Notes: generated from the letters alone by a model not told the origin. A stretch of DNA of 64,000 nucleotides from Basidiobolus meristosporus CBS 931.73 (GCA_002104905.1 MCFE01000138.1:93486-157485); one strand, 5' to 3'; shown: positions 1-64,000, counted from the stretch's first letter. Program-made: numbers and translations.

Positions 1-77
1 CTCAATGGTATTTCACTTTTCTACATCCCCTTGTGCAATTCATATATTCCACTGTAGAATCACCTTTCTTTATTTGC

Positions 78-2581
78 TTACCCACTACTACCTTGGGTAT
101 TCCACATATAGTTTGAATCAAAAAAAACTATGGCCTCCTGCTTACTAACCTCTACAAACGCGCACACCTGCCGCAATTGACATACTTCTATCACCTCAAC
201 TTTACTGCTTTTTAGTGTGAAACTTGCAAAGTTGCCATATACCTTGTACTGCTGGTAGCATATACATCTTGCAAACATATGCTTGGTTATTGCCACTTCT
301 GCCCTGAATACCTCCTGAATATTGGCAAAGAACTTCTTGGTATTTAGCCAATATATTCCTCCTCCCTGCTGGATTCTAGTCCCCCTTATAGGTGCGCTCT
401 GGCTTTTGTTTGTGTGAATTCTGTATTGAATGATGTAGAAGTTGGCTTATGACCACAAGAAATCCAGCATATCTTGGTGGAGTTTCCTGATAAAAGTTAG
501 TTGCTTGTTGCACCCAACCTAACTTTGCATTACTTAACTGATTACCCACGCATTGGGGCTGCTTAGCTTCTTAATGCCATAGGCATAGGTGTCTCCATGT
601 GCACATTTGTCCTCAGTGTTTTCCAACTCTTTCTGGCTGCCCTTCATGTGCCAACTCATCACATCCATGATGTACTTGAAGGTAATACTCTTGATGAGAT
701 TGGGATATGGTAGTACCTGCAACTTGACTTGTCTTCCTAGCTCCCTGCACATCTGCTCTATAGGAAACTCCCAAAAGGTGAAGCAAGGCCCAATATTCTC
801 CACACACTGTGCAAGATGGAGTAGAGAATGGATACAGTAGTGGCAGAGATCTACATGTTCAGCTTTATGTTTGTAGTATAGCCACTCAAATCCCATCACA
901 AGCTCCTCACACCACAGCTGTAGATGCGTCAAGTTGGCATTGGTGATCTGCTTCTGGATAAATATTCCTACAATGTCCACATATGACTCCCAATGCTTCC
1001 AATGTACTCTTGGTAGGAATAGCTTCAGATCACCACTTGAATAAATACATATCCAGATCATCCAGTCTTTGCATTTGTATTGTTGCATATGCGTATGAAT
1101 ATTAATTGTAGCCCGTGAGAAGTACTTAGGGTAGCGGATACTCTGTAATATCTTGCCAATTTTTTCAAATTTCTCCGGTATCTCAAAGGGCTCATTTAGC
1201 TTGCAATGCCCCATGTACAACTTGGTCATCAGTATAGGGATATTATTGAAAAGCAAATGCATTGCTCCTAGTGGAAAGCTTTTGCTCCAACAGATACCCT
1301 CTATCTTAAGTATCTCTGGTTTCCAATTGATACCATATTCTGGCCAATGGCTTATAGCTTGCCAACTTTGCTGCAATTGCATGCTTACTTCTGTACGTTC
1401 TCTCTGTGGAAAGATGATGTTCTTAGTGCTGGTGTTTGGGTAATAATAATGTGTGTGAGTTCTGGAGTAAATCCCCTGGATCTCACACATTTGACAGCAA
1501 TACCATCCATTGTGCCTGGAAAAACCTGCTATCTTGCTGATGGCTGGGGTATCTCCAATGCAGATAATAATATGCACTTTTACATGATGGCCATTCACCA
1601 TTATCCTGCTGGAAAGCATACAAAATACATTAAGCAATGGATACAGGTAGCTATCTGGGTTGGATGGTGATTTAGGCCCAGATACCAGTGAGACTACCAT
1701 CAGATTATTGCTCTGATACTGTAAGATGGGTGGCAGATTCAGATTGACAAGAATCAGTGGCCAGTAGGATTTGCTGGATGAGTACTTGCTTAATGAGAAT
1801 CCTTCCAGTGCTAAAGCAAAGGCATGGTCATACATACCTTCAAAGTAGCCCTTGCTTCTTAGCTGTTTGTAATGTTTGCCATTGAATATACTGGATATGT
1901 TTGCGCATGATTGATACTGAGTGTGGTGCTGTATAGCTTTGCAATATTTGTTGGGCTGCATCAGCTTCCTCAGACGGGGTATGACTGGAATATACCCGGA
2001 GTGTGAACAATGTTTTCCCTCAATGGTGGTGGATTCCTGACAATTTGGACATGTTGCAATGGTAGCATTTTTGGATATGAATGCCATGCAACTGTTAACA
2101 CATGCTGGAATTAGGACAGTCTCTGGATCATATGTTGCCAGCAGCATGACGGTTGTCCACTTGTACCATGTACATGGTAAGTTGCATCCTGTTATGATTT
2201 TGGCAAGAAGCAGTAATAATTCTCAAAGCCCCCATTACTGATATTAGTGAAAACGCACTACTTCTCTAGCCACAACATCACATCATTCACCAGTAAATGA
2301 ATTACTGGGCTCACTTGGCTCCATAAAGTATCCTTGGCATTTGTCTCAATGGGTGTTGTCTCATCGCATATAGGGATTTGACCGGGCTCATACATGGTAC
2401 TGTTGTTAGGGGAGATAGGCTCAAAATCCATCAGGGAACCTTCTTTGTCAGAGCTATCACTCTGCATGCCATATTCAGAAGGCTGAGGTGAGCCTAAAGG
2501 TGTCACAAACTCACCTGACTCAGTTTGCACAAGTTGACAAAGATGGCCAGGTGCCAATATAGAAGTATCACTGGCTGGCAA
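78..2581 (-). mobile_element. CACTA/EnSpm (Tnp2, Transposase_21-like) transposase pseudogene; main ORF 534-2147, with N-terminal (2258-2581) and C-terminal (78-296) pieces split off by stops
   Basis: Family motifs WPLILVNLNLPP, GPKSPSNPDSYLYPL, GDTPAISKIAGFSRHNG-CxxC, MHLLFNN, HYCIHSLLHLAQCVENIGP, WEFPIEQMC. LALEGF here versus LDGF in the second copy suggests a mutated catalytic Asp. Confidence 0.85.
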
Positions 2582-2987
2582 GATAATGTTGGTACAGTAG
2601 TGACCAATGAATGGTCAAATATGACTTAGGTGGCAAAACACTGGTGGTGATCATTGTAATACTTCCTATGCTGTCTGCATGCTTCATGGCTGAGAGGCTT
2701 GCCACAATAGCCACATGGTCTTTTTTCTCTTCTCTTACGGCATTGAGTCAAAGTAGTCTTGTCCATGGGGCAAACAGTTGACCTTCAACAACGTAATGCT
2801 ATTATATCAATTTTTGGTCAATACTCATGTGAACTTAAGACAGTCTTGTATTTGAGACACTACACCTTCATGAATGTAAGATTCAATGATGACCCGCCAT
2901 AGTAAGCATTACAAATAAAGTTGTGGCACCGCATACACATGTATATGTTACACTATTTCCCCTTTGGTTTGACTCACTTCCATATAT

Positions 2988-3931
2988 ATGCCGCCAAAAA
3001 ATAAAGCAAAGTCATTTGGTTCTCAACCAAACTGCACCACTGACAGCAACAGAAGAACGGTTGGACAACAGCTTGCTTTGACATTCAGTGCAACAAGTGG
3101 GGCTACATCCAAAACAGGCCCTGCGGACAGTGTGCCCACTGAAGGTATTAATGCGGACTCCGCAGGCTCTCAGTCAAGTAGGCAATTGAGAACCTCTGCA
3201 GAGCCACAAGCTGACTGTTAAGCTCAGGCAGATGAGAATGTAGCAAATGCAGTACCCTCTGTTGAAGATCAGCAAGTGGCCATGATAACATCACCACCAC
3301 CCATATTAGCAAGTATGTTTTCAGCTCATACTAAAGCATTAATGAAGCAATTAGGTGCAGTGGCTGATAGGATAGATGCAATGGCCCAGAAAATCAGGAA
3401 GTAGCTCAGAAACAGGATGAGCGGATAATACATGTAGAGCAATCAATATCCCAGGTAGAGAAAGCAGTATATTTGCTGAAAAGAAGGAGCTCAAGTAGCT
3501 CAATGTCACAGCCAAGAATTGAGCCATTTCCTGATGTAACAGCAGAGGAACACTGTACAGTCTTTGAAGCACAACAACAGTGCCCAAAGATAAAGCCCAC
3601 AGAAAAACCTATCACAGCATGGGAGGGAGATAATGTGGTGCTTATACCAAAGCCTAAAAATCAAAAGACATTGAAGATCTGTGAAGCCGTTGAGTGCAAT
3701 AATGAAGAGCGGGCTAATATACAAGAGGCTGTCAGAAGTCTAGCACACCATCACCTTAAGGCCAGCATACCATGGGACCATCAAGAACTCAAGGCCAAGC
3801 AGAATGCACTTGACTTGTTCCATGAGCATTATCCTGGATTCAAACGGGCAAACAGATTTTGGGCCAGCATTGGTATCCTAAGAAAGTATCTTAAGAATAG
3901 CAGAAACTATCAAAGGCAGAAGAACAACTGA
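2988..3931 (+). pseudogene. Accessory ORF divergent from the CACTA transposase, broken by stops/frameshifts (intact tail 3473-3931)
   Basis: Low-complexity S/T-rich N-terminus and C-terminal FWASIGILRKYLKNSRNY helix. The 5' part is co-duplicated with the transposase in the inverted copy, so it belongs to the element. Confidence 0.5.
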
Positions 3932-4680
3932 CAGACAAGGCTACAATGTCAACAGCTCAAAAGACTATCACAATGCCTTCAGTGGAGTTTTGGAACATTA
4001 ATAGGCACACCAAGAGGTTGCAGCACTTCTTTAAGAGCAGTGCTCAAGAAAACGCACTGGAATATTGCAAGGATTTATTGCAAAGACTGGCAGATGAGGA
4101 GCTAGACCTTGCAGTACCAGCTGAAGACCAGGACATGTGGGAACCAGTGAATGAACAGTGGCATAAAGCTGTTGGGTTCCCACCAAAGTTGTGAAACCAG
4201 AGCGTTACAGCAGAAATACTTATTGAGTGGTGGATTTTAATGGAGTTACTTGTTGAGTGTGGGGTTGGACTTAATGTTAGTGTAGGGAATAGAGACTTGT
4301 ATAGGTCAATACAGTTGGCAATTGAAGTACAACTGAAGTTTCAACGGAAATAAATCAATTTGTAAGCATGAAAAGTAAGAAAAGCGGCTGAGTCAGGAAG
4401 TAAGGAGTGTGAAAAAGAGGCAATAGCCAATCAATTCACACAAACATAGGAGGCAATAGAGTGTCCGGGTCAGAAAGTGAGCAAATTGGCAGGGAACCAA
4501 TCAAAAGCCACTTACACATTGTTGTGATGAAAAATTTTGACAAAGTTTTTGTGAAATCTGGGGTGCAATTATTTTCAATTGTCTCTGGACGGAGTCCTGA
4601 CAAGATCAGTACCTCTCAGTCATGGGACATTAACTTTGTGATGGCCTTTTGATGGGATCATCTCAATAATTTTTCATAGG

Positions 4681-6272
4681 GACCTAATTGCCTCATTAAG
4701 GCTTTGATATGAGCTGACAACATACTTGCTAATACAGGTGGTGGTGATGTTGTAACAGCCATTTGCTGGTCTTCAACTAAAGATACTGCATTTGATACAT
4801 TCTCATTTACCTGAGCATTATGGTCAGCTTGCGGCTCTGTAGAGATTCTAAATTGCATACTTGACTGAGAGGCTGAGGAGTCCACATTATAGCCTTCAGT
4901 GGGCACACCATCAATATGGCCTTTTTTGGATATGGCCCTACTTGTTGCACTGTATGTCAAAGTAAGCTGTTGTCTGACTGTTCTACCGCAGTGGTCAGCA
5001 GTTGGGTATGGTTAGGAACAAGATGACTTTGCTTTATCTCATGGCAGCATATCTATGGAAGTGAGTCAAACCAAAGGGGAATAATTTTACATATATGTAT
5101 GTATGTGGTTCCACAACTTTATTTACAATGCTCACTATGGTGGGTCATCATTGAATCTTACATTTACGTAGATGTAATGTCTCAAATACAAGACTCTCTT
5201 AGACTCACACAAGTATTGACAAAAAAATGATATAATAGCATTATGTTGTTGAGTATCAAACTGTTTGCCCCATGGACAAGACTACCTTTATTCAACACCA
5301 TAAAAGAAGAGAAAAAGGACCATGTGGCTATTGAAGCAAGTCTCTCAGCCATGAAGCACTCAGATGGCATAGGAAGTATTACAAGGATCACAGCCAGTGT
5401 TTTGCCACACAAGTCATATTTGAGCATTCATTAGTCACTACTTTACCAATAATATCTTGACAGCCACTTGATACTTCTATAACCGCATCCAGCAGTACTT
5501 GTCTCCTTGTGCTAACTGAGTCTGGTGAGTTTGTGACACCTTTAGGCACACCTGGGCCTTCTGAATATGGCATGCAGAGTGATAATGCTGAAGAAGAAGA
5601 ATCATTGATGGTTTGTGAGCCTATCTCCCCTTACAACTGTACTCCACATGAGCCTGGCAAAATCCCAATATGAGATGAGACAACACCGGTGGAAAAAACT
5701 GCCAAGGATATCTTATGGAGCCAAGTGAGCACAATAATTCATGTACTTGTTAATGATGAGATGTTGTGGCTAGAGAAGTGGCATATCACCACTAATATCA
5801 GCAATGGGGGCTTTGAGGATTTACTACTACTTCTTGCAAAAAGCATTCTGGGATGCAACTTACCAGGTACATGGTACAAGTGCACAACCATCATGCAGCT
5901 GGCAACATACAACCCAGAGACTGTCCAGATACTAGCATGTGCTAATAGTTGCATGGCATTCACATCAAAAATGCCACCATTGCAAGGTGTCCAACTTGTC
6001 AGGAATCCATCATCATTGGGGGAAAACTGTATTCACACTCCAGATGTACTCCAGTAATACCCCATTTAAAGAAGCTTATGCAGTCCAACAAACATTGTGA
6101 AGGTATTGAGTACCACACTTGATACCAATCAAGCACATACATTTTCAATGTAGATAATGACAAACATTACAAACAACTAAGAAGTAAGGGCTACTTCTAA
6201 GGTATGTGTGACCATGCCTTTGCCTTGACACTGGATGGGTTTCCATTGAACAAGTACTCTACCAGCAAATTC
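4681..6272 (+). mobile_element. Second, truncated and frameshifted CACTA copy, inverted relative to 1768-3356
   Basis: Reverse complement aligns by eye with 1768-3356. ORF 5689-6057 (LWSQVS..MLWLEKW..QLATYNPETV..ACANSCMAF) matches the N-terminus of copy 1. Confidence 0.85.
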
Positions 6273-6759
6273 AGCCAGCCAATGCATATGGTACCAATGG
6301 TATGCTGAATCTGGGAGCTTAGCAAGCATCAGGCTGGAGTACAAGTTTGTGAGTGTAACATAAGTGCGCTAGTTGTGGCAGGTATAAGCATAGGTTCAGG
6401 TAAATCAAGAAGAAGCAATAGTTCAGTTATATTTTAACCATGTTTGGATTATCAATGGTATAAATGGGTAAATAAAGGGGAAATGCTCATATTTCTAATA
6501 TATTATCAGTACAGTGGGTACCTAATGGAACAAAACAATTTGGGCCATTTTATGGAGTTGGTAGCATATAGTGACCATTAGATAGCAAACTAAAATAATA
6601 TTAAGACCATAACAAGGCTGTGATAAGGCTATGGAAGCACTGCTGATGTACCTTTAAGTTTTTCTCCAACAAAAGGATTTCGGATGGTGAAGACTGTTGA
6701 AAGTGCTGTAAGATTTGTAGTTACACCTAGTTATTCACCTAACCTAGTCACTTAGATCA

Positions 6760-7050
6760 TTACCCACAAGTCTTGAAGAACACTGACCAAATTTCTTGCA
6801 AGTATTTGCTTTGAATATTTTCACCAAAACATCAGGTACCCAGAACATGAAATTCTGATGAGTAGTCCAAGCAGCCCCAAGCTTAGCCTATGTGCTCTGG
6901 AGACCTTCCTAAGCATATTCTGTATGCTTGTCTTGCCTATAACTTGTAAAAGTATAAATACTACTTTGACATTCAATAAATCACCAAGTGAATATCACAC
7001 AGTCTACTTATTCACCTGATCACTTCCAATATCTCCCAACTCTCACAGCT
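6760..7050. mobile_element. Remnant of a dispersed, decayed TE-like repeat
   Basis: Similar to about 22010-22250, 38370-38580 and 50410-50680 (CATGAAATxTCTGAxAGT..CCCAAGCTT); CpG-poor. Confidence 0.45.
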
Positions 7051-7446
7051 AAGAGTACCCAGACTCTATGGTAAGGCTGTATTCAGACTACTGAGTAACC
7101 ATTGGAGCATCATTAACTTCTCATCAGAAATGGATTCCTTTGCAGTATAGATTAGAAAAATACCAGGAATCTGTGATGAGACTGCTTAGATACTTACAAG
7201 AAGCTGCCAAGACTTCATGAGGAAAAAAGCTTGCAATTAGCATTATAAGGCTGTCAAGACATCAAGATGAGTTGGCTGAAATCTAAGCTAGCCGGATTTG
7301 TATGGAGATAGTGCAAAATCTTCACCAAGTGATTCAGATCCAATCCATCTGAATTCCAAGATTCTTTTATAGGGAACTTGACTTAGTTGTACCTTAGCAA
7401 GTGTCCCCATTAGCTCTCCACAATACACATATGCATATTCTTTAGC

Positions 7447-7818
7447 ATGGCTGTTACAGAATCTCTTCAGTGCTTCGTTATCATATGCTTTAATACAAAA
7501 TTCAGCAATGCCAACAATGAACCATTAAAATCATGTGCACCAACATACTATGAACTAAAGTCCCCAGACGCCTATCGATTGCCAGACAACGCTCACACAA
7601 ATTCTGCGCAGAACACTGAGACACTTTCCAACCAGAATCAGTACGACCAGGTGCAGCAAGTGGATCAAACATTGTACCAACCAACTGCGCCGACATTTGT
7701 GCAATCGTTTACTCCCGACGAGGATGACACTCATGACTCGAGTGACGACGACGATCAACCATCGTGTAAACGTTGTCAACGACGCTACTGTAGACGTGGA
7801 TACAGAGGCGGCTATTGA
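7447..7818 (+). pseudogene. Family A secreted Gln/acidic protein, copy A1, signal peptide lost (homology starts near 7508)
   Basis: Core LSNQNQYDQVQQVDQTLYQP, acidic DEDD tract and C-terminal CKRCQRRYCRRGYRGGY; N-terminus is unrelated to intact A4. Confidence 0.7.
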
Positions 7819-8566
7819 TATGAATAAGTTTAATAAATAAGATAATGTAATATATAACCGACATCACTCCAGTTTCTGACAATTGACACTAGGAAAAGTC
7901 ACAAAAGAGACATGACCACAGGGATGGGTGGAACAATGGCGAGTATGAACAGATGTTGAAGTAAGGGAAAGAGCCGATCAAGCGCCAATTTGCACAATTA
8001 CAATAGGGATGCATATTAGTTATGTGCTGGTAATGGTAGTGAGCAATAGTTGGGCTTTGGTATTTTCTCACTCTGCTGATACCAATAAGTATGAGTCAAA
8101 AGTTCCAGATTATTGGACTTGACACGCACCGAATTCTCCTTACATTATGATGGATTCTACCCTCTATAATAGCTGATTCTAGCTTGGAATGGCGATACAC
8201 TCAAGGAGACCCAATTTCCATATTGACTAAACCCATAGAAAACTTATTGAATAAGCTACCCATTACCTTCCAGCAGTACTTCAAGACGTTTCTCACCCCT
8301 CTCCTGGATTAGTCGATGGACTTTGGGTCATCAGAGGGAAGTGCGGAAATTGGCATGGTGATGAGTTTGTCAAATACCCTTGTTTTCATGATGGTAACGA
8401 CTATATTTCTGTTATCACGTAAAAGGCGAAAAACAAAATGAATAATGGGACTTTATTGGATTTGGGCTCAAGTGCAGTCGGTGTGTCATTGAGTGTCTTC
8501 CATGGGCTCAGTATACTGTGAGTCCTGATCAGCACAGTCATCGCCACATTGAACATCTTCCATGGG

Positions 8567-9064
8567 CTATGTGTACTGTGTATCTTGGTCAGAGCATCCT
8601 TCAACGCATTGGGTGTCTACTACTGGTGTGGAGTATGTCTCATCTTGTGCAGGCTGAACCATAACAATGGGGTAACCAGAGCCATCTTCGGAGTGTTCAG
8701 CACCCTTCTGTTTGGCGTACTCGGATGCGCTGGCTGAGCCTTCTACTTCGAGACTAGGGCCTGCTTGAAACTGAACATCGAGAATCTTGTCACTGTTGGC
8801 GTTGGCAGTGTTCAGATTGTCATGCTTTCTGGTCACGGTGGTGAACACCTGACGCAACAATGGCACTTGGACGTTTAGCGTTTCAACAGAGGGCTGAGCC
8901 TGGGCTTGCTGGTAGCAGTTGCTTGCTTGGTCCGAGCATGAATACCTGCGATAACGGACTCTTCTATGCTCACGGTTGCATGATTCGGAGCATGGGACTG
9001 GAGCAGAAATGGTGGCTTGAAGTGAAGCAAGGCCCAAGATCAATGATACAATAAATGTACGCAT
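8567..9064 (-). CDS. Family B secreted protein B1 (165 aa), C-terminally shortened by GAG>TAG; homology continues to about 8484
   Basis: Signal peptide MRTFIVSLILGLASLQATISA; CxxxC..RRVRYRRYSC; core LLRQVFTTVTRKHDNLNTANAN; the paralog B2 reads through the stop position as Glu. Confidence 0.8.
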   Translation of the reverse strand: MRTFIVSLILGLASLQATISAPVPCSESCNREHRRVRYRRYSCSDQASNCYQQAQAQPSVETLNVQVPLLRQVFTTVTRKHDNLNTANANSDKILDVQFQAGPSLEVEGSASASEYAKQKGAEHSEDGSGYPIVMVQPAQDETYSTPVVDTQCVEGCSDQDTQYT

Positions 9065-9384
9065 CTTTGAGAACTACTGAGTTCATTGCTGAATTCACTC
9101 TGGAATATATAGCATGGGAACCATCATAACACGGTTACTACATTGATGGTAGCAATAGTTAGTTAACTTTGATCAGATCTTAAATTAGCATTCCCTCTAC
9201 CATCATCGACTCAATCGCATTGATATCGCGTGGTTTCCATGATTACAGTACGATAAATACACCAATATATACACATATGCTTTTGATAATATTTCACCTG
9301 TAGTAGGGTAATTCACGAATCACGGCTGATGATGTTTCATATTAATATAGGGTGACCAAATGAAATGTTTATTTAATCAATGTA

Positions 9385-9927
9385 TCAATTCCCACTGAAA
9401 TATCTGATCTTGAAGTACTTATGTGCCGACCTCTTGTACTTCTTCTGGCCTCCGCCATAGCTATGGGCGGCTGGCTGGGTGATGATGATCCGGGGCTGTT
9501 GCTGCTTAGGCTGATAGAGGGTCTGGTCGATAACCTGCGCTTGGTCAAACTGATTGGAGTTTGACAGAGCATCAGCATCACTGGATGAGTGAGCGTTCAC
9601 TCTGTCCAACAATGCCTTTCTTGGCTGCATGTCGGCTATATTGAAGTTAGGCATGTTGTAGGATGACTCTGGCTGAGTTGAAGTGTCATCCATTGAGTCT
9701 TCACCTTCGCCTTCATCTTCACCCCCATTCTCACCCATATAGTCATCACCCTCGTCCTGTTCCGGCTGATAGTCATCTGCAGGCGATTGAGTTTCTTGGT
9801 AGCAAGGACTTACTTGCTCCCCGCACAAACTGTCACCATAGCTAACCTGAGAAGAGGTATCTTCTGTGGCAGGGAATGCATGGATAGAAGCAAGGTACAC
9901 TGCGAGTAAAGTCAGAGTAAGCTGCAT
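9385..9927 (-). CDS. Family C secreted acidic/Gln-rich protein C1 (180 aa)
   Basis: ATG start, signal peptide MQLTLTLLAVYLASIHA, CxxxxxxC, acidic tract, ALSNSNQFDQAQVIDQTLYQP, basic/aromatic tail KKYKRSAHKYFKIRYFSGN; four further paralogs in the window. Confidence 0.85.
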   Translation of the reverse strand: MQLTLTLLAVYLASIHAFPATEDTSSQVSYGDSLCGEQVSPCYQETQSPADDYQPEQDEGDDYMGENGGEDEGEGEDSMDDTSTQPESSYNMPNFNIADMQPRKALLDRVNAHSSSDADALSNSNQFDQAQVIDQTLYQPKQQQPRIIITQPAAHSYGGGQKKYKRSAHKYFKIRYFSGN

Positions 9928-10563
9928 TTTGATGAATAGCGTAAAACCAGTCGTAAGCTCACTTTATAGTGGTAGTTGGCATAGTCTACTATACTACACC
10001 CTATATCTGACTCACTTGAGGCCATGAATTCACATGCTATGTCCTGCTTCTGTTGCCCATCAACTAACGACTTGTGAAGATATGAGCTCACAAAGATAGA
10101 CAAAGGTAGTCCCTTAATCAACCAATGGTGTTTATTTTGTTCTATTACAATATAGTGTTTCTCCAGTTGTAGGACGTTCATCCTTGGCCCTATTAGTCGG
10201 TGATCATTGATTCAAACAACCATTTAGATATTGGCATGGTTTAGTTATTAGCAATCAAGTTAGATTAGCTTTAAGAACAAATGGTATGGATAATCGAGAT
10301 TTATTGAATTAAGTGCGGTTGTCGGTACATTGAGTGTCTTCCATAACGTCAGCATATGCCAGCAAAGTGATGGCGACTTGAGGTGGTTGATGCAATGCAT
10401 GATGCTAAATCGTAAATCTAGCTCAGTATACTACCAAATGATGACTGGTAAAATATCAATTCATTCATAATCCCAAAACACTCACTAAGATTGCTACAGG
10501 TTACTATATAACAAGAGTAGCTTAGCGCCCTTCGACAATGAAATCAAGAACTACATAAGAACG

Positions 10564-10608
10564 AAGCCATTCCTGTGTGCTCACCTCAAGCCATTCCTGT
10601 GTGCTCAC
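10564..10608. repeat. 24-bp tandem duplication of a conserved non-coding motif (AAGCCATTCCTGTGTGCTCACCTC)
   Basis: Two adjacent copies; the motif also occurs near 14471, 34645 and 51698. Confidence 0.85.
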
Positions 10609-10865
10609 ATTTTGGTTTGTCCCTTCACTACCGCATATGTCATTCCAAAGTGGTATAGCAAGCCCAGAATTGAAGAGGAATGTACTGAAGTGATTGGTCG
10701 CCTGGATTACGGTTTCAATCAACCCCTATTCACTGATGATTAACTTTACTCACCTTTGCTTCATAATTTAGTAAACTGGGTTTGGTAGCTGATGATCGTT
10801 GATGAATCTAGCAAACCATACATAAAAGCAGCTGCTTGCCTTCCAGTGTGTCATCAAAAGCCAAT

Positions 10866-11272
10866 ATGCAGCGCACTTTCCGCATTCTATCCGCCTTTGT
10901 ATTCCTATTCGGTGTATCTTATGCATCGCCCATTGCAACGTATGACAACTAGCAAATAGACCAATGGACTTTGGTGGCAATGCCGACAATGGACCATTAG
11001 TGTCATATGCACCAACATACTGTCAACTAGAGTACCCAAACGCCTATCCATTGTTGGACAACGCTCAGACGAATTCCGCACAGAACGCTCAGGCACTTTC
11101 CAACCAGAATCAATATGAGCAAGTGCAGCAAGTAGATCAGACATTGTACCAACCATCTGCATCGACATATGTGCAATCATTTACTCCCGATGAGGATGAC
11201 ACTCAAGACTCGAGTGACGACGACGATCAGCCATCGTGTGAACGTAGACGTAGATACAGAGGCGGCTTTTGA
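10866..11272 (+). pseudogene. Family A copy A2, with a premature TAG (10950-10952) and a frameshift after the signal peptide
   Basis: MQRTFRILSAFVFLFGVSYASPIATYDN* followed by a shifted ORF 10964-11272 matching A4. Confidence 0.8.
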
Positions 11273-11299
11273 CTCAATCGGATCATGTAAACACTAGTT

Positions 11300-11377
11300 T
11301 GGCATTCATAATAAATCCTATCGTATATGGCATTCATAATAAATCCTATCGTATATGGCATTCATAATAAATCCTAT
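11300..11377. repeat. About 2.8 x 28-bp tandem repeat (TGGCATTCATAATAAATCCTATCGTATA) in the 3' UTR of A2, containing AATAAA
   Basis: Read directly; a single copy lies at about 15238 after A4. Confidence 0.9.
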
Positions 11378-11780
11378 AAAATAATCGCTACTTCTGTAAA
11401 CTATCCAACACACACATTTCTTCTGCAAACAAGATTACACCAACTGACATCAGAGGAGACGTGACCACAGGGATGTGTGGAATGAGCATCACGAACATTT
11501 TGGTTTTGTTCTCACCAATTTGCGAACAATAATGATTAAACTACTAAAATGGAAGTGACAAGCAATCTACATAAATGAATGATGGTATAGGTAATGAAGT
11601 GCGTAGATCGATGATACATCGGTTTAATTGGCTGTGAATTGTTTATATACATATTTTTGTGGTTTGATGATTGGCCACATAGAATAGCTATCAACTTACT
11701 CAGCTGGGCTTCGGTTGCTGATGATTGCAGATAAACACAAAAGCAACTTTTTGCATCCCAGTGTGTAACTAAGTGCCAAT

Positions 11781-12167
11781 ATGCAACGTAATTTCCGCAT
11801 TTTATCCACGCATTTTATCCACCTTGGTACTCCTATTCGGAGTATCCTATGCATCGCCTATTGCTACATATGGCAACCAATAGGTAGACCTGGGTGTCCA
11901 AGTGGACTATGAGACTGAACCATCGATGCCATATGCGCCGACAGGTTACCAGCTGGAGTCCCCGATCACCTATCCCTTGTTGGACAATGTTGAAACTAAT
12001 TTCGTACAGAATGCTCGGGCACTTTCCAACCATCTACGTCGACATATGTGCAATCATTTACCCCAGACGAGGATGAAAACCAAGACTTGGGTAACCACGA
12101 TGATCAGCCATCGTGTAGACGTTGTCAACGACGCCACCGTAGACGTAGATACAGAGACAGCTATTGA
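11781..12167 (+). pseudogene. Family A copy A3 (internal duplication in the signal sequence, TAG at 11881, 49-bp deletion)
   Basis: Aligns to A2/A4; CATTTTATCCA is duplicated; the deletion lies between two CCAACCA repeats. Confidence 0.8.
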
Positions 12168-12833
12168 TGAAAACAGGTTGTTGGTATTTCTACATTTTAT
12201 AACTGTTGTGATACCAGCATAATAAATGGGGTAATGTATCATATAATCGATGTCACACCAGTTTCCCTATTCATGTAGACTATCAAGTACACACAATTAT
12301 CGTGCAAATAAGCTTTCAAATATGAACACTGAAAAAAATGTTACATAAGAGATGTGCCTACAGGGATGGGTGGAATAACGGCGAGTATCAACAGAGGTTG
12401 AAGTAAGGGAAAGTGCCGATCAAGCGCTAGTTTGCATAATTATAACACGAATCGCTCGTCTGTGGTGCATATAATATGTGCTCTCAGGATACCATGTTTT
12501 CTGGTAATGGTAGTGAGTAGTAGTTGGAATTCTTGAGATAGCGATACACTCTAGGATGCCCGATCTCCATATTGACTAAGCCCTCGTTGAGCTTATTAAA
12601 TAAGCCACTCACTACCTTCAAGCAGTACTTCAAGACGTTTCTTACCCTTCTCCTGAATTGGTGACTGGACTTCGGATCATCAGAGCGAAGTGTGGAAATA
12701 GGCTTGGTTTTAAGTTTGTCAAACGCTCTTTGCTCCCATGCTGTTAATGGCTATATTTCTGCTCACATATGAGGCGAAAAATAAAATGAATAATGGAACT
12801 TTATTGGATTTGGGCTCAAGTGCAGTCGTTGGT

Positions 12834-13412
12834 TCATTGAGTGTCTTCCATGGGCTCAGTATACTGTGAGTCCTGATTAGCACAGTCATCACCACATTGA
12901 GCATCTTTCATGGGCTCAGTGTACTGTGTATCTTGGTCAAAGCATCCTTCGATGCATTGGTTGTCCACTACTGGTGTGGAGTATGTCTCATCTTGTGCAG
13001 GCTGAACCATAACAATGGGGTAACCAGAGCCATCTTCGGAGTGTTCAGCACCCTTCTGTTTGGCATACTCGGATGCGCTGGCTGAGCCTTCTACTTCGAG
13101 GCTAGGGCCTGCTTGAAACTGAGCATTGAGACTCTTGTCATTGTTGGCGTTGGCAGTGTTCAGATTGTCATGCTTTCTGGTCACGGTGGTGAACACCTGA
13201 CGCAACAATGGCACTTGGACGTTTGGCGTTTCAACAGTGGGCTGAACCTGGACTTACGGGTAGCAGTTGCTTGCTTGGTTGGAGCATGAATACCTGCGAT
13301 AACGGACTCTTCTATGCTCACGGTTGCATGATTCGGAGCATGGGACTGGGGCAGCAATGATGGCTTGAAGAGAGGCAAGGCCCAAGATCAATGATACAAT
13401 GAATGAACGCAT
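12834..13412 (-). pseudogene. Family B copy B2, nonsense CAA>TAA at 13254-13256
   Basis: ATG at 13412 (MRSFIVSLILGLASLQAIIAAPVPCSESC); otherwise collinear with B1. Confidence 0.8.
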
Positions 13413-13729
13413 ATTTGAGAACTACTGAGTCCATTGCCAAGTACACTCGGGAATATATAGCATGGGAGCCATTATAACATGGTTGCAACATTGATGGTAG
13501 CAATAGTTAGTTAACTTTGATGAACTCACGCTTTATCAGATTGAAAATCAGCATTCTCTCTAATATCGTCGACTCCATCGCATTGATATTGCGTAGTCTA
13601 CATGATCAATGTACGATAAATAAACCGATACATACACCAATAAATACATATATACTTATGATATTTCAGCCGTAGTATGGTGATTCACGAATCACGGCTG
13701 ATGATGTTTCATATTGATTTAAGGTGGCC

Positions 13730-14095
13730 AAATGGCATGTGTATTTATTCAATGTATCTGTTCTTGAAGTACTTATGCGCAGATCTCTTGTACTTCTGGC
13801 ATCCACCACGGCTACGGGTGGCTGGCTGGATGATGATGATCTAGGGGCTGTTGCTGCTCAGGCTGATAGAGGGTTTGGTCGACTACCTGCGCTTGGTCAA
13901 ACTGATTAGAGTTCGACAGGGCATCAGCATCACTGGATGAGTGAGCGCTCACTCTATCCAACAAGGCCTGTCTTGGCTGCATGTCGGCTATATTGAAGTT
14001 GGGCATATTGTAGGATGACTCTGGCTGAGTTGAAGTGTTATCCATTGAGTCCTGACCTTCGCCTTCATTGCCGCCCTCATTCACATCCATATAGT
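13730..14095 (-). pseudogene. Family C copy C2, 5' half missing and 3' frameshifted
   Basis: Near-identical to the 3' two-thirds of C1; the signal-peptide exon is replaced by unrelated sequence at about 14095. Confidence 0.8.
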
Positions 14096-14805
14096 TGTGA
14101 TAATCTTATAATGAATATACATTGATACCCTTGACTATCACTACTCCTATGACTCTATAATTTCAAAGCAACACAACACTCGGTTAATGTTACGACTTGA
14201 AGATTTATCTGGTGCAATAGAGGCCAATTGGGTATAGGCGATGTATGAAGCCTGTGAAGTGATGGTGAGTTGCGTTTTTGCTAAACCTACCCAAGGTGGT
14301 TGATGCAATGCATAATGCTAAATCGTAAATCAGGCTCAGTATACTATTGACTGATGGCTGGTGAAGATGTTAATTCATTCGTAATCCCATAACACTCACA
14401 AAGATTGCTACAGGTTGCTATATAACCAGAGTAGCTTAGCATTCTAAAACTATGAAATCAAGAAGACCGAAGCCATTCCTGTGTGCTCACCTCAAGCCAT
14501 GAGTCACTTTCGCTTGTCCCTTTGCTACCGCATATGTCATTCCAAAGTGGTATAGTAAGACCAGTATTGAAGAGGATTGTTTATTTATTTTTCTTGATGT
14601 ACTAACGTGATTGGTCGCCTGGATTACGGTGTTAATCAACTCTTACTCACTGATCATTGCAATGAAAGTGAAATGGTGATTAACTTTACTCACCTTTGCT
14701 TCATAATTTAGTAAACGGGGTTTGGTAGCTGATGCGCGCTGATGAATCTAGCAAAGCATACATAAAGGCAACTGTTTGCCTTTCAGTGTGGCATCACAAG
14801 CCAAC

Positions 14806-15210
14806 ATGCAACGCACTTTCCGCGTTCTATCATCCTTGGTATTCCTATTCGGTGCATCTTATGCATCGCCCATTGCAACCTATGACAACCAACAAGTAGA
14901 CCAGGGCATCCCAGTGGACTTCGACAATGAGCCATTAATGTCATACACACCAACATACTATCAACTAGAGTCTCCAGACGACTATCCATTGTTGGACAAC
15001 GCTCAGACTCATTCTGCACAGAACGCTGAGGCGCTTTCCAACCAGAATCAATATGAGCAAGTGCAGCAAGTCGATCAGACATTGTACCAACCATCTGCAC
15101 CGACATATGTGCCATTGTTTACTCCCGACGAGGATGACACTCAAGACTCAAGCGACAACGACGATCAGCCATCGTGTGAACGTAGACGTGGATACAGAGG
15201 CGGCTTTTGA
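14806..15210 (+). CDS. Family A intact secreted protein A4 (134 aa)
   Basis: ATG at 14806; signal peptide MQRTFRVLSSLVFLFGASYA; ALSNQNQYEQVQQVDQTLYQP; acidic tract; tail CERRRGYRGGF; AATAAA downstream. Confidence 0.85.
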   Translation: MQRTFRVLSSLVFLFGASYASPIATYDNQQVDQGIPVDFDNEPLMSYTPTYYQLESPDDYPLLDNAQTHSAQNAEALSNQNQYEQVQQVDQTLYQPSAPTYVPLFTPDEDDTQDSSDNDDQPSCERRRGYRGGF

Positions 15211-15510
15211 CTCAATCCGATCATGTAAACACTTGTTTGGCATTCATAATAAATCCCATCATAAAATCGCTATTTCTGTAAGCTATCCAACATATACAAA
15301 CAAGATTACACCAACTGATATCAAGAAGAAACAGCGTAGACGTGACCACATGACAAGCAATAAGAATACTTCTGTCAGGCATATTGGACGGCAAAACCTA
15401 TATGCTCACAGCATCATGAACATTCTTTTAATGACTCCTCACATGATTCATTTTCGCTTTGTTCCCACAAAACTACGAATAATAACAAATAAACTACTAA
15501 AATGGAATGG

Positions 15511-15560
15511 TGGTGAGCAATCGTGGTGAGCAATCCTGGTGAGCAATCGTGGTGAGCAAT
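15511..15560. repeat. 4 x 13-bp tandem repeat (TGGTGAGCAATCG)
   Basis: Read directly; no spacers. Confidence 0.9.
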
Positions 15561-15649
15561 AGATGGAAGATTGTTGATCAATGGTACATAGGTTCAATTG
15601 GCTGGGGATTGTTTGATGATTGGGCACCTACAAGAGCTATCAACATAAG

Positions 15650-15737
15650 GAAAACTTTACTTAATGAAAACCAAGACTCGAATGAAGATGACAATCAGAC
15701 ATCATGTTACCGTAGACGTAGATACAGAGACAGCTAA
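15650..15737 (+). pseudogene. 3' remnant of family A (A5)
   Basis: NQDSNEDDNQTSCYRRRRYRDS* matches the A1/A3 tail. Confidence 0.65.
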
Positions 15738-16089
15738 TGATATGAACAGGCCTAATACTATTGTGATCCCACTACAATAAATAGGTCAATGGATCATGTA
15801 GTCATTACTACTCCTATTCATGTAAGCAATTAGCAAGTAGAGCAGTCTCCGTACAATGCCATATATGCCGAACTACTGGAGTCCATTGCTTTACAGCTCT
15901 CAGGAACTTGACCAGATATTGTATCAACTATCTGCGCCAGCTGACTTATCCATTTTGACTACTCAGAAAGGTACTACTGGCTGATATTGCGGGACTGCTT
16001 TATTCTGCTCTAACCTTACTCTTGTTCCTGTGCTGGCATGGATCATACTTCTGCTATTACATATTAAGCAAGCAATATATAATCAACGC

Positions 16090-16400
16090 AAATCTAATGG
16101 CTTTAAGGTCATTCCCCAGACTCAATATAGTGCTCATTTTGTTTAGCACACTCATTGCCATATTGGGCATCTTCCATGGGCTCTGTGAACTGTGTATCTT
16201 GGTTAGAGCATCCATCAATATAACAGGTGTCTTCATCTGCTATGGAGTATGTCCTATATTGCACAGGCTGATCCATAACAATGAGGAAATATTTGTCATA
16301 CCTGAATGAACTGTCTTTACCTTCTTACTCAGGCCAGGGCCTGCCTGGAACCTGACATCAGCTCTTCTGTCTATCCCCAAGAGTTAAAGGCTGGGATCTG
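16090..16400 (-). pseudogene. Decayed 3' remnant of family B
   Basis: CATCTTCCATGGGCT..GTGTATCTTGGTTAGAGCATCC..TGGAGTATGTC..GCACAGGCTGATCCATAACAATG aligns with 8556-8670. Confidence 0.65.
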
Positions 16401-18747
16401 TATCCTTAGGCTCATAACTACCTACAATTGCCATATAAGTCTCTTATTTGTTGCAAACAACAATACTGCTCTCTATGCAGCCAAGATACATAGCCTCAGG
16501 CTGTGGCCTTCAGAGGTCTTCAGCCTGAGGCTTCAATATGTCTATAGTCTGCAAGCACAAACCTCAGTGACTAAAAGATCCCAATGGAGACCCTTTTATG
16601 CTGAAATCTAACTTCAGGCTTCCATCCACCAAGGGCCTGAATGTGAGGCTTTTACTTGCAAAAGTAGTTATTGGAGGTGCCTGTCCAATGATAGCCTTGG
16701 CTTGATGTCTGTATTTGCAAAAGCCATCAGTCTAGCATTCCTCTCCATAGGTGTCTCAACTTGAGGCACTCATTTATCAAGTACTGCAGCTCACTGATTA
16801 CATTAGAAAAAGCCTTGACATTGAGCTTGTAATGGCCAAACCTGTATTTGTGGCTCTCTCAGACTAAAATCAAGGCCTGAAGCTCTAATCATCTGAAACC
16901 TGAGTTCAAGGCCTTGCAGAAACAAGCCTTGACTTAATGTCCTTGGAGGTTGACAATCTGAAACCAAGGCTCTTTCCAAATGGATATCTTGGCATGAGAC
17001 TCACACTACCCACTACTCTGAGTTGCTACCCCTAAATGTTGAAACACTCATGCCATCTTGTTGCCTGACTGAAAGTCTTCAAGCCTTTCAATGGTGCAAT
17101 GATTTGCAATCTACTCAAAACAAATTTCTCCCTCAACCAAGACCTTTCAGCTAATACCATCCCTAGTAGACATCCCAGTAGTTTTGCTGCAAGGAAGAAT
17201 TACAAGTGGTACTGTGATGCTATTTTTTTACCTAACAATGCATGAGATTTGCATATTCTTTTGGGTGAGACAATGTGGCCATAAATTAAGCACATAGAAG
17301 TGCTTATCACAGCAATGGGGCTTGAGGCTATGAAGCATATATCAAGACCCCAACTTGAAGACAACAGTGATATAAGAAGCTGTAAATATTTTAAAGCTAA
17401 GTGTACCAATATATAAGATGCCATCAAGTATCTGCCATGTCATAGTCTTGCAGCAAGTGTACTCTTAGATTATCAGGACCCAAAGCCAGGTGATTTATAT
17501 GCAACCTGCTCTTTATGCAATATACAGGAGCCAGGCAAGTAGGTGAATGTCAGTTTATAATTGATACACTAAGGTAATATATTGGCAATGCCATAAACTC
17601 TCAGTCACTAAATGGCAGGGATGTTAAACCAAAGGCAATAGACCTCTCAAGAGCATGTTGATAGTCAGCCAGGGAGCCATGAGTACAAAGCTGGAAGACA
17701 TCAAGTATCAGGAAGGGCACTACCCAAGCAGTAGCTGCATTGTGGTACTCATAAAGAAATGGGCAAAGAACCATATTCAGAATTAATGATACTGGCAGCA
17801 GTGAAGTTATGAGAGAATAGTTAGCTAGGCCAAATCATCAAGGTTCTAGTTATTGCTCAGTGTATCCATACAAGTAGACATCCATAACAGGGATGGTTAT
17901 GGACCACTAAGAGGAGTGAATAAACAAATAATAGTCCAACCTTAAATACATGAGCGCCACTGCAAAGAATTCCTGCTTATGTACTGTACAACTGAGTGAT
18001 TGTGGCTTTATAGTGCCATACTGTGCCACACAGTGCAGTATGCTCCCAGGTTCTAGTATGCTTAGTCTTTTCCAAGAGATTCTTTGTCATTGGGTGAAGG
18101 AAGTGAAGGTAGCTAGCATTCAGAACTTTGACAATTAAACTCCACTTGTGGATGTCAGGCATGTTTTAGGGCCAAGTTTGCAACCTACTTTGACCATGTA
18201 AAAAGTAATTTGTTGCTGCAGGAGGATCCAATCCGTGTTTGCCACCAGGACCCCACATTGATGCCACTGCAATACTAGCAAGTACTACTTGTGCTGCTCT
18301 CAATTGAGTTATGGAGGCGTTGTAATAGCATTGCTGACTAGACTTCTGATGTGGTACAGAACTTGGCAGTGCTTTGCAGTGGTTACAGTCATAATACCAC
18401 AAACATGTGGCTTGTCAGTGTAGTACTTATAAACTTACTGTATGAGTTGCATTGCTGGTAAAATATGCCTTTCACAAATGTACATCTAGCTGCCATCACT
18501 TGGCAAAGAGTATCTGCTTAATATCTCAAAATACTCCCAGACTCCTGGCTAATAAACTTCCTTTCCCTACTCCATACTGGTCCTCTGTATGAGTGTAATG
18601 CCATTCCTTTTTGTGTAAATTGCTTTCAAAAGGTATTCAAGTTGGCTTGCATGCAAAAGTTACCTGACATACTTTGATATAGTTGTCTTCAGAAGTGATA
18701 CTTTGTTGTTGTGCCAAGCCAGGCCTTGCCTTATTTGACTTACTACA
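16400..18747. mobile_element. Probable decayed transposon-derived DNA, class not resolved
   Basis: Almost no CpG, no long ORF, interrupted by solo LTRs; no diagnostic motif recognised. Confidence 0.3.
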
Positions 18748-19442
18748 TGTTGTGCATCAACATTTAAAACTTAGCCAATTTTACTCCGTCTGAAAATCTA
18801 GTACCCTGACTGATTTTCCCTAACCCAAACATAACAAATTCCAGTTACAGTCTATTTTATCCCACCTCAGAATCTATTTTTAGCTATCACACCTGATCTA
18901 TTTTCAAATGGTCATTATGTTATCAACTTATCTGCCAAGCCTTCCCAGGTGATTAGTCATCTGAGATCTATCCAACCACTGTGCAGTTGCCAAGACATCA
19001 GTTGATTGTTGATGTAATTTTCATTTATCTTATGCACCTATGAACACCCAAATTGATTTCAATCAATCCAGTCCCTTGGCGCTTACTAATTCAACTTGAT
19101 CAGAAAAGTATAAATAAAGTTTACTGAACCTTTTGGTTTAGTGTGTGTCTCAACAAAATTAAGATTCTGTCTCAGCAAATATAAGAATCCAACAATTCCA
19201 TTCTAGTCTCTATCCAAGCCTAGTATATCTAGCACTCCAAAGAACACCAAGCCTAGCCTGCCTAGCAAACAAATATCATTGTCTTTATAGCCAACCCAGC
19301 TATATCCAAGACCAATATTGGATTGGAATCTTTCTGCTAATATTTTGCCACTCTCTGACAATTCTAAGATTCCGCACTTAATTGTCCCTTTGGTTCAGTT
19401 AAACCATTCAAGAGTTTATTACACTTTCTCTTGGATACAACA
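18748..19442 (+). mobile_element. Solo LTR (695 bp) with 5-bp TSD CTACA
   Basis: Termini TGTTGT...ACAACA; CTACA on both sides; homologous to three other copies. Confidence 0.9.
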
Positions 19443-20375
19443 CTACACATTTACTGAGGCTATTGTGCATTTCAATGCCAAAGGGATATCTGCTTACTTC
19501 TTGTCCACTGTACTTGATGTTCCTCCATCAGTCACTCTGTGGATTGCAGATGTACTTGAATGTAGTATTTCTCATGGGACTTGCATATGGCAGAACCTGT
19601 AATTTTTTTTGCTTCCTATCTCCTTACATATCCACACCTTAGGAGACTCTAGGCAAACATACATCTGTGTTCTCTAAGCATCTAGTAGAAAGTAGAGTAA
19701 CCATACATCAGAGATTTATATATTCATACTTATGCTTGCAGCAAAACCTCCCAGGTCTTGTTGAAAGCTCTTTACATAAAATCAATAAATGAATCAAATT
19801 ACCATTGGTTGGCAGCTTTTTGGCACTTTCTCCTACACTGTCAACATATGATGCTCAATGCTTCCAATGAACCCAGAGTAAAGTAGCTTTAAATGGCTAG
19901 TGAGATGAATATGTATGTAGCATCTCCAAAAGAGTTAAGTGCCTTGTGGATAATAATGGACTTTGCCACACATATATGTATCTTAACTGAAATATTCTGT
20001 AGCTAGTAGTAAGTATTAGATGTACCTACTGCTCTGACATTTATAGCAATTAGATAGAACATGTTTGGCCAGAACTGCATCCAGTACCTCAGTACCTGAG
20101 CTTCAACTCAAGGGACAGTCACTGAGAGTACACAAGGATACAAGTGTGCCCCTGTAACAAGCAACAAAAGAGGCATTATCATCAGGTGTTTAACTTTGCT
20201 TGTCACAAAGCTTAGTTGAATGCAATCTAGCAATCAGGTATATGACTAAAGACAAAATATCACCTAGAGATGCTCTCTCAGCTCAGTACCAAAGATATAA
20301 TCATAATATAGTAATATTGCTCTATTAGTAGCCTACAACATGGTATCAAGCAACTCTACTGATAAAGTAAGTCAG

Positions 20376-21071
20376 TGTTGTGTTTAAGAGAGAGGTGTGA
20401 TAAGACTCTTGAATGGTTTAACCAAACCTAAGTGACAACTAAGTGCAGAATCTTAGAATTGTCATAGAGTGGTGGAAATATTAGCAGAGAAGTTCTGGTC
20501 TGATATTGGTCTTGTATATAGCTGGGTTTGGCTATAAAGACAACAGAGTTGGTTTGCTATGCAGGCTAGGCTTGGTGTTCTTGAAAGTGCTAGATACGCT
20601 AGGCTTGGGTAGAAACTTGCACAGATTTGTTGAATTCTTGATTTTGCTGAGACACAATCTTAAATTTGTTGGGACACAAACTAAACCAAAATGTGCAGTA
20701 AGATTTGATTATATTTTTCTGATCAAGCTGAAATAGTAAGTGAAAAGAGACTGGACTAGTTGATATCAGTATGGATGTTGACAGGTGCATAAAATAAATG
20801 AAAATTGCATCATTGATCAGCTGATGTCTTGGCAACTGCTGAGTTAGATAGATCTCAGAAGACTAATCACTTGGAAAGGCTTAGTAGATCAATTGAGGAC
20901 ACAATGTCCACAAGAAAATTGATCAGGTGTGACAGCTAAAAATAGATTCTGAGAAGTGATAAAATAAACCATAACAGGGATTAGTTATGCTTGGGTTAGG
21001 GAAAATTGGTTAGGGTCCTAGATTTTCTAATAAGGTAAAATTGGCTAAGTTTTAATTGTTGATGCACAGCA
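20376..21071 (-). mobile_element. Solo LTR of the same family, inverted, with 5-bp TSD GTCAG
   Basis: Reverse complement of 18748-19442; GTCAG at 20371-20375 and 21072-21076. Confidence 0.88.
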
Positions 21072-21434
21072 GTCAGTACTATAGAGTACCTGAGATATTG
21101 CAGAGGCACTGATGCATTGACCATTGGCTTCCTTTGTTTCCAGCCATGCACTCTGAATGTATCCTCTATCTCATTCACTAGCCCAGGTCAAGTACATCAT
21201 TGACTAAGTGTAACAAATTAAACAGTGGAAGTATAAAGCTGGTGTGCAATACTTAAACTGGTAATATGGTATTACTTGCATGCACTCAACATATCTTTGG
21301 CACAGCTGTATGCATTACTCTCTGAGCAGAGGGAGCAAAGTGCAGCTACAGCAAAAGGAGCACTACTTTGCTGTTGTAATTCACTGATATGCAGCTATAA
21401 TCACCCTATTATGCTTGCATTGAGGTATATAGGG

Positions 21435-22358
21435 TGACCTTGTTGGCAGTAAGTGTATACATATGGAGGTCATTAGGGGTCTGTTGACCAGCATAAGCAC
21501 TTAGTGTAAGCCCATTTGGTATTGCTCTTAAACTCCAGTACAGCAATTTGTTCACAATGAAAAATAGCTACCAGAGAGCTTAGTTGGATAATGTACACAA
21601 TTGTTGGTGCCTTTTGCATCCTTCTCATCCTAGTTATAGTATTAATGCTTTGAGAAAAAGAACAAGAAAGGACCATCTGAGTACCATAACATTTCAGCTG
21701 AGTACAAAGTCTCACTTAACTTACAGTGGTCACCATGTAAGATACTAGCTATTTGGCAGACATACTTTTCAGGTGGAAACAAAACCAACTAGAATTAATA
21801 CCAAATCCAATCATCAGCTACTCTCTACTTGCTACTATAGTTGCAGCTAGAAATCTAAAGGAAAAACACCAGCAGAATGCCAGCAAAATATCATTGGAAT
21901 GCCAGTAGAATACCGGCTGATTATCAGATGAGTTCCAGGTCTGGGATATCTCATAGCAATGTGACATCTATGCTTTCTTTACACCTAGGTTGTTATTTAC
22001 AAATCTTTGAGAGCTCTAGCCATTGATCTTGTATAGAGTCACTCAGCAAAAGTATCAGATATCTAAGACATGAAATATCTGAGAGTTGACATAACAGCTG
22101 CAAGCTTTGCACACATGTTCTTAGAACCATCATCATTGAATTCTTCATGTTTGCATTGCCAAGACCATGTTGAAGCAAAGATAATACTCTTACGTTTGAT
22201 GAATGATTAGGAGCAGACCACAAGTTTTACTTGTTCTCCCATTCACTTCCAGTATCTCTGAGACTCTTGAAATATTACACTCTATAATCTGCACAACCAC
22301 TCTTATTTTCATCAAATTTGCTTATGTTCAACTATTTGTGTCCTCACAAGAGCCCAAG
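21435..22358 (-). mobile_element. Decayed TE-like coding remnant, homologous to 49846-50768
   Basis: Collinear with 49846-50768; CpG-depleted; many in-frame stops. Confidence 0.55.
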
Positions 22359-22849
22359 TACTTCTTCAGCCTACACACCGGTGCTTTTACTTTGCAAGTT
22401 ATATCACTACACCTTTGACATCTTGAGTTTGTTGCTTAGTTTAATTCCTAGACTTTTGAATAGTGTTGGTTTTGCCATTGTTGCCTTGCCTGAAGTCAAA
22501 CAAGTCATCTTATTAGCCATATAGATGCTGTTGTTCAAGGCTGCACAACTGAGTACTATTGGAGTGACCAATGTGAGCTACCAAAGGTTCACTATGTGTT
22601 CCTCAGGTGCCCAAGCCAACTAAGCAGTATGAAGTGCTGTGATAGCAGCACTGAGCACAGTTGTCTGGTTAATAGAACTTCTCCATTATATGGATTGACA
22701 AGTACTCATCATTGTCAGAATTAAAGTCATTGTCCTAGTCAAAGCACATCATTTATTCAATCAGGCCATCAGTCTATACTTCAAAGCTGGAACTTTCAAG
22801 TTGTTCAAGTCTCTAAAGTGTTGCGTCAGCTGTGGGCTAAGTATTGGCA

Positions 22850-23250
22850 TTGTAGGTGCAGTGACAAGCTGAGATGATAGATCCAGATTGAGGATGCAAT
22901 CACTGCAACGGTGGGAAGAAAACTGAAAGCAATGTCAGTACATCTGACACGGCAGGTTTGTTCATTCACTTCAATGAAGCCTTGTTGGATGAGGAATAGA
23001 TGTACGGTAACACTACGCATCCTCAATATTTCAGTGTCTGCGTTCATATGCTAGGCAAACTCCATACATTCTGATGAATCATCGTGTAGATCTTCTATGC
23101 TACTCCGTCATAAGATGAGCTATAGAAAATTGAGTTGGTAATCTCCAGTATAACGGTGTCAAACACTTTTCTTCCGGATTGCGCATTTTCTTTGGAGCAT
23201 CTACTTACCCATTGGCCATAGTTATTGAGATGGGATTGTGGTATACAGCA
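22850..23250 (-). pseudogene. Unknown-family pseudogene G1, paralog of about 33030-33320
   Basis: Both copies encode SHLxNxGxWVxxCxKENAQSGRxVFDTVILEI..SSSYxG in broken frames. Confidence 0.45.
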
Positions 23251-23864
23251 TTTTATGCAAAGTTGTGTGCCCACTTAAACATTCAGTTATGTGATCCCAC
23301 TCTTGATTTAGCCTGAGTGTTGCTATTTCTTAAAAATGAACCTTATGCCTAGCTGGTGATTCTCGTAAGTGAGACAGTGCATACACGAAATAGTAATCAG
23401 CATTTAATGTCAACCAAATGCTTTATAGTATAAAGCTAGAAGTAGATCTGAAAAAAGAGAAAGGCGACGTTGGCGATAGTGATGCTTAGATGTTCTTGGC
23501 GCAACAGTTCGAGTCCTTAGTACGTGTCTGATATTCGGAGCCACTACAACATGACTTAAGCGTTAGTAAGAGTGGCCGAATGATACTTATATGCTGCCCT
23601 TGTATATTGTTGATGTGACACCACTTTGTGCTGCATATCCAATACTATACGAGATAATCCCTACTCCACCATGCCACTAAATTCCTTGAAAGTTACTGTT
23701 TCCGCACTTGCTCCTCTCCCGCAGCAATCTTTGTTACAACCGCAAATATCATTACCGCCCTTTTGCTGGGTAACCCCACAGACTAGGCTTAAGTTCTCCA
23801 GGCTTTTTCTGTCTTCTAAAAGCGACCCAGGGCGACAAAAAATACGTCAATCCCATTAGTTGCA

Positions 23865-24200
23865 TCAAGAACACGCTTTGCCACGCTTCCACTCTGTGTA
23901 CCTAGGCTTTGAGAAAGCTCCTGGATCATCCTCACGCATTCTGCGAACCTTACTTCCTGTCCAGAATGAAGATGCAAATTCTTCACTACACGTCTTTACG
24001 TTTTTATATAGCTCTACATACTCGGGGGTTGCCGTAGTATTGGGTCGGTTGCGTTCAAGAGGAGCGGCAAAAGAGGATGCAAGTATCATAGCACTGGCTA
24101 AGAGGATATCTTGAGTAGACACTCCTCTACAGCCTTTATATTCGTTATTATATCTTCTTGGTTTGTAAGTCACACAACATGCAACTTTAATATTAATCAC
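23865..24200 (-). CDS. Possible small secreted orphan protein (H); the real start may be an internal GTG, possibly a mutated ATG
   Basis: Internal STQDILLASAMILASSFAAPLER resembles a signal peptide with an AP cleavage site; CpG-normal composition. Confidence 0.3.
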   Translation of the reverse strand: MINIKVACCVTYKPRRYNNEYKGCRGVSTQDILLASAMILASSFAAPLERNRPNTTATPEYVELYKNVKTCSEEFASSFWTGSKVRRMREDDPGAFSKPRYTEWKRGKACS

Positions 24201-24645
24201 GCTTGGGAAGAACCCAGGGATGATTTAAACAGTCTAGTTCATCCGGTATAAAGTAGCACTTTTCTAGGATTGGATTCATTACTAAGCCGTATCTCTTACA
24301 TTTGTGCATCGATAACAACAGTGTCGTGAACGACCATTACTCACTACTCAGTATCATCTAGACAATTGCTCCGTTTACAACTGGTTTATTGACCATTACA
24401 TAGGAAAAGATCTATGTACTTCGTCTTTGAGGCATCCATTGAATTTCAGTTTAATTTAGTCTGCCAAACCCGGGATTTTGTATTTATTGATCGTAAATTC
24501 AATTGCCATATCTTCATTATGAAAAGACACTGATGGGTAACGACAAAACAATAGGTAAAGATACTTTATGCTGCTTGCTTCGAGTGATGGTAGTACTTCA
24601 AGAATATTTCCTTTCAAACTCTTTCGTATGGACTAAGTACAAGCT

Positions 24646-24727
24646 GGTGAGGTGGCCGAGTGGTCTAAGGCGCTGCGTTCAGGTCGCAGTCTCTTCGGAG
24701 GCGTGGGTTCGAACCCCACCCTCATCA
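24646..24727 (+). tRNA. tRNA-Leu(CAG): tRNA-Leu(CAG), intronless, long variable arm
   Basis: Acceptor stem GGTGAGG/CCTCATC+A; A-box TGGCCGAGTGG; anticodon arm CTGCG-TTCAGGT-CGCAG; B-box GGTTCGAACCC; TTTT terminator downstream. Confidence 0.95.
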
Positions 24728-25097
24728 TCTATTTTACTCTTAGCTTGCACAAAAATGATAAGAGGAAATATCACAATGCTAACAGTCACTGAGCAGTCTG
24801 TCAATCTCGAATCTTTGTGTTACCTAAGTCAATCCGGTAACCCTGCCAGACACACTCTCTAATATCAAACTTTTCGGTGGAGGGCAGCATCACTAAAGAC
24901 TGAGGGTGAGTATGTTAGTACGTAAGCGAAAATCTAATATTAATGCCCGCAGCTCTGATCATGATACAGGTGTGTGCAAGTAAAAAGCTAATCACAAGTA
25001 ACAACAAGTATAAGAATGTCATTTGGATTTTATTGATTGAGAATTTTCAGTTGTAGCGTGGTGATGACTACCTACATCTTCAGCTCATGTCATCGCA

Positions 25098-25595
25098 CTA
25101 ATTGTATTGAACGTTTTGCTCTGGACAATCTTCTACGCATTGCATCTCTGCCACAGGGGTTGTGTATTGTATATCTTGGGTGGGCTGCATCAGGACGTAG
25201 GGAGAGAAAGAACTATCTTCCAAGTGTTCCGCTCCCTTTTGCTTAGCATATTCTAATGCATTGGCCCTACCCTCCAGTTCGAGACTGGGCCCTGCTTGAT
25301 ACTTGACATTGAAGCCTTTGTTGCTGTTGGCGTTAGCAATGTTCAGGTTATCGTGCTTTCTGGTCACCGTGGTGAAAACCTGGCGCAATAACGGGGATTC
25401 GACATTCGTCGTCTTAACGACAGGCAAAACTCGAGCGTTTTGGTAGCAACCGCTCGCATACTGTGCACATGGTAAGCTGCGATAATGAACCCCTCTATAC
25501 TCGCGAGTACATGGAGAAGAACAGCCGATTGGGGCAGCAACGGCAACTTGAAGAGCGGCAAGGCTTAGAATCACTGCTACGGTAGTAGAGCGCAT
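25098..25595 (-). CDS. Family B intact secreted protein B3 (165 aa)
   Basis: Signal MRSTTVAVILSLAALQVAVA; CSSPC..YRSLPC; LLRQVFTTVTRKHDNLNIANAN; QCVEDC; TATA-like GCTATATAG upstream. Confidence 0.85.
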   Translation of the reverse strand: MRSTTVAVILSLAALQVAVAAPIGCSSPCTREYRGVHYRSLPCAQYASGCYQNARVLPVVKTTNVESPLLRQVFTTVTRKHDNLNIANANSNKGFNVKYQAGPSLELEGRANALEYAKQKGAEHLEDSSFSPYVLMQPTQDIQYTTPVAEMQCVEDCPEQNVQYN

Positions 25596-25969
25596 GCTGA
25601 AGAATAGCTGAGAAATAAGCTAGTTGCATAGGCCGCTATATAGCATGGGAGGCTATATAATAAGGTTAAGTCGAGGGCATAAAGTGAGTCTTGTTAGATT
25701 GCGCATGTTTTCCATTCTGTTATTGACTTTATCGAGGAAGCCTGTAACATATAAAACACATGCACTGGAATGACAGCCTCTGTATATATATATATGGTTC
25801 TATCACCGCTGCCCATACTTCTCTTCAATACTCACAATGACATTGTGTACAACGATAAGTGCCACTGTTTCTGTGTGTGCATATCAGAAAATTCTTGAGT
25901 ACTTGTACATCATCAGCATACCGAGTAATATGTTGCTCATTTTATTTCGTAAGTTTACTTTTACTAGAC

Positions 25970-26515
25970 TTAATGTCTGTTTCCACTGAAATATCTAACT
26001 TTGAAGTGGCGACGAGCAGATCTCTTATACTTCTTGTACCCACCTCTAAGCGCACGCGCTGCTGGCTGAGTGATGATAATTTGTGGCTGTTGCTGCTTGG
26101 GCTGGTACAGGGTTTGATCAATGACCTGCGCTTGGTCGAACTGGTTTGAGTTGGACAAGGCATTGGCTTTACTGGAGGAATGGCCATTGATTTTGTCCAG
26201 CAAAGCTTGGGATGGTTGAAGATTGGAAATATCGAACCCTTGCAACCCAGAGAATCCTGGCTGCTCACCCGAAGTCTCGCTTGTCTGCATTGGCTCACTC
26301 ATCTCCGAATCATCCCCCTCCTCAGTTGACGGCTGGTATTCTTGACTGGGGGCCGAAGTGTCCTGATAACAAGCACCCTGTTGTTCGACGCATGGCTCAT
26401 TGGTGAAGGCTACCTGGGAGTCACCGAGTGGGGTAGCGGAGATTGCTTGCAACGAAGCGATGGCGGAAGCTAGCAAGAGGAAGGAAAGCTGCATGACTGG
26501 CTGGTGGAGTCTCAT
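25970..26515 (-). CDS. Family C intact secreted protein C3 (181 aa; the second ATG at 26494 may be the true start)
   Basis: MQLSFLLLASAIASLQAISA signal; ALSNSNQFDQAQVIDQTLYQPKQQQP; tail KKYKRSARRHFKVRYFSGNRH. Confidence 0.85.
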   Translation of the reverse strand: MRLHQPVMQLSFLLLASAIASLQAISATPLGDSQVAFTNEPCVEQQGACYQDTSAPSQEYQPSTEEGDDSEMSEPMQTSETSGEQPGFSGLQGFDISNLQPSQALLDKINGHSSSKANALSNSNQFDQAQVIDQTLYQPKQQQPQIIITQPAARALRGGYKKYKRSARRHFKVRYFSGNRH

Positions 26516-27813
26516 GCGAATTTTGACGATTTATATCACCTCGATCCCACTCAATTAGGCTTTGTTCATAGCACTAGCTTTATGCGAGCTAGATTGATTT
26601 AACCTTTGCTACTTTACCTCTTCGTACCAAGGCTTCAAAGTGTGAAGAATGAGGGAGATCTGGTCAATGATATCCTTAATATCGTTCAAAATTCTCTCAG
26701 TTTTTGCAATAACTATCCGTGTTAGTAAGGACTTTGGTAATTTTTTACTAATGAGCTTGAGGGTTACCGTCGAGAAAGTCCAAGGTCATTGCGGTCAATT
26801 TCAATGGGGTTTGGTACTCCTTTGTATCAGTGTAGTACTGTAAGCTTAACATGCACTTTTGGTATTGTTATTCCATCTTTAAGGCAAGTATCTCTTACGA
26901 TAGTCCTGTCATTGCCTGGAAGGTATTGTCCTTTGGTAGTGCTGTTTTCTTGCTATACACATGCTTAAATATATTGCTGATCTGACCCTGCCTCAACTGG
27001 AGAGCAGCCACCACAGTCAAGCTTTGGGGCAGGCTTATTAAATTAACCTGTTATTACAAGAACCTAGGGTTGTCGCTGATTGGTGAACAATACGACTGTC
27101 ATGGGGTGTACAGCACAGTACAGGCGAGAATAAATTGATCAGCTGTTTGCCAAGAGTTGGGGATATTGAGTGGATAGTGCTTGGGATAGTTGAGGCTGCC
27201 TTGGAATTTCTTGTTGTAGTACACGCGTTTTCAATTAGTTATTTGTCAAGAAACAAGCCAAATGTGACTGTTCACTTTATTCGTGTTACGCTTTATCTAT
27301 GCTGCTACAATCGATAGCTTGGATGGCGATGCTTTCTTGCAAGACACATGCACTTATCTATTGCAAACTTTACCCTGCCACAGATGGAGTACAGCGTCGG
27401 ATTAAGAGCTCAGCCACCGACTACCACGGTCATTCTTTTGGGCAGGTCGATTATTTAACCTGTTATTTCAAGAACAGACTCATTGCTGATTGGTGCAAAT
27501 CCTTGTCACCAATGACCGGCATGGTGCATAGAGACGGTGCCGGCAAGAAGGAAATATTCATGGATGTGTTTAGCTAGTACTGGTTTCCTCAGGTAATGTT
27601 GCAGATTTGGCCTCAACTGTAACCATTCATGATTTCTGGATCATTTCTCCAAGCTTGGCCTAAGACTCAGCACTTTAGGTGGGAAGCCGCTATACTTAGT
27701 AGAAAAGGGCACATGAAGCAGCCAACACTAAGCCACCACCTGGATAAGGTGATATAAAGCAGCAGGTGTGGGCTTGTCAGTCTCAAGACTTATTGCACTC
27801 CACTTTCTCAGCC

Positions 27814-28032
27814 ATGGTATCCGATCAAGAAGCCCGTTTGTATTCTGCCGATGTCAGAGAAGAAATTGCCAGAGCCAAGAGAGCTAACAACGGGAACTAC
27901 GCCTCAGTCACAGTCAAAGGGATTCGCTGGACTTGGAGAGGACCCGGAACTGGCGAGCTGTCCTTCAAGCAGATCCTCGAAGGAAGAAAGGGGACCGCCT
28001 GCGTGGATAGCCAGACATGGGTAATCTCGTAG
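27814..28032 (+). CDS. Family E small non-secreted orphan protein E1 (72 aa)
   Basis: TATAAAG about 60 bp upstream, GCCATGG start context, AATAAA downstream; two more copies at 47781 and 48770. Confidence 0.6.
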   Translation: MVSDQEARLYSADVREEIARAKRANNGNYASVTVKGIRWTWRGPGTGELSFKQILEGRKGTACVDSQTWVIS

Positions 28033-28677
28033 GGTTTGGTTGGTGCCTACTTAGCCGGTGGACTCTTGGAGATATTGCTGTTATGGATATTTAGCTGAAG
28101 CATTGTGAAATAAATGAGTTCAAATCCGCGTTCCTTTGACCCAGCTGTATTATGCTCATTGCACTGTGAGCATCTAACATATGTGTGAACTGCTACTTTG
28201 ATCAGATATACGTGTACAACTGCCGTGTACAGGCATCCGTTCCAGCAATCAGTATCGTGTTGCACGCTCCGCACTTCTGAAGACAATCCTTTTCTGTTGC
28301 GGTCAATATGATATGGCACCCCTGAGGTCTTTGCTTTTGCCTTAGTAGCGTTGGCTTCCTTTAGAAAAGGCTTTGTTTAATTTCTGTTACCAAACAACCT
28401 AGAACTCAACGTATATCCTAAATAACCTTGAGACCGTTAAGCATCTATCAGCCGGACGCCACTTTGAATCTGCAACAGCTATTGCGCTGATCTTTGTAAG
28501 TGCTGAAGAAATCAACGTGTTTCTAAGCAGGAAACATAGATTATCTAGAACTCTTATTTTGAGTACTCCTGCAGCCATATAGGTATTTTGCTAGATTTGT
28601 TTTACCCTGATATCACGCAAATACTGTCTATTGGCAGTTTATGTATTTGGGAGCTTGCCTGTAGTCTAAGTGATCCT

Positions 28678-28726
28678 AATAGGGTGAATAGGGTGAGTAG
28701 GGTGAATAGGGTGAATAGGGTGAATA
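28678..28726. repeat. 5 x 9-bp G-rich minisatellite (AATAGGGTG)
   Basis: Read directly; the homologous site at about 49215 has only about two degenerate units. Confidence 0.9.
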
Positions 28727-29115
28727 ACCTTTCACAAGATTTGGTAATATGCTATCATGAAATTCACACACAAGTATTACTGTTGGAAGCACTAGTCTAG
28801 GTTGATGATTCTATAAACAGAATAGCAAGCATCAAACAGAAGCACTAAGACTAATTAGTGATTATAATGGGATCCCAGGCCCTGACCTTATGGGAATAAA
28901 TAGTCACATACATCTACTAGTGTATTTATACTTATTGTCCAGCATCCACCAGAGGTTTTTGACAGAGTAGCACTTTTATTTATACCGTTGTAAATGATGT
29001 GTAGCATGTATGGTTAGAATACCCCAACATACACTGTTTACTTCTTTATCCAGCTACTTTGTATACTTGCATTATTTCTAGCATTCAACATTGAACGTAT
29101 TGGATTTATTAATCA

Positions 29116-29291
29116 TCAGATACAGCATCTTTGGCCAGACTTGCATCCAGTGTCCCAGAACACGGATCTCCAACGCACAAGGAGCCTCTTGAGTTCCCTT
29201 GGGCTTGGCACGAGAGAGCATCTACGGAGCCGGAACTGGAGCTGGCCACAAGGAAGGCGACCATCAAGGAGACTGCAAATTTCTTCATCAT
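29116..29291 (-). pseudogene. Defensin-like peptide D1, frameshifted by a 22-bp deletion
   Basis: Same sequence as D2/D3 apart from a few substitutions and loss of TCCGGTAGCTGCCCCACCGGTT between GTT microhomologies. Confidence 0.85.
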
Positions 29292-30389
29292 TGTTTTGAT
29301 TGAGAGCTTAGTGTGTGAATGATGTCTAGCAGCAAGGTTAGCTCAATATATAGGCGTCATTTCCCCATTGTTGCACATACTTTCGTCGATAGTCGCTGTG
29401 GCTAGCTCTACATATGGTTGTGCAAGAGAAGAAGGTTACCTGGGTAATGTAAACCAGCTCAGAAGGTTACCTTGGTAATGTAAACCAGTTCCAGGAAATT
29501 ATATGTATTGATGGCCAACATCAAAAGAGCAGTAGCATTGAAATGGTATTTCTCGTATGGCATAGTGTCACCTCTTTATTCAAACATATAAATGATGCGG
29601 CAATAATATGCAAAATCAAAGGTAGCAATCCTTGAACTGGGCTGCTCATCACATTTTGTGCCACACAGCTTTTGCCGTGCAATACACTCATCTACAAAGA
29701 ATGTTCTAAATGCAGTACCACACGGCTGAAAGTAAGCCTTCCCTGTTAGTTTCAAGTGTAGAACTACTTTGCCGATAGTTCATTAGATAATTTATTAGGT
29801 AGATACAACATCTTTGGTGTCCCGGAATACCAACCTTTGACCAATACCTGAAGGGCGCAAGTAGAGAGTGTCAGCACAGCTGGCCTCAATAATAGCAGGT
29901 AAGGAGAGTTGCAACATGTAAAGTAACCAAGTACTCTTGAAGCATGTGCAATATAGGTCATTACGTACACTGCTAATTATCCTTCCTCTGTGCAAAGCAC
30001 TCACTCAACGGTTGTTGTGGCTAGGCAGTCTGTAACAATGGAATATGTAAACCAGCTCTATACACGAATAACAATGTAATGGTTACATTCACTCTACTTA
30101 TTGACAGTTATAGCAATCATGATATACAGCATTGTTGCTTATACAGTGTAAATGATATATAGCACTGTGGCAAACAACAGTTCAATAGATGGTTCCCAAT
30201 ACAGTTGCACATATTAAGCCCCAAAGATGAGACCAGCATATTTTGCTATACTATTGACTCCCATTATACTGCTATATAGTTGCTTCTTGCTTCTTAAGCA
30301 CTAATCTCCGTATATACAATACGGCTTGTCTCTAGCATCTGCATTGTCATGTGTACGTTCCACATTGAACGTACTGGATTTATTAATCA

Positions 30390-30587
30390 TCAGATACAGC
30401 ATCTCTGGCCGGACTTGCATCCGGTATCCCAGAGCACGGATCTCCAACCGGTGGGGCAGCTACCGGAAACGCACAAGGAGCCTCTTGAGTTCCCTTGGGC
30501 TTGGCACGAGAGAGCATCTACGGAGCCGGAACTGGAGCTGGCCACAAGAAAGGCGACCATCAGGGAGACTGCAAATTTCTTCATCAT
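30390..30587 (-). CDS. Secreted 6-Cys beta-defensin-like peptide D2 (65 aa)
   Basis: Signal MMKKFAVSLMVAFLVASS..DA; mature LSCQAQGNSRGSLCVSGSCPTGWRSVLWDTGCKSGQRCCI (C-x10-C-x4-C-x12-C-x5-CC); TATATA upstream, AATAAA downstream. Confidence 0.85.
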   Translation of the reverse strand: MMKKFAVSLMVAFLVASSSSGSVDALSCQAQGNSRGSLCVSGSCPTGWRSVLWDTGCKSGQRCCI

Positions 30588-31664
30588 TGTTTTGATTGAG
30601 AGCTTAGTGTGTGAATGATGTCTAGCAGCAGGGTTGGCTCAATATATAGGCGTCATTTCCACATTGTTGTACATACTTTCGTCGATAGTCGCTGTGGCTA
30701 GCTCTACAAATGGTTGTACATGAGAAGAAGGCTACCTGGGTAATGTAAACCAGTTCCACAGAGCTGCAGCATTGAGATGATGTTAATACACAAAAACAAA
30801 TTGGCAATCCATGAACCGGGTTGCTCATCAGACATGCTATTGTGTAGTGGTAGTCCTACACCAATAAAGCATCTTTGGCCTCTAACTGGAAAGTAAATCA
30901 AGACCTCAAGATGCATAGACAATCTCGATAATTACGTTTACTGTAACATGTACATTCCATGACTGTTGTGGCTAAGCAGTCTGTGACAACGGAATGAGTG
31001 TGGGTACATTGATTACAGTCAAATCTACCATTTGAGACTTAAAGCGGTAATGATATTCAATCGGGATATGCAAAGTCCTAGGTAACACTGTCGCTTATAA
31101 AGCATAAATGAATCTTGATTTTTAGGCCTAGATGCTGCTATTTGCAATAACACGCAAGTATTTGATATAACTTTAGTGTTTGTAACGATTTGCATTGATT
31201 TTGCTACAAGTAAATATAGATATGAGATTGCTGTCCCACTTGGGAATTGAAATATGTTGTGTTCTTTACGACGACTTAGCCGATAATTCATTAGATAATT
31301 TATTACGTAGATACAACATCTTTGGTGTTCCGGAATATCAAACTTTGACTTACGCCTGAAGGGCGCAAGTAGAGAGTGTCAACACAACTGGCCTCCATAA
31401 TGGCAGGTAAGGAAAGTTGTAATATGTAAAGTAAGCAAGTCCTCTTGACGCATGAGCAATACAGGACATCATGTACACTGTTACTTATCCTTCCTCTGTG
31501 CAAAACACTCACTCACATAAAGAGGAGGCTAGCATATTTTGCTACACTTTGGCCATAGTTACTGCTTGCTTCTTAAGCGCCAATCTCCGAATACTCTGTC
31601 CTGTTTCTAGCATCTGCATTATTGTGTGTAAATTCAACATTGAACATATTGGATTTATTAACTA

Positions 31665-31862
31665 TCAGATACAGCATCTTTGGCCAGACTTGCATCCAGT
31701 ATCCCAGAACACGGATCTCCAACCGGTGGGGCAGCTACCGGAAACGCACAAGGAGCCTCTTGAGTTTCCTTGGGCTTGGCACGAGAGAGCATCTACGGAG
31801 CTGGAACTGGAGCTGACCACAAGGAAGGCGACCATCAAGGAGACAGCAAATTTCTTCATCAT
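31665..31862 (-). CDS. Secreted 6-Cys beta-defensin-like peptide D3 (65 aa)
   Basis: Third unit of a roughly 1.28-kb tandem array; the mature peptide differs from D2 only by L>F. Confidence 0.85.
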   Translation of the reverse strand: MMKKFAVSLMVAFLVVSSSSSSVDALSCQAQGNSRGSLCVSGSCPTGWRSVFWDTGCKSGQRCCI

Positions 31863-33029
31863 TGTTTTGATTGAGAGCTTAGTGTGTGAATGATGTCTAG
31901 CAGCAAGGTTAGCTCAATATATAGGCGTCATTTCCCCATTGTTGCACATACTTTTGTCAATAGTCGCTGTGGCTAGCTCTACAAATGGTTATGCAAGAGA
32001 AGAAAGTTACCCGGGTAATGTAAACCAGCTCAGAAGGCTACCTGGGTAATGTAAACCAGTTCCACAAAGCTGCAGCATTATGGCATAGTGGTACAGAGTT
32101 AATGTGGTATTAATACACAAAATCAAAATCCATAAACCGGGTTGCTCATCAGATATGCTATTGTGTAGGGGTAGTTCTACACCAATAAGGCATCTTTGGT
32201 CTCTAACGGGAAAGTAAATCAGGACCTCGAGATGCATAGACAATGTTGATAATTACGTTTACTGTAGCATGTACATTCTATGGCTGTTGTGGCTAAGCAG
32301 TCTGTAACAATGGAATGAGAGTGAATACCGTTTGAGACTTAAAGCGGTAATGATATTCAATCAACATATGCAACGCCCTAGGTAGCACTGTCGCTTATAA
32401 AGTATAAATGATATATAACATTGTTGCACATGGTCTGCGATAAACACTAGCTAGAGAACCCCAAAAATACCGATGAATCTTGATTTTAAATCTAGATGCC
32501 GCTATTTGCAATAACACGCAAGTGTTTGTTGGATGACTCTTTGATTTTTCGTCATTCCACATACAAGTAAATATAGATATGACTAAGTGGTATGCAATGG
32601 CTTTGTGGATAAGAAGCTTACTACTTTTCATTCATTAAAGTAGTGACTAGTGGTGAAGTTTATCCACAGCTTACATTAATAAGACTTTACCCGTGGAAAT
32701 ACACACTGAAGATTAAGATATTTACCATCTGGGCACTAACTGCCTGATCCTCTTTCCCTCATATCCCGACATGTGCTTGTGCATACAAGTGCGTTGTTAG
32801 ACTTGGTATTGCCACTATTGCCCTACTTAGAGTTGAACCAAGAGTACTGGTGAAATGAGCGAAGTGCAATTTAATGAATCAATCAGTGCTGTTCATTGTC
32901 CTTGTCAAGCCATAACAAAATATTCGGTTAGGCCATCAATCCATTCAAATTGTTCATGTCTCTAGAGCGGGCTAAGTCTTGGCATAGTGGTGGGCTGAGA
33001 TGATAGACCCGAATCGAGGCTACATTCAC

Positions 33030-33320
33030 TGCGTTGGTGGCAAGAAAACTGAGTATGTAACACCGCAGGTTTGTTCATTCATTTCAATGAAGCCTTTTTG
33101 GATGAGAAATAGAAGTACGATAACAGCCATGCATCCTCAATACTTCGGTGCATGCGTTGGTATGCCGGCCAAACTCCGCACTTCCCATTGTAAGATGAGC
33201 TATGAGGAATCAAGTCGGCAATCTCCAGAATAACCGTGTCAAACACTCTTCTTCCGGATTGAGCGTTTTCTTTGGCGCATTTGTCTACCCATAGACCATG
33301 GTTACTGAGATGTGAGTGTA
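33030..33320 (-). pseudogene. Unknown-family pseudogene G2
   Basis: Collinear with about 22900-23250. Confidence 0.45.
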
Positions 33321-35149
33321 ATATACAACAATGCAAGGCATATTTTAAGAGAACACGTACGCTTTTGGACCTGACTTACCGGAGTAAGGACTTCACCTTT
33401 GAAACAGTGTCTGTGGTACTAGGGGATCGAGCTAGAAGCGAGATAAATAGATTGATAATTACAATGCCTCTCTGTACCCCCCCCACTGGCAATATGCCCC
33501 AGCACAGATAGCTATTGCCCGAAATCATTACGCAGGAGTGTCACCATACAGTCATTCCTGAGGTATGTGAGTGTGGTATGGGTCTACTAAGGAACAGTAA
33601 AGGTAACCTAAAGCGATGGTAATGAATATCAAAGTATTGTAATAAATAATCTCAATCCCATAACTCTTAGCCCCTTCATTCTATCTTTCGCTAAATTTCG
33701 ATTTTCGAACAAGTGAGCAGTTGGGTAGAGTGGCGTCTATCTGTAGCTCAAGCTTCTGGAGAACTGGTTGGGTGAAGGCTTGAGTAGTGGGTCCCTGCTG
33801 ATGATTTCGATCCATGTCGAGGGCGTTGTCCTCTGGAGCCTAGTGTTGACATTGGCATCTTCAAGTAATTGCGAGATGGCAAGGTTATTAAAGACTTGGG
33901 GAACGCGTGAGGCTGGCAACAGAGCAACGAAAACCAAGCGCACTGGAGCAGTCAGAGGTTGGCAAGTCTGAGTGGATGGTCACCAGTAGCCGCTACAATA
34001 AAGTTCGACTACCGACTTACTCTTTTCCGTTTTTTATGCAAAGTTGTGTGCCCGCTTAAACATTCAGCTATGAGTTTTGATTTTAAAGATCAGAAAACTG
34101 TAATCGTAATCATACAAGTATGTCATTTTGCAAACAAAATTTTAAGTATTTTTCTTTTCTTTGCTTGCTGATTTTCAATATGAATATGTAGCGAGAGAGA
34201 TTGGTATTTTGATTTGATTTTTGAATGATATTTGGTTAACAACAAGCTGTCAGAATGTGCAGACCGTCCTCGCCAGGCTGTTGGAATAATCAACCGGCAA
34301 GTTCATCAACTGAACAGGTCCTAAGGTCCCGAAAGACCGATCGGCCACTGTTCACACTTCCCTTTACGGACAGCGCACTACGTCTCATCTACCAGCTTGG
34401 TATTAGTGTCTTTGTTGGGAAACAAAGACTGGGAATGTACTATATACATAATCCTGTAAAGTACAGTCGTAACGATACCAAACGACAGATGCCCCCTATT
34501 TATAGGGAAAAAATCGATAAAAATTTTCACTCATTTCGTGGCCAAATCCCATAATATTGAAATCGATGAAAATAACAGTATTATATATACTACTCCGGAC
34601 TAGAGTAATTGACTATGAAATAACCAACTACGTAAGAACAGTGCCATTCCTGTGTGCACGCTTCAAGCCCTTGCTTGAGAAATCGTAGTATGAGTCGTTT
34701 TGCGTCTCACGAATAATGCAATCGTATGTTGACTTGAACCAAAAATCACATTTACGGCAATTTAACCCCCAATATCGATACAACTATTTACAGATCGATG
34801 GAATGAGTACACAAACATTGAAACTGGCGCTAAATAGAGCTCACTGACATCTTAAGGTAGGAGCCCACCAGTTCTCCAAATGCGGTAGTTGATACACAAC
34901 GCTGATTGAGCTTCTCTACCCGGCTATGTTGCATGCACTATTTACCCTTGTACCAACCAAATGTAAAGTGTCCCTGTTCCTCCGGTGTGTGTCGTTGTGG
35001 GGAATTGCCAAATGTCGATTCTTTTTGGACTAGTACACCGTGTCTACCGCGGATTGATAGTCTATGATACTGTGAGAGTAGGGTAGTCGCGCAAAGAGGG
35101 CTTATTTGTCTTGCATACTCAATATTCTCAGTTAAGGCTGATATATCTA

Positions 35150-35632
35150 TTAGGCGCAATTGTCAGCACAATGAGTGTATTGAATATTTTGTTCTTTCAC
35201 ACATTATGTCTCTGTTACTGGGGTTGTGTACTGTACATCTTGGGTGGGCTGCATCAGAACGTAGGGAGAGAAAGAACTATAGTCCTTTTGCTCGGCATAT
35301 TCTAATGCGTTGCCCCGACCCTCCAGTTCAAGACTGGGCCCTGCTTGCTACTTGACATTGAAGCCCTGATTGCTGTTGGCATTAGCAATGTTCAGGCTAT
35401 CTTGCTTTCTGGTCACGGTGGTGAAAACCTGACGCAATAACGGGGATCGGACATTGGGTGTCTTAAAAACAGGCAAAACTCGAACGTTTTGGTGGTAATC
35501 GGTCGCATACTGTACACATGGTAAACTACGATAATGAACCCTTCTATACTCGCGAGTGCATGGAGAAGAACAGACGATTGGGGCAGCAACGGCAACTTGA
35601 TTCGCGGCAAGGCCTACAGGGATAAAGCGCAT
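35150..35632 (-). pseudogene. Family B copy B4 (shortened signal peptide, in-frame TAG and TAA)
   Basis: ATG at 35632; collinear with B3; stop at 35348-35350. Confidence 0.8.
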
Positions 35633-35844
35633 GTGGAACGAATAACGTATTTGTGGCTGTTGTATAGCATACAACATGGGTTAGCTGGTAAAATTGCTAT
35701 TATATATTTCATGGATTAATCAGGTCATTACTCACACAATTATTATACTTTTCGAGTACCATCGGTATTTTGCATTCCCTTCACTCGTTATTTTTTCAAT
35801 TTTCTTCCATTATTTTGTGGAACTCACGATGATTTTCTGGAGTA

Positions 35845-36306
35845 TCTTTGAAGTGGCGACGAGCAGAGCTAAAATACTTCTTGTACCCACCTCTACTGCT
35901 GGCTGAGTGATGATAATTTGTAGAGGGTTTGATCAATGACTTGCGCCTGATCGAACTGATTTGAGTTGGACAAGGCATTGGCTTTACTGGCAGAATGGCC
36001 ATTGATGTTGTCCAGTAAGGCTTGGGATGGTTGTAAATTTGAAATGTCAAACCCTTGCAACCCGAAGTCTGGCTCGTTTGCATTGGCCCACTCATCTCCG
36101 AATCATCCACCTCCTCAGTTGACGGCTGGTGTTCTTGACTGGGGGGCTAAGTGTCCTGATAATAAGCACCCCGTTGTTCGACGCATGGCTCATTGGTTGA
36201 GGCTACCTGGGAGCCACCAAGTGGGGTAGCGGAGATTGCTTGCAGTGAAGCGATGGCGGAAACTAGCAACAGGAAGGAAGGCTGCATGACTGATTGGTGA
36301 AGTCAT
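35845..36306 (-). pseudogene. Family C copy C4 (premature TAG, deletions)
   Basis: Collinear with C3; TCG>TAG after YQDT; the QQQP segment is deleted. Confidence 0.8.
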
Positions 36307-37569
36307 GCGGACTCTCTCGATCCCACACAATTAGCTTAATGCGAGCTAGATTGATTTAACCTGAGTGCCTCGCCGTTTGCTACTTCTCAAAAAATGTGAG
36401 ACAGTGCATACACGAAATAGTAATCAGCATTTAATTTCAACCAAGTGCTTTATAGTATAAAGCTAGCAGTAGACAATGAGAATGTAGACATTGGGAAGAG
36501 TGATGCTTAAAAGAGGGCACAGTAGTTCTTGGCGCAATTAGTGTTGTCAAAAACGCAGTCCGAGTCCTTGGTGCATGTCTGATATTCGGAGCCACTGCAA
36601 AAAGACTTTAGCGTCAGTAAGAATGCAAACTTACTAAACCTTTGAATATTGTTGATGTAACACCACTCTGGTGCACTTTGCTACATATCCAATGCCAAAC
36701 GAGATAATCGCTACTCCTCCATGGCACTGAATACCTTGTAAGTTACTGTTTCTGTACAGAAAACTCCATGGCAACTTACCCTTCTCCAGCAGTAGCCTTT
36801 GTTACATATCCTTGCCGCCTTTTTGCTTAGTAATCCCACAGACGAGGTTTGAGCTTTTTGCTGTCTGCTCAAAGCGATCCAGCTAAGAGGATATTTATGA
36901 AAAGCATTTTGTCGTTAAGTGTTTCTTGAATGGTCACTCCTAACAACTAGCGGATATTGCTTTGCTTTTTTGAGGATGGTTCTTGTTTGCACCCATAATT
37001 GCAATAATCCTTTGATTGGTCGTAAAGCTGGTTCAGTCGTTGATATACAATCTTCTACGCATCTACGCGGAGCTTTCCCGATTTATTAAACCTTCTCAAT
37101 CCCATTCAATTAGGCTTCGTTCATAGCATTATGCAAGATAGATTGATTTAACCCGGTTGGCTTAGAGTACTCGTGTGAATAAATTTATTTGTTGTTTGTC
37201 AAGAGTCGACAATATTGAGTGGATAGTACAGGGATTAGTTGAGGTTACCTTGGGCTTTCTTGTTGCGATATACGCACTTTTGATTAGTTATATGTGTTCG
37301 GCATTGACTGTGCCAATACACTCGAAAACCTGGATTCCCACAATTGATTTATCAGTGTAGCTTGCCTGAATGAAGGTTTGATATACGAGCCCTTTGGTAC
37401 CCATGTTCCATCTCTAAGCAGGGAAGGCGCCACACTCTTTGCCTCTGGCAAGTCGTTGAATAAATGACATAGCTTCTCCCCATGAAATAAGTTTATACGG
37501 CACAGGTAGCATATCCTCCTGATGCAGAGGTATCAGCCTCATCCAAGATAGCTAGATTGACTCTGTGGT

Positions 37570-37680
37570 TGAGGCCTTCATTCTTGCCTTGGTTGGCGGC
37601 ATTGAAAGTCAGGGTAATGAAGTCAATCTTGGCCAATTTCTTGATGTAAAGGCCCGCAGTATGTTCCTTCACTCCTTGTT
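37570..37680 (-). pseudogene. Fragment of an alpha/beta hydrolase (YcjY/PA2218-like)
   Basis: GVKEHTAGLYIKKLAKIDFITLTFNAANQGKNEG resembles the family motif as I recall it (GVKEQTAGLYAxKLAxxGFxTLAFDAAYQGES); the flanks do not continue the homology. Confidence 0.55.
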
Positions 37681-39734
37681 CAGGATTGCATTTTAGACTC
37701 TCTTGGGGAGGCAAGGGCACTGCATTGGTACCGCTTCACCGGGGTCACTTGAGTTGAGTTAGCACTTAGAGGTCAACATTTTGCATTTACCATTACCATG
37801 ATGAGACAATGAACCTATTAAAAGATTTTGACTCTGTTAATCAGTTCTAACCATATGTGAATAATTAAGTAACTGTAATTAAGTTTTGACAGTGATAATG
37901 CTTATCATTCAGGTACACAGCATTTTCTTCACCATCTCTCTGCCTCAACCAGACATTTGCTAGACCAGAAGCTTGGGAGCTTATATAGTCAAGATTGGAC
38001 TGAACCAAAAGGCATTAGAAGAGAATAGGATAAGGTAATATCAAGAACCAAAGGGAGGGCTGGGTGTACTATTTATGTGCTTTTTGGTTGGATCACTGAA
38101 GCTGGGGTTATACTCCTGGCAAAGTATACTGGGGCCAGAGCTTGATGCATATTTTTGTATTTTCTAATGTATGCTCAAGATAATGAACTAGATATGCAAG
38201 CACACAAAACCATTGTTTACAGCAAATACATTATATGGTGAATTTTGTAATTACACCTAGAGATCCACCCATCATGATTACTTGGATATAGTCCACAGGC
38301 CTAAGAGAGCTCTGACTAAGCTCCTTGTTGGGGTTTACTTGGAATAGCTCCACCCAAAAGTACAGGCACTTAAGAAATGAAATATCTCAAAGTTGCCAAT
38401 ACAATCCCAAGCTTTGCACATATACTCTTGGGACATTCCTAAGCATATTTCATGTGCCTGTCTTGCAAAGAGTATACAAAAGTGCACATACTACTTTAAC
38501 TTACAACATATCATTAAGTGAATGCCAAATAATCTACTTACTCTCTTGGTAAACTTGAATACCTCCAAGACTCCCACAACAAACTGATAGCTTGTATCAA
38601 AACAGCTCACATAAAGTTTAGCTGCCATTGTCTACTAAATTAGCCATTCCTTCAACACTAACCATGAATATTACTAATACATAGCAGCCACTTATCATTA
38701 CTCATAAAAGCTAGCCAATCCATATTAGGGTGCATCCAATGTATCCTTGAGAATCGCAATGGTGCATAAGGAATGTGTACCAATACAACCTGGGGAATTA
38801 GGCATGTTGTATTCAGAGTAGGGCTTCTTTAGGATGCCAAGCACTCCTAGATTGTAGATAAACTTGCAATGAATGAGATTCTTTAGTTGGAGAGCATGTT
38901 GGAAATGCTTTTCAGAATATGTGTATGCTGACTACAAGTGATCTATGTATATCATAAATAAAACCATATTGATCAAACTATAAATAGTCACCAATATATA
39001 CCAACAATAGTAGAACTGTATTGCTTGGTCATGAACCAATAGTTTCAATCTACAATGCAAGTATTCAATGCAGAGGAAAGCTACTATGCCACTATAGCTA
39101 CCCAATCACACTTTGGTAAATAAAAACAATATTTGAAGCAAAACATATACACCAGTATGAACTTGGGAATTACAAGCTGACTCCTTGATGTGGCTTAGAG
39201 GTGCTATATATGGGTGCATAGGCCAGATGAGAACTGCTGGAAATCCTGCCTTCCAAGCTCTCTGTATATGCATGTAGTGGTAGATTTGAATGTGCATTCA
39301 CAATGTTGATATCTTAGCTGTGCTTGCTGCCTTCATTCCTGTGTGTGATTGGTATGAAACTCAGTTGTTTACTCACTTATGAAAGGAGCAAAAGCTGGCT
39401 AATAGCACACAGTAACATGAAGCCATATTGAGGTGCATTGTTCTATGTAATACTCAACAATGGTTCTTAATGACTTCGAAGCACATGAGGCTGGCATGTT
39501 AGAGTATAACCACCAAGCAAATCTCTTACATTCATGATGGGTAGATAGAGGGTCTAATTGATGACCTATGCTTTGTCAAACTACTTAGGGTTTAGTAATG
39601 CATTGGCCTCACTGGAAAAGCAGCCTTTAAAAATGCCGATTCTTTGCAACTTTACTTTTTAGAATTCAATCTCTCAAATCTAAGTCGCCTTCATTGTCAG
39701 TCAATGATAGGTCTTTGTTGTTGGAAGCCAGTGC

Positions 39735-39860
39735 CTCCTGATAACAAGCTCCCAACTGCTCAGCACATAGGTTGTTGATGTGAGATACCTGAGATTGACA
39801 AAGATGTGATTGCCGCAACAAGCAAGAGGAAGGAAAGCTGCGTGACTGGATGGCGGAATC
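39735..39860 (-). pseudogene. 5' remnant of family C
   Basis: GCAAGAGGAAGGAAAGCTGCGTGACTGG and CCTGATAACAAGC match the C3 signal-peptide region. Confidence 0.55.
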
Positions 39861-40502
39861 CCTCAGAAAGTTGCCGTACTTCCATTACTTTCTCTACGCC
39901 ACTCAAGTTACCATTTATTTATTTGTGACATTAACTTCATGCTAGTCGAGCAACAGATATCATATATCGCATAAAATTAGTTTCAGTCATCCATTGGTCA
40001 ATTGTACGTAGCCATGATAAAATGATCAACAGTGACACTCTCCAAGTAGTGAAATTCAGAGAACTATAGTTGGCAAACTCAAAAGTCTGACAAACAGGCT
40101 CCTTAAGATAAACGCACGCTGCAAGTGTGAGAGTATGTTGTGCTTTACACCACAACTGGTCATATCCATGGACTCCAAATAATGATAGCATTGATGATGT
40201 CTTGTGGCTCCTTTGCTAGAGTCATCTCTATAAAATCCTTTAGAAAGACTGGGAAAAGTCTTTAACTTTCACAGTATCTCAGCTCTCCGATTACACATGA
40301 CATTTCCGCTAGTCCTCTCTGCATTGTAGAAAATGCAAAAGTACAACGCGGCAACAAGAAGCCAGAGGATTTTTTTTGGTACTCCATAGCATCCAATAGT
40401 TTTACCATCACCAGATGCATGAAGTACCAATGTAGACAGTATTGAGAGTTAATTAAGGAATTTATTGAATGCCTATCTACTTCTATACACAGATATTGCC
40501 CT

Positions 40503-41231
40503 TTAGAGGCTCGAGAACACCTTGATGGCATCCTCAGCGGTGGATCGTGCGCTTGCTGGGTTAGCTCCAGTGACAACTCGGCCGTCAGTTTGTGTAAAAT
40601 CGGCAAACGGAGTGGGGGGTGCCACATACTCGGCTCCAACAGCGGCCGCTCCTTCTTCGATTGTAGCCACATTGGCTGATTTGATAATATCAAGCAGGCT
40701 GAGCATCACCTCACCCTCCGTGGTGAACCCGGTGACCTTCTTGCCAGCAATGATGGATTTGCCTGTGGTGCTGTCAACGATGCCTGGGAGAATGGCTGGT
40801 CCATGACACACAGCTGAAACAACACCTCCACGCTTGTATATGTCCTCGGCAATATGCTGTAGGCCACGAGCCGTAGGGTAATCCCACAAGGTCGCGTGCC
40901 CGGCAGAGGCAAAGAATAGGCCATAGTCAGCAGGGTTGAGGTCCGACGCCTTGCGAAGATGTGAGTTCAGTTTGACATTGAATGGATGTGAAGGGTCGTT
41001 CAGCACCTTTTGATCATCCTCGGAGAGAAAGTCTTTCGACAAGGAGTGCTCATCGACTCCGTAGGTACCAGTCTCGGAGGCGAAGTCAACCTCGAACCCG
41101 GCCTCAACAAGCGCTTCGTAAGGATGCAATGCTTCCGTATAGAAAAGTCCAGTCTTACTACCATTGGCGTAGAAGGGCTCGTTATAGCTGGTGATGGCTA
41201 GTAGTGCTCTGCGTGGAAGGTTGGCTGGCAT
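40503..41231 (-). CDS. HSP31: HSP31-like DJ-1/PfpI-family protein (putative glyoxalase III/chaperone), 242 aa
   Basis: Motifs TGLFYTEALHP, FFASAGHATLWDYP, AVCHGP (nucleophile Cys-His), VTGFTTEGE, DGRVVTGANPASA; ATG start and complete C-terminus. Confidence 0.93.
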   Translation of the reverse strand: MPANLPRRALLAITSYNEPFYANGSKTGLFYTEALHPYEALVEAGFEVDFASETGTYGVDEHSLSKDFLSEDDQKVLNDPSHPFNVKLNSHLRKASDLNPADYGLFFASAGHATLWDYPTARGLQHIAEDIYKRGGVVSAVCHGPAILPGIVDSTTGKSIIAGKKVTGFTTEGEVMLSLLDIIKSANVATIEEGAAAVGAEYVAPPTPFADFTQTDGRVVTGANPASARSTAEDAIKVFSSL

Positions 41232-43071
41232 TGTAATTTAGTTCTGAATACCAAACCAGGTTCATCGAGTCACGTTATATAATGGGCTCGTGCAACTGGA
41301 TGACAAATTGATCGAAATTTCTGGCAAATGATCATTTTTTTTTGATGATGATTGCTTATCAAGTAGTTGAGATACTGACCATTTTTGGTTAGAACTACGA
41401 TGGCTTTCATGGTGTGTCATGTAATATACATCAAGCAGCGGGGGATAGACATGACCGCCTATGCTTTGATTATCTTTACGTTCTAGTTACGAATCTAATT
41501 TTGGGCTGAGTGTCTTCGGCGAGATGAAGGATTCAAATACGTTGCTTCCGTGTCTTTAGAAAGTCACTTATCGAGGTACAGTGCTTCGTTTACTGTCAGA
41601 CTAGTTAGATTTCAGCTTACATGTACGTTACCTGTCGTCTGGCTATTTACGTAGCTAAATATTCGTGAAGCCGTATAGACTGCCACTTGGAAGAATCGAA
41701 TCGTGATTGAGCACGCAAAATTTTATTGACACGTGATGCAATCACGGAGGTATTACAAAGGCTGGAACAGGTAATGCTGTGGATGTCAGATCTGAGATAA
41801 TACCACATTTCACTCAGTGCTTAGACCCACAGAGTAAATTCCCAACCGGGTAGGTTTCATGTAGCGATCCACTAGCTTGGATCAGCTTGTGGGTCTTCCC
41901 TCCAATAAGATACAACCTCTTGGGCTTTTGGCAAACTCGATTCCATACGTAATTCAAGATGTGATAGAAACATCTTCGTCGACTTCAACAACGCAGTGAT
42001 TCTCACGTAAAGCAGGAAATCCCTTCGAACATTCCAAAATTCTGCCAAGTCTGCCAACCAATCTTGTATAAGTGGTACTTTATCCCGATTGCAAACGAAA
42101 TCCAACCCAGTGCTTATGCCGGGGATGAGCAACTGCAGGAGGAGTTGTAGAAGTTTTCGGAAAAGTTGGTGAAAGCGAAGGTTTCTGTATAAAAGATGTA
42201 AACAAGCCAATTAACCATTAAAATATTAATGGAGTAACTACCATAGATGTGTAATAGCGTAATTCCTCAGAGTTATGAGCCACTAATTGACTTCTGACAT
42301 CCTTGGTACCTGAACAAAGCAGGCCTGTCTATCAATCTGTTGATGATATTATTCTTATCTTCTACAGGGAACACATTCCATACAATTTGCATGCATGCAT
42401 ATACAACTCTTGTCTTACATGGCCAACTGAATCCGAAAGATACACCTCGTAGTCTCCCTTGGAAGGCAATCTTCACAACCTTCTTCAGCATGCTGACACA
42501 GTAGCACAAAAGCCAAACCAGTATTTTACCCGATATCCAGTGGATTGCTAGGTAGGATGCAATTGTGAACAACAAACATATTGTCAGCCGCAATCCCGTA
42601 TACAAACCGTGCCGATAAAAATCATTCTTAGCATTATGTTGATGCCGAGTATTCTTCAACATGCAACTAGTCATGCCGTGGCTTTTTAGCTTCTGCTTCA
42701 AATTAAGTAACGAGAAAACGAATAAAGATTGTCATTCCTGAGTCTGAGCATATCGAGGGTTTGTTTATTGTCAATAAATAAGTGGGGAATGATAATATTT
42801 GAAAAGTCCATTGATATGAGGCACAGATACGTGAATAGTTAGGTCTGCTAGATATATCTATCAAACTATTCAGTGCTGAAATTGTTACTGAACAGGAGTA
42901 GCAATCTGTGGAGCTTTCATGGTTAGGGTAAACAAAGCTATAGCCCCCAATGGTAGTACTTAGGGTTAGTTCACCTACAAATACAATGACTATGTACGTT
43001 ATATTTGCATAGAAGGTTGTTGCTCTCTTTACAATGAACAAGGATTACATATTATACACATGGACAGCCTC

Positions 43072-43887
43072 TCAAAGACTCGAGAACACTTTGATAGCAT
43101 TCACCGCAGTAGATTTGGCACTTGCAGGGTTAGCGCCAGTGACCACACGACCATCAGTCTGAGTAAAGTCGGCAAAAGGAGTAGGGGGTGCCACATACTC
43201 TGCCCCGACCGCCGCTGCTCCTTCCTCGATTGTAGCCACATTGGCCGATTTGATCAGCTCAAGCAGATTTAGCATTTCCTCACCCTCAGTGGTGAACCCA
43301 GTAACCGTTTTGCCAGCAATGATGGACTTACCAGTGGTACTGTCCATAATACCTGGGAGAATGGCGGGTCCATGACATACAGCCGAAACCACACCCCCGC
43401 GCTTATAAATGTCTTCAGCAATATGCTGCAGGTGACGAGCTGTAGGATAATCCCACAGGGTTGCGTGGCCAGCAGAGGCAAAGAACAGCCCGTAGTCAGC
43501 AGGGTTGAGATCTTCCGCCTTGTAAAGCTGCGAGTTCAGCTTGACATTGAAAGGATGTGAAGGGTCGGCCAGCACCTTTTGATCATCTTCGGACAGGAAA
43601 TCCTTAGAGAGGGAGTGCTCATCCACTCCGTAGGTACCAGTCTCGGACGCAAAATCGACCTCAAACCCGGCCTCAACAAGCGCTTCGTAAGGATGCAATG
43701 CTTCGGTGTAAAACAGTCCGGTTTTACTGCCGTTGGCGTAGAAGGGCTCGTTATAGCTGGTGATGGCTAGTAGTGCTCTGCGTGGAAGGTTGGCTGCAAA
43801 AGCTGGACCAGGTAATGTGAGATAATACTGATTCGTCCGGCGCTTGCATTGTTTGTAAGTATAGATGAACTGATTCCATATCGACAT
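43072..43887 (-). CDS. HSP31: Second HSP31-like paralog; the start is uncertain (roughly 30-aa unrelated N-terminal extension)
   Basis: Close paralog of 40503-41231 from ANLPRR onward; lacks the homologous ATG but is open to an ATG at 43887. Confidence 0.85.
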   Translation of the reverse strand: MSIWNQFIYTYKQCKRRTNQYYLTLPGPAFAANLPRRALLAITSYNEPFYANGSKTGLFYTEALHPYEALVEAGFEVDFASETGTYGVDEHSLSKDFLSEDDQKVLADPSHPFNVKLNSQLYKAEDLNPADYGLFFASAGHATLWDYPTARHLQHIAEDIYKRGGVVSAVCHGPAILPGIMDSTTGKSIIAGKTVTGFTTEGEEMLNLLELIKSANVATIEEGAAAVGAEYVAPPTPFADFTQTDGRVVTGANPASAKSTAVNAIKVFSSL

Positions 43888-44186
43888 TGACTGCCAATGT
43901 CATTAACTGGCGTGACACTGCAAGTCACTATACCTGCTAGTAGTTCACGCTTGGACGATTATCGCATAATTTTGGTTAAATAGCACTTACTTCACTTAAG
44001 CTGAGTATTCAACCATGGTATTATTAACTACGTTAGTCTTGAAAGTTACATTGTGTGTAGTGTACAGGGTATTGGGTCATGGATGTTGGTTATCGTTAAG
44101 ATAACTGTCGTTTGCTATTGCTTCGGTGCATGTGGGATTTCATTTGCTGTTTATTGATTATCTATATGTTGGTGCTAGTCTTTACT

Positions 44187-44885
44187 TCAGCACTGGCTCC
44201 TCTCAAGATGGGTGTTGGGAGGGTTAATCACACTACATAGTGGTGAAACATATCCATCTGCTGGCTTGGGAGACAAAGCCAAGGTACTGAGGATTCCGTT
44301 GCTTAGCATATTGGTAGTTGCTGGGACAATCAATCCATCTGAGCTAGGATTTGATAGGCTTCGGTAGACACACACACGCTCTCCACGGCAGTTAGCCTCA
44401 CTGAAGAAGCAGAAAGTATTCTCAGCGAAAGGACTGAAATTCATGACTCCCACATTGGGTTTGGGCGATATGTTGTAGCATTGGTTGATCTTTGGATAAT
44501 ACAACTGATAGGTAGATCCATAGGCGCCATCCTCTCCGTTACAATAGCCCATGACTCCGTTGGGAATGGAGTTAGGGGACACAGAGGTCTCGCTATCATC
44601 AACCTGGTAGTTAGTTTCGTTCATTGGATACTCCCAGTCTAGGAACTGCAAGTCTGCTTCGGAGGAAAGCACGGCCGAATACCAAGTGGGATAGTTCATA
44701 CTATTGATCAGGCATTGATGTGTTACACTTGTGAATGGCAGGTTAGGCGGAAACTCCTCCACAATAGGGGAGTATGTCAAGGGAGGAAGTAATCCGTTTG
44801 TGCCAATCTTAGGGTCCAGAGGCTTGCTTGTTACAGAGGCGGCAAGTACACCCAGAATAGCGAGGTCAGTTATACGGAAAAGCAT
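44187..44885 (-). CDS. Secreted Cys-containing orphan protein (232 aa), candidate effector/toxin
   Basis: Signal MLFRITDLAILGVLAASVTS; 8 Cys including CYNIS..FCFFSEANCRG; long uninterrupted ORF with an ATG start. Confidence 0.8.
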   Translation of the reverse strand: MLFRITDLAILGVLAASVTSKPLDPKIGTNGLLPPLTYSPIVEEFPPNLPFTSVTHQCLINSMNYPTWYSAVLSSEADLQFLDWEYPMNETNYQVDDSETSVSPNSIPNGVMGYCNGEDGAYGSTYQLYYPKINQCYNISPKPNVGVMNFSPFAENTFCFFSEANCRGERVCVYRSLSNPSSDGLIVPATTNMLSNGILSTLALSPKPADGYVSPLCSVINPPNTHLERSQC

Positions 44886-45534
44886 TGTTATGGCAGCACA
44901 CCATGCTACGTTTCTCTTTTATATTGGTTCCCCAAACCTCAGTTACTAGTAGGAAAATTTTTGGAAGAATTGTCTATCTCAAAGTATTCCAAAGAGAAGG
45001 TTTAGTGCTGGTAATTGCCTATCAGAAAGTGTTCCAAAGAGAAGGCTTATTACTGGTGGAAGCTTGTCTGATAGCGGAATCTGATTGCGCTCGAAGTCTT
45101 GAGTTCGATTTTCCTGGGTTTTTTCTTTGTGTCGAGCAAGTTTATCCGAGGGAACATAGTGGCTGAAGTAATATGGTAATTACCAACTAGTAACAGCAAT
45201 AACTTTCCAGTGTTTTGGCTTCCAGATCCATACACCAATTACAAAACGTCTCTGGTTAATGCGATTTCGCCCCCGCAACATTCGCCAAGATGGAAAGTGC
45301 CGGAATTAAGTTACGAGTAGTTCCTGCTTATAGTAATGTCGTGTGTAGCTAAATCAATTTACCTCAATATGGAGATATCCTACACTTAGCACACACCGGT
45401 TCGGCTATTTATGGTTGGATGGTGTCAATACGAAAAATAAGGTAACAGGGATTAAGGCACGGGGGTAGTAAAAAACTCTGAAAGAGATTTACTGATTTAT
45501 ATGGTCAATTATTGCGACTAAGCTGCTACCTTCA

Positions 45535-45665
45535 TTACTGTGCACATGGTGAGCTGCGATAATGAGCCCTTCTATACTCGCGAGTGCGTGGAAAAGAACA
45601 GGGGCAGCAACGGCTACATGGTTCGTGGCAAGGCCTGGAATCACTGCTACGGTAACAAAGCGCAT
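45535..45665 (-). pseudogene. Family B copy B5, only the 5' 130 bp, frameshifted
   Basis: ATGCGCTTTGTTACCGTAGCAGTG.. matches the B3/B6 start; homology ends after RSSPCAQ. Confidence 0.7.
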
Positions 45666-45888
45666 GTGGAGAAACAGTTAAATAATGAATTTGTGTACTG
45701 GGTAAATTACTATTATGTATAGCATAGCTCACCTTTCCTTGACTAATCAGGTCATTACTCATACCCTCAGTATTTTGCAAACGTTTCCATAGTTTCTTAT
45801 TTTTTCAATTTCCTTCCATTATTTTGTGGAGCTCATCATGACTAAACCTGATATGTGTAGTTACATGGCTTTTGCCTTTATTCTATTG

Positions 45889-46440
45889 CTAATCCCAGTA
45901 TCTGTTTCCACTGAAATATCTAACTTTGAAGTGGCGACGAGCAGATCTCTTATACTTCTTGTATCCCCCTCTAAGCGCACGCGCTGCTGGCTGAGTGATG
46001 ATAATTTGTGGCTGTTGCTGCTTGGGCTGGTACAGGGTTTGATCAATGACTTGCGCTTGGTCGAACTGGTTTGAGTTGGACAAGGCATTGGCTTTACTGG
46101 CAGAATGGCCATTGATGTTGTCCAACAAGGCTTGGGACGGTTGAAGATTGGAAATGTCGAACCCTTGCAACCCAGAGAATCCTGGCTGCTCACCCGGAGT
46201 CTCGCTTGTCTGCATTGGAGCACTCATCTCCGAATCATCCCCCTCCTCAGTTGACGGCTGGTATTCTTGACTGGGGACCGAAGTGTCCTGATAACAAGCA
46301 CCCTGTTGTTCGACGCATGGCTCATTGGTGAAGGCTACCTGGGAGTCACCGAGTGGGGTAGCGGAGATTGCTTGCAACGAAGCGATGGCGGAAACTAGCA
46401 AGAGGAAGGAAAGCTGCATGACTGGCTGGTGGAGTCTCAT
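45889..46440 (-). CDS. Family C intact secreted protein C5 (183 aa)
   Basis: Close paralog of C3 with an open frame; tail ends FSGNRYWD. Confidence 0.85.
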   Translation of the reverse strand: MRLHQPVMQLSFLLLVSAIASLQAISATPLGDSQVAFTNEPCVEQQGACYQDTSVPSQEYQPSTEEGDDSEMSAPMQTSETPGEQPGFSGLQGFDISNLQPSQALLDNINGHSASKANALSNSNQFDQAQVIDQTLYQPKQQQPQIIITQPAARALRGGYKKYKRSARRHFKVRYFSGNRYWD

Positions 46441-47780
46441 GCGAATTTTGCCGATTTATATCACCTCGATCCCACTCAATTAGGCTTCGTTCATAGCGCT
46501 AGCTTTATGCGAGCTAGATTGATTTAACCTTTGCTACTTTACCTCTTCGTACCAAGGCTATACAGTATAGGCTGCACTTCAAAGCGTAAAGAATGAGGGC
46601 GATCCGGTCAATGATACCCTTAATATCATTCACAATTCTCTCAGTTTTTGCAATAGCTATCCATATTGGTAAGGACTTTGGTAATTGTTCACTAATGAGC
46701 CTAAACATTACCGTCGATAGCTCCAAGGTGATTTCGGTCAATTTCAATGGGTTTTGGTACTCCCTTTGTATCAGTGTAGCTTTTCTGGATGGTACTTTGT
46801 CCTGTGAGCTTGGTATCTTTGTTACATCTTTAAGGCAAGTATCTCTTACGATAGTCCTATTATTACCTGGAAGGTATTGTCCTTTGGTAGTGTTGTTTTC
46901 TTGCTATACATATGCTTATAAATATTGCTGAACTGACCCTGCCGCAACTGGAGAGCAGCCACCACAGTCAAGCTTTGGGGCAGGCGTATCAAATTAACCT
47001 GTTATTACAAGAACCTAGGGCTGTTGCTGATTGGTGAACAATACGACTGTCCTGGGGTGTACAGCACAGTACAAGCAAGAATAAATTGGTCAGTTGTTTG
47101 CCAAGAGTTGGGGATATTGAGTGGATAGTGCTCGGGATAGTTGAGGCTGCCTTGGAATTTCTTGTTGTAGTACACGCGTTTTCAATTAGTTATTTGTCAA
47201 GAAACAAGCCAAATGTGACTGTTCACTTTATTTGTGTTACGCTTTATCTATGCTGCTACAATCAATAGCTTGGATGGCGATGCTTTCTTGCAAGACACAT
47301 GCACTTATCTATTGCAAACTTTACCCTGCCACAGATGGAGTACAGCGTCGGATTAAGAGCTCAGCCACCGACTACCACGGTCATTCTTTTGGGCAGGTTG
47401 ATTACATAACCTGTTATTTCAAGAACAGACTCATTGCTGATTGGTGCAAATCCTTGTCACCAATGACCGGCATGGTGCATAGAGACGGTGCCGGCATGAA
47501 GGAAATATTCATGGATGTGTTTAGCTAGTACTGGTTTCCTCAGGTAATGTTGCAGATTTGGCCTCAACTGTAACCATTCATGATTTCTGGATCATTTCTA
47601 CAAGCTTGGCCTAAGACTCAGCACTTTAGGTGGGAAGCCGCTATACTTAGTAGAAATGGGCACATGAAGCAGCCATTAGCATAATGACACAACACTAAGC
47701 CACCACCTGGATAAGGTGATATAAAGCAGCAGGTGTGGGCTTGTTAGTCTCAAGACTTATTGCACTCCACTTCCTCAGCC

Positions 47781-47999
47781 ATGGTATCCGATCAAGAAGC
47801 CCGTTTGTATTCTGCCGATGTCAGAGAAGAAATTGCCAGAGCCAAGAGAGCTAACAACGGAAACTACGCCTCAGTCACAGTCAAAGGGATTCGCTGGACT
47901 TGGAGAGGACCCGGAACTGGCGAGCTGTCCTTCAAGCAGATCCTCGAAGGGAGAAAGGGGACCGCCTGCGTGGATAGCCAGACTTGGATAATCTCGTAG
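47781..47999 (+). CDS. Family E copy E2 (72 aa)
   Basis: Identical to E1 except V>I; the TATA box is conserved. Confidence 0.6.
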   Translation: MVSDQEARLYSADVREEIARAKRANNGNYASVTVKGIRWTWRGPGTGELSFKQILEGRKGTACVDSQTWIIS

Positions 48000-48769
48000 G
48001 GTTCGGTTGGTGCTTGCGTAGCCGGTGGACTCTTGGAGATGTTACTGTTAAGGATATTTAGCTGAAACATTGCGAAATAAATTCATCCAAATCCGCATTC
48101 CTTTGACCTAGCTGTGATATGCTCAATGATGCAAAAAGAATTGCATTACAAACATCCAGCACATTTGCTACCTCAAGTCCACATAACAGTGACATTTGGT
48201 ACCTTAAGCCTTGCACTTCCACAGTTTTCAACGATATATTACAAGTCACTGGAATATCCAATCCTCAATGCGTATTTTCTAAATCGTTGCATTATTAAGT
48301 CGGTGTGAATCTTCTCTTTAATAACTTATTGCATGGTTAAGCCGTGTACGTGTAACCATCAGTCCATGGAGATGTTGGGGCTGCACCGTCTTGGCAGTAT
48401 AACTTACTGAGTGTCATTGTTGCAAGAGATAACAAGTGTGGATATAAGATAATATATACTGATTGTTGTGGGTGTCTTTGGCTTCACCACAGTTGGCCAT
48501 CCAGTCTTTGCATCTGGTTCATGCCATGCTTGACCAATCCACTCAATATAAGCAACTATTCATCTGGAAGGTGCGTGGATGGTGTGTGGATGGTTTGTTA
48601 CCAGTGCACAGTCAATCTGGATTGCTTGCTATAAATTGTTGCGGGCTGTATGGAAGAAGTGAGGCGTCAAAATGCCGTAGTATTGAGTCACCGTCTGGGC
48701 GGGATAGATATAAAGCAGCAGTTGTGGACTTGTCTGTCTTAAAACTTATTGCACTCCACTTCCTCAGCC

Positions 48770-48994
48770 ATGATACCTGATCAAGAAGCCCGTTTGTACT
48801 CTGCTGATGTCAGAGAAGAAATTGCCAGAGCCAAGAGAGCTAACAACGGAAACTACGCCTCAGTCACAGTGAAAGGGATTTGCTGGACTTGGAGAGGACT
48901 CGGAACTGGCGAACTGTCCTTCAAGCAGATCCTCAAAGGGAGAAAGGGGACCGCCTGCGTGGATAGGTTTGGTTGGTGCCTACGTAGCCGGTAG
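48770..48994 (+). pseudogene. Family E copy E3, C-terminus altered by a deletion of about 23 bp
   Basis: GGATAG[CCAGAC..CGTAGG]GTTTGG is deleted, removing the stop; the upstream region beyond the TATA box differs. Confidence 0.55.
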
Positions 48995-49845
48995 ACTCTT
49001 GGAGATGTTGCTGTTAAGGATATTTAGCTGAAGCATTGTGAAGTAATAAACATTCCTTTGACCCAGCTGTATTATGCTCATTGCACTTTATCAAATATAT
49101 GTGAATTGCTATTTTGATTGTCTAAGTGTACAACTGCCATGTACAGGCTAAACTTACAGCTCTCAGTATCTCAGGTTCTATTGTTTTTACAGACAAGGAT
49201 AAATATTTTCTCGGGGGTGAATAGGCTGAATATCCTTTCCACAAGACTTGGTAATATGTTATCGTGAAATTCACACCTACCAGGTGTGGGACAAGTATTA
49301 CTGTTGTCCAAGGTTGATGATTCTGTGAACAGAATAGGAAATTTCAAAGGCGCCTCCATTATATCTTTTTCGAATAACTGTCATACAGATACAACACGCT
49401 TTACAATACAGTTGAAAGATAAAGATGCGATATTGAAGAGTGTTATTGTAGGGATGTGTAGAGTTCAAGATTTAATGGCAACTACTTCAACGAATATTCC
49501 TGGCGTTTTTTAGTTGCAGTGGAGAGTATTTCTTCAGATACCGGGAGCAAAAACGGATATTTTGAATAAACATTAAAGTGATTTAATGGTATCACGGGCC
49601 CTGATCTTGGGGGAATAAATAGTCACATACGTCTACTAATGTATTTATACTTATTGTCCAGCATCCACCGGAGGTTTTTGACAGAGTAGCACTGTTATTT
49701 ATACCGTTGTAAATGATGTGTAGCATGTATGGTTAGAATACCCCAACATATACTGTTTACTTCTTTATACAGCTACTTTGTATACTTGCATTATTTCTAG
49801 CATTCAGCATTGAACGTATTGGATTTATTGATTATCAGATACAAA

Positions 49846-50768
49846 GAAGACCCTTTGGCAGTATGTGCTTACATACAGAGGTCATCAGGGGTCTGTCGGC
49901 CAGCATAAGCACCTACTGTAAGCCCATTTGGTGCTGCTCTTGAACTCTAGTACAGAAACTTGTTCACAATGACAAATAGCTGCCAGAGAGCTTAGTTGGA
50001 TAATGTATACTATTGTTGATGCTTTTTGTATCCTTCTCATCTTACTGATAGTGTTCATGCTTTGAGAAAAAGAACAAGAAAGGACCTTCTGATTACCATT
50101 ACATATCAGTTGAGTTCCAGGTCTCACTAAGCTTACAGCTGTCAGCTTATACAGTAATAGCTATCTGGCAGACTTACTTCTCAGGTGGAGACAAGACTAG
50201 CTAGCATTCATACCAAATCTGATCATCAACCACTCTCTACTTGCCCCTAAAGTGCAGCTAGAAATCTAAAGGAAAAGCAACAGCAGAATGCCTGCAAAAT
50301 ATCATTGGAATACCAACAGAATACCAGCTGATTATTAGATGAATTCTAGGTCTGAGATATCCCATAGGGATGCAACATCTGTGCTTTCTGTACACCTAGG
50401 TTGTGATTTACAAATCTTTGAGAGCTCTAGCCATTGGCCTTGTATAGAGTCACTCAGCACAAGTATCAGATACCTAAGACATGAAATATCTGAGAGTTGT
50501 CATAACAGCCCCAAACTTTGCACACATATTCTTGGAACCATCATAATTGTATTTTTCATGTTTGCACTGTTAAGACCATGTTGAAGTAAAGATGATACTC
50601 TTATATTTGATGAATGATTAGGAGCAGACCGCAAATTCTATTTGTTCTCCCATTCACTTCCAGTATCTCTGAGACTCTTGAAACATTATACTATAAAATC
50701 TGCACAACCACTCTTATTTTCATCAAATTTGCTTATGCTCAGCTATTTGTGTCCTCACAAGAGCCTAA
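49846..50768 (-). mobile_element. Decayed TE-like coding remnant, homologous to 21435-22358
   Basis: Collinear; one minus-strand frame has about 13 in-frame TGA codons by my manual count, consistent with CGA>TGA decay. Confidence 0.55.
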
Positions 50769-52189
50769 AGCCTTCTGAGTTTGACTTTCAAATAAGTTAA
50801 CAGTTGGGTAGAGTGGCATCTTTCTGTATCTCAAGCTTCTGGAGAACTGATTAGTTGAAGGCTTCAGTAGTGGGTCACTGCTGATGATTTCTATCCATGT
50901 CTTTTGGAGCCTAGTGTAGACATGGGCATCTTCAAGTAATTGCGAGATGGCAAGGTTATTGAAGACTTGGGGAACGCGTGAGGCTGGCAACAGAGCAACG
51001 AAAACCAAGCGCACTGGAGCAGTCTGAGTGGATGGTCATCAGTAGGCGCTACAACAAAGTGAGACTATCGACTTACTCTTTTCCTATTTTATGCAAAGTT
51101 GTGTGCCCGCTTAAACATTCAATTATGAATTTGATTTTAATGATCAGAAAACTGTAATCGTAATCAAACAAGTATGTCATTTTGCAAACAAAATTTTAAG
51201 TATTTTTCTTTTCTTTACTTGCTGGTTTTCAATATGAATATGTAGCGAGAGAGATTGGTATTTTGATTTGATTTTTCAATGATAGTTGGGTAACAACAAG
51301 CTGTCAGAATGTGCAGACCGTCCTCGCCAGGCTGTTGGAATAATCAGCCGGCAAGTTCATCAACTGAACAGGTCCTATGGTCCCGAAAGACCGATCGGTC
51401 ACTGCTCACACTTCCCTTTACGGACAGCGCACTACATGTCATCTACCAGCTTGGTATTAGTGTCTTTGTTGGGAAACAAAGACTGGGAATGTACTATATA
51501 CATAATCCTGTAAAGTACAGTCGTAACGATACCAAACAACAGATGCTTCCTATTTATAGGAGAAAAATCGATAAAAATTTTCACTCATTTGGTGGACAAA
51601 TCCCATAATATTGAAATCGACGAAAATAACAGTATTATATATACTACTCCGGACCAGATTAATTGACTATGAAATAACTAACTACGTGAGAACAGTGCCA
51701 TTCCTGTGTGCACGCTTCAAGCCCTTGCTTGAAAAATCGTAGTATGAGTCGTTTTGCGTCTCACGAATAATGCAATCGTATGTTGACTTAAACCAAAAGT
51801 CACATTTACGCCCCCCAATATCGATGCAACTATTTACAGTTCGATGGAATGAGTACACAAACATTGAAACTGGCGCTAAATAGGGCTCACTGACATCTCA
51901 AGGTAGGAGCCCACCAGTTCTCCAAATGCGGTAGTTGATACACAATGCTGATTGAGCTTCTCTACCCGGCTATGTTGCATGCACTATTCACCCTTACACC
52001 AACCAAATGTAAAGTGTCCCTGTTCCTCCGGTGTGTGTCGTTGTGAGGTATTGCCAAATGTCGATTCTTTTTGGACTGGTACACTGTGTCTACCGTGGAT
52101 TGATAGTCTATGATACTGTGAGAGTAGGGTAGTCGCGCAAAGAGGGCTTATTTGTCTTGCATACTGATTATTCTCAGTTTAGGTTGATT

Positions 52190-52320
52190 TATCTGTTAGG
52201 CGCAATTGTCGGCACAATGAGTGTATTGAATATTTTGCTCTTTCATGCATTGTGTCACTATTACTGGGGCTGTGTACTGTGCATCTTGGGTGGGCTGCAT
52301 CAGAACGTAGGGACAATCTT
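52190..52320 (-). pseudogene. 3' remnant of family B (B7)
   Basis: CTTGGGTGGGCTGCATCAGAACGTAGGG matches B3/B4. Confidence 0.65.
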
Positions 52321-53045
52321 CCCATTTTTACATAGTATTTCCTTCTTCGGCAAGTGTCTCCTTAGTCTTTGAAGCTCAGCATCCTCTCTCATTAGATAAT
52401 ATGGCTTGCCAAATGACTGGCAAGGGAGCAGTCACGTCCCTGCGATAAATAAAATGAGTAGGGGAGAGTAAGAGTAGCTGTTCCATATCGATAGAATCAT
52501 AAAGGCAAAAAGCGAGAGATTGAAGTGATTGTAGACAAACATGACCTCAGGAAGAACTTCAAGCACGCTTAGGAACAACACAACTCGGTCAGAGCACATT
52601 CTAAAAGTTTGAATAGTCTAGTTTATCCGGCATCGAGCATATAAATATGGCTTACCTTACCTTATCCATGTTTTGACCTGATTGGGTGAATTATCATTGA
52701 AACAGTTGTTACGTACTTAAAGAGTAATGTCCTTTAGAGAGTACGAAAAGGGATAACGTGTATGTTATCTTGTAGATTCGACGGGGTAGTGTAAGAATAT
52801 CTCTTTAAAAGGTTGGGGTGGTGACTTTGTAGAAATATATTCAAGCTAATATTCGTTCCTACTACGCTTTTCTGCCTATAACCAAAACTCCCTTTTATTT
52901 AGTTGCTTGTTTGGTATTTATACCTTATTGTGAGTCTGGTGATTTGTCTTTGATTTGCTTTTCCCTGGCTACTAAGTCGTCTTTGTATGCGTTGATGTCA
53001 GTTAACATCGAGTGCCTCTTTACTCTGTAACACAGTGTCCAAATT

Positions 53046-53127
53046 GTTGAGGTAGCCGGGTGGTCTGAGGCGCTGCGTTCAGGCCGCAGTCTCTTCGGAG
53101 GCGTGGGTTCGAACCCCGCCCTCATCA
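53046..53127 (+). tRNA. tRNA-Leu(CAG): tRNA-Leu(CAG) duplicate, probably a pseudogene
   Basis: Six differences from 24646-24727, including a G2>T acceptor mismatch and A>G at two conserved D-arm adenines; the flanks are homologous. Confidence 0.8.
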
Positions 53128-53444
53128 TCTGTTTTACCAAAAAATAATGGCAGCAACTATAAGAGGAAGTATCACATTCCTAACAGTTATTGAGCAGTCT
53201 AACCATTTCGAGTACGGTGACACCAAGATCAATCCATTAACAGTGATATGGTTATGTTCGGCTAGAAGCGCTGCCAGTTGAATATAACGATACATTATAT
53301 TTGACCCCTCCTACATCATAGGCTCCAGTGGAGGATAGAGTTATTAAACCCTGAGGCTTAGTAGTTAAGTATGTAAGCAAGCATGCAGTACTAGCGCTTG
53401 CAGTTGTTATGTTGACTATTTTGCTCTGCTCAATGTTCTACACA

Positions 53445-53900
53445 TTATGTCGCTACTACAGGGGTTTTATATTGTACATCCTGAGAGGACTGCGTCAGAA
53501 CGTAGGGATATGAAGAACTATCGCCCGAGTTTTCCGTTCCCCTTTGCTTAGCATATTCTAATGTGTTGGCCCCACCCTCCAGTTCGAGACTAGGTCCTGC
53601 TTGATACTTGACGCTGAAGTCTTCATTGCTGTTGGCATTAGCAATGCTCAGGCTATGATACTTTTCGGTCACGGTGGTGATAACCTGGCGTAATAACAGT
53701 AATTGGACATTCGACATCCTAACGACAGGTAATACTCGGGCGTTTTGGTAGCAATCCTTGGCTTGTTGTGCATATGGTGAGCTATGATAATGGTCCTTTA
53801 TATACTCAAGAGTGCATAGGGAAGAACAGCCGCTTGGGGCAGCAACAGTCACTTAATTCGTGGCAAGGCTTAGAATCACTGCTACGGTAGTAAAGCGCAT
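53445..53900 (-). pseudogene. Family B copy B6, CAA>TAA in the signal peptide
   Basis: ATG at 53900, MRFTTVAVILSLATN*; the remainder is open and collinear with B3. Confidence 0.8.
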
Positions 53901-54383
53901 GCCGAAGAATAGCTAGGCAATATGAAAATTGCACAGGCCACTATGTACTATAGGATGCTATATAACAAGTTTTAACCGAGGGCAATGGCGGAAATACTGA
54001 TGGTAATAGAAGTGGTTTCAGCAATTGCAGCAATGTAAATGGTGAAGATGATTTGTGTGCTTATGGCACTGGTCATGGTGGAGCTGGCAACGGTGGGATA
54101 ACAAAAATAACGGTAGCAGCAACGGTGAGAATAGCACCTGAATGCCAACCACTATATGACGTTTGAGTACATGTAGCCTTACCACAGTATCAGCAACTTG
54201 CTTAGCATGCTGATGACTCAAATACGGACTGCTTGGGTGTTTACCTTGCCCCACCGCGTGCACACATGGCCAAGAAACGTCAATACGGAAATTCACTCTG
54301 GCTAAACATGTGGGTTGAACAAGCCTGATGACAGCATCAGGCTCTTTATTTAATTATCCAAGAGTGATATGTTGCTTATCCCA

Positions 54384-54587
54384 TCACGCGTTTCTCCAAA
54401 CGGTGACTACCTTGCTGGCAATCATCGCCGACCGTGAGCTACCGACAGGCATGTCCCAGATACTCTCGAAAGTGTGGTATGGTCCTGCTGAGCTGTTGTT
54501 GCTCCAGGAGAAGTTTCTTCCTTCGTAGTCTTCATTTCCTTCGTCTGAGTCCTTCACCCGATCGTAGAGCCAGCTTGCAAAAGACAT
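54384..54587 (-). CDS. Family F small non-secreted orphan protein F1 (67 aa)
   Basis: TATAAAAAG about 40 bp upstream, ACACCATG start, AATAAA about 35 bp downstream; duplicated at 56716-56919. Confidence 0.6.
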   Translation of the reverse strand: MSFASWLYDRVKDSDEGNEDYEGRNFSWSNNSSAGPYHTFESIWDMPVGSSRSAMIASKVVTVWRNA

Positions 54588-56715
54588 GGTGTATTCTTGC
54601 CAATATCCAGGCGTTGGCTAATCTTTTTATACGTGGAAATTATCCTGGTCACACTTGCTTGTGCTACTATGTGTTGCTCTTTTGCTACTGCTGTGCCATG
54701 CCTCTGAAGCCACCAAGCATAGCCCATCCAAAAGCCGTAATAGTTGTAGTTGCACTTCTAAATTATCACTGCCATCTATTTCAGGATCTAGCTGGTTCCA
54801 ACCAAGATCCGCCCTAACAGTTTTTGTAGCAATATAGTTTAATCTAGCGTATTGCATATCCCGGATTGATGCTGTCAAGATAGATACTCTATGTGGCTTA
54901 GACCTTATCAAAGTGCCACACTGGTTTGATGCTCATCATCATGCTTGGCTCACTTGCAATACATGCGTAAGGATTGATGCTTGAGAATTACATGTATATC
55001 AGATATTCGATAGAGATGTCATATAGACTTACTTAATCCAGCACGTGCCCATTGATGCCATAGCCATGAGTAGTCTTTCTAGACTTGCTCTACACTGAAT
55101 CCAGAGCCTGTAGAGCTTCAGCTGTTTGTAATTTATTCTCAATTCCGGACCCTGTGCAACCTATCACTGTACGGGTTGCCCAGGAGTATCTCAAATAACG
55201 CATGTTGCTGCTAACCCCTAAACTCAAGAATCTGCGAAGCAAACTCTTCAAGGGTGGTTGACAGTGTTGAAAGTTTTTTGATTTTCGCTGACATTCAGAT
55301 TGGGCTTGGGTTGATGTCTACACATATTGCTACTCGGATGATTGATGATGAAAGGAATCATACAAATATCCGTGAAGCCGTGCAATTTTCTAAGAAGCCT
55401 AAGGAGAATCATAAGCAGACCTCCCGGCTGATCAAGAAATACTGCGAATGACAGGTCTGAGATAACGGCTAATTTGGCACACCAAAATCCGATTTCCCAT
55501 CGATATTTAAAAACAAATTTACATATGTAGGATTATCAAGCACACACATTTCAATTCTTCGATGTAGATATCTTGAATCGAAAGCTTGCTAACCCTATAA
55601 AGTAATACAGCCAGTACGAAATGACGTATTTAGGAACAACAGATTTTGTCGAAAATTCACTCAATTTTATCCTAAAAAACCTTTGGACCATTACCCATAT
55701 CCGGATAGAATCTGGTTAGTACGTTCATCAAGTGCCAGGTTTTTTATTACGCATCACTGTATAATGGGCTAAACCTTTCGTATAAGCTGATGTATTTGAC
55801 TTGGGCTTTACTGAGCAATTCCTCTAAGGGAAAGTTGTGTTTTCGAAAGGCTTTGGATTATTACCAATCATGGCATGGTGGCTCATCCGTAGTAAACAAT
55901 AACATCCTCTGAGCCAGCTGGTATACTCATAGCAATGGCTGTGACATTCAAATGGACAAAGCCGCATGCTTCAAGATTTTTTGCTTATTCCGAGGCAGGA
56001 TGGAGCTTCATCAATGCACAAGTTGGTATCAATTAGAGGCATGAATGGGTGACTGAATATGTAGTGATCAGATAGTTGTTGCAACCAAATTCACAATCGA
56101 CTACAAATCCTACCAGCTGGGAAAGGGCAAGAACCCCAACTAAACTGTCCATCGTTGACGAAGACTTCACATCAATGTCCGTGAATCCTTCGTGAGCCTA
56201 CAAGAGAATTGTGTTGATATCATCAGTATTCATATGTGGGATCATACAGCCTCCATGGACACACCATATCCACGATACTCTAGCATGGGTGTTTAGCACT
56301 GCAAATTATCCGGCAAGACACCTTTCAGTATTTGCCAGGGATGATGGAATATTCTACACTGGGATTTTGATTTGCGGCAATGTAAATGGTGAAGATGATT
56401 TGTGTGTTTATGGCACTGGTCACGGTGGGATAACAAAAATAACGGTAGCAGCAACGGTGAGAATAGCACCTGAATGCCAACCACTATATGACGTTTGAGT
56501 ACATGTAGCCTTACCACAGTATCAGCAACTTGCTTAGCATGCTGATGACTCAAATACGGACTGCTTGAGTGCTCACCTTGCCACAATGCATGCACACATG
56601 GCCAAGAAATGTCAATGCGGAAATTCACTCTGGCTAAACATGTGGGTTGAACAAGCCTGATGACAGCATCAGGCTCTTTATTTAATTATCCAAGAGTGAT
56701 ATGTTGCTTATCCCA

Positions 56716-56919
56716 TCACGCGTTTCTCCAAACGGTGACTACCTTGCTAGCAATTGTTGCTGGACGTGAGCTACCGACAGGCATGTCCCAGATTTTCTCG
56801 TAGCTGTAGTATGGTCCTGCAGGGCTGTTGTTGCTCCAGGAGAAGTTTCTTCCTTCGTAGTCTTCATTTCCTTCGTCTGAGTCCTTCACCCGATCGTAGA
56901 GCCAGCTTGCAAAAGACAT
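56716..56919 (-). CDS. Family F copy F2 (67 aa), within a duplicate of about 0.92 kb (54030-54958 versus 56378-57290)
   Basis: Same promoter and length; seven amino-acid changes and no stops or frameshifts. Confidence 0.6.
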   Translation of the reverse strand: MSFASWLYDRVKDSDEGNEDYEGRNFSWSNNSPAGPYYSYEKIWDMPVGSSRPATIASKVVTVWRNA

Positions 56920-57847
56920 GGTGTATTCTTGCCAATATCCAGGCGTTGGCTAATCTTTTTATACGTGGAAATTATCCTGGTCACACTTGCTTGTGCTACT
57001 ATGTGTTGCTCTTTTGCTACTGCTGTGCCATGCCTCTGAAGCCACCAAGCATAGCCCATCCAAAAGCCGTAATAGTTGTAGTTGCACTTCTAAATTATCA
57101 CTGCCATCTATTTCAGGATCTAGCTGGTTCCAACCAAGATCCGCCCTAACAGTTTTTGTAGCAATATAGTTTAATCTAGCGTATTGCATATCCCGGATTG
57201 ATGCTGGCAAGATAGATACTCTATGTGGCTTAGACCTTATCAAAGTGCTATATTGGCTTGATGCTCATATTACGCTTCCGCTCACTTGCGAGAGATTCTG
57301 GCATATGATAATATGATTAGCTGGTTTGTTCAATCTGGTGTTGATGATTAATCTGCCTAATAATCGTCAGCAACTATATATCACTACAAAAATCCCAACT
57401 CCAGAATTGTAATATTTCAGCCCAAGATATGATGGTATTCAGTTAATACACTGATACATTGTGAATCTTTTCACACGGCTGCGTTTTTGAGCTCTCATGG
57501 TTTTGAAAATAGTTACAATCTATGCGTAGATATCAAATACATACCATGCATAGTAGGACCTGCCATGATGGATTATAACTAGCTCTTAAAGTGACTGTAA
57601 CTGCCCTAGCGCAAAATTCTCCTTTGAAGCAAGTTAATAAAGTTAAAGATAAGCTATATATAATAAGTCAGCTCTCAACATTGTCTTTCAGGGATATATA
57701 CTGAAATGTTCTCTTGATTCCTAGAATAAGTGATAATAGCTACTTTATAAAATGCGTAGTAAGCAGTCTTAAGGGTATTGCAGAGTGTGGTGCTGGTTTT
57801 TGGCGGGTTTTGGAGCTATTTGAAATGACCAGGGGGGACATTGCCTG

Positions 57848-59442
57848 TAGGAGGGAGAAAGTCACCAATTGGTGAAATCTTTATTTTGGTTGAAACAAAG
57901 AAGCCAGTGCTACTGTTGTAGCCTTCATACAAGGATGGGTAGCTGAGGGGAATTGGTAGGTAAGTTAATAGGGAGAAATGATAGCTCTTCAGTGCTCAAG
58001 ATACTGCTCAGTGGGCAGGGGTGTAGCAAGAGACATGAGAATAGTTTATGAACAAAACTAATAAGGGGAATATGATATGGATTGATACAGATCATAAAGA
58101 GAGTGTGCTACTTAAGATATTACTGCCAAAGGTCTGTCAAGTATTTAGCTATGCCAACTTGGGTTTTTCTGACTACAGTATATATTGAGCAAACTACTTT
58201 AAATTAGAATCTCCAAGTATAGTTCTCCAGCAGGAGCCAGGTGTAGTGTGGTCAGTGCACTTTCAGACCTTGATCAGTGGGTTGTTGCAGTGGTGAAGGC
58301 TGAGATAGATTCTGGCTCTAAGGTAGAGAAGTTTCATCTTGTAGGGCATAAACCTAAAAGCATCAATAATAGCATATCTGTAGGGGCTGTTGTGCATCAA
58401 CATTTAAAACTTAGCCAATTTTACTCCATCTGAAAATCTAGTACCCTAACTGATTTTCCCTAACCCAAACATAACAAATCCCAGTTACAGTTTATTTTAT
58501 CCCACCTCAGAATCTATCTTTAGCTATCACACCTGATCTATTTTCAAATGGCCACTACATTATCAACCTATCTGCCAAGCCTTCCCAGGTGATTAGTCAT
58601 CTGAGATCTATCCAACCACTGTGCAGTTGCCAAGACATCAGTTGATTGATGATGTAATTTGCATTTATCTTATGCACCTTTGAACACCCAAATTGATTTC
58701 AATCAATCTAGTCCCTTGGCGCTTACTAATTCACCTTGATCAGAAAAGTATAAATAAAGTTTACTGAACCTTTTGGTTTAGTGTGTGTCTCAACAAAATT
58801 AAGATTCTGTCTCAGCAAAAATAAGAATCCAACAATTCAGTTCTAGTTTCTATCCAAGCCTAGTATATCTAGCACTCCAAAGAACACCAAGCCTAGCCTG
58901 CCTAGCAAACAAATATCATTGTCTTTATAGCCAACCCAGCTTATCCAAGACCAATATTAGATCAGAATCTTTCTGCTAATATTTCCGCCACTCTATGACA
59001 GTTGTAAGATTCTGCACTTAATTGTCCCTTTGGTTCAGTTAAACCATTCAAGAGTTTTATCACACTTTCTCTTGGATACAACAGGGGCATTCAGGCAGAT
59101 GATGTAATGCACCAAATGGAAAACTTGTCAAGCATAGTGCAGTTGCTAGAAGTAAGAAAAAGGAGTGGTGAGCCAAATTCCAAGACAGGGAAGACAAACT
59201 GCATATGTAGAAGCTGGCAGTTGGGGGCTGAAGTTGTTGGAGGATTGACAGCAAGTAGCTTGTAGAGTGCTTGTCTTTCCAGGGTGATTCTCTTCTTCAG
59301 GTGTGCTCCAGAGTCTATTCCAGTAGGAAGGAGTGGAAAGCCATGATATGTAAAGAAACTTGAGCCAGTAGAGTGCAGCTCTCTAGGTATATTGGACTAC
59401 CCAGAGGCACTGTCTTGGCAATGGAAGTCTGAAGATGATTTG
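57848..59442 (-). mobile_element. Old, decayed copy of the telomeric non-LTR element (alpha subfamily), interrupted by a solo LTR
   Basis: Collinear with 61060-61960; 3' hairpin TCACCAATTGGTGA at about 57862; multiple stops. Confidence 0.85.
58388..59083 (+). mobile_element. Solo LTR (696 bp) with 5-bp TSD GGGGC, inside the old LINE
   Basis: TGTTGT...ACAACA; the empty site GTAGGGGCATTCAGG is visible at about 61588. Confidence 0.92.
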
Positions 59443-61047
59443 AGTTGTCCATCAACATTTAAAACTTAGCCAATTTTACTCCATTAGAAAATTTAGTACC
59501 CTAACTGATTTTCCCTGATCCAAACATAATTAATCCCAGTTATGGTTTATTTTATCTCATTTCAGTATCTATCATTAGCTATTACACCTGATCAGCTCTC
59601 ATATGGCTTTTATGTTATCAAGTTATCTGCCAAGCCTTCCCAGGTGATTAGTCAACTGAGATCTATCCAACAACTTAGCGGTTGCCAAGACATCAGCTGA
59701 TTAATGAAGCAGTTTTAATTTATCTTATGCACTTATCAGCACCCCTACAGATTTGAATTAGTCCAGTCTCTTTGGGCTTACTAATTCAACTTGTCTAGAA
59801 AAGTATAAATAAGGTTTCCTGAACCATTTGGTTTAGTGTGTGTCTCAACAAAATTAAGATTGTATCTCTGCAAAATCAAGAACTCAACAATTACCTTCTA
59901 GCTTCCAACAAGCCTAGAATATCTAGCACTCCCAAGAACACCAAGCCTAAGCTGCATAGCAAACCAACTTGTTTGCCTTTATAGCCAAACCCAGCTATAT
60001 ACAAGACCAATATTACACCAGAACCTCTCTGCTAAAACTTCTGCCACTCTCTGACAATTCTAAAATTCTGCACTTAGTTGTCCCTTGGGTTCAGTTTGAC
60101 TACTCAGGAGCTTTATTACACTTTTCTCTTTGATACAACACTTTCTTTAGTTGAGTCCATTACATTCTACTACTTTACCAGATATCCTCAGCAGCAAGTA
60201 ATCCAAATCTATCCATGTTGGAAGAAGCTCACAGAAATTGGCAAGTGCTTACTGTGCAAGTTGAGAGTATTGTGCATGAAAGAAACACCTTGATGCTTGA
60301 GCACTCAAAGCTTGCTTAGACAAGATCTGACAATCATTGCAGCAATGAACTCCTTAAAGCTATTTCTGGTTACCAAGATGCAATTGGTATTATCAAAGAA
60401 GCTCTAGAGAATGTTGCTTTAGTAATTGACAGCATTGACAATCTGCCAAGCCTTACTCTGCATCAGCCACCAAGAAGTCATGCCTTTTGATGCTCCAGAT
60501 ATATGTCTCCCACTAGACCTGCCCCAGTGGTTGTCCCAAGATGCTTGCCTCTTTAGGCTGAAGGAGCCAATGACATAAAGAATCCTAGTGAGTTTCTTTA
60601 CAAGTTTGGCCATGTCTTAGCTGTGCACCAGCTAAACCCCAACATCAATTGGGCTAGACTTCTGCCTCTCTGTTTCACCATGCAAGATGCTGACTGGGTT
60701 TAAGTGAGCATTCCTTTGAATTGTACATGGAAAGTTGCCCAGAACCTCTTTTGCAGCCATTTTGAAGATCCCCTCAAGGAAGCGCATCTAAACTGCAACT
60801 TATGGAAAACTAAAATGCAAAAAGATAAATCAGTGCAACACTTCTGTCATAGATTCCAGAGACAAATGAGATTAGCTGGAGTTAGTGATGCCAATCCATT
60901 GCTTACTTCTCATTTTCTTTCAAACTTTTCATACCAGCTAGAGAGCAAAATTGCCATTGTCAAAGCATGTAACCCTGCACACACTTATGACAAAATCTCA
61001 GAGATATGTACACTTGCAATCACAATGACTGCAACTGTTAGCCAGGC
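59443..61047 (+). mobile_element. Truncated LTR retrotransposon (probably Ty3/gypsy): 5' LTR 59443-60140 plus a decayed gag-like ORF cut off at 61047
   Basis: The LTR is homologous to the solo LTRs; EFLYKFGHVLAVHQLNPNINWARLLPLC..DWV..WK..F.SHF resembles fungal Ty3 Gag; it ends abruptly at TTAGGGTTAGGG. Confidence 0.75.
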
Positions 61048-61059
61048 TTAGGGTTAGGG
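61048..61059 (+). repeat. Interstitial (TTAGGG)2, a probable former chromosome end
   Basis: Joins the truncated gag directly to the 3' end of a LINE. Confidence 0.75.
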
Positions 61060-63015
61060 GGGAGACAGTCACCAACAGGTGAAATCTTTATTTCAGTTGA
61101 AACAAAGAAGCCAGCGCTACTGTTGTAGCTTTGATACAAGAGTGTGTAGCTGACGGGAATTTGTAGGTAAGTTGATAAGAAGTGATGATAGTTCTTCAGT
61201 GCTCAAGACACTGTTCAGTGGGAAGGGGGGTAGCAAGAGAGGTAAGAATGACTTGTGAACAACATTAATGAGGGGAATGTGATAAGGACTGATATACATC
61301 ATAAAGGCTGTGTGCTGCTGCAGATATTGCTGCCAAAGGTCTGTCAAGTACTTCAGGTAGGCCAGCTTGGGTTTTTCTGACTGCAGAATATAGTGAGCAA
61401 ACTTCTTGACTTCAGGATCTCCAGTATAGTTCTCCAGCAGGAGCCAGGTATTGGGTGGTGTGTTCTCTTCCAGGCCTTAATCAGTGGGTTGTTGCAGTTG
61501 TGAAGTCTGAGGTATAATATGGTTCTAAGGTAGAGAGGTCTGATCTTATAGGGCATAAACCCAAAAGCACCAAGAATAGCCTGTCTGTAGGGGCATTCAG
61601 GCAAATGAGGCACCAAGGAGGTAATGCACCATACTGCAAACTTGTCAAGCTTAGTGCAGTCTCTAGAAGTAAGAGAGAGAAGTGGTAAGCCAAATTCCAG
61701 GACAGGGAAGACAAACTGCTTGAGTAGAAGGAGGCAGCTGGGAGCTGAAGTTGTAGGAGGAGTAACAGCCAGTAGCTTGTGGAGTGCCTGTCTTGCTAGG
61801 ATAATTCTCTTCTTCAGGTGTGATCCAGAGTCTAGTCCAGTAGGAAGGAAAGGAAAGCCAAGATATGTAGCAGAAACCTGAGCAGGTAGAGTGGAGTTCT
61901 CCAAGCTGATGGGAGAGCCCAAAGGTACTGTCTTTGCAATGGAAAGCTGGAGATTATTCTTCTGCAGATACTGGTGGATGGTCTGGGAGTCTTGTTGCAA
62001 ATTGGAGGAGGATATTCTGATGTCATCAGCAAAGAGAGTAACCAGGCAGTCAGCTGAGAGTCTTGGGAAATCATTCAGGAAGATAGCAAACAGTATAGGA
62101 CCAAGCACAGAGCCTTGAACCACTCCATTAAGAACTGAGAACACAGCTGATTGCTCACTTGGGTACAGAATTCTTGCTTGTGGATCCAGAAACAGAGACC
62201 TGACAAGCAGGGTGAGAGAGGGACTGGAGAAGCATTGCAACTTGGACCAAAGAAGATTTCTGTCAACTGAATCAAAGGCCTTAGTAATATCAAACAGAAC
62301 AGAGGGATACTTGCACTGGAGAGAGTGATCTTGGCTAAGTATGATTGCATATTCTAAGGAGAGGCTAGGAACAAAGCCAAACTGTGCAGGGTGAAACTTG
62401 AGGGAGTCAGAGTAGAGCTCCTGAGTAAGCAGAAGCTCAAACACCTTTCTGCAGGTGGGCAGCAGAGATATTGGCTTGTAGGAGCTATGATCCAGGTGCT
62501 TTCCTTTACCCTTGTACAGTGGCAGAACATTTGCAAAGGACCATTCCCCAGGAGTAGAAAGCTGGGCTGAGCATTGCTGAAACAGTGGAAGCAGAAGTGC
62601 AGACATGGCCTTGGTACCAGTCTTCAGAAGCTCATAAGAGATTGTGTCCACACCAGGAGCAGTAGAGTTGGGAAGCCTCTTGAGCACATTATGGATTCTC
62701 CTTTGATCAAGTGCAAGTGGGATGGGCAGAGTCTTGAAGTCAGGATGAAAGCCAGGAGTTGAGTACTGCTTTGTAGAGAAGAAGATGTTAGCCAGCTGTT
62801 CTGTTGAAGGTAACTTCCTGGAAGAGGGCCTCATTGCCCTGTAGAGTCTTGATACTGCTCTTGTTATAGAGTTGGAAGATTGCAGAGGCAAGGAACTCAT
62901 AATATGATCCCAGAGCTGAGTATGCAGAGTGTGGTGAATTGCCTTGGAGTGGTGTATTGCTGTCAGGAGGAGTTTCTCTGTTTTTGGGTTAGGGAAACTC
63001 AGGTAGATTTGTTGC
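61060..63015 (-). mobile_element. 5'-truncated non-LTR retrotransposon (alpha) with a complete RT domain (ORF 61353-63041); a 1-bp frameshift near 61423 separates the true C-terminus, which ends at 61117
   Basis: RT motifs APGVDTISYELLK, PLYKGKG, YKPISLL, QFGF, FDITKAFDSV, GVVQGSVLGPILF, FADD, YLG. The frameshift is inferred from the older copy (ATACTTGGAGAT versus ATACTGGAGAT). Confidence 0.93.
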
Positions 63016-63025
63016 AGGGTTAGGG

Positions 63026-63099
63026 GGAGGAAAGTCACCAAGTGGTGAAATCTTTATTTACTTATGACAAGTATCTAAAGTAGCCAAGTTAATCTGAAG
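63026..63099 (-). mobile_element. 74-bp 3'-terminal fragment of another subfamily (gamma)
   Basis: Shares only the terminal AAAGTCACCAAGTGGTGAAATCTTTATTT; flanked by single TTAGGG units. Confidence 0.7.
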
Positions 63100-63105
63100 T
63101 TAGGG

Positions 63106-63422
63106 GGGGGAGACAGTCACCAACAGGTGAAATCTTTATTTCAGTTGAAACAAAGAAGCCAGCGCTACTGCTGTAGCTTTGATACAAGAATGAGTAGCTG
63201 AGGGGAATTTGTAGGTAAGTTAATAAGAAGTGATGATAGTTCTTCAGTGCTCAAGACACTGTTCAGTGGGAAGGGGGGTAGCAAGAGAGGTAAGAATGAC
63301 TTGTGAACAACATTAATGAGGGGAATGTGATAAGGATTGATATTCATCATAAAGGGAGTGTGCTGCTGCAGATATTGCTGCCAAAGATCTGTCAAGTACT
63401 TCTGGTAGGCCAGCTTGGGTTT
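63106..63422 (-). mobile_element. 317-bp 3' fragment of the alpha subfamily
   Basis: Near-identical, with scattered SNPs, to 61060-61378. Confidence 0.9.
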
Positions 63423-63428
63423 TTAGGG

Positions 63429-63799
63429 GGGAGGGAAAGTCACCAAGTTGGTGAAATCTTTATTTGAGTTAAGAACTAATCTAAGTACAAATAAAGAAGC
63501 CAATTAAGAGGTCTAGAACCTCTCTAATAAGTAATCTAATCTATGTTTTGTTTCATCTCTAATGTTTGTTTCAATAAAGTAAAGCTCATTAGGGGTAAAT
63601 ATAAAATTCAGGGGTTTTGGGGGAAGTACAAATTGTAGGTGTTTCTGATCAATATAATCCAAGACTGGAACCCAGCCTGGGATTAGGTGTAGTAGGAAAG
63701 GTGTGTGGACTTGTAAGTAGCTCTGCCACATAGATCTTAGATGGTCCTGAGCCAGTAGTCTTGGTTTCTCAGCTTTTTGAAGTTTTGAAGCAAGCTCTG
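63429..63799 (-). mobile_element. 370-bp 3' fragment of a diverged subfamily (beta), directly capped by the telomere
   Basis: AEKPRLLAQDHLRSMWQSYLQVHTPF..LPPKPLNFIFTPNEL aligns with alpha SEKPKLAYLKYLTDLWQQYLQQHTAF..LPPFPLNSVLSTEEL; same 3' hairpin. Confidence 0.8.
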
Positions 63800-64000
63800 T
63801 TAGGGTTAGGGTTAGGGTTAGGGTTAGGGTTAGGGTTGGGTTAGGGTTAGGGTTAGGGTTAGGGTTAGGGTTAGGGTTAGGGTTAGGGTTAGGGTTAGGG
63901 TTAGGGTTAGGGTTAGGGTTAGGGTTAGGGTTAGGGTTAGGGTTAGGGTTAGGGTTAGGGTTAGGGTTAGGGTTAGGGTTAGGGTTAGGGTTAGGTTAGG
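63800..64000 (+). repeat. Terminal telomeric tract of about 33 TTAGGG repeats
   Basis: Read directly; one TTGGG variant at 63836 and TTAGG units at the window end. Confidence 0.98.

Follow-up and report, generated by a model that had tools for sequence, protein, structure and literature searches.

Along this part of the Basidiobolus meristosporus CBS 931.73 genome, three kinds of small gene, designated A, B, and C, recur in a repeated order, raising the question of whether their products work together or only travel together on duplicated DNA. We identify A, B, and C as three different architectures within a single superfamily, restricted to Basidiobolus, of small proteins that are predicted to be secreted and intrinsically disordered. 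Our best reading, to which we assign a probability of about 40%, is that they are co-acting extracellular assembly or matrix proteins.

Results

A degenerate cassette array with few intact copies

The window, by which we mean the whole 64,000-nucleotide stretch analyzed, contains at 7.5–16.3 kb a degenerate tandem repeat of the cassette A> <B <C, with a period of 3.5–4.3 kb and 82–86% DNA identity between units. When this region was compared with itself by blastn, 8183-9743 aligned with 12532-14095 (86% identity, offset 4349), 10381-11325 with 14294-15263 (83%, offset 3913), and 7505-7818 with 10977-11272 (82%, offset 3472), bearing out the ~2.3 degenerate units described in the initial annotation. 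Copies of A, B, and C across the window were located by tblastn; six of about 20 are intact, and the others carry stops or frameshifts or survive only as fragments.

At the array edge, A copy 1 (7504..7818, plus strand) is 5′-truncated. Its tblastn match covers residues 41-132 of a 144-aa A protein and retains the N/Q core, the acidic tract, and the CxxC Arg/Tyr tail; no signal-peptide coding sequence was found in the DNA upstream, and this copy is probably a pseudogene. A copy 2 (10857..11272, plus) probably is as well, having an in-frame stop and a frameshift, both in its N-terminal part, which the public model P0069 splices around. Several frameshifts mark A copy 2b (11809..12150, plus) as a pseudogene. 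The intact member, A copy 3 (14806..15210, plus; P0056), is a 134-aa ORF. Its product has a signal peptide, the N/Q core, and an acidic tract, and its short Arg/Tyr/Gly tail contains one Cys.

B copy 1 (8567..9064, minus) is an intact 165-aa ORF in which a signal peptide and a Cys/Arg/Tyr N-terminal part, containing the Cys-x6-Cys loop, precede the B core, and the C-terminal part is acidic; its stop removes the final 27 residues of 192-aa relatives, and homology runs on to 8489. C copy 1 (9385..9927, minus), 320 bp upstream on the same strand, is an intact 180-aa ORF in which a signal peptide, Cys-x6-Cys loop, acidic tract, N/Q core, Ile-rich segment, and Lys/Tyr/Phe tail follow one another. 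The pair at 13 kb consists of pseudogenes: B copy 2 (12837..13412, minus) has one in-frame stop in the Cys-x6-Cys region, which its public model P0005 splices out, and is 90% identical to the 192-aa B protein P0001, while C copy 2 (13754..14096, minus) is frameshifted and has lost its N-terminal part. The third, partial unit ends in a B fragment that holds the C-terminal part only (16112..16339, minus).

Beyond the array, a group-2 pair at 25 kb is intact, with B copy 3 (25098..25595, minus; 165 aa; public hypothetical protein P0109) lying 375 bp downstream of C copy 3 (25970..26515, minus). Both members of the 35-kb pair are pseudogenes, B copy 4 (35153..35641, minus) having two in-frame stops and neither start codon nor signal peptide, and C copy 4 (35847..36302, minus) being frameshifted. 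At 45 kb, the intact group-2 C copy 5 (45889..46440, minus), 96% identical to C copy 3, adjoins a 128-bp B fragment encoding only the N-terminal 45 residues (45538..45665, minus). The sixth B, B copy 5 (53406..53900, minus), is a pseudogene, with three stops in frame and its core motif degraded, and has no C alongside. Further tblastn matches are C fragments at 39506-39852 and a B match at 52184-52423.

Amplification of whole cassettes

Amplification proceeded by duplication of whole cassettes, a 4.3-kb A> <B <C unit here and a ~10-kb unit for the group-2 pairs, and many copies decayed afterward. The duplicated cassettes include intergenic DNA at 82–94% identity. The ~10-kb unit carries a group-2 C-B pair with tRNA-Leu, SRP RNA, and U3; within it, tRNA-Leu(CAG) lies at 24645..24729 (plus), 370 bp beyond the B copy 3 stop, and a second copy at 53045-53129 adjoins B copy 5. 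Segmental duplication of whole cassettes explains the co-amplification of A, B, and C in B. meristosporus. Genome-wide, the public annotation of CBS 931.73 holds ~85 B, ~60 C, and ~36 A gene models (~180 in total), all named "hypothetical protein"; some inter-scaffold copies at 93–94% identity could be haplotypes, not paralogs. Small secreted protein genes of other kinds share the chromosome-end region with these families.

The initial annotation held that C and B form five pairs, always adjacent and co-oriented, and proposed that the three families are kept together as a module. Five co-oriented pairs are present, but "always" does not hold: of 19 near-full B copies from the window and from five other loci, ~12 have C directly upstream, and one subgroup of B (L004) occurs alone. 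Nor is the module general, as B. ranarum has its B and C genes in separate homogeneous arrays (L002 and L003, on the contigs available). These arrays and the lone subgroup indicate that C-B adjacency is not required. Group-1 and group-2 pairs both retain C>B, and dS between the groups is saturated. Comparison of A, B, and C promoters revealed no common cis motif beyond TATA boxes.

Shared modules under purifying selection

The superfamily is built from a signal peptide, variable acidic spacers, a Cys-x6-Cys loop (B and C), a B core of ~45 residues with a Val/Phe/Thr-rich, strand-like start, an N/Q-rich core of ~37 residues (A and C), the Ile-rich segment and Lys/Tyr/Phe tail of C, and the CxxC Arg/Tyr tail of A. 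The motif reported to be common to A and C, ALSN[QS]NQ[YF][ED]Q[VA]Q[QV][VI]DQTLYQP, is real and far beyond chance: profile-profile alignment with hhalign finds the A and C N/Q cores homologous over 47 columns (probability 98.3%, E 1.4e-14). The N-terminal Cys-x6-Cys module is likewise common to B and C (probability 62%, E 7.6e-5) and can be followed through an alignment of B and C with the long forms. The proposed three separate families therefore stand as three architectures, but not as fully independent ones. The B segment said to be invariant, LLRQVFTTVTRKHDNLNxANAN, occurs in every intact B and is degraded in the pseudogenes B copy 4 and B copy 5. No sequence similarity links the B core to the N/Q core (E 0.34). 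At the B C-terminus are one to three repeats, each with one Cys-x3-Cys pair, and B subgroup 3 is missing the first two Cys.

The genes are real and constrained. Purifying selection acts on intact paralogs, with dN/dS of 0.22 (A), 0.38 (B), and 0.26 (C), and values for the cores are 0.08–0.09 (N/Q core) and 0.11 (B core). In the arrays of B. ranarum, dN/dS is 0.11 and 0.22, with dS at 0.5–0.8. Pseudogene copies lose the invariant residues. The A tail has a dN/dS of ~1 with the remainder of A constrained, and the C tail is nearly invariant between the two species.

Fused forms in B. ranarum

In B. ranarum, the B core and N/Q core are joined in uninterrupted single ORFs, among them P0025 (L001 262-1074), P0078 (L009 5900-6985), P0079 (L010 3770-4735), and an ORF with no P number (L009 860-1642). 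Fusions of this kind make up at least five distinct single-ORF genes, which belong to two lineages. Trees of the cores place A with the BA fusions and place both C and B with the BC-long fusions. Among the relatives, the position of the acidic tract in C is taken by Met-rich spacers in P0076 and P0081 and by both Met-rich and His/Lys-rich repeat spacers in P0078. By "Rosetta stone" reasoning, the fused ORFs indicate that the B core and N/Q core are functionally linked. Together with C>B adjacency at saturated dS, these sequence comparisons support A, B, and C as linked components beyond physical linkage, as the initial annotation had suggested.

Secretion, charge, and predicted structure

All three proteins look secreted, in agreement with the earlier proposal. 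Each family has a typical predicted signal peptide, its alignments conserve an N-terminal hydrophobic stretch with small residues before the predicted cut, and AlphaFold places a helix at the N-terminus. Charge calculation also confirms that each family combines an acidic tract with one small Arg/Lys and Tyr/Phe patch (+3 to +8). The mature proteins are nonetheless net acidic overall (−1 to −17 in the seven computed), so the suggested simple charge complementarity between families fails. The proteins are predicted to be disordered: mean pLDDT is 52 for C copy 1 and 51 for the natural fusion P0079, and the signal peptide is the only helix. Since the AlphaFold models contain no strand or sheet in the B core or N/Q core, assembly is unsupported by any structure prediction. 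Asn and Gln make up 36–44% of the 36-residue core, and, as an indication only, beta-prone hot spots in the mature chains coincide with conserved segments, namely the B core start, the Ile-rich segment, and the C tail.

A superfamily confined to Basidiobolus

A profile search of 1.84 billion proteins confirmed no relatives outside Basidiobolus. The N/Q-domain profile gave 27 matches among the 1.84e9 representatives, all from Basidiobolus except two borderline TPR proteins; a word search matched B. meristosporus and B. ranarum only, and B relatives were not found in JGI metagenome contigs. The absence of a known domain claimed for these proteins withstood Pfam, PDB, and Atlas searches. With A copy 3, B and C copies 1 and 3, and ten relatives as queries (hmmscan, E up to 1 or 0.1), no Pfam-A family reached its gathering threshold, including Curlin_rpt, PIR, hydrophobins, CFEM, and CBM_1; sub-threshold matches were at chance level (Lig_chan 13.6 bits, Myticin-prepro and EVA_Class_A 17.3 bits each). 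Some B proteins are labeled "CBM1 domain-containing" in UniRef, but Pfam CBM_1 does not back this. Searching PDB sequences with alignment profiles A4 and A1 (hmmsearch) gave no match at E≤1, and the Atlas gave none.

Two candidate identities were set aside. For a Myticin-type prepro-peptide, PF10690 scored 17.3 bits with B copy 3 and 14.5 bits with P0010 against a cut-off of 28.5, and the identity is also countered by the absence of the first two Cys in B subgroup 3 and of a dibasic site in B. ranarum B proteins. For Kex2-processed repeat proteins, the A, B, and C alignments contain no internal repeats ending in KR or RR, and the sole repeats, at the B C-terminus, carry no dibasic site. The part of the supplements available from the Kex2 survey (PMC7329392) has no entry for five representative accessions.

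Discussion

Because their modules are fused in a sister species, the A, B, and C proteins probably act together outside the cell. We propose that the B core and N/Q core would act in cis in the fused B. ranarum proteins and in trans, as split B and C (or A), in B. meristosporus. The C>B tandem may most simply be a relic of a fused ancestor that was tandemly duplicated and then underwent complementary module loss. Most likely, the proteins would be building blocks for extracellular material of the wall, the spore surface, or an adhesive; their short beta-prone conserved segments could bring about self- or co-assembly or attach to the wall, solubility could be tuned by the acidic tract and cationic aromatic patch, and high copy number could supply dosage. 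More speculatively, and we think this specific form unlikely, the two cores may be halves of a previously unrecognized eukaryotic extracellular co-assembly system, a heteromeric functional amyloid or coacervate carried on one chain in B. ranarum and split over many genes in B. meristosporus, that builds Basidiobolus-specific spore-surface or adhesive material.

The main rival, which we consider rather improbable, is that these are precursors of cationic antimicrobial or signaling peptides, in which the acidic tract neutralizes an Arg/Lys and Tyr/Phe (+Cys) peptide until protease release and the conserved cores serve sorting or processing as pro-domains. The arrangement in blocks that A, B, and C share (signal peptide, acidic tract, cationic aromatic patch) fits this idea, as does the relaxed A tail beside a constrained remainder, a pattern resembling animal peptide precursors, whose pro-regions are conserved and mature peptides variable. 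The weak sub-threshold B match to Myticin prepro (E 0.006, 17 bits versus 28.5) points the same way. So does the finding that B. meristosporus has the most Kex2-processed repeat proteins among 1461 fungal strains (PMC7329392). However, the acidic/cationic boundary has no conserved dibasic site; C has KR there in B. meristosporus but KK in B. ranarum, whose B proteins lack any dibasic site and have almost no basic patch. The strongest constraint falls in the uncharged cores, not at the boundary, and the C tail is near-invariant between species, unlike typical fast-evolving defence peptides. We likewise doubt that the three have no joint function and act singly, their linkage and co-amplification having only come along with segmental duplication in a repeat-rich, subtelomeric, possibly polyploid genome. 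Duplication of intergenic DNA with the genes, the presence of group-2 pairs in a unit with tRNA-Leu, SRP RNA, and U3, the decay of most window copies, and the separate B. ranarum arrays and lone B subgroup all agree with such a history, but the fusions in B. ranarum and a C>B adjacency that outlasted synonymous saturation argue against it.

Two further explanations turn on what the proteins might bind. Colonization or interaction factors seem quite unlikely to us; these would be adhesins or effectors whose conserved cores and cationic aromatic patches attach to host gut mucosa, to arthropod cuticle, or to microbial competitors. Predicted secretion, restriction to the genus, massive expansion, and a chromosome-end setting among other small secreted protein genes would suit them, and the Gln-rich segments are of a kind able to serve as transglutaminase substrates. 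The Basidiobolus life cycle through herptile guts, insects, and litter (PMC9391592) is also in keeping with them. Against them stand the strong purifying, rather than diversifying, selection on the cores and the lack of a recognizable binding domain. A role in buffering ions or metals outside the cell, or in interacting with minerals, is very unlikely; in such a role, the acidic tracts, the B CxxxC repeats, and the Met- or His/Lys-rich spacers of some relatives would bind cations. The long Asp/Glu tracts, the Cys-x3-Cys pairs, and the replacement of the C acidic tract by such spacers (P0076, P0081, P0078) favor binding of this kind, but spacers are the least conserved parts, and the conserved cores have no metal-binding character.

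A, B, and C invite comparison with several known systems. Bacterial curli CsgA and CsgB co-assemble, with five imperfect repeats per protein; A/B/C resemble them in having neighboring genes, predicted secretion, and a common Asn/Gln-rich motif, but have just one core, do not match Curlin_rpt, and are predicted to form no beta structure. In PIR cell-wall proteins, a Gln-containing repeat is ester-linked to beta-1,3-glucan. A/B/C, fungal proteins that are predicted to be secreted, resemble them in a Gln-rich motif that is conserved and follows the pattern Gln-[Ile/Val]-x-Asp, but do not have the Asp-Gly-Gln of the PIR repeat or a Pfam PIR match at E≤1. Als-family fungal adhesins have short amyloid-forming segments rich in Ile, Val, and Thr. 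The short beta-branched stretches of B (Val-Phe-Thr-Thr-Val-Thr) and C (Ile-Ile-Ile-Thr), set within predicted secreted proteins that are polar elsewhere, recall them in composition; the Als N-terminal domain, Ser/Thr-rich stalk, GPI signal, and Pfam match are absent. Animal host-defence precursors with an anionic propiece, such as those of the myticin and dermaseptin type, also have a signal peptide and pair a short cationic aromatic (+Cys) segment with an acidic tract. They differ from A/B/C, which have no conserved processing site and whose conserved element is a neutral core. Rep1 peptides of Ustilago maydis form amyloid-like fibrils on hyphae, and Rep1 and other Kex2-processed repeat proteins are secreted fungal precursors with basic motifs. 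A/B/C, predicted to be secreted, have basic motifs too, but have neither KR-separated repeats nor a conserved Kex2 site and show no sequence similarity to them. Lineage-specific fungal clusters for small secreted proteins, such as the effector clusters of U. maydis, are similar to the predicted secreted A/B/C families in being tandem, genus-restricted gene sets with no known domain that undergo birth-and-death turnover and include many pseudogenes. A/B/C differ from these clusters in sharing short modules, in having fused versions in a sister species, in the purifying rather than diversifying selection on their cores, and in an unusually high number of gene models.

Results

The window DNA is eukaryotic, with a G+C content of about 41 %. 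Six-frame open reading frames, together with tblastn searches using one member per family, put A on the plus strand, and the other two families on the minus strand. Blastn comparison of the 6–18 kb region with itself gives 82–86 % identity, in coding and intergenic DNA alike, at offsets of 3.5–4.3 kb, and resolves about 2.3 A> <B <C units, which bears out the tandem cassette of about 4 kb described in the initial annotation. Five adjacent, co-oriented C-B pairs had also been described, and all five exist. Those at 9, 13, 25 and 35 kb have both genes on one strand, with 320–375 bp between B and the C upstream of it; the fifth, at 45 kb, consists of an intact C beside a 128-bp remnant of B. A sixth B, at 53.4 kb, stands without C.

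Every copy in the window was read, and only A3 (14806-15210, plus strand), B1 (8567-9064), C1 (9385-9927), B3, C3 and C5 (all five on the minus strand) are open. A1 is 5'-truncated, stops or frameshifts interrupt A2, A2b, B2, C2, B4, C4 and B5, and the remaining copies are fragments, so that the array is mostly decayed. The public gene models of these arrays cannot be relied on: P0005 and P0069 use introns to skip the breaks in the pseudogenes B2 (12837-13412, minus strand) and A2 (10857-11272, plus strand), respectively. The public proteins of the window itself are P0056, P0109 and P0122, and neither B1 nor C1 has an identical public counterpart.

In a Nei-Gojobori analysis of intact paralogs, drawn from four further scaffolds as well as the window, the dN/dS ratio was 0.22 for A, 0.38 for B and 0.26 for C. 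The ratio falls to 0.08-0.09 in the Asn/Gln-rich (N/Q) core of A and C and to 0.11 in the B core, and is close to 1 in the A tail and the B middle. Array members of the sister species B. ranarum, at dS 0.5-0.8, give dN/dS 0.11-0.22, and the window pseudogenes have lost invariant core residues. A, B and C are protein-coding genes, constrained mainly in two short cores.

Profile-profile comparison identified a homologous stretch of ~47 columns between A and C (probability 98 %, E 1.4e-14), substantiating the shared motif proposed for these two families. B and C have in common an N-terminal module, comprising the signal peptide and Tyr-x4-Cys-x6-Cys-Tyr-Gln (probability 62 %, E 7.6e-5). Local hhalign of the core sub-alignments detected no similarity between B core and N/Q core (E 0.34, probability 0.2 %), and their homology is rejected.

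Several of the N/Q-profile matches are natural fusions from B. ranarum, and these are single uninterrupted open reading frames, because gene span equals protein length. One form, which we call BC-long (public proteins P0078, P0079 and P0082), runs from signal peptide through Cys-x6-Cys, B core, a repetitive Met/Glu/His/Lys spacer, N/Q core and Ile-rich segment to the C tail. The other, BA (public proteins P0025, P0083 and P0086, and positions 860-1642 of L009, a B. ranarum DNA stretch), is ordered as signal peptide, B core, spacer, N/Q core, acidic tract and CxxC Arg-rich tail. In the N/Q-core tree A groups with BA and C with BC-long (split support 91/95); in the B-core tree stand-alone B groups with BC-long, and BA lies apart (82/84). 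Among the homologues found, stand-alone A occurs in B. meristosporus only and BA in B. ranarum only. Met-rich or Lys/His-rich repeats replace the acidic spacer in P0078 (L009 5900-6985) and in P0076 and P0081, two proteins from a 50,325-bp B. meristosporus scaffold.

Beyond the window, the C>B><A unit is also arrayed on four other B. meristosporus scaffolds, with at least six units in L005, a stretch from another contig. Group-1 and group-2 pairs are separated beyond synonymous saturation (dN 0.28 and 0.34), and the C>B arrangement is kept in both. The linkage of C and B that had been proposed is not universal: a third B subgroup occurs alone on stretch L004, stretch L007 has B copies without C, and in B. 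ranarum separate short contigs hold arrays of a single family each, one with five B copies in 8.7 kb and the other with about nine C copies in 11.7 kb. Some copies on different scaffolds may be haplotypes.

SRP RNA, U3 and tRNA-Leu genes are also present in the window, and a repeat unit of ~10 kb combines tRNA-Leu(CAG), a group-2 B and C, a short 1.3-kb tandem array, SRP RNA and U3. It is seen at 24540-35842 and 45.5-53.9 kb of the window and at 1-13950 of another stretch, L012; aligned collinearly with scaffold MCFE01000446.1, it matches at 93-94 %. Housekeeping RNA genes thus co-amplify with the secreted-protein pair. At 29031-32042 a ~1.3-kb unit is present three times in tandem, at 93-96 % identity. 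A tRNA gene lies 280-570 bp past the B stop at five places (window 24645-24729 and 53045-53129; L012 711-793 and 10865-10951; L004 11110-11184), four being tRNA-Leu(CAG) and one tRNA-Arg(CCT), the latter adjoining a lone group-3 B; shared chromatin, a recombination hot spot or chance may account for this proximity.

The window also holds two tandem DJ-1/PfpI-family genes (40503-41231 and 43072-43887, minus strand; 85 % DNA identity, Pfam PF01965 E 2e-08), adjoined at 44187-44885 by a Cys-rich open reading frame of 232 aa with a signal-peptide-like start. Stacked LINE-type elements fill 57850-64000, including a reverse transcriptase open reading frame at 61353-63041, and the final 2 kb show strong GC skew.

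AlphaFold models of C1, from the C alignment, and of the fusion P0079, from a mixed alignment, are coil outside a helical signal peptide (mean pLDDT 52 and 51). Mature chains are block polyampholytes in which an Arg/Lys plus Tyr/Phe patch of +3 to +8 accompanies a larger acidic tract; B has a basic N-terminus and an acidic C-terminus, and C is its mirror image. Their net charge ranges from -1 to -17, and because every family is net acidic, charge complementarity between whole proteins of different families is rejected. In the 36-residue core, 36-44 % of residues are Asn or Gln. A rough, indicative aggregation-propensity scan of mature chains gives hot spots only in conserved segments, namely where the B core begins, in the Ile-rich segment and in the C tail. 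Each gene has its own TATA-like box ~45 nt before the ATG, and TATA-like words were the only ones common to the gene sets in a 7-mer survey of regions upstream of seven sets; within the C-B spacer of 320-375 bp, B has a conserved TATA-containing segment of its own.

Every homolog found is a Basidiobolus "hypothetical protein". The N/Q-domain profile matched 27 of 1.84 billion representative proteins, all from B. meristosporus or B. ranarum apart from two borderline TPR/NLR-type proteins, which align on their TPR repeats and are chance matches. For B, a word-indexed protein search and one scan of JGI metagenome contigs returned nothing outside the genus. Pfam, PDB sequence profiles and an ESM Atlas feature search gave no usable match to a known family, in agreement with the earlier impression that no known domain is present, and we found no paper on these proteins in the literature on the Basidiobolus secretome, transcriptome and capilliconidia. 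On these searches, A, B and C belong to no described family.

Discussion

We describe a genus-restricted superfamily of modular, secreted-looking, disordered proteins. It is under purifying selection, cassette duplication has amplified it hugely, and a sister species encodes fused counterparts. The simplest history, we infer, runs from fused to split. Two old lineages, each with both cores, would be the starting state; in the BC lineage, a tandem duplicate that lost the B core would have become C, and the adjoining copy, on losing its N/Q half, would have become B. Splitting a fused ancestor in tandem would account for the side-by-side, co-oriented position of C and B and for their common N-terminal module. 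The reverse polarity, in which separate genes were joined by fusion, may also apply. One B. meristosporus locus (L011 56-1127, MCFE01000194.1) has a B frame with one frameshift that then runs stop-free into C; the C part lacks a signal peptide, B precedes C just as it does in the long forms of B. ranarum, and an intron of the public model P0077 spans the frameshift. It may be a decaying or a genuine fusion.

We tentatively propose, with a probability of about 0.4, that the two cores cooperate outside the cell, where they would serve in a wall, spore-surface or adhesive material as motifs for assembly or binding, with charged blocks that would modulate solubility and a high copy number that would supply dosage. 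Co-amplification is a property of segmental duplication, given the cassette duplications and the unlinked B and C genes elsewhere, and B, with its own TATA segment, does not need co-transcription with C. The case for a functional link comes from the fusions and the age of the adjacency, and we regard it as unlikely that the families have no joint function. That they are precursors of cationic peptides seems about as improbable; dibasic sites are present, but their position and type vary between species. Interaction factors directed at hosts or microbes are a still less likely reading. Cation binding we consider very improbable. The spacer is freely exchangeable low-complexity sequence, and its Met-rich or Lys/His-rich versions possibly have metal-binding character.

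With ~180 gene models in B. meristosporus, a fungus that occasionally infects people, this previously unstudied superfamily ranks among the largest parts of the dark secretome of early-diverging fungi. Its split and fused forms in two sister species provide a testable prediction of interacting parts and a clean natural case of one gene partitioned into tandem neighbours. Should the proteins prove to self-assemble into a surface material or adhesive, or to be peptide precursors of a new class, they would give the first molecular access to the spore and gut biology of Basidiobolus. A, B and C are alike in single features to curli and Als-type amyloid segments, to PIR repeats and Kex2-processed repeat proteins, and to anionic/cationic peptide precursors, but they lack the defining feature of each wherever this could be examined. 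As a kind, they form a lineage-specific cluster of genes for small secreted proteins, of which fungi have many.
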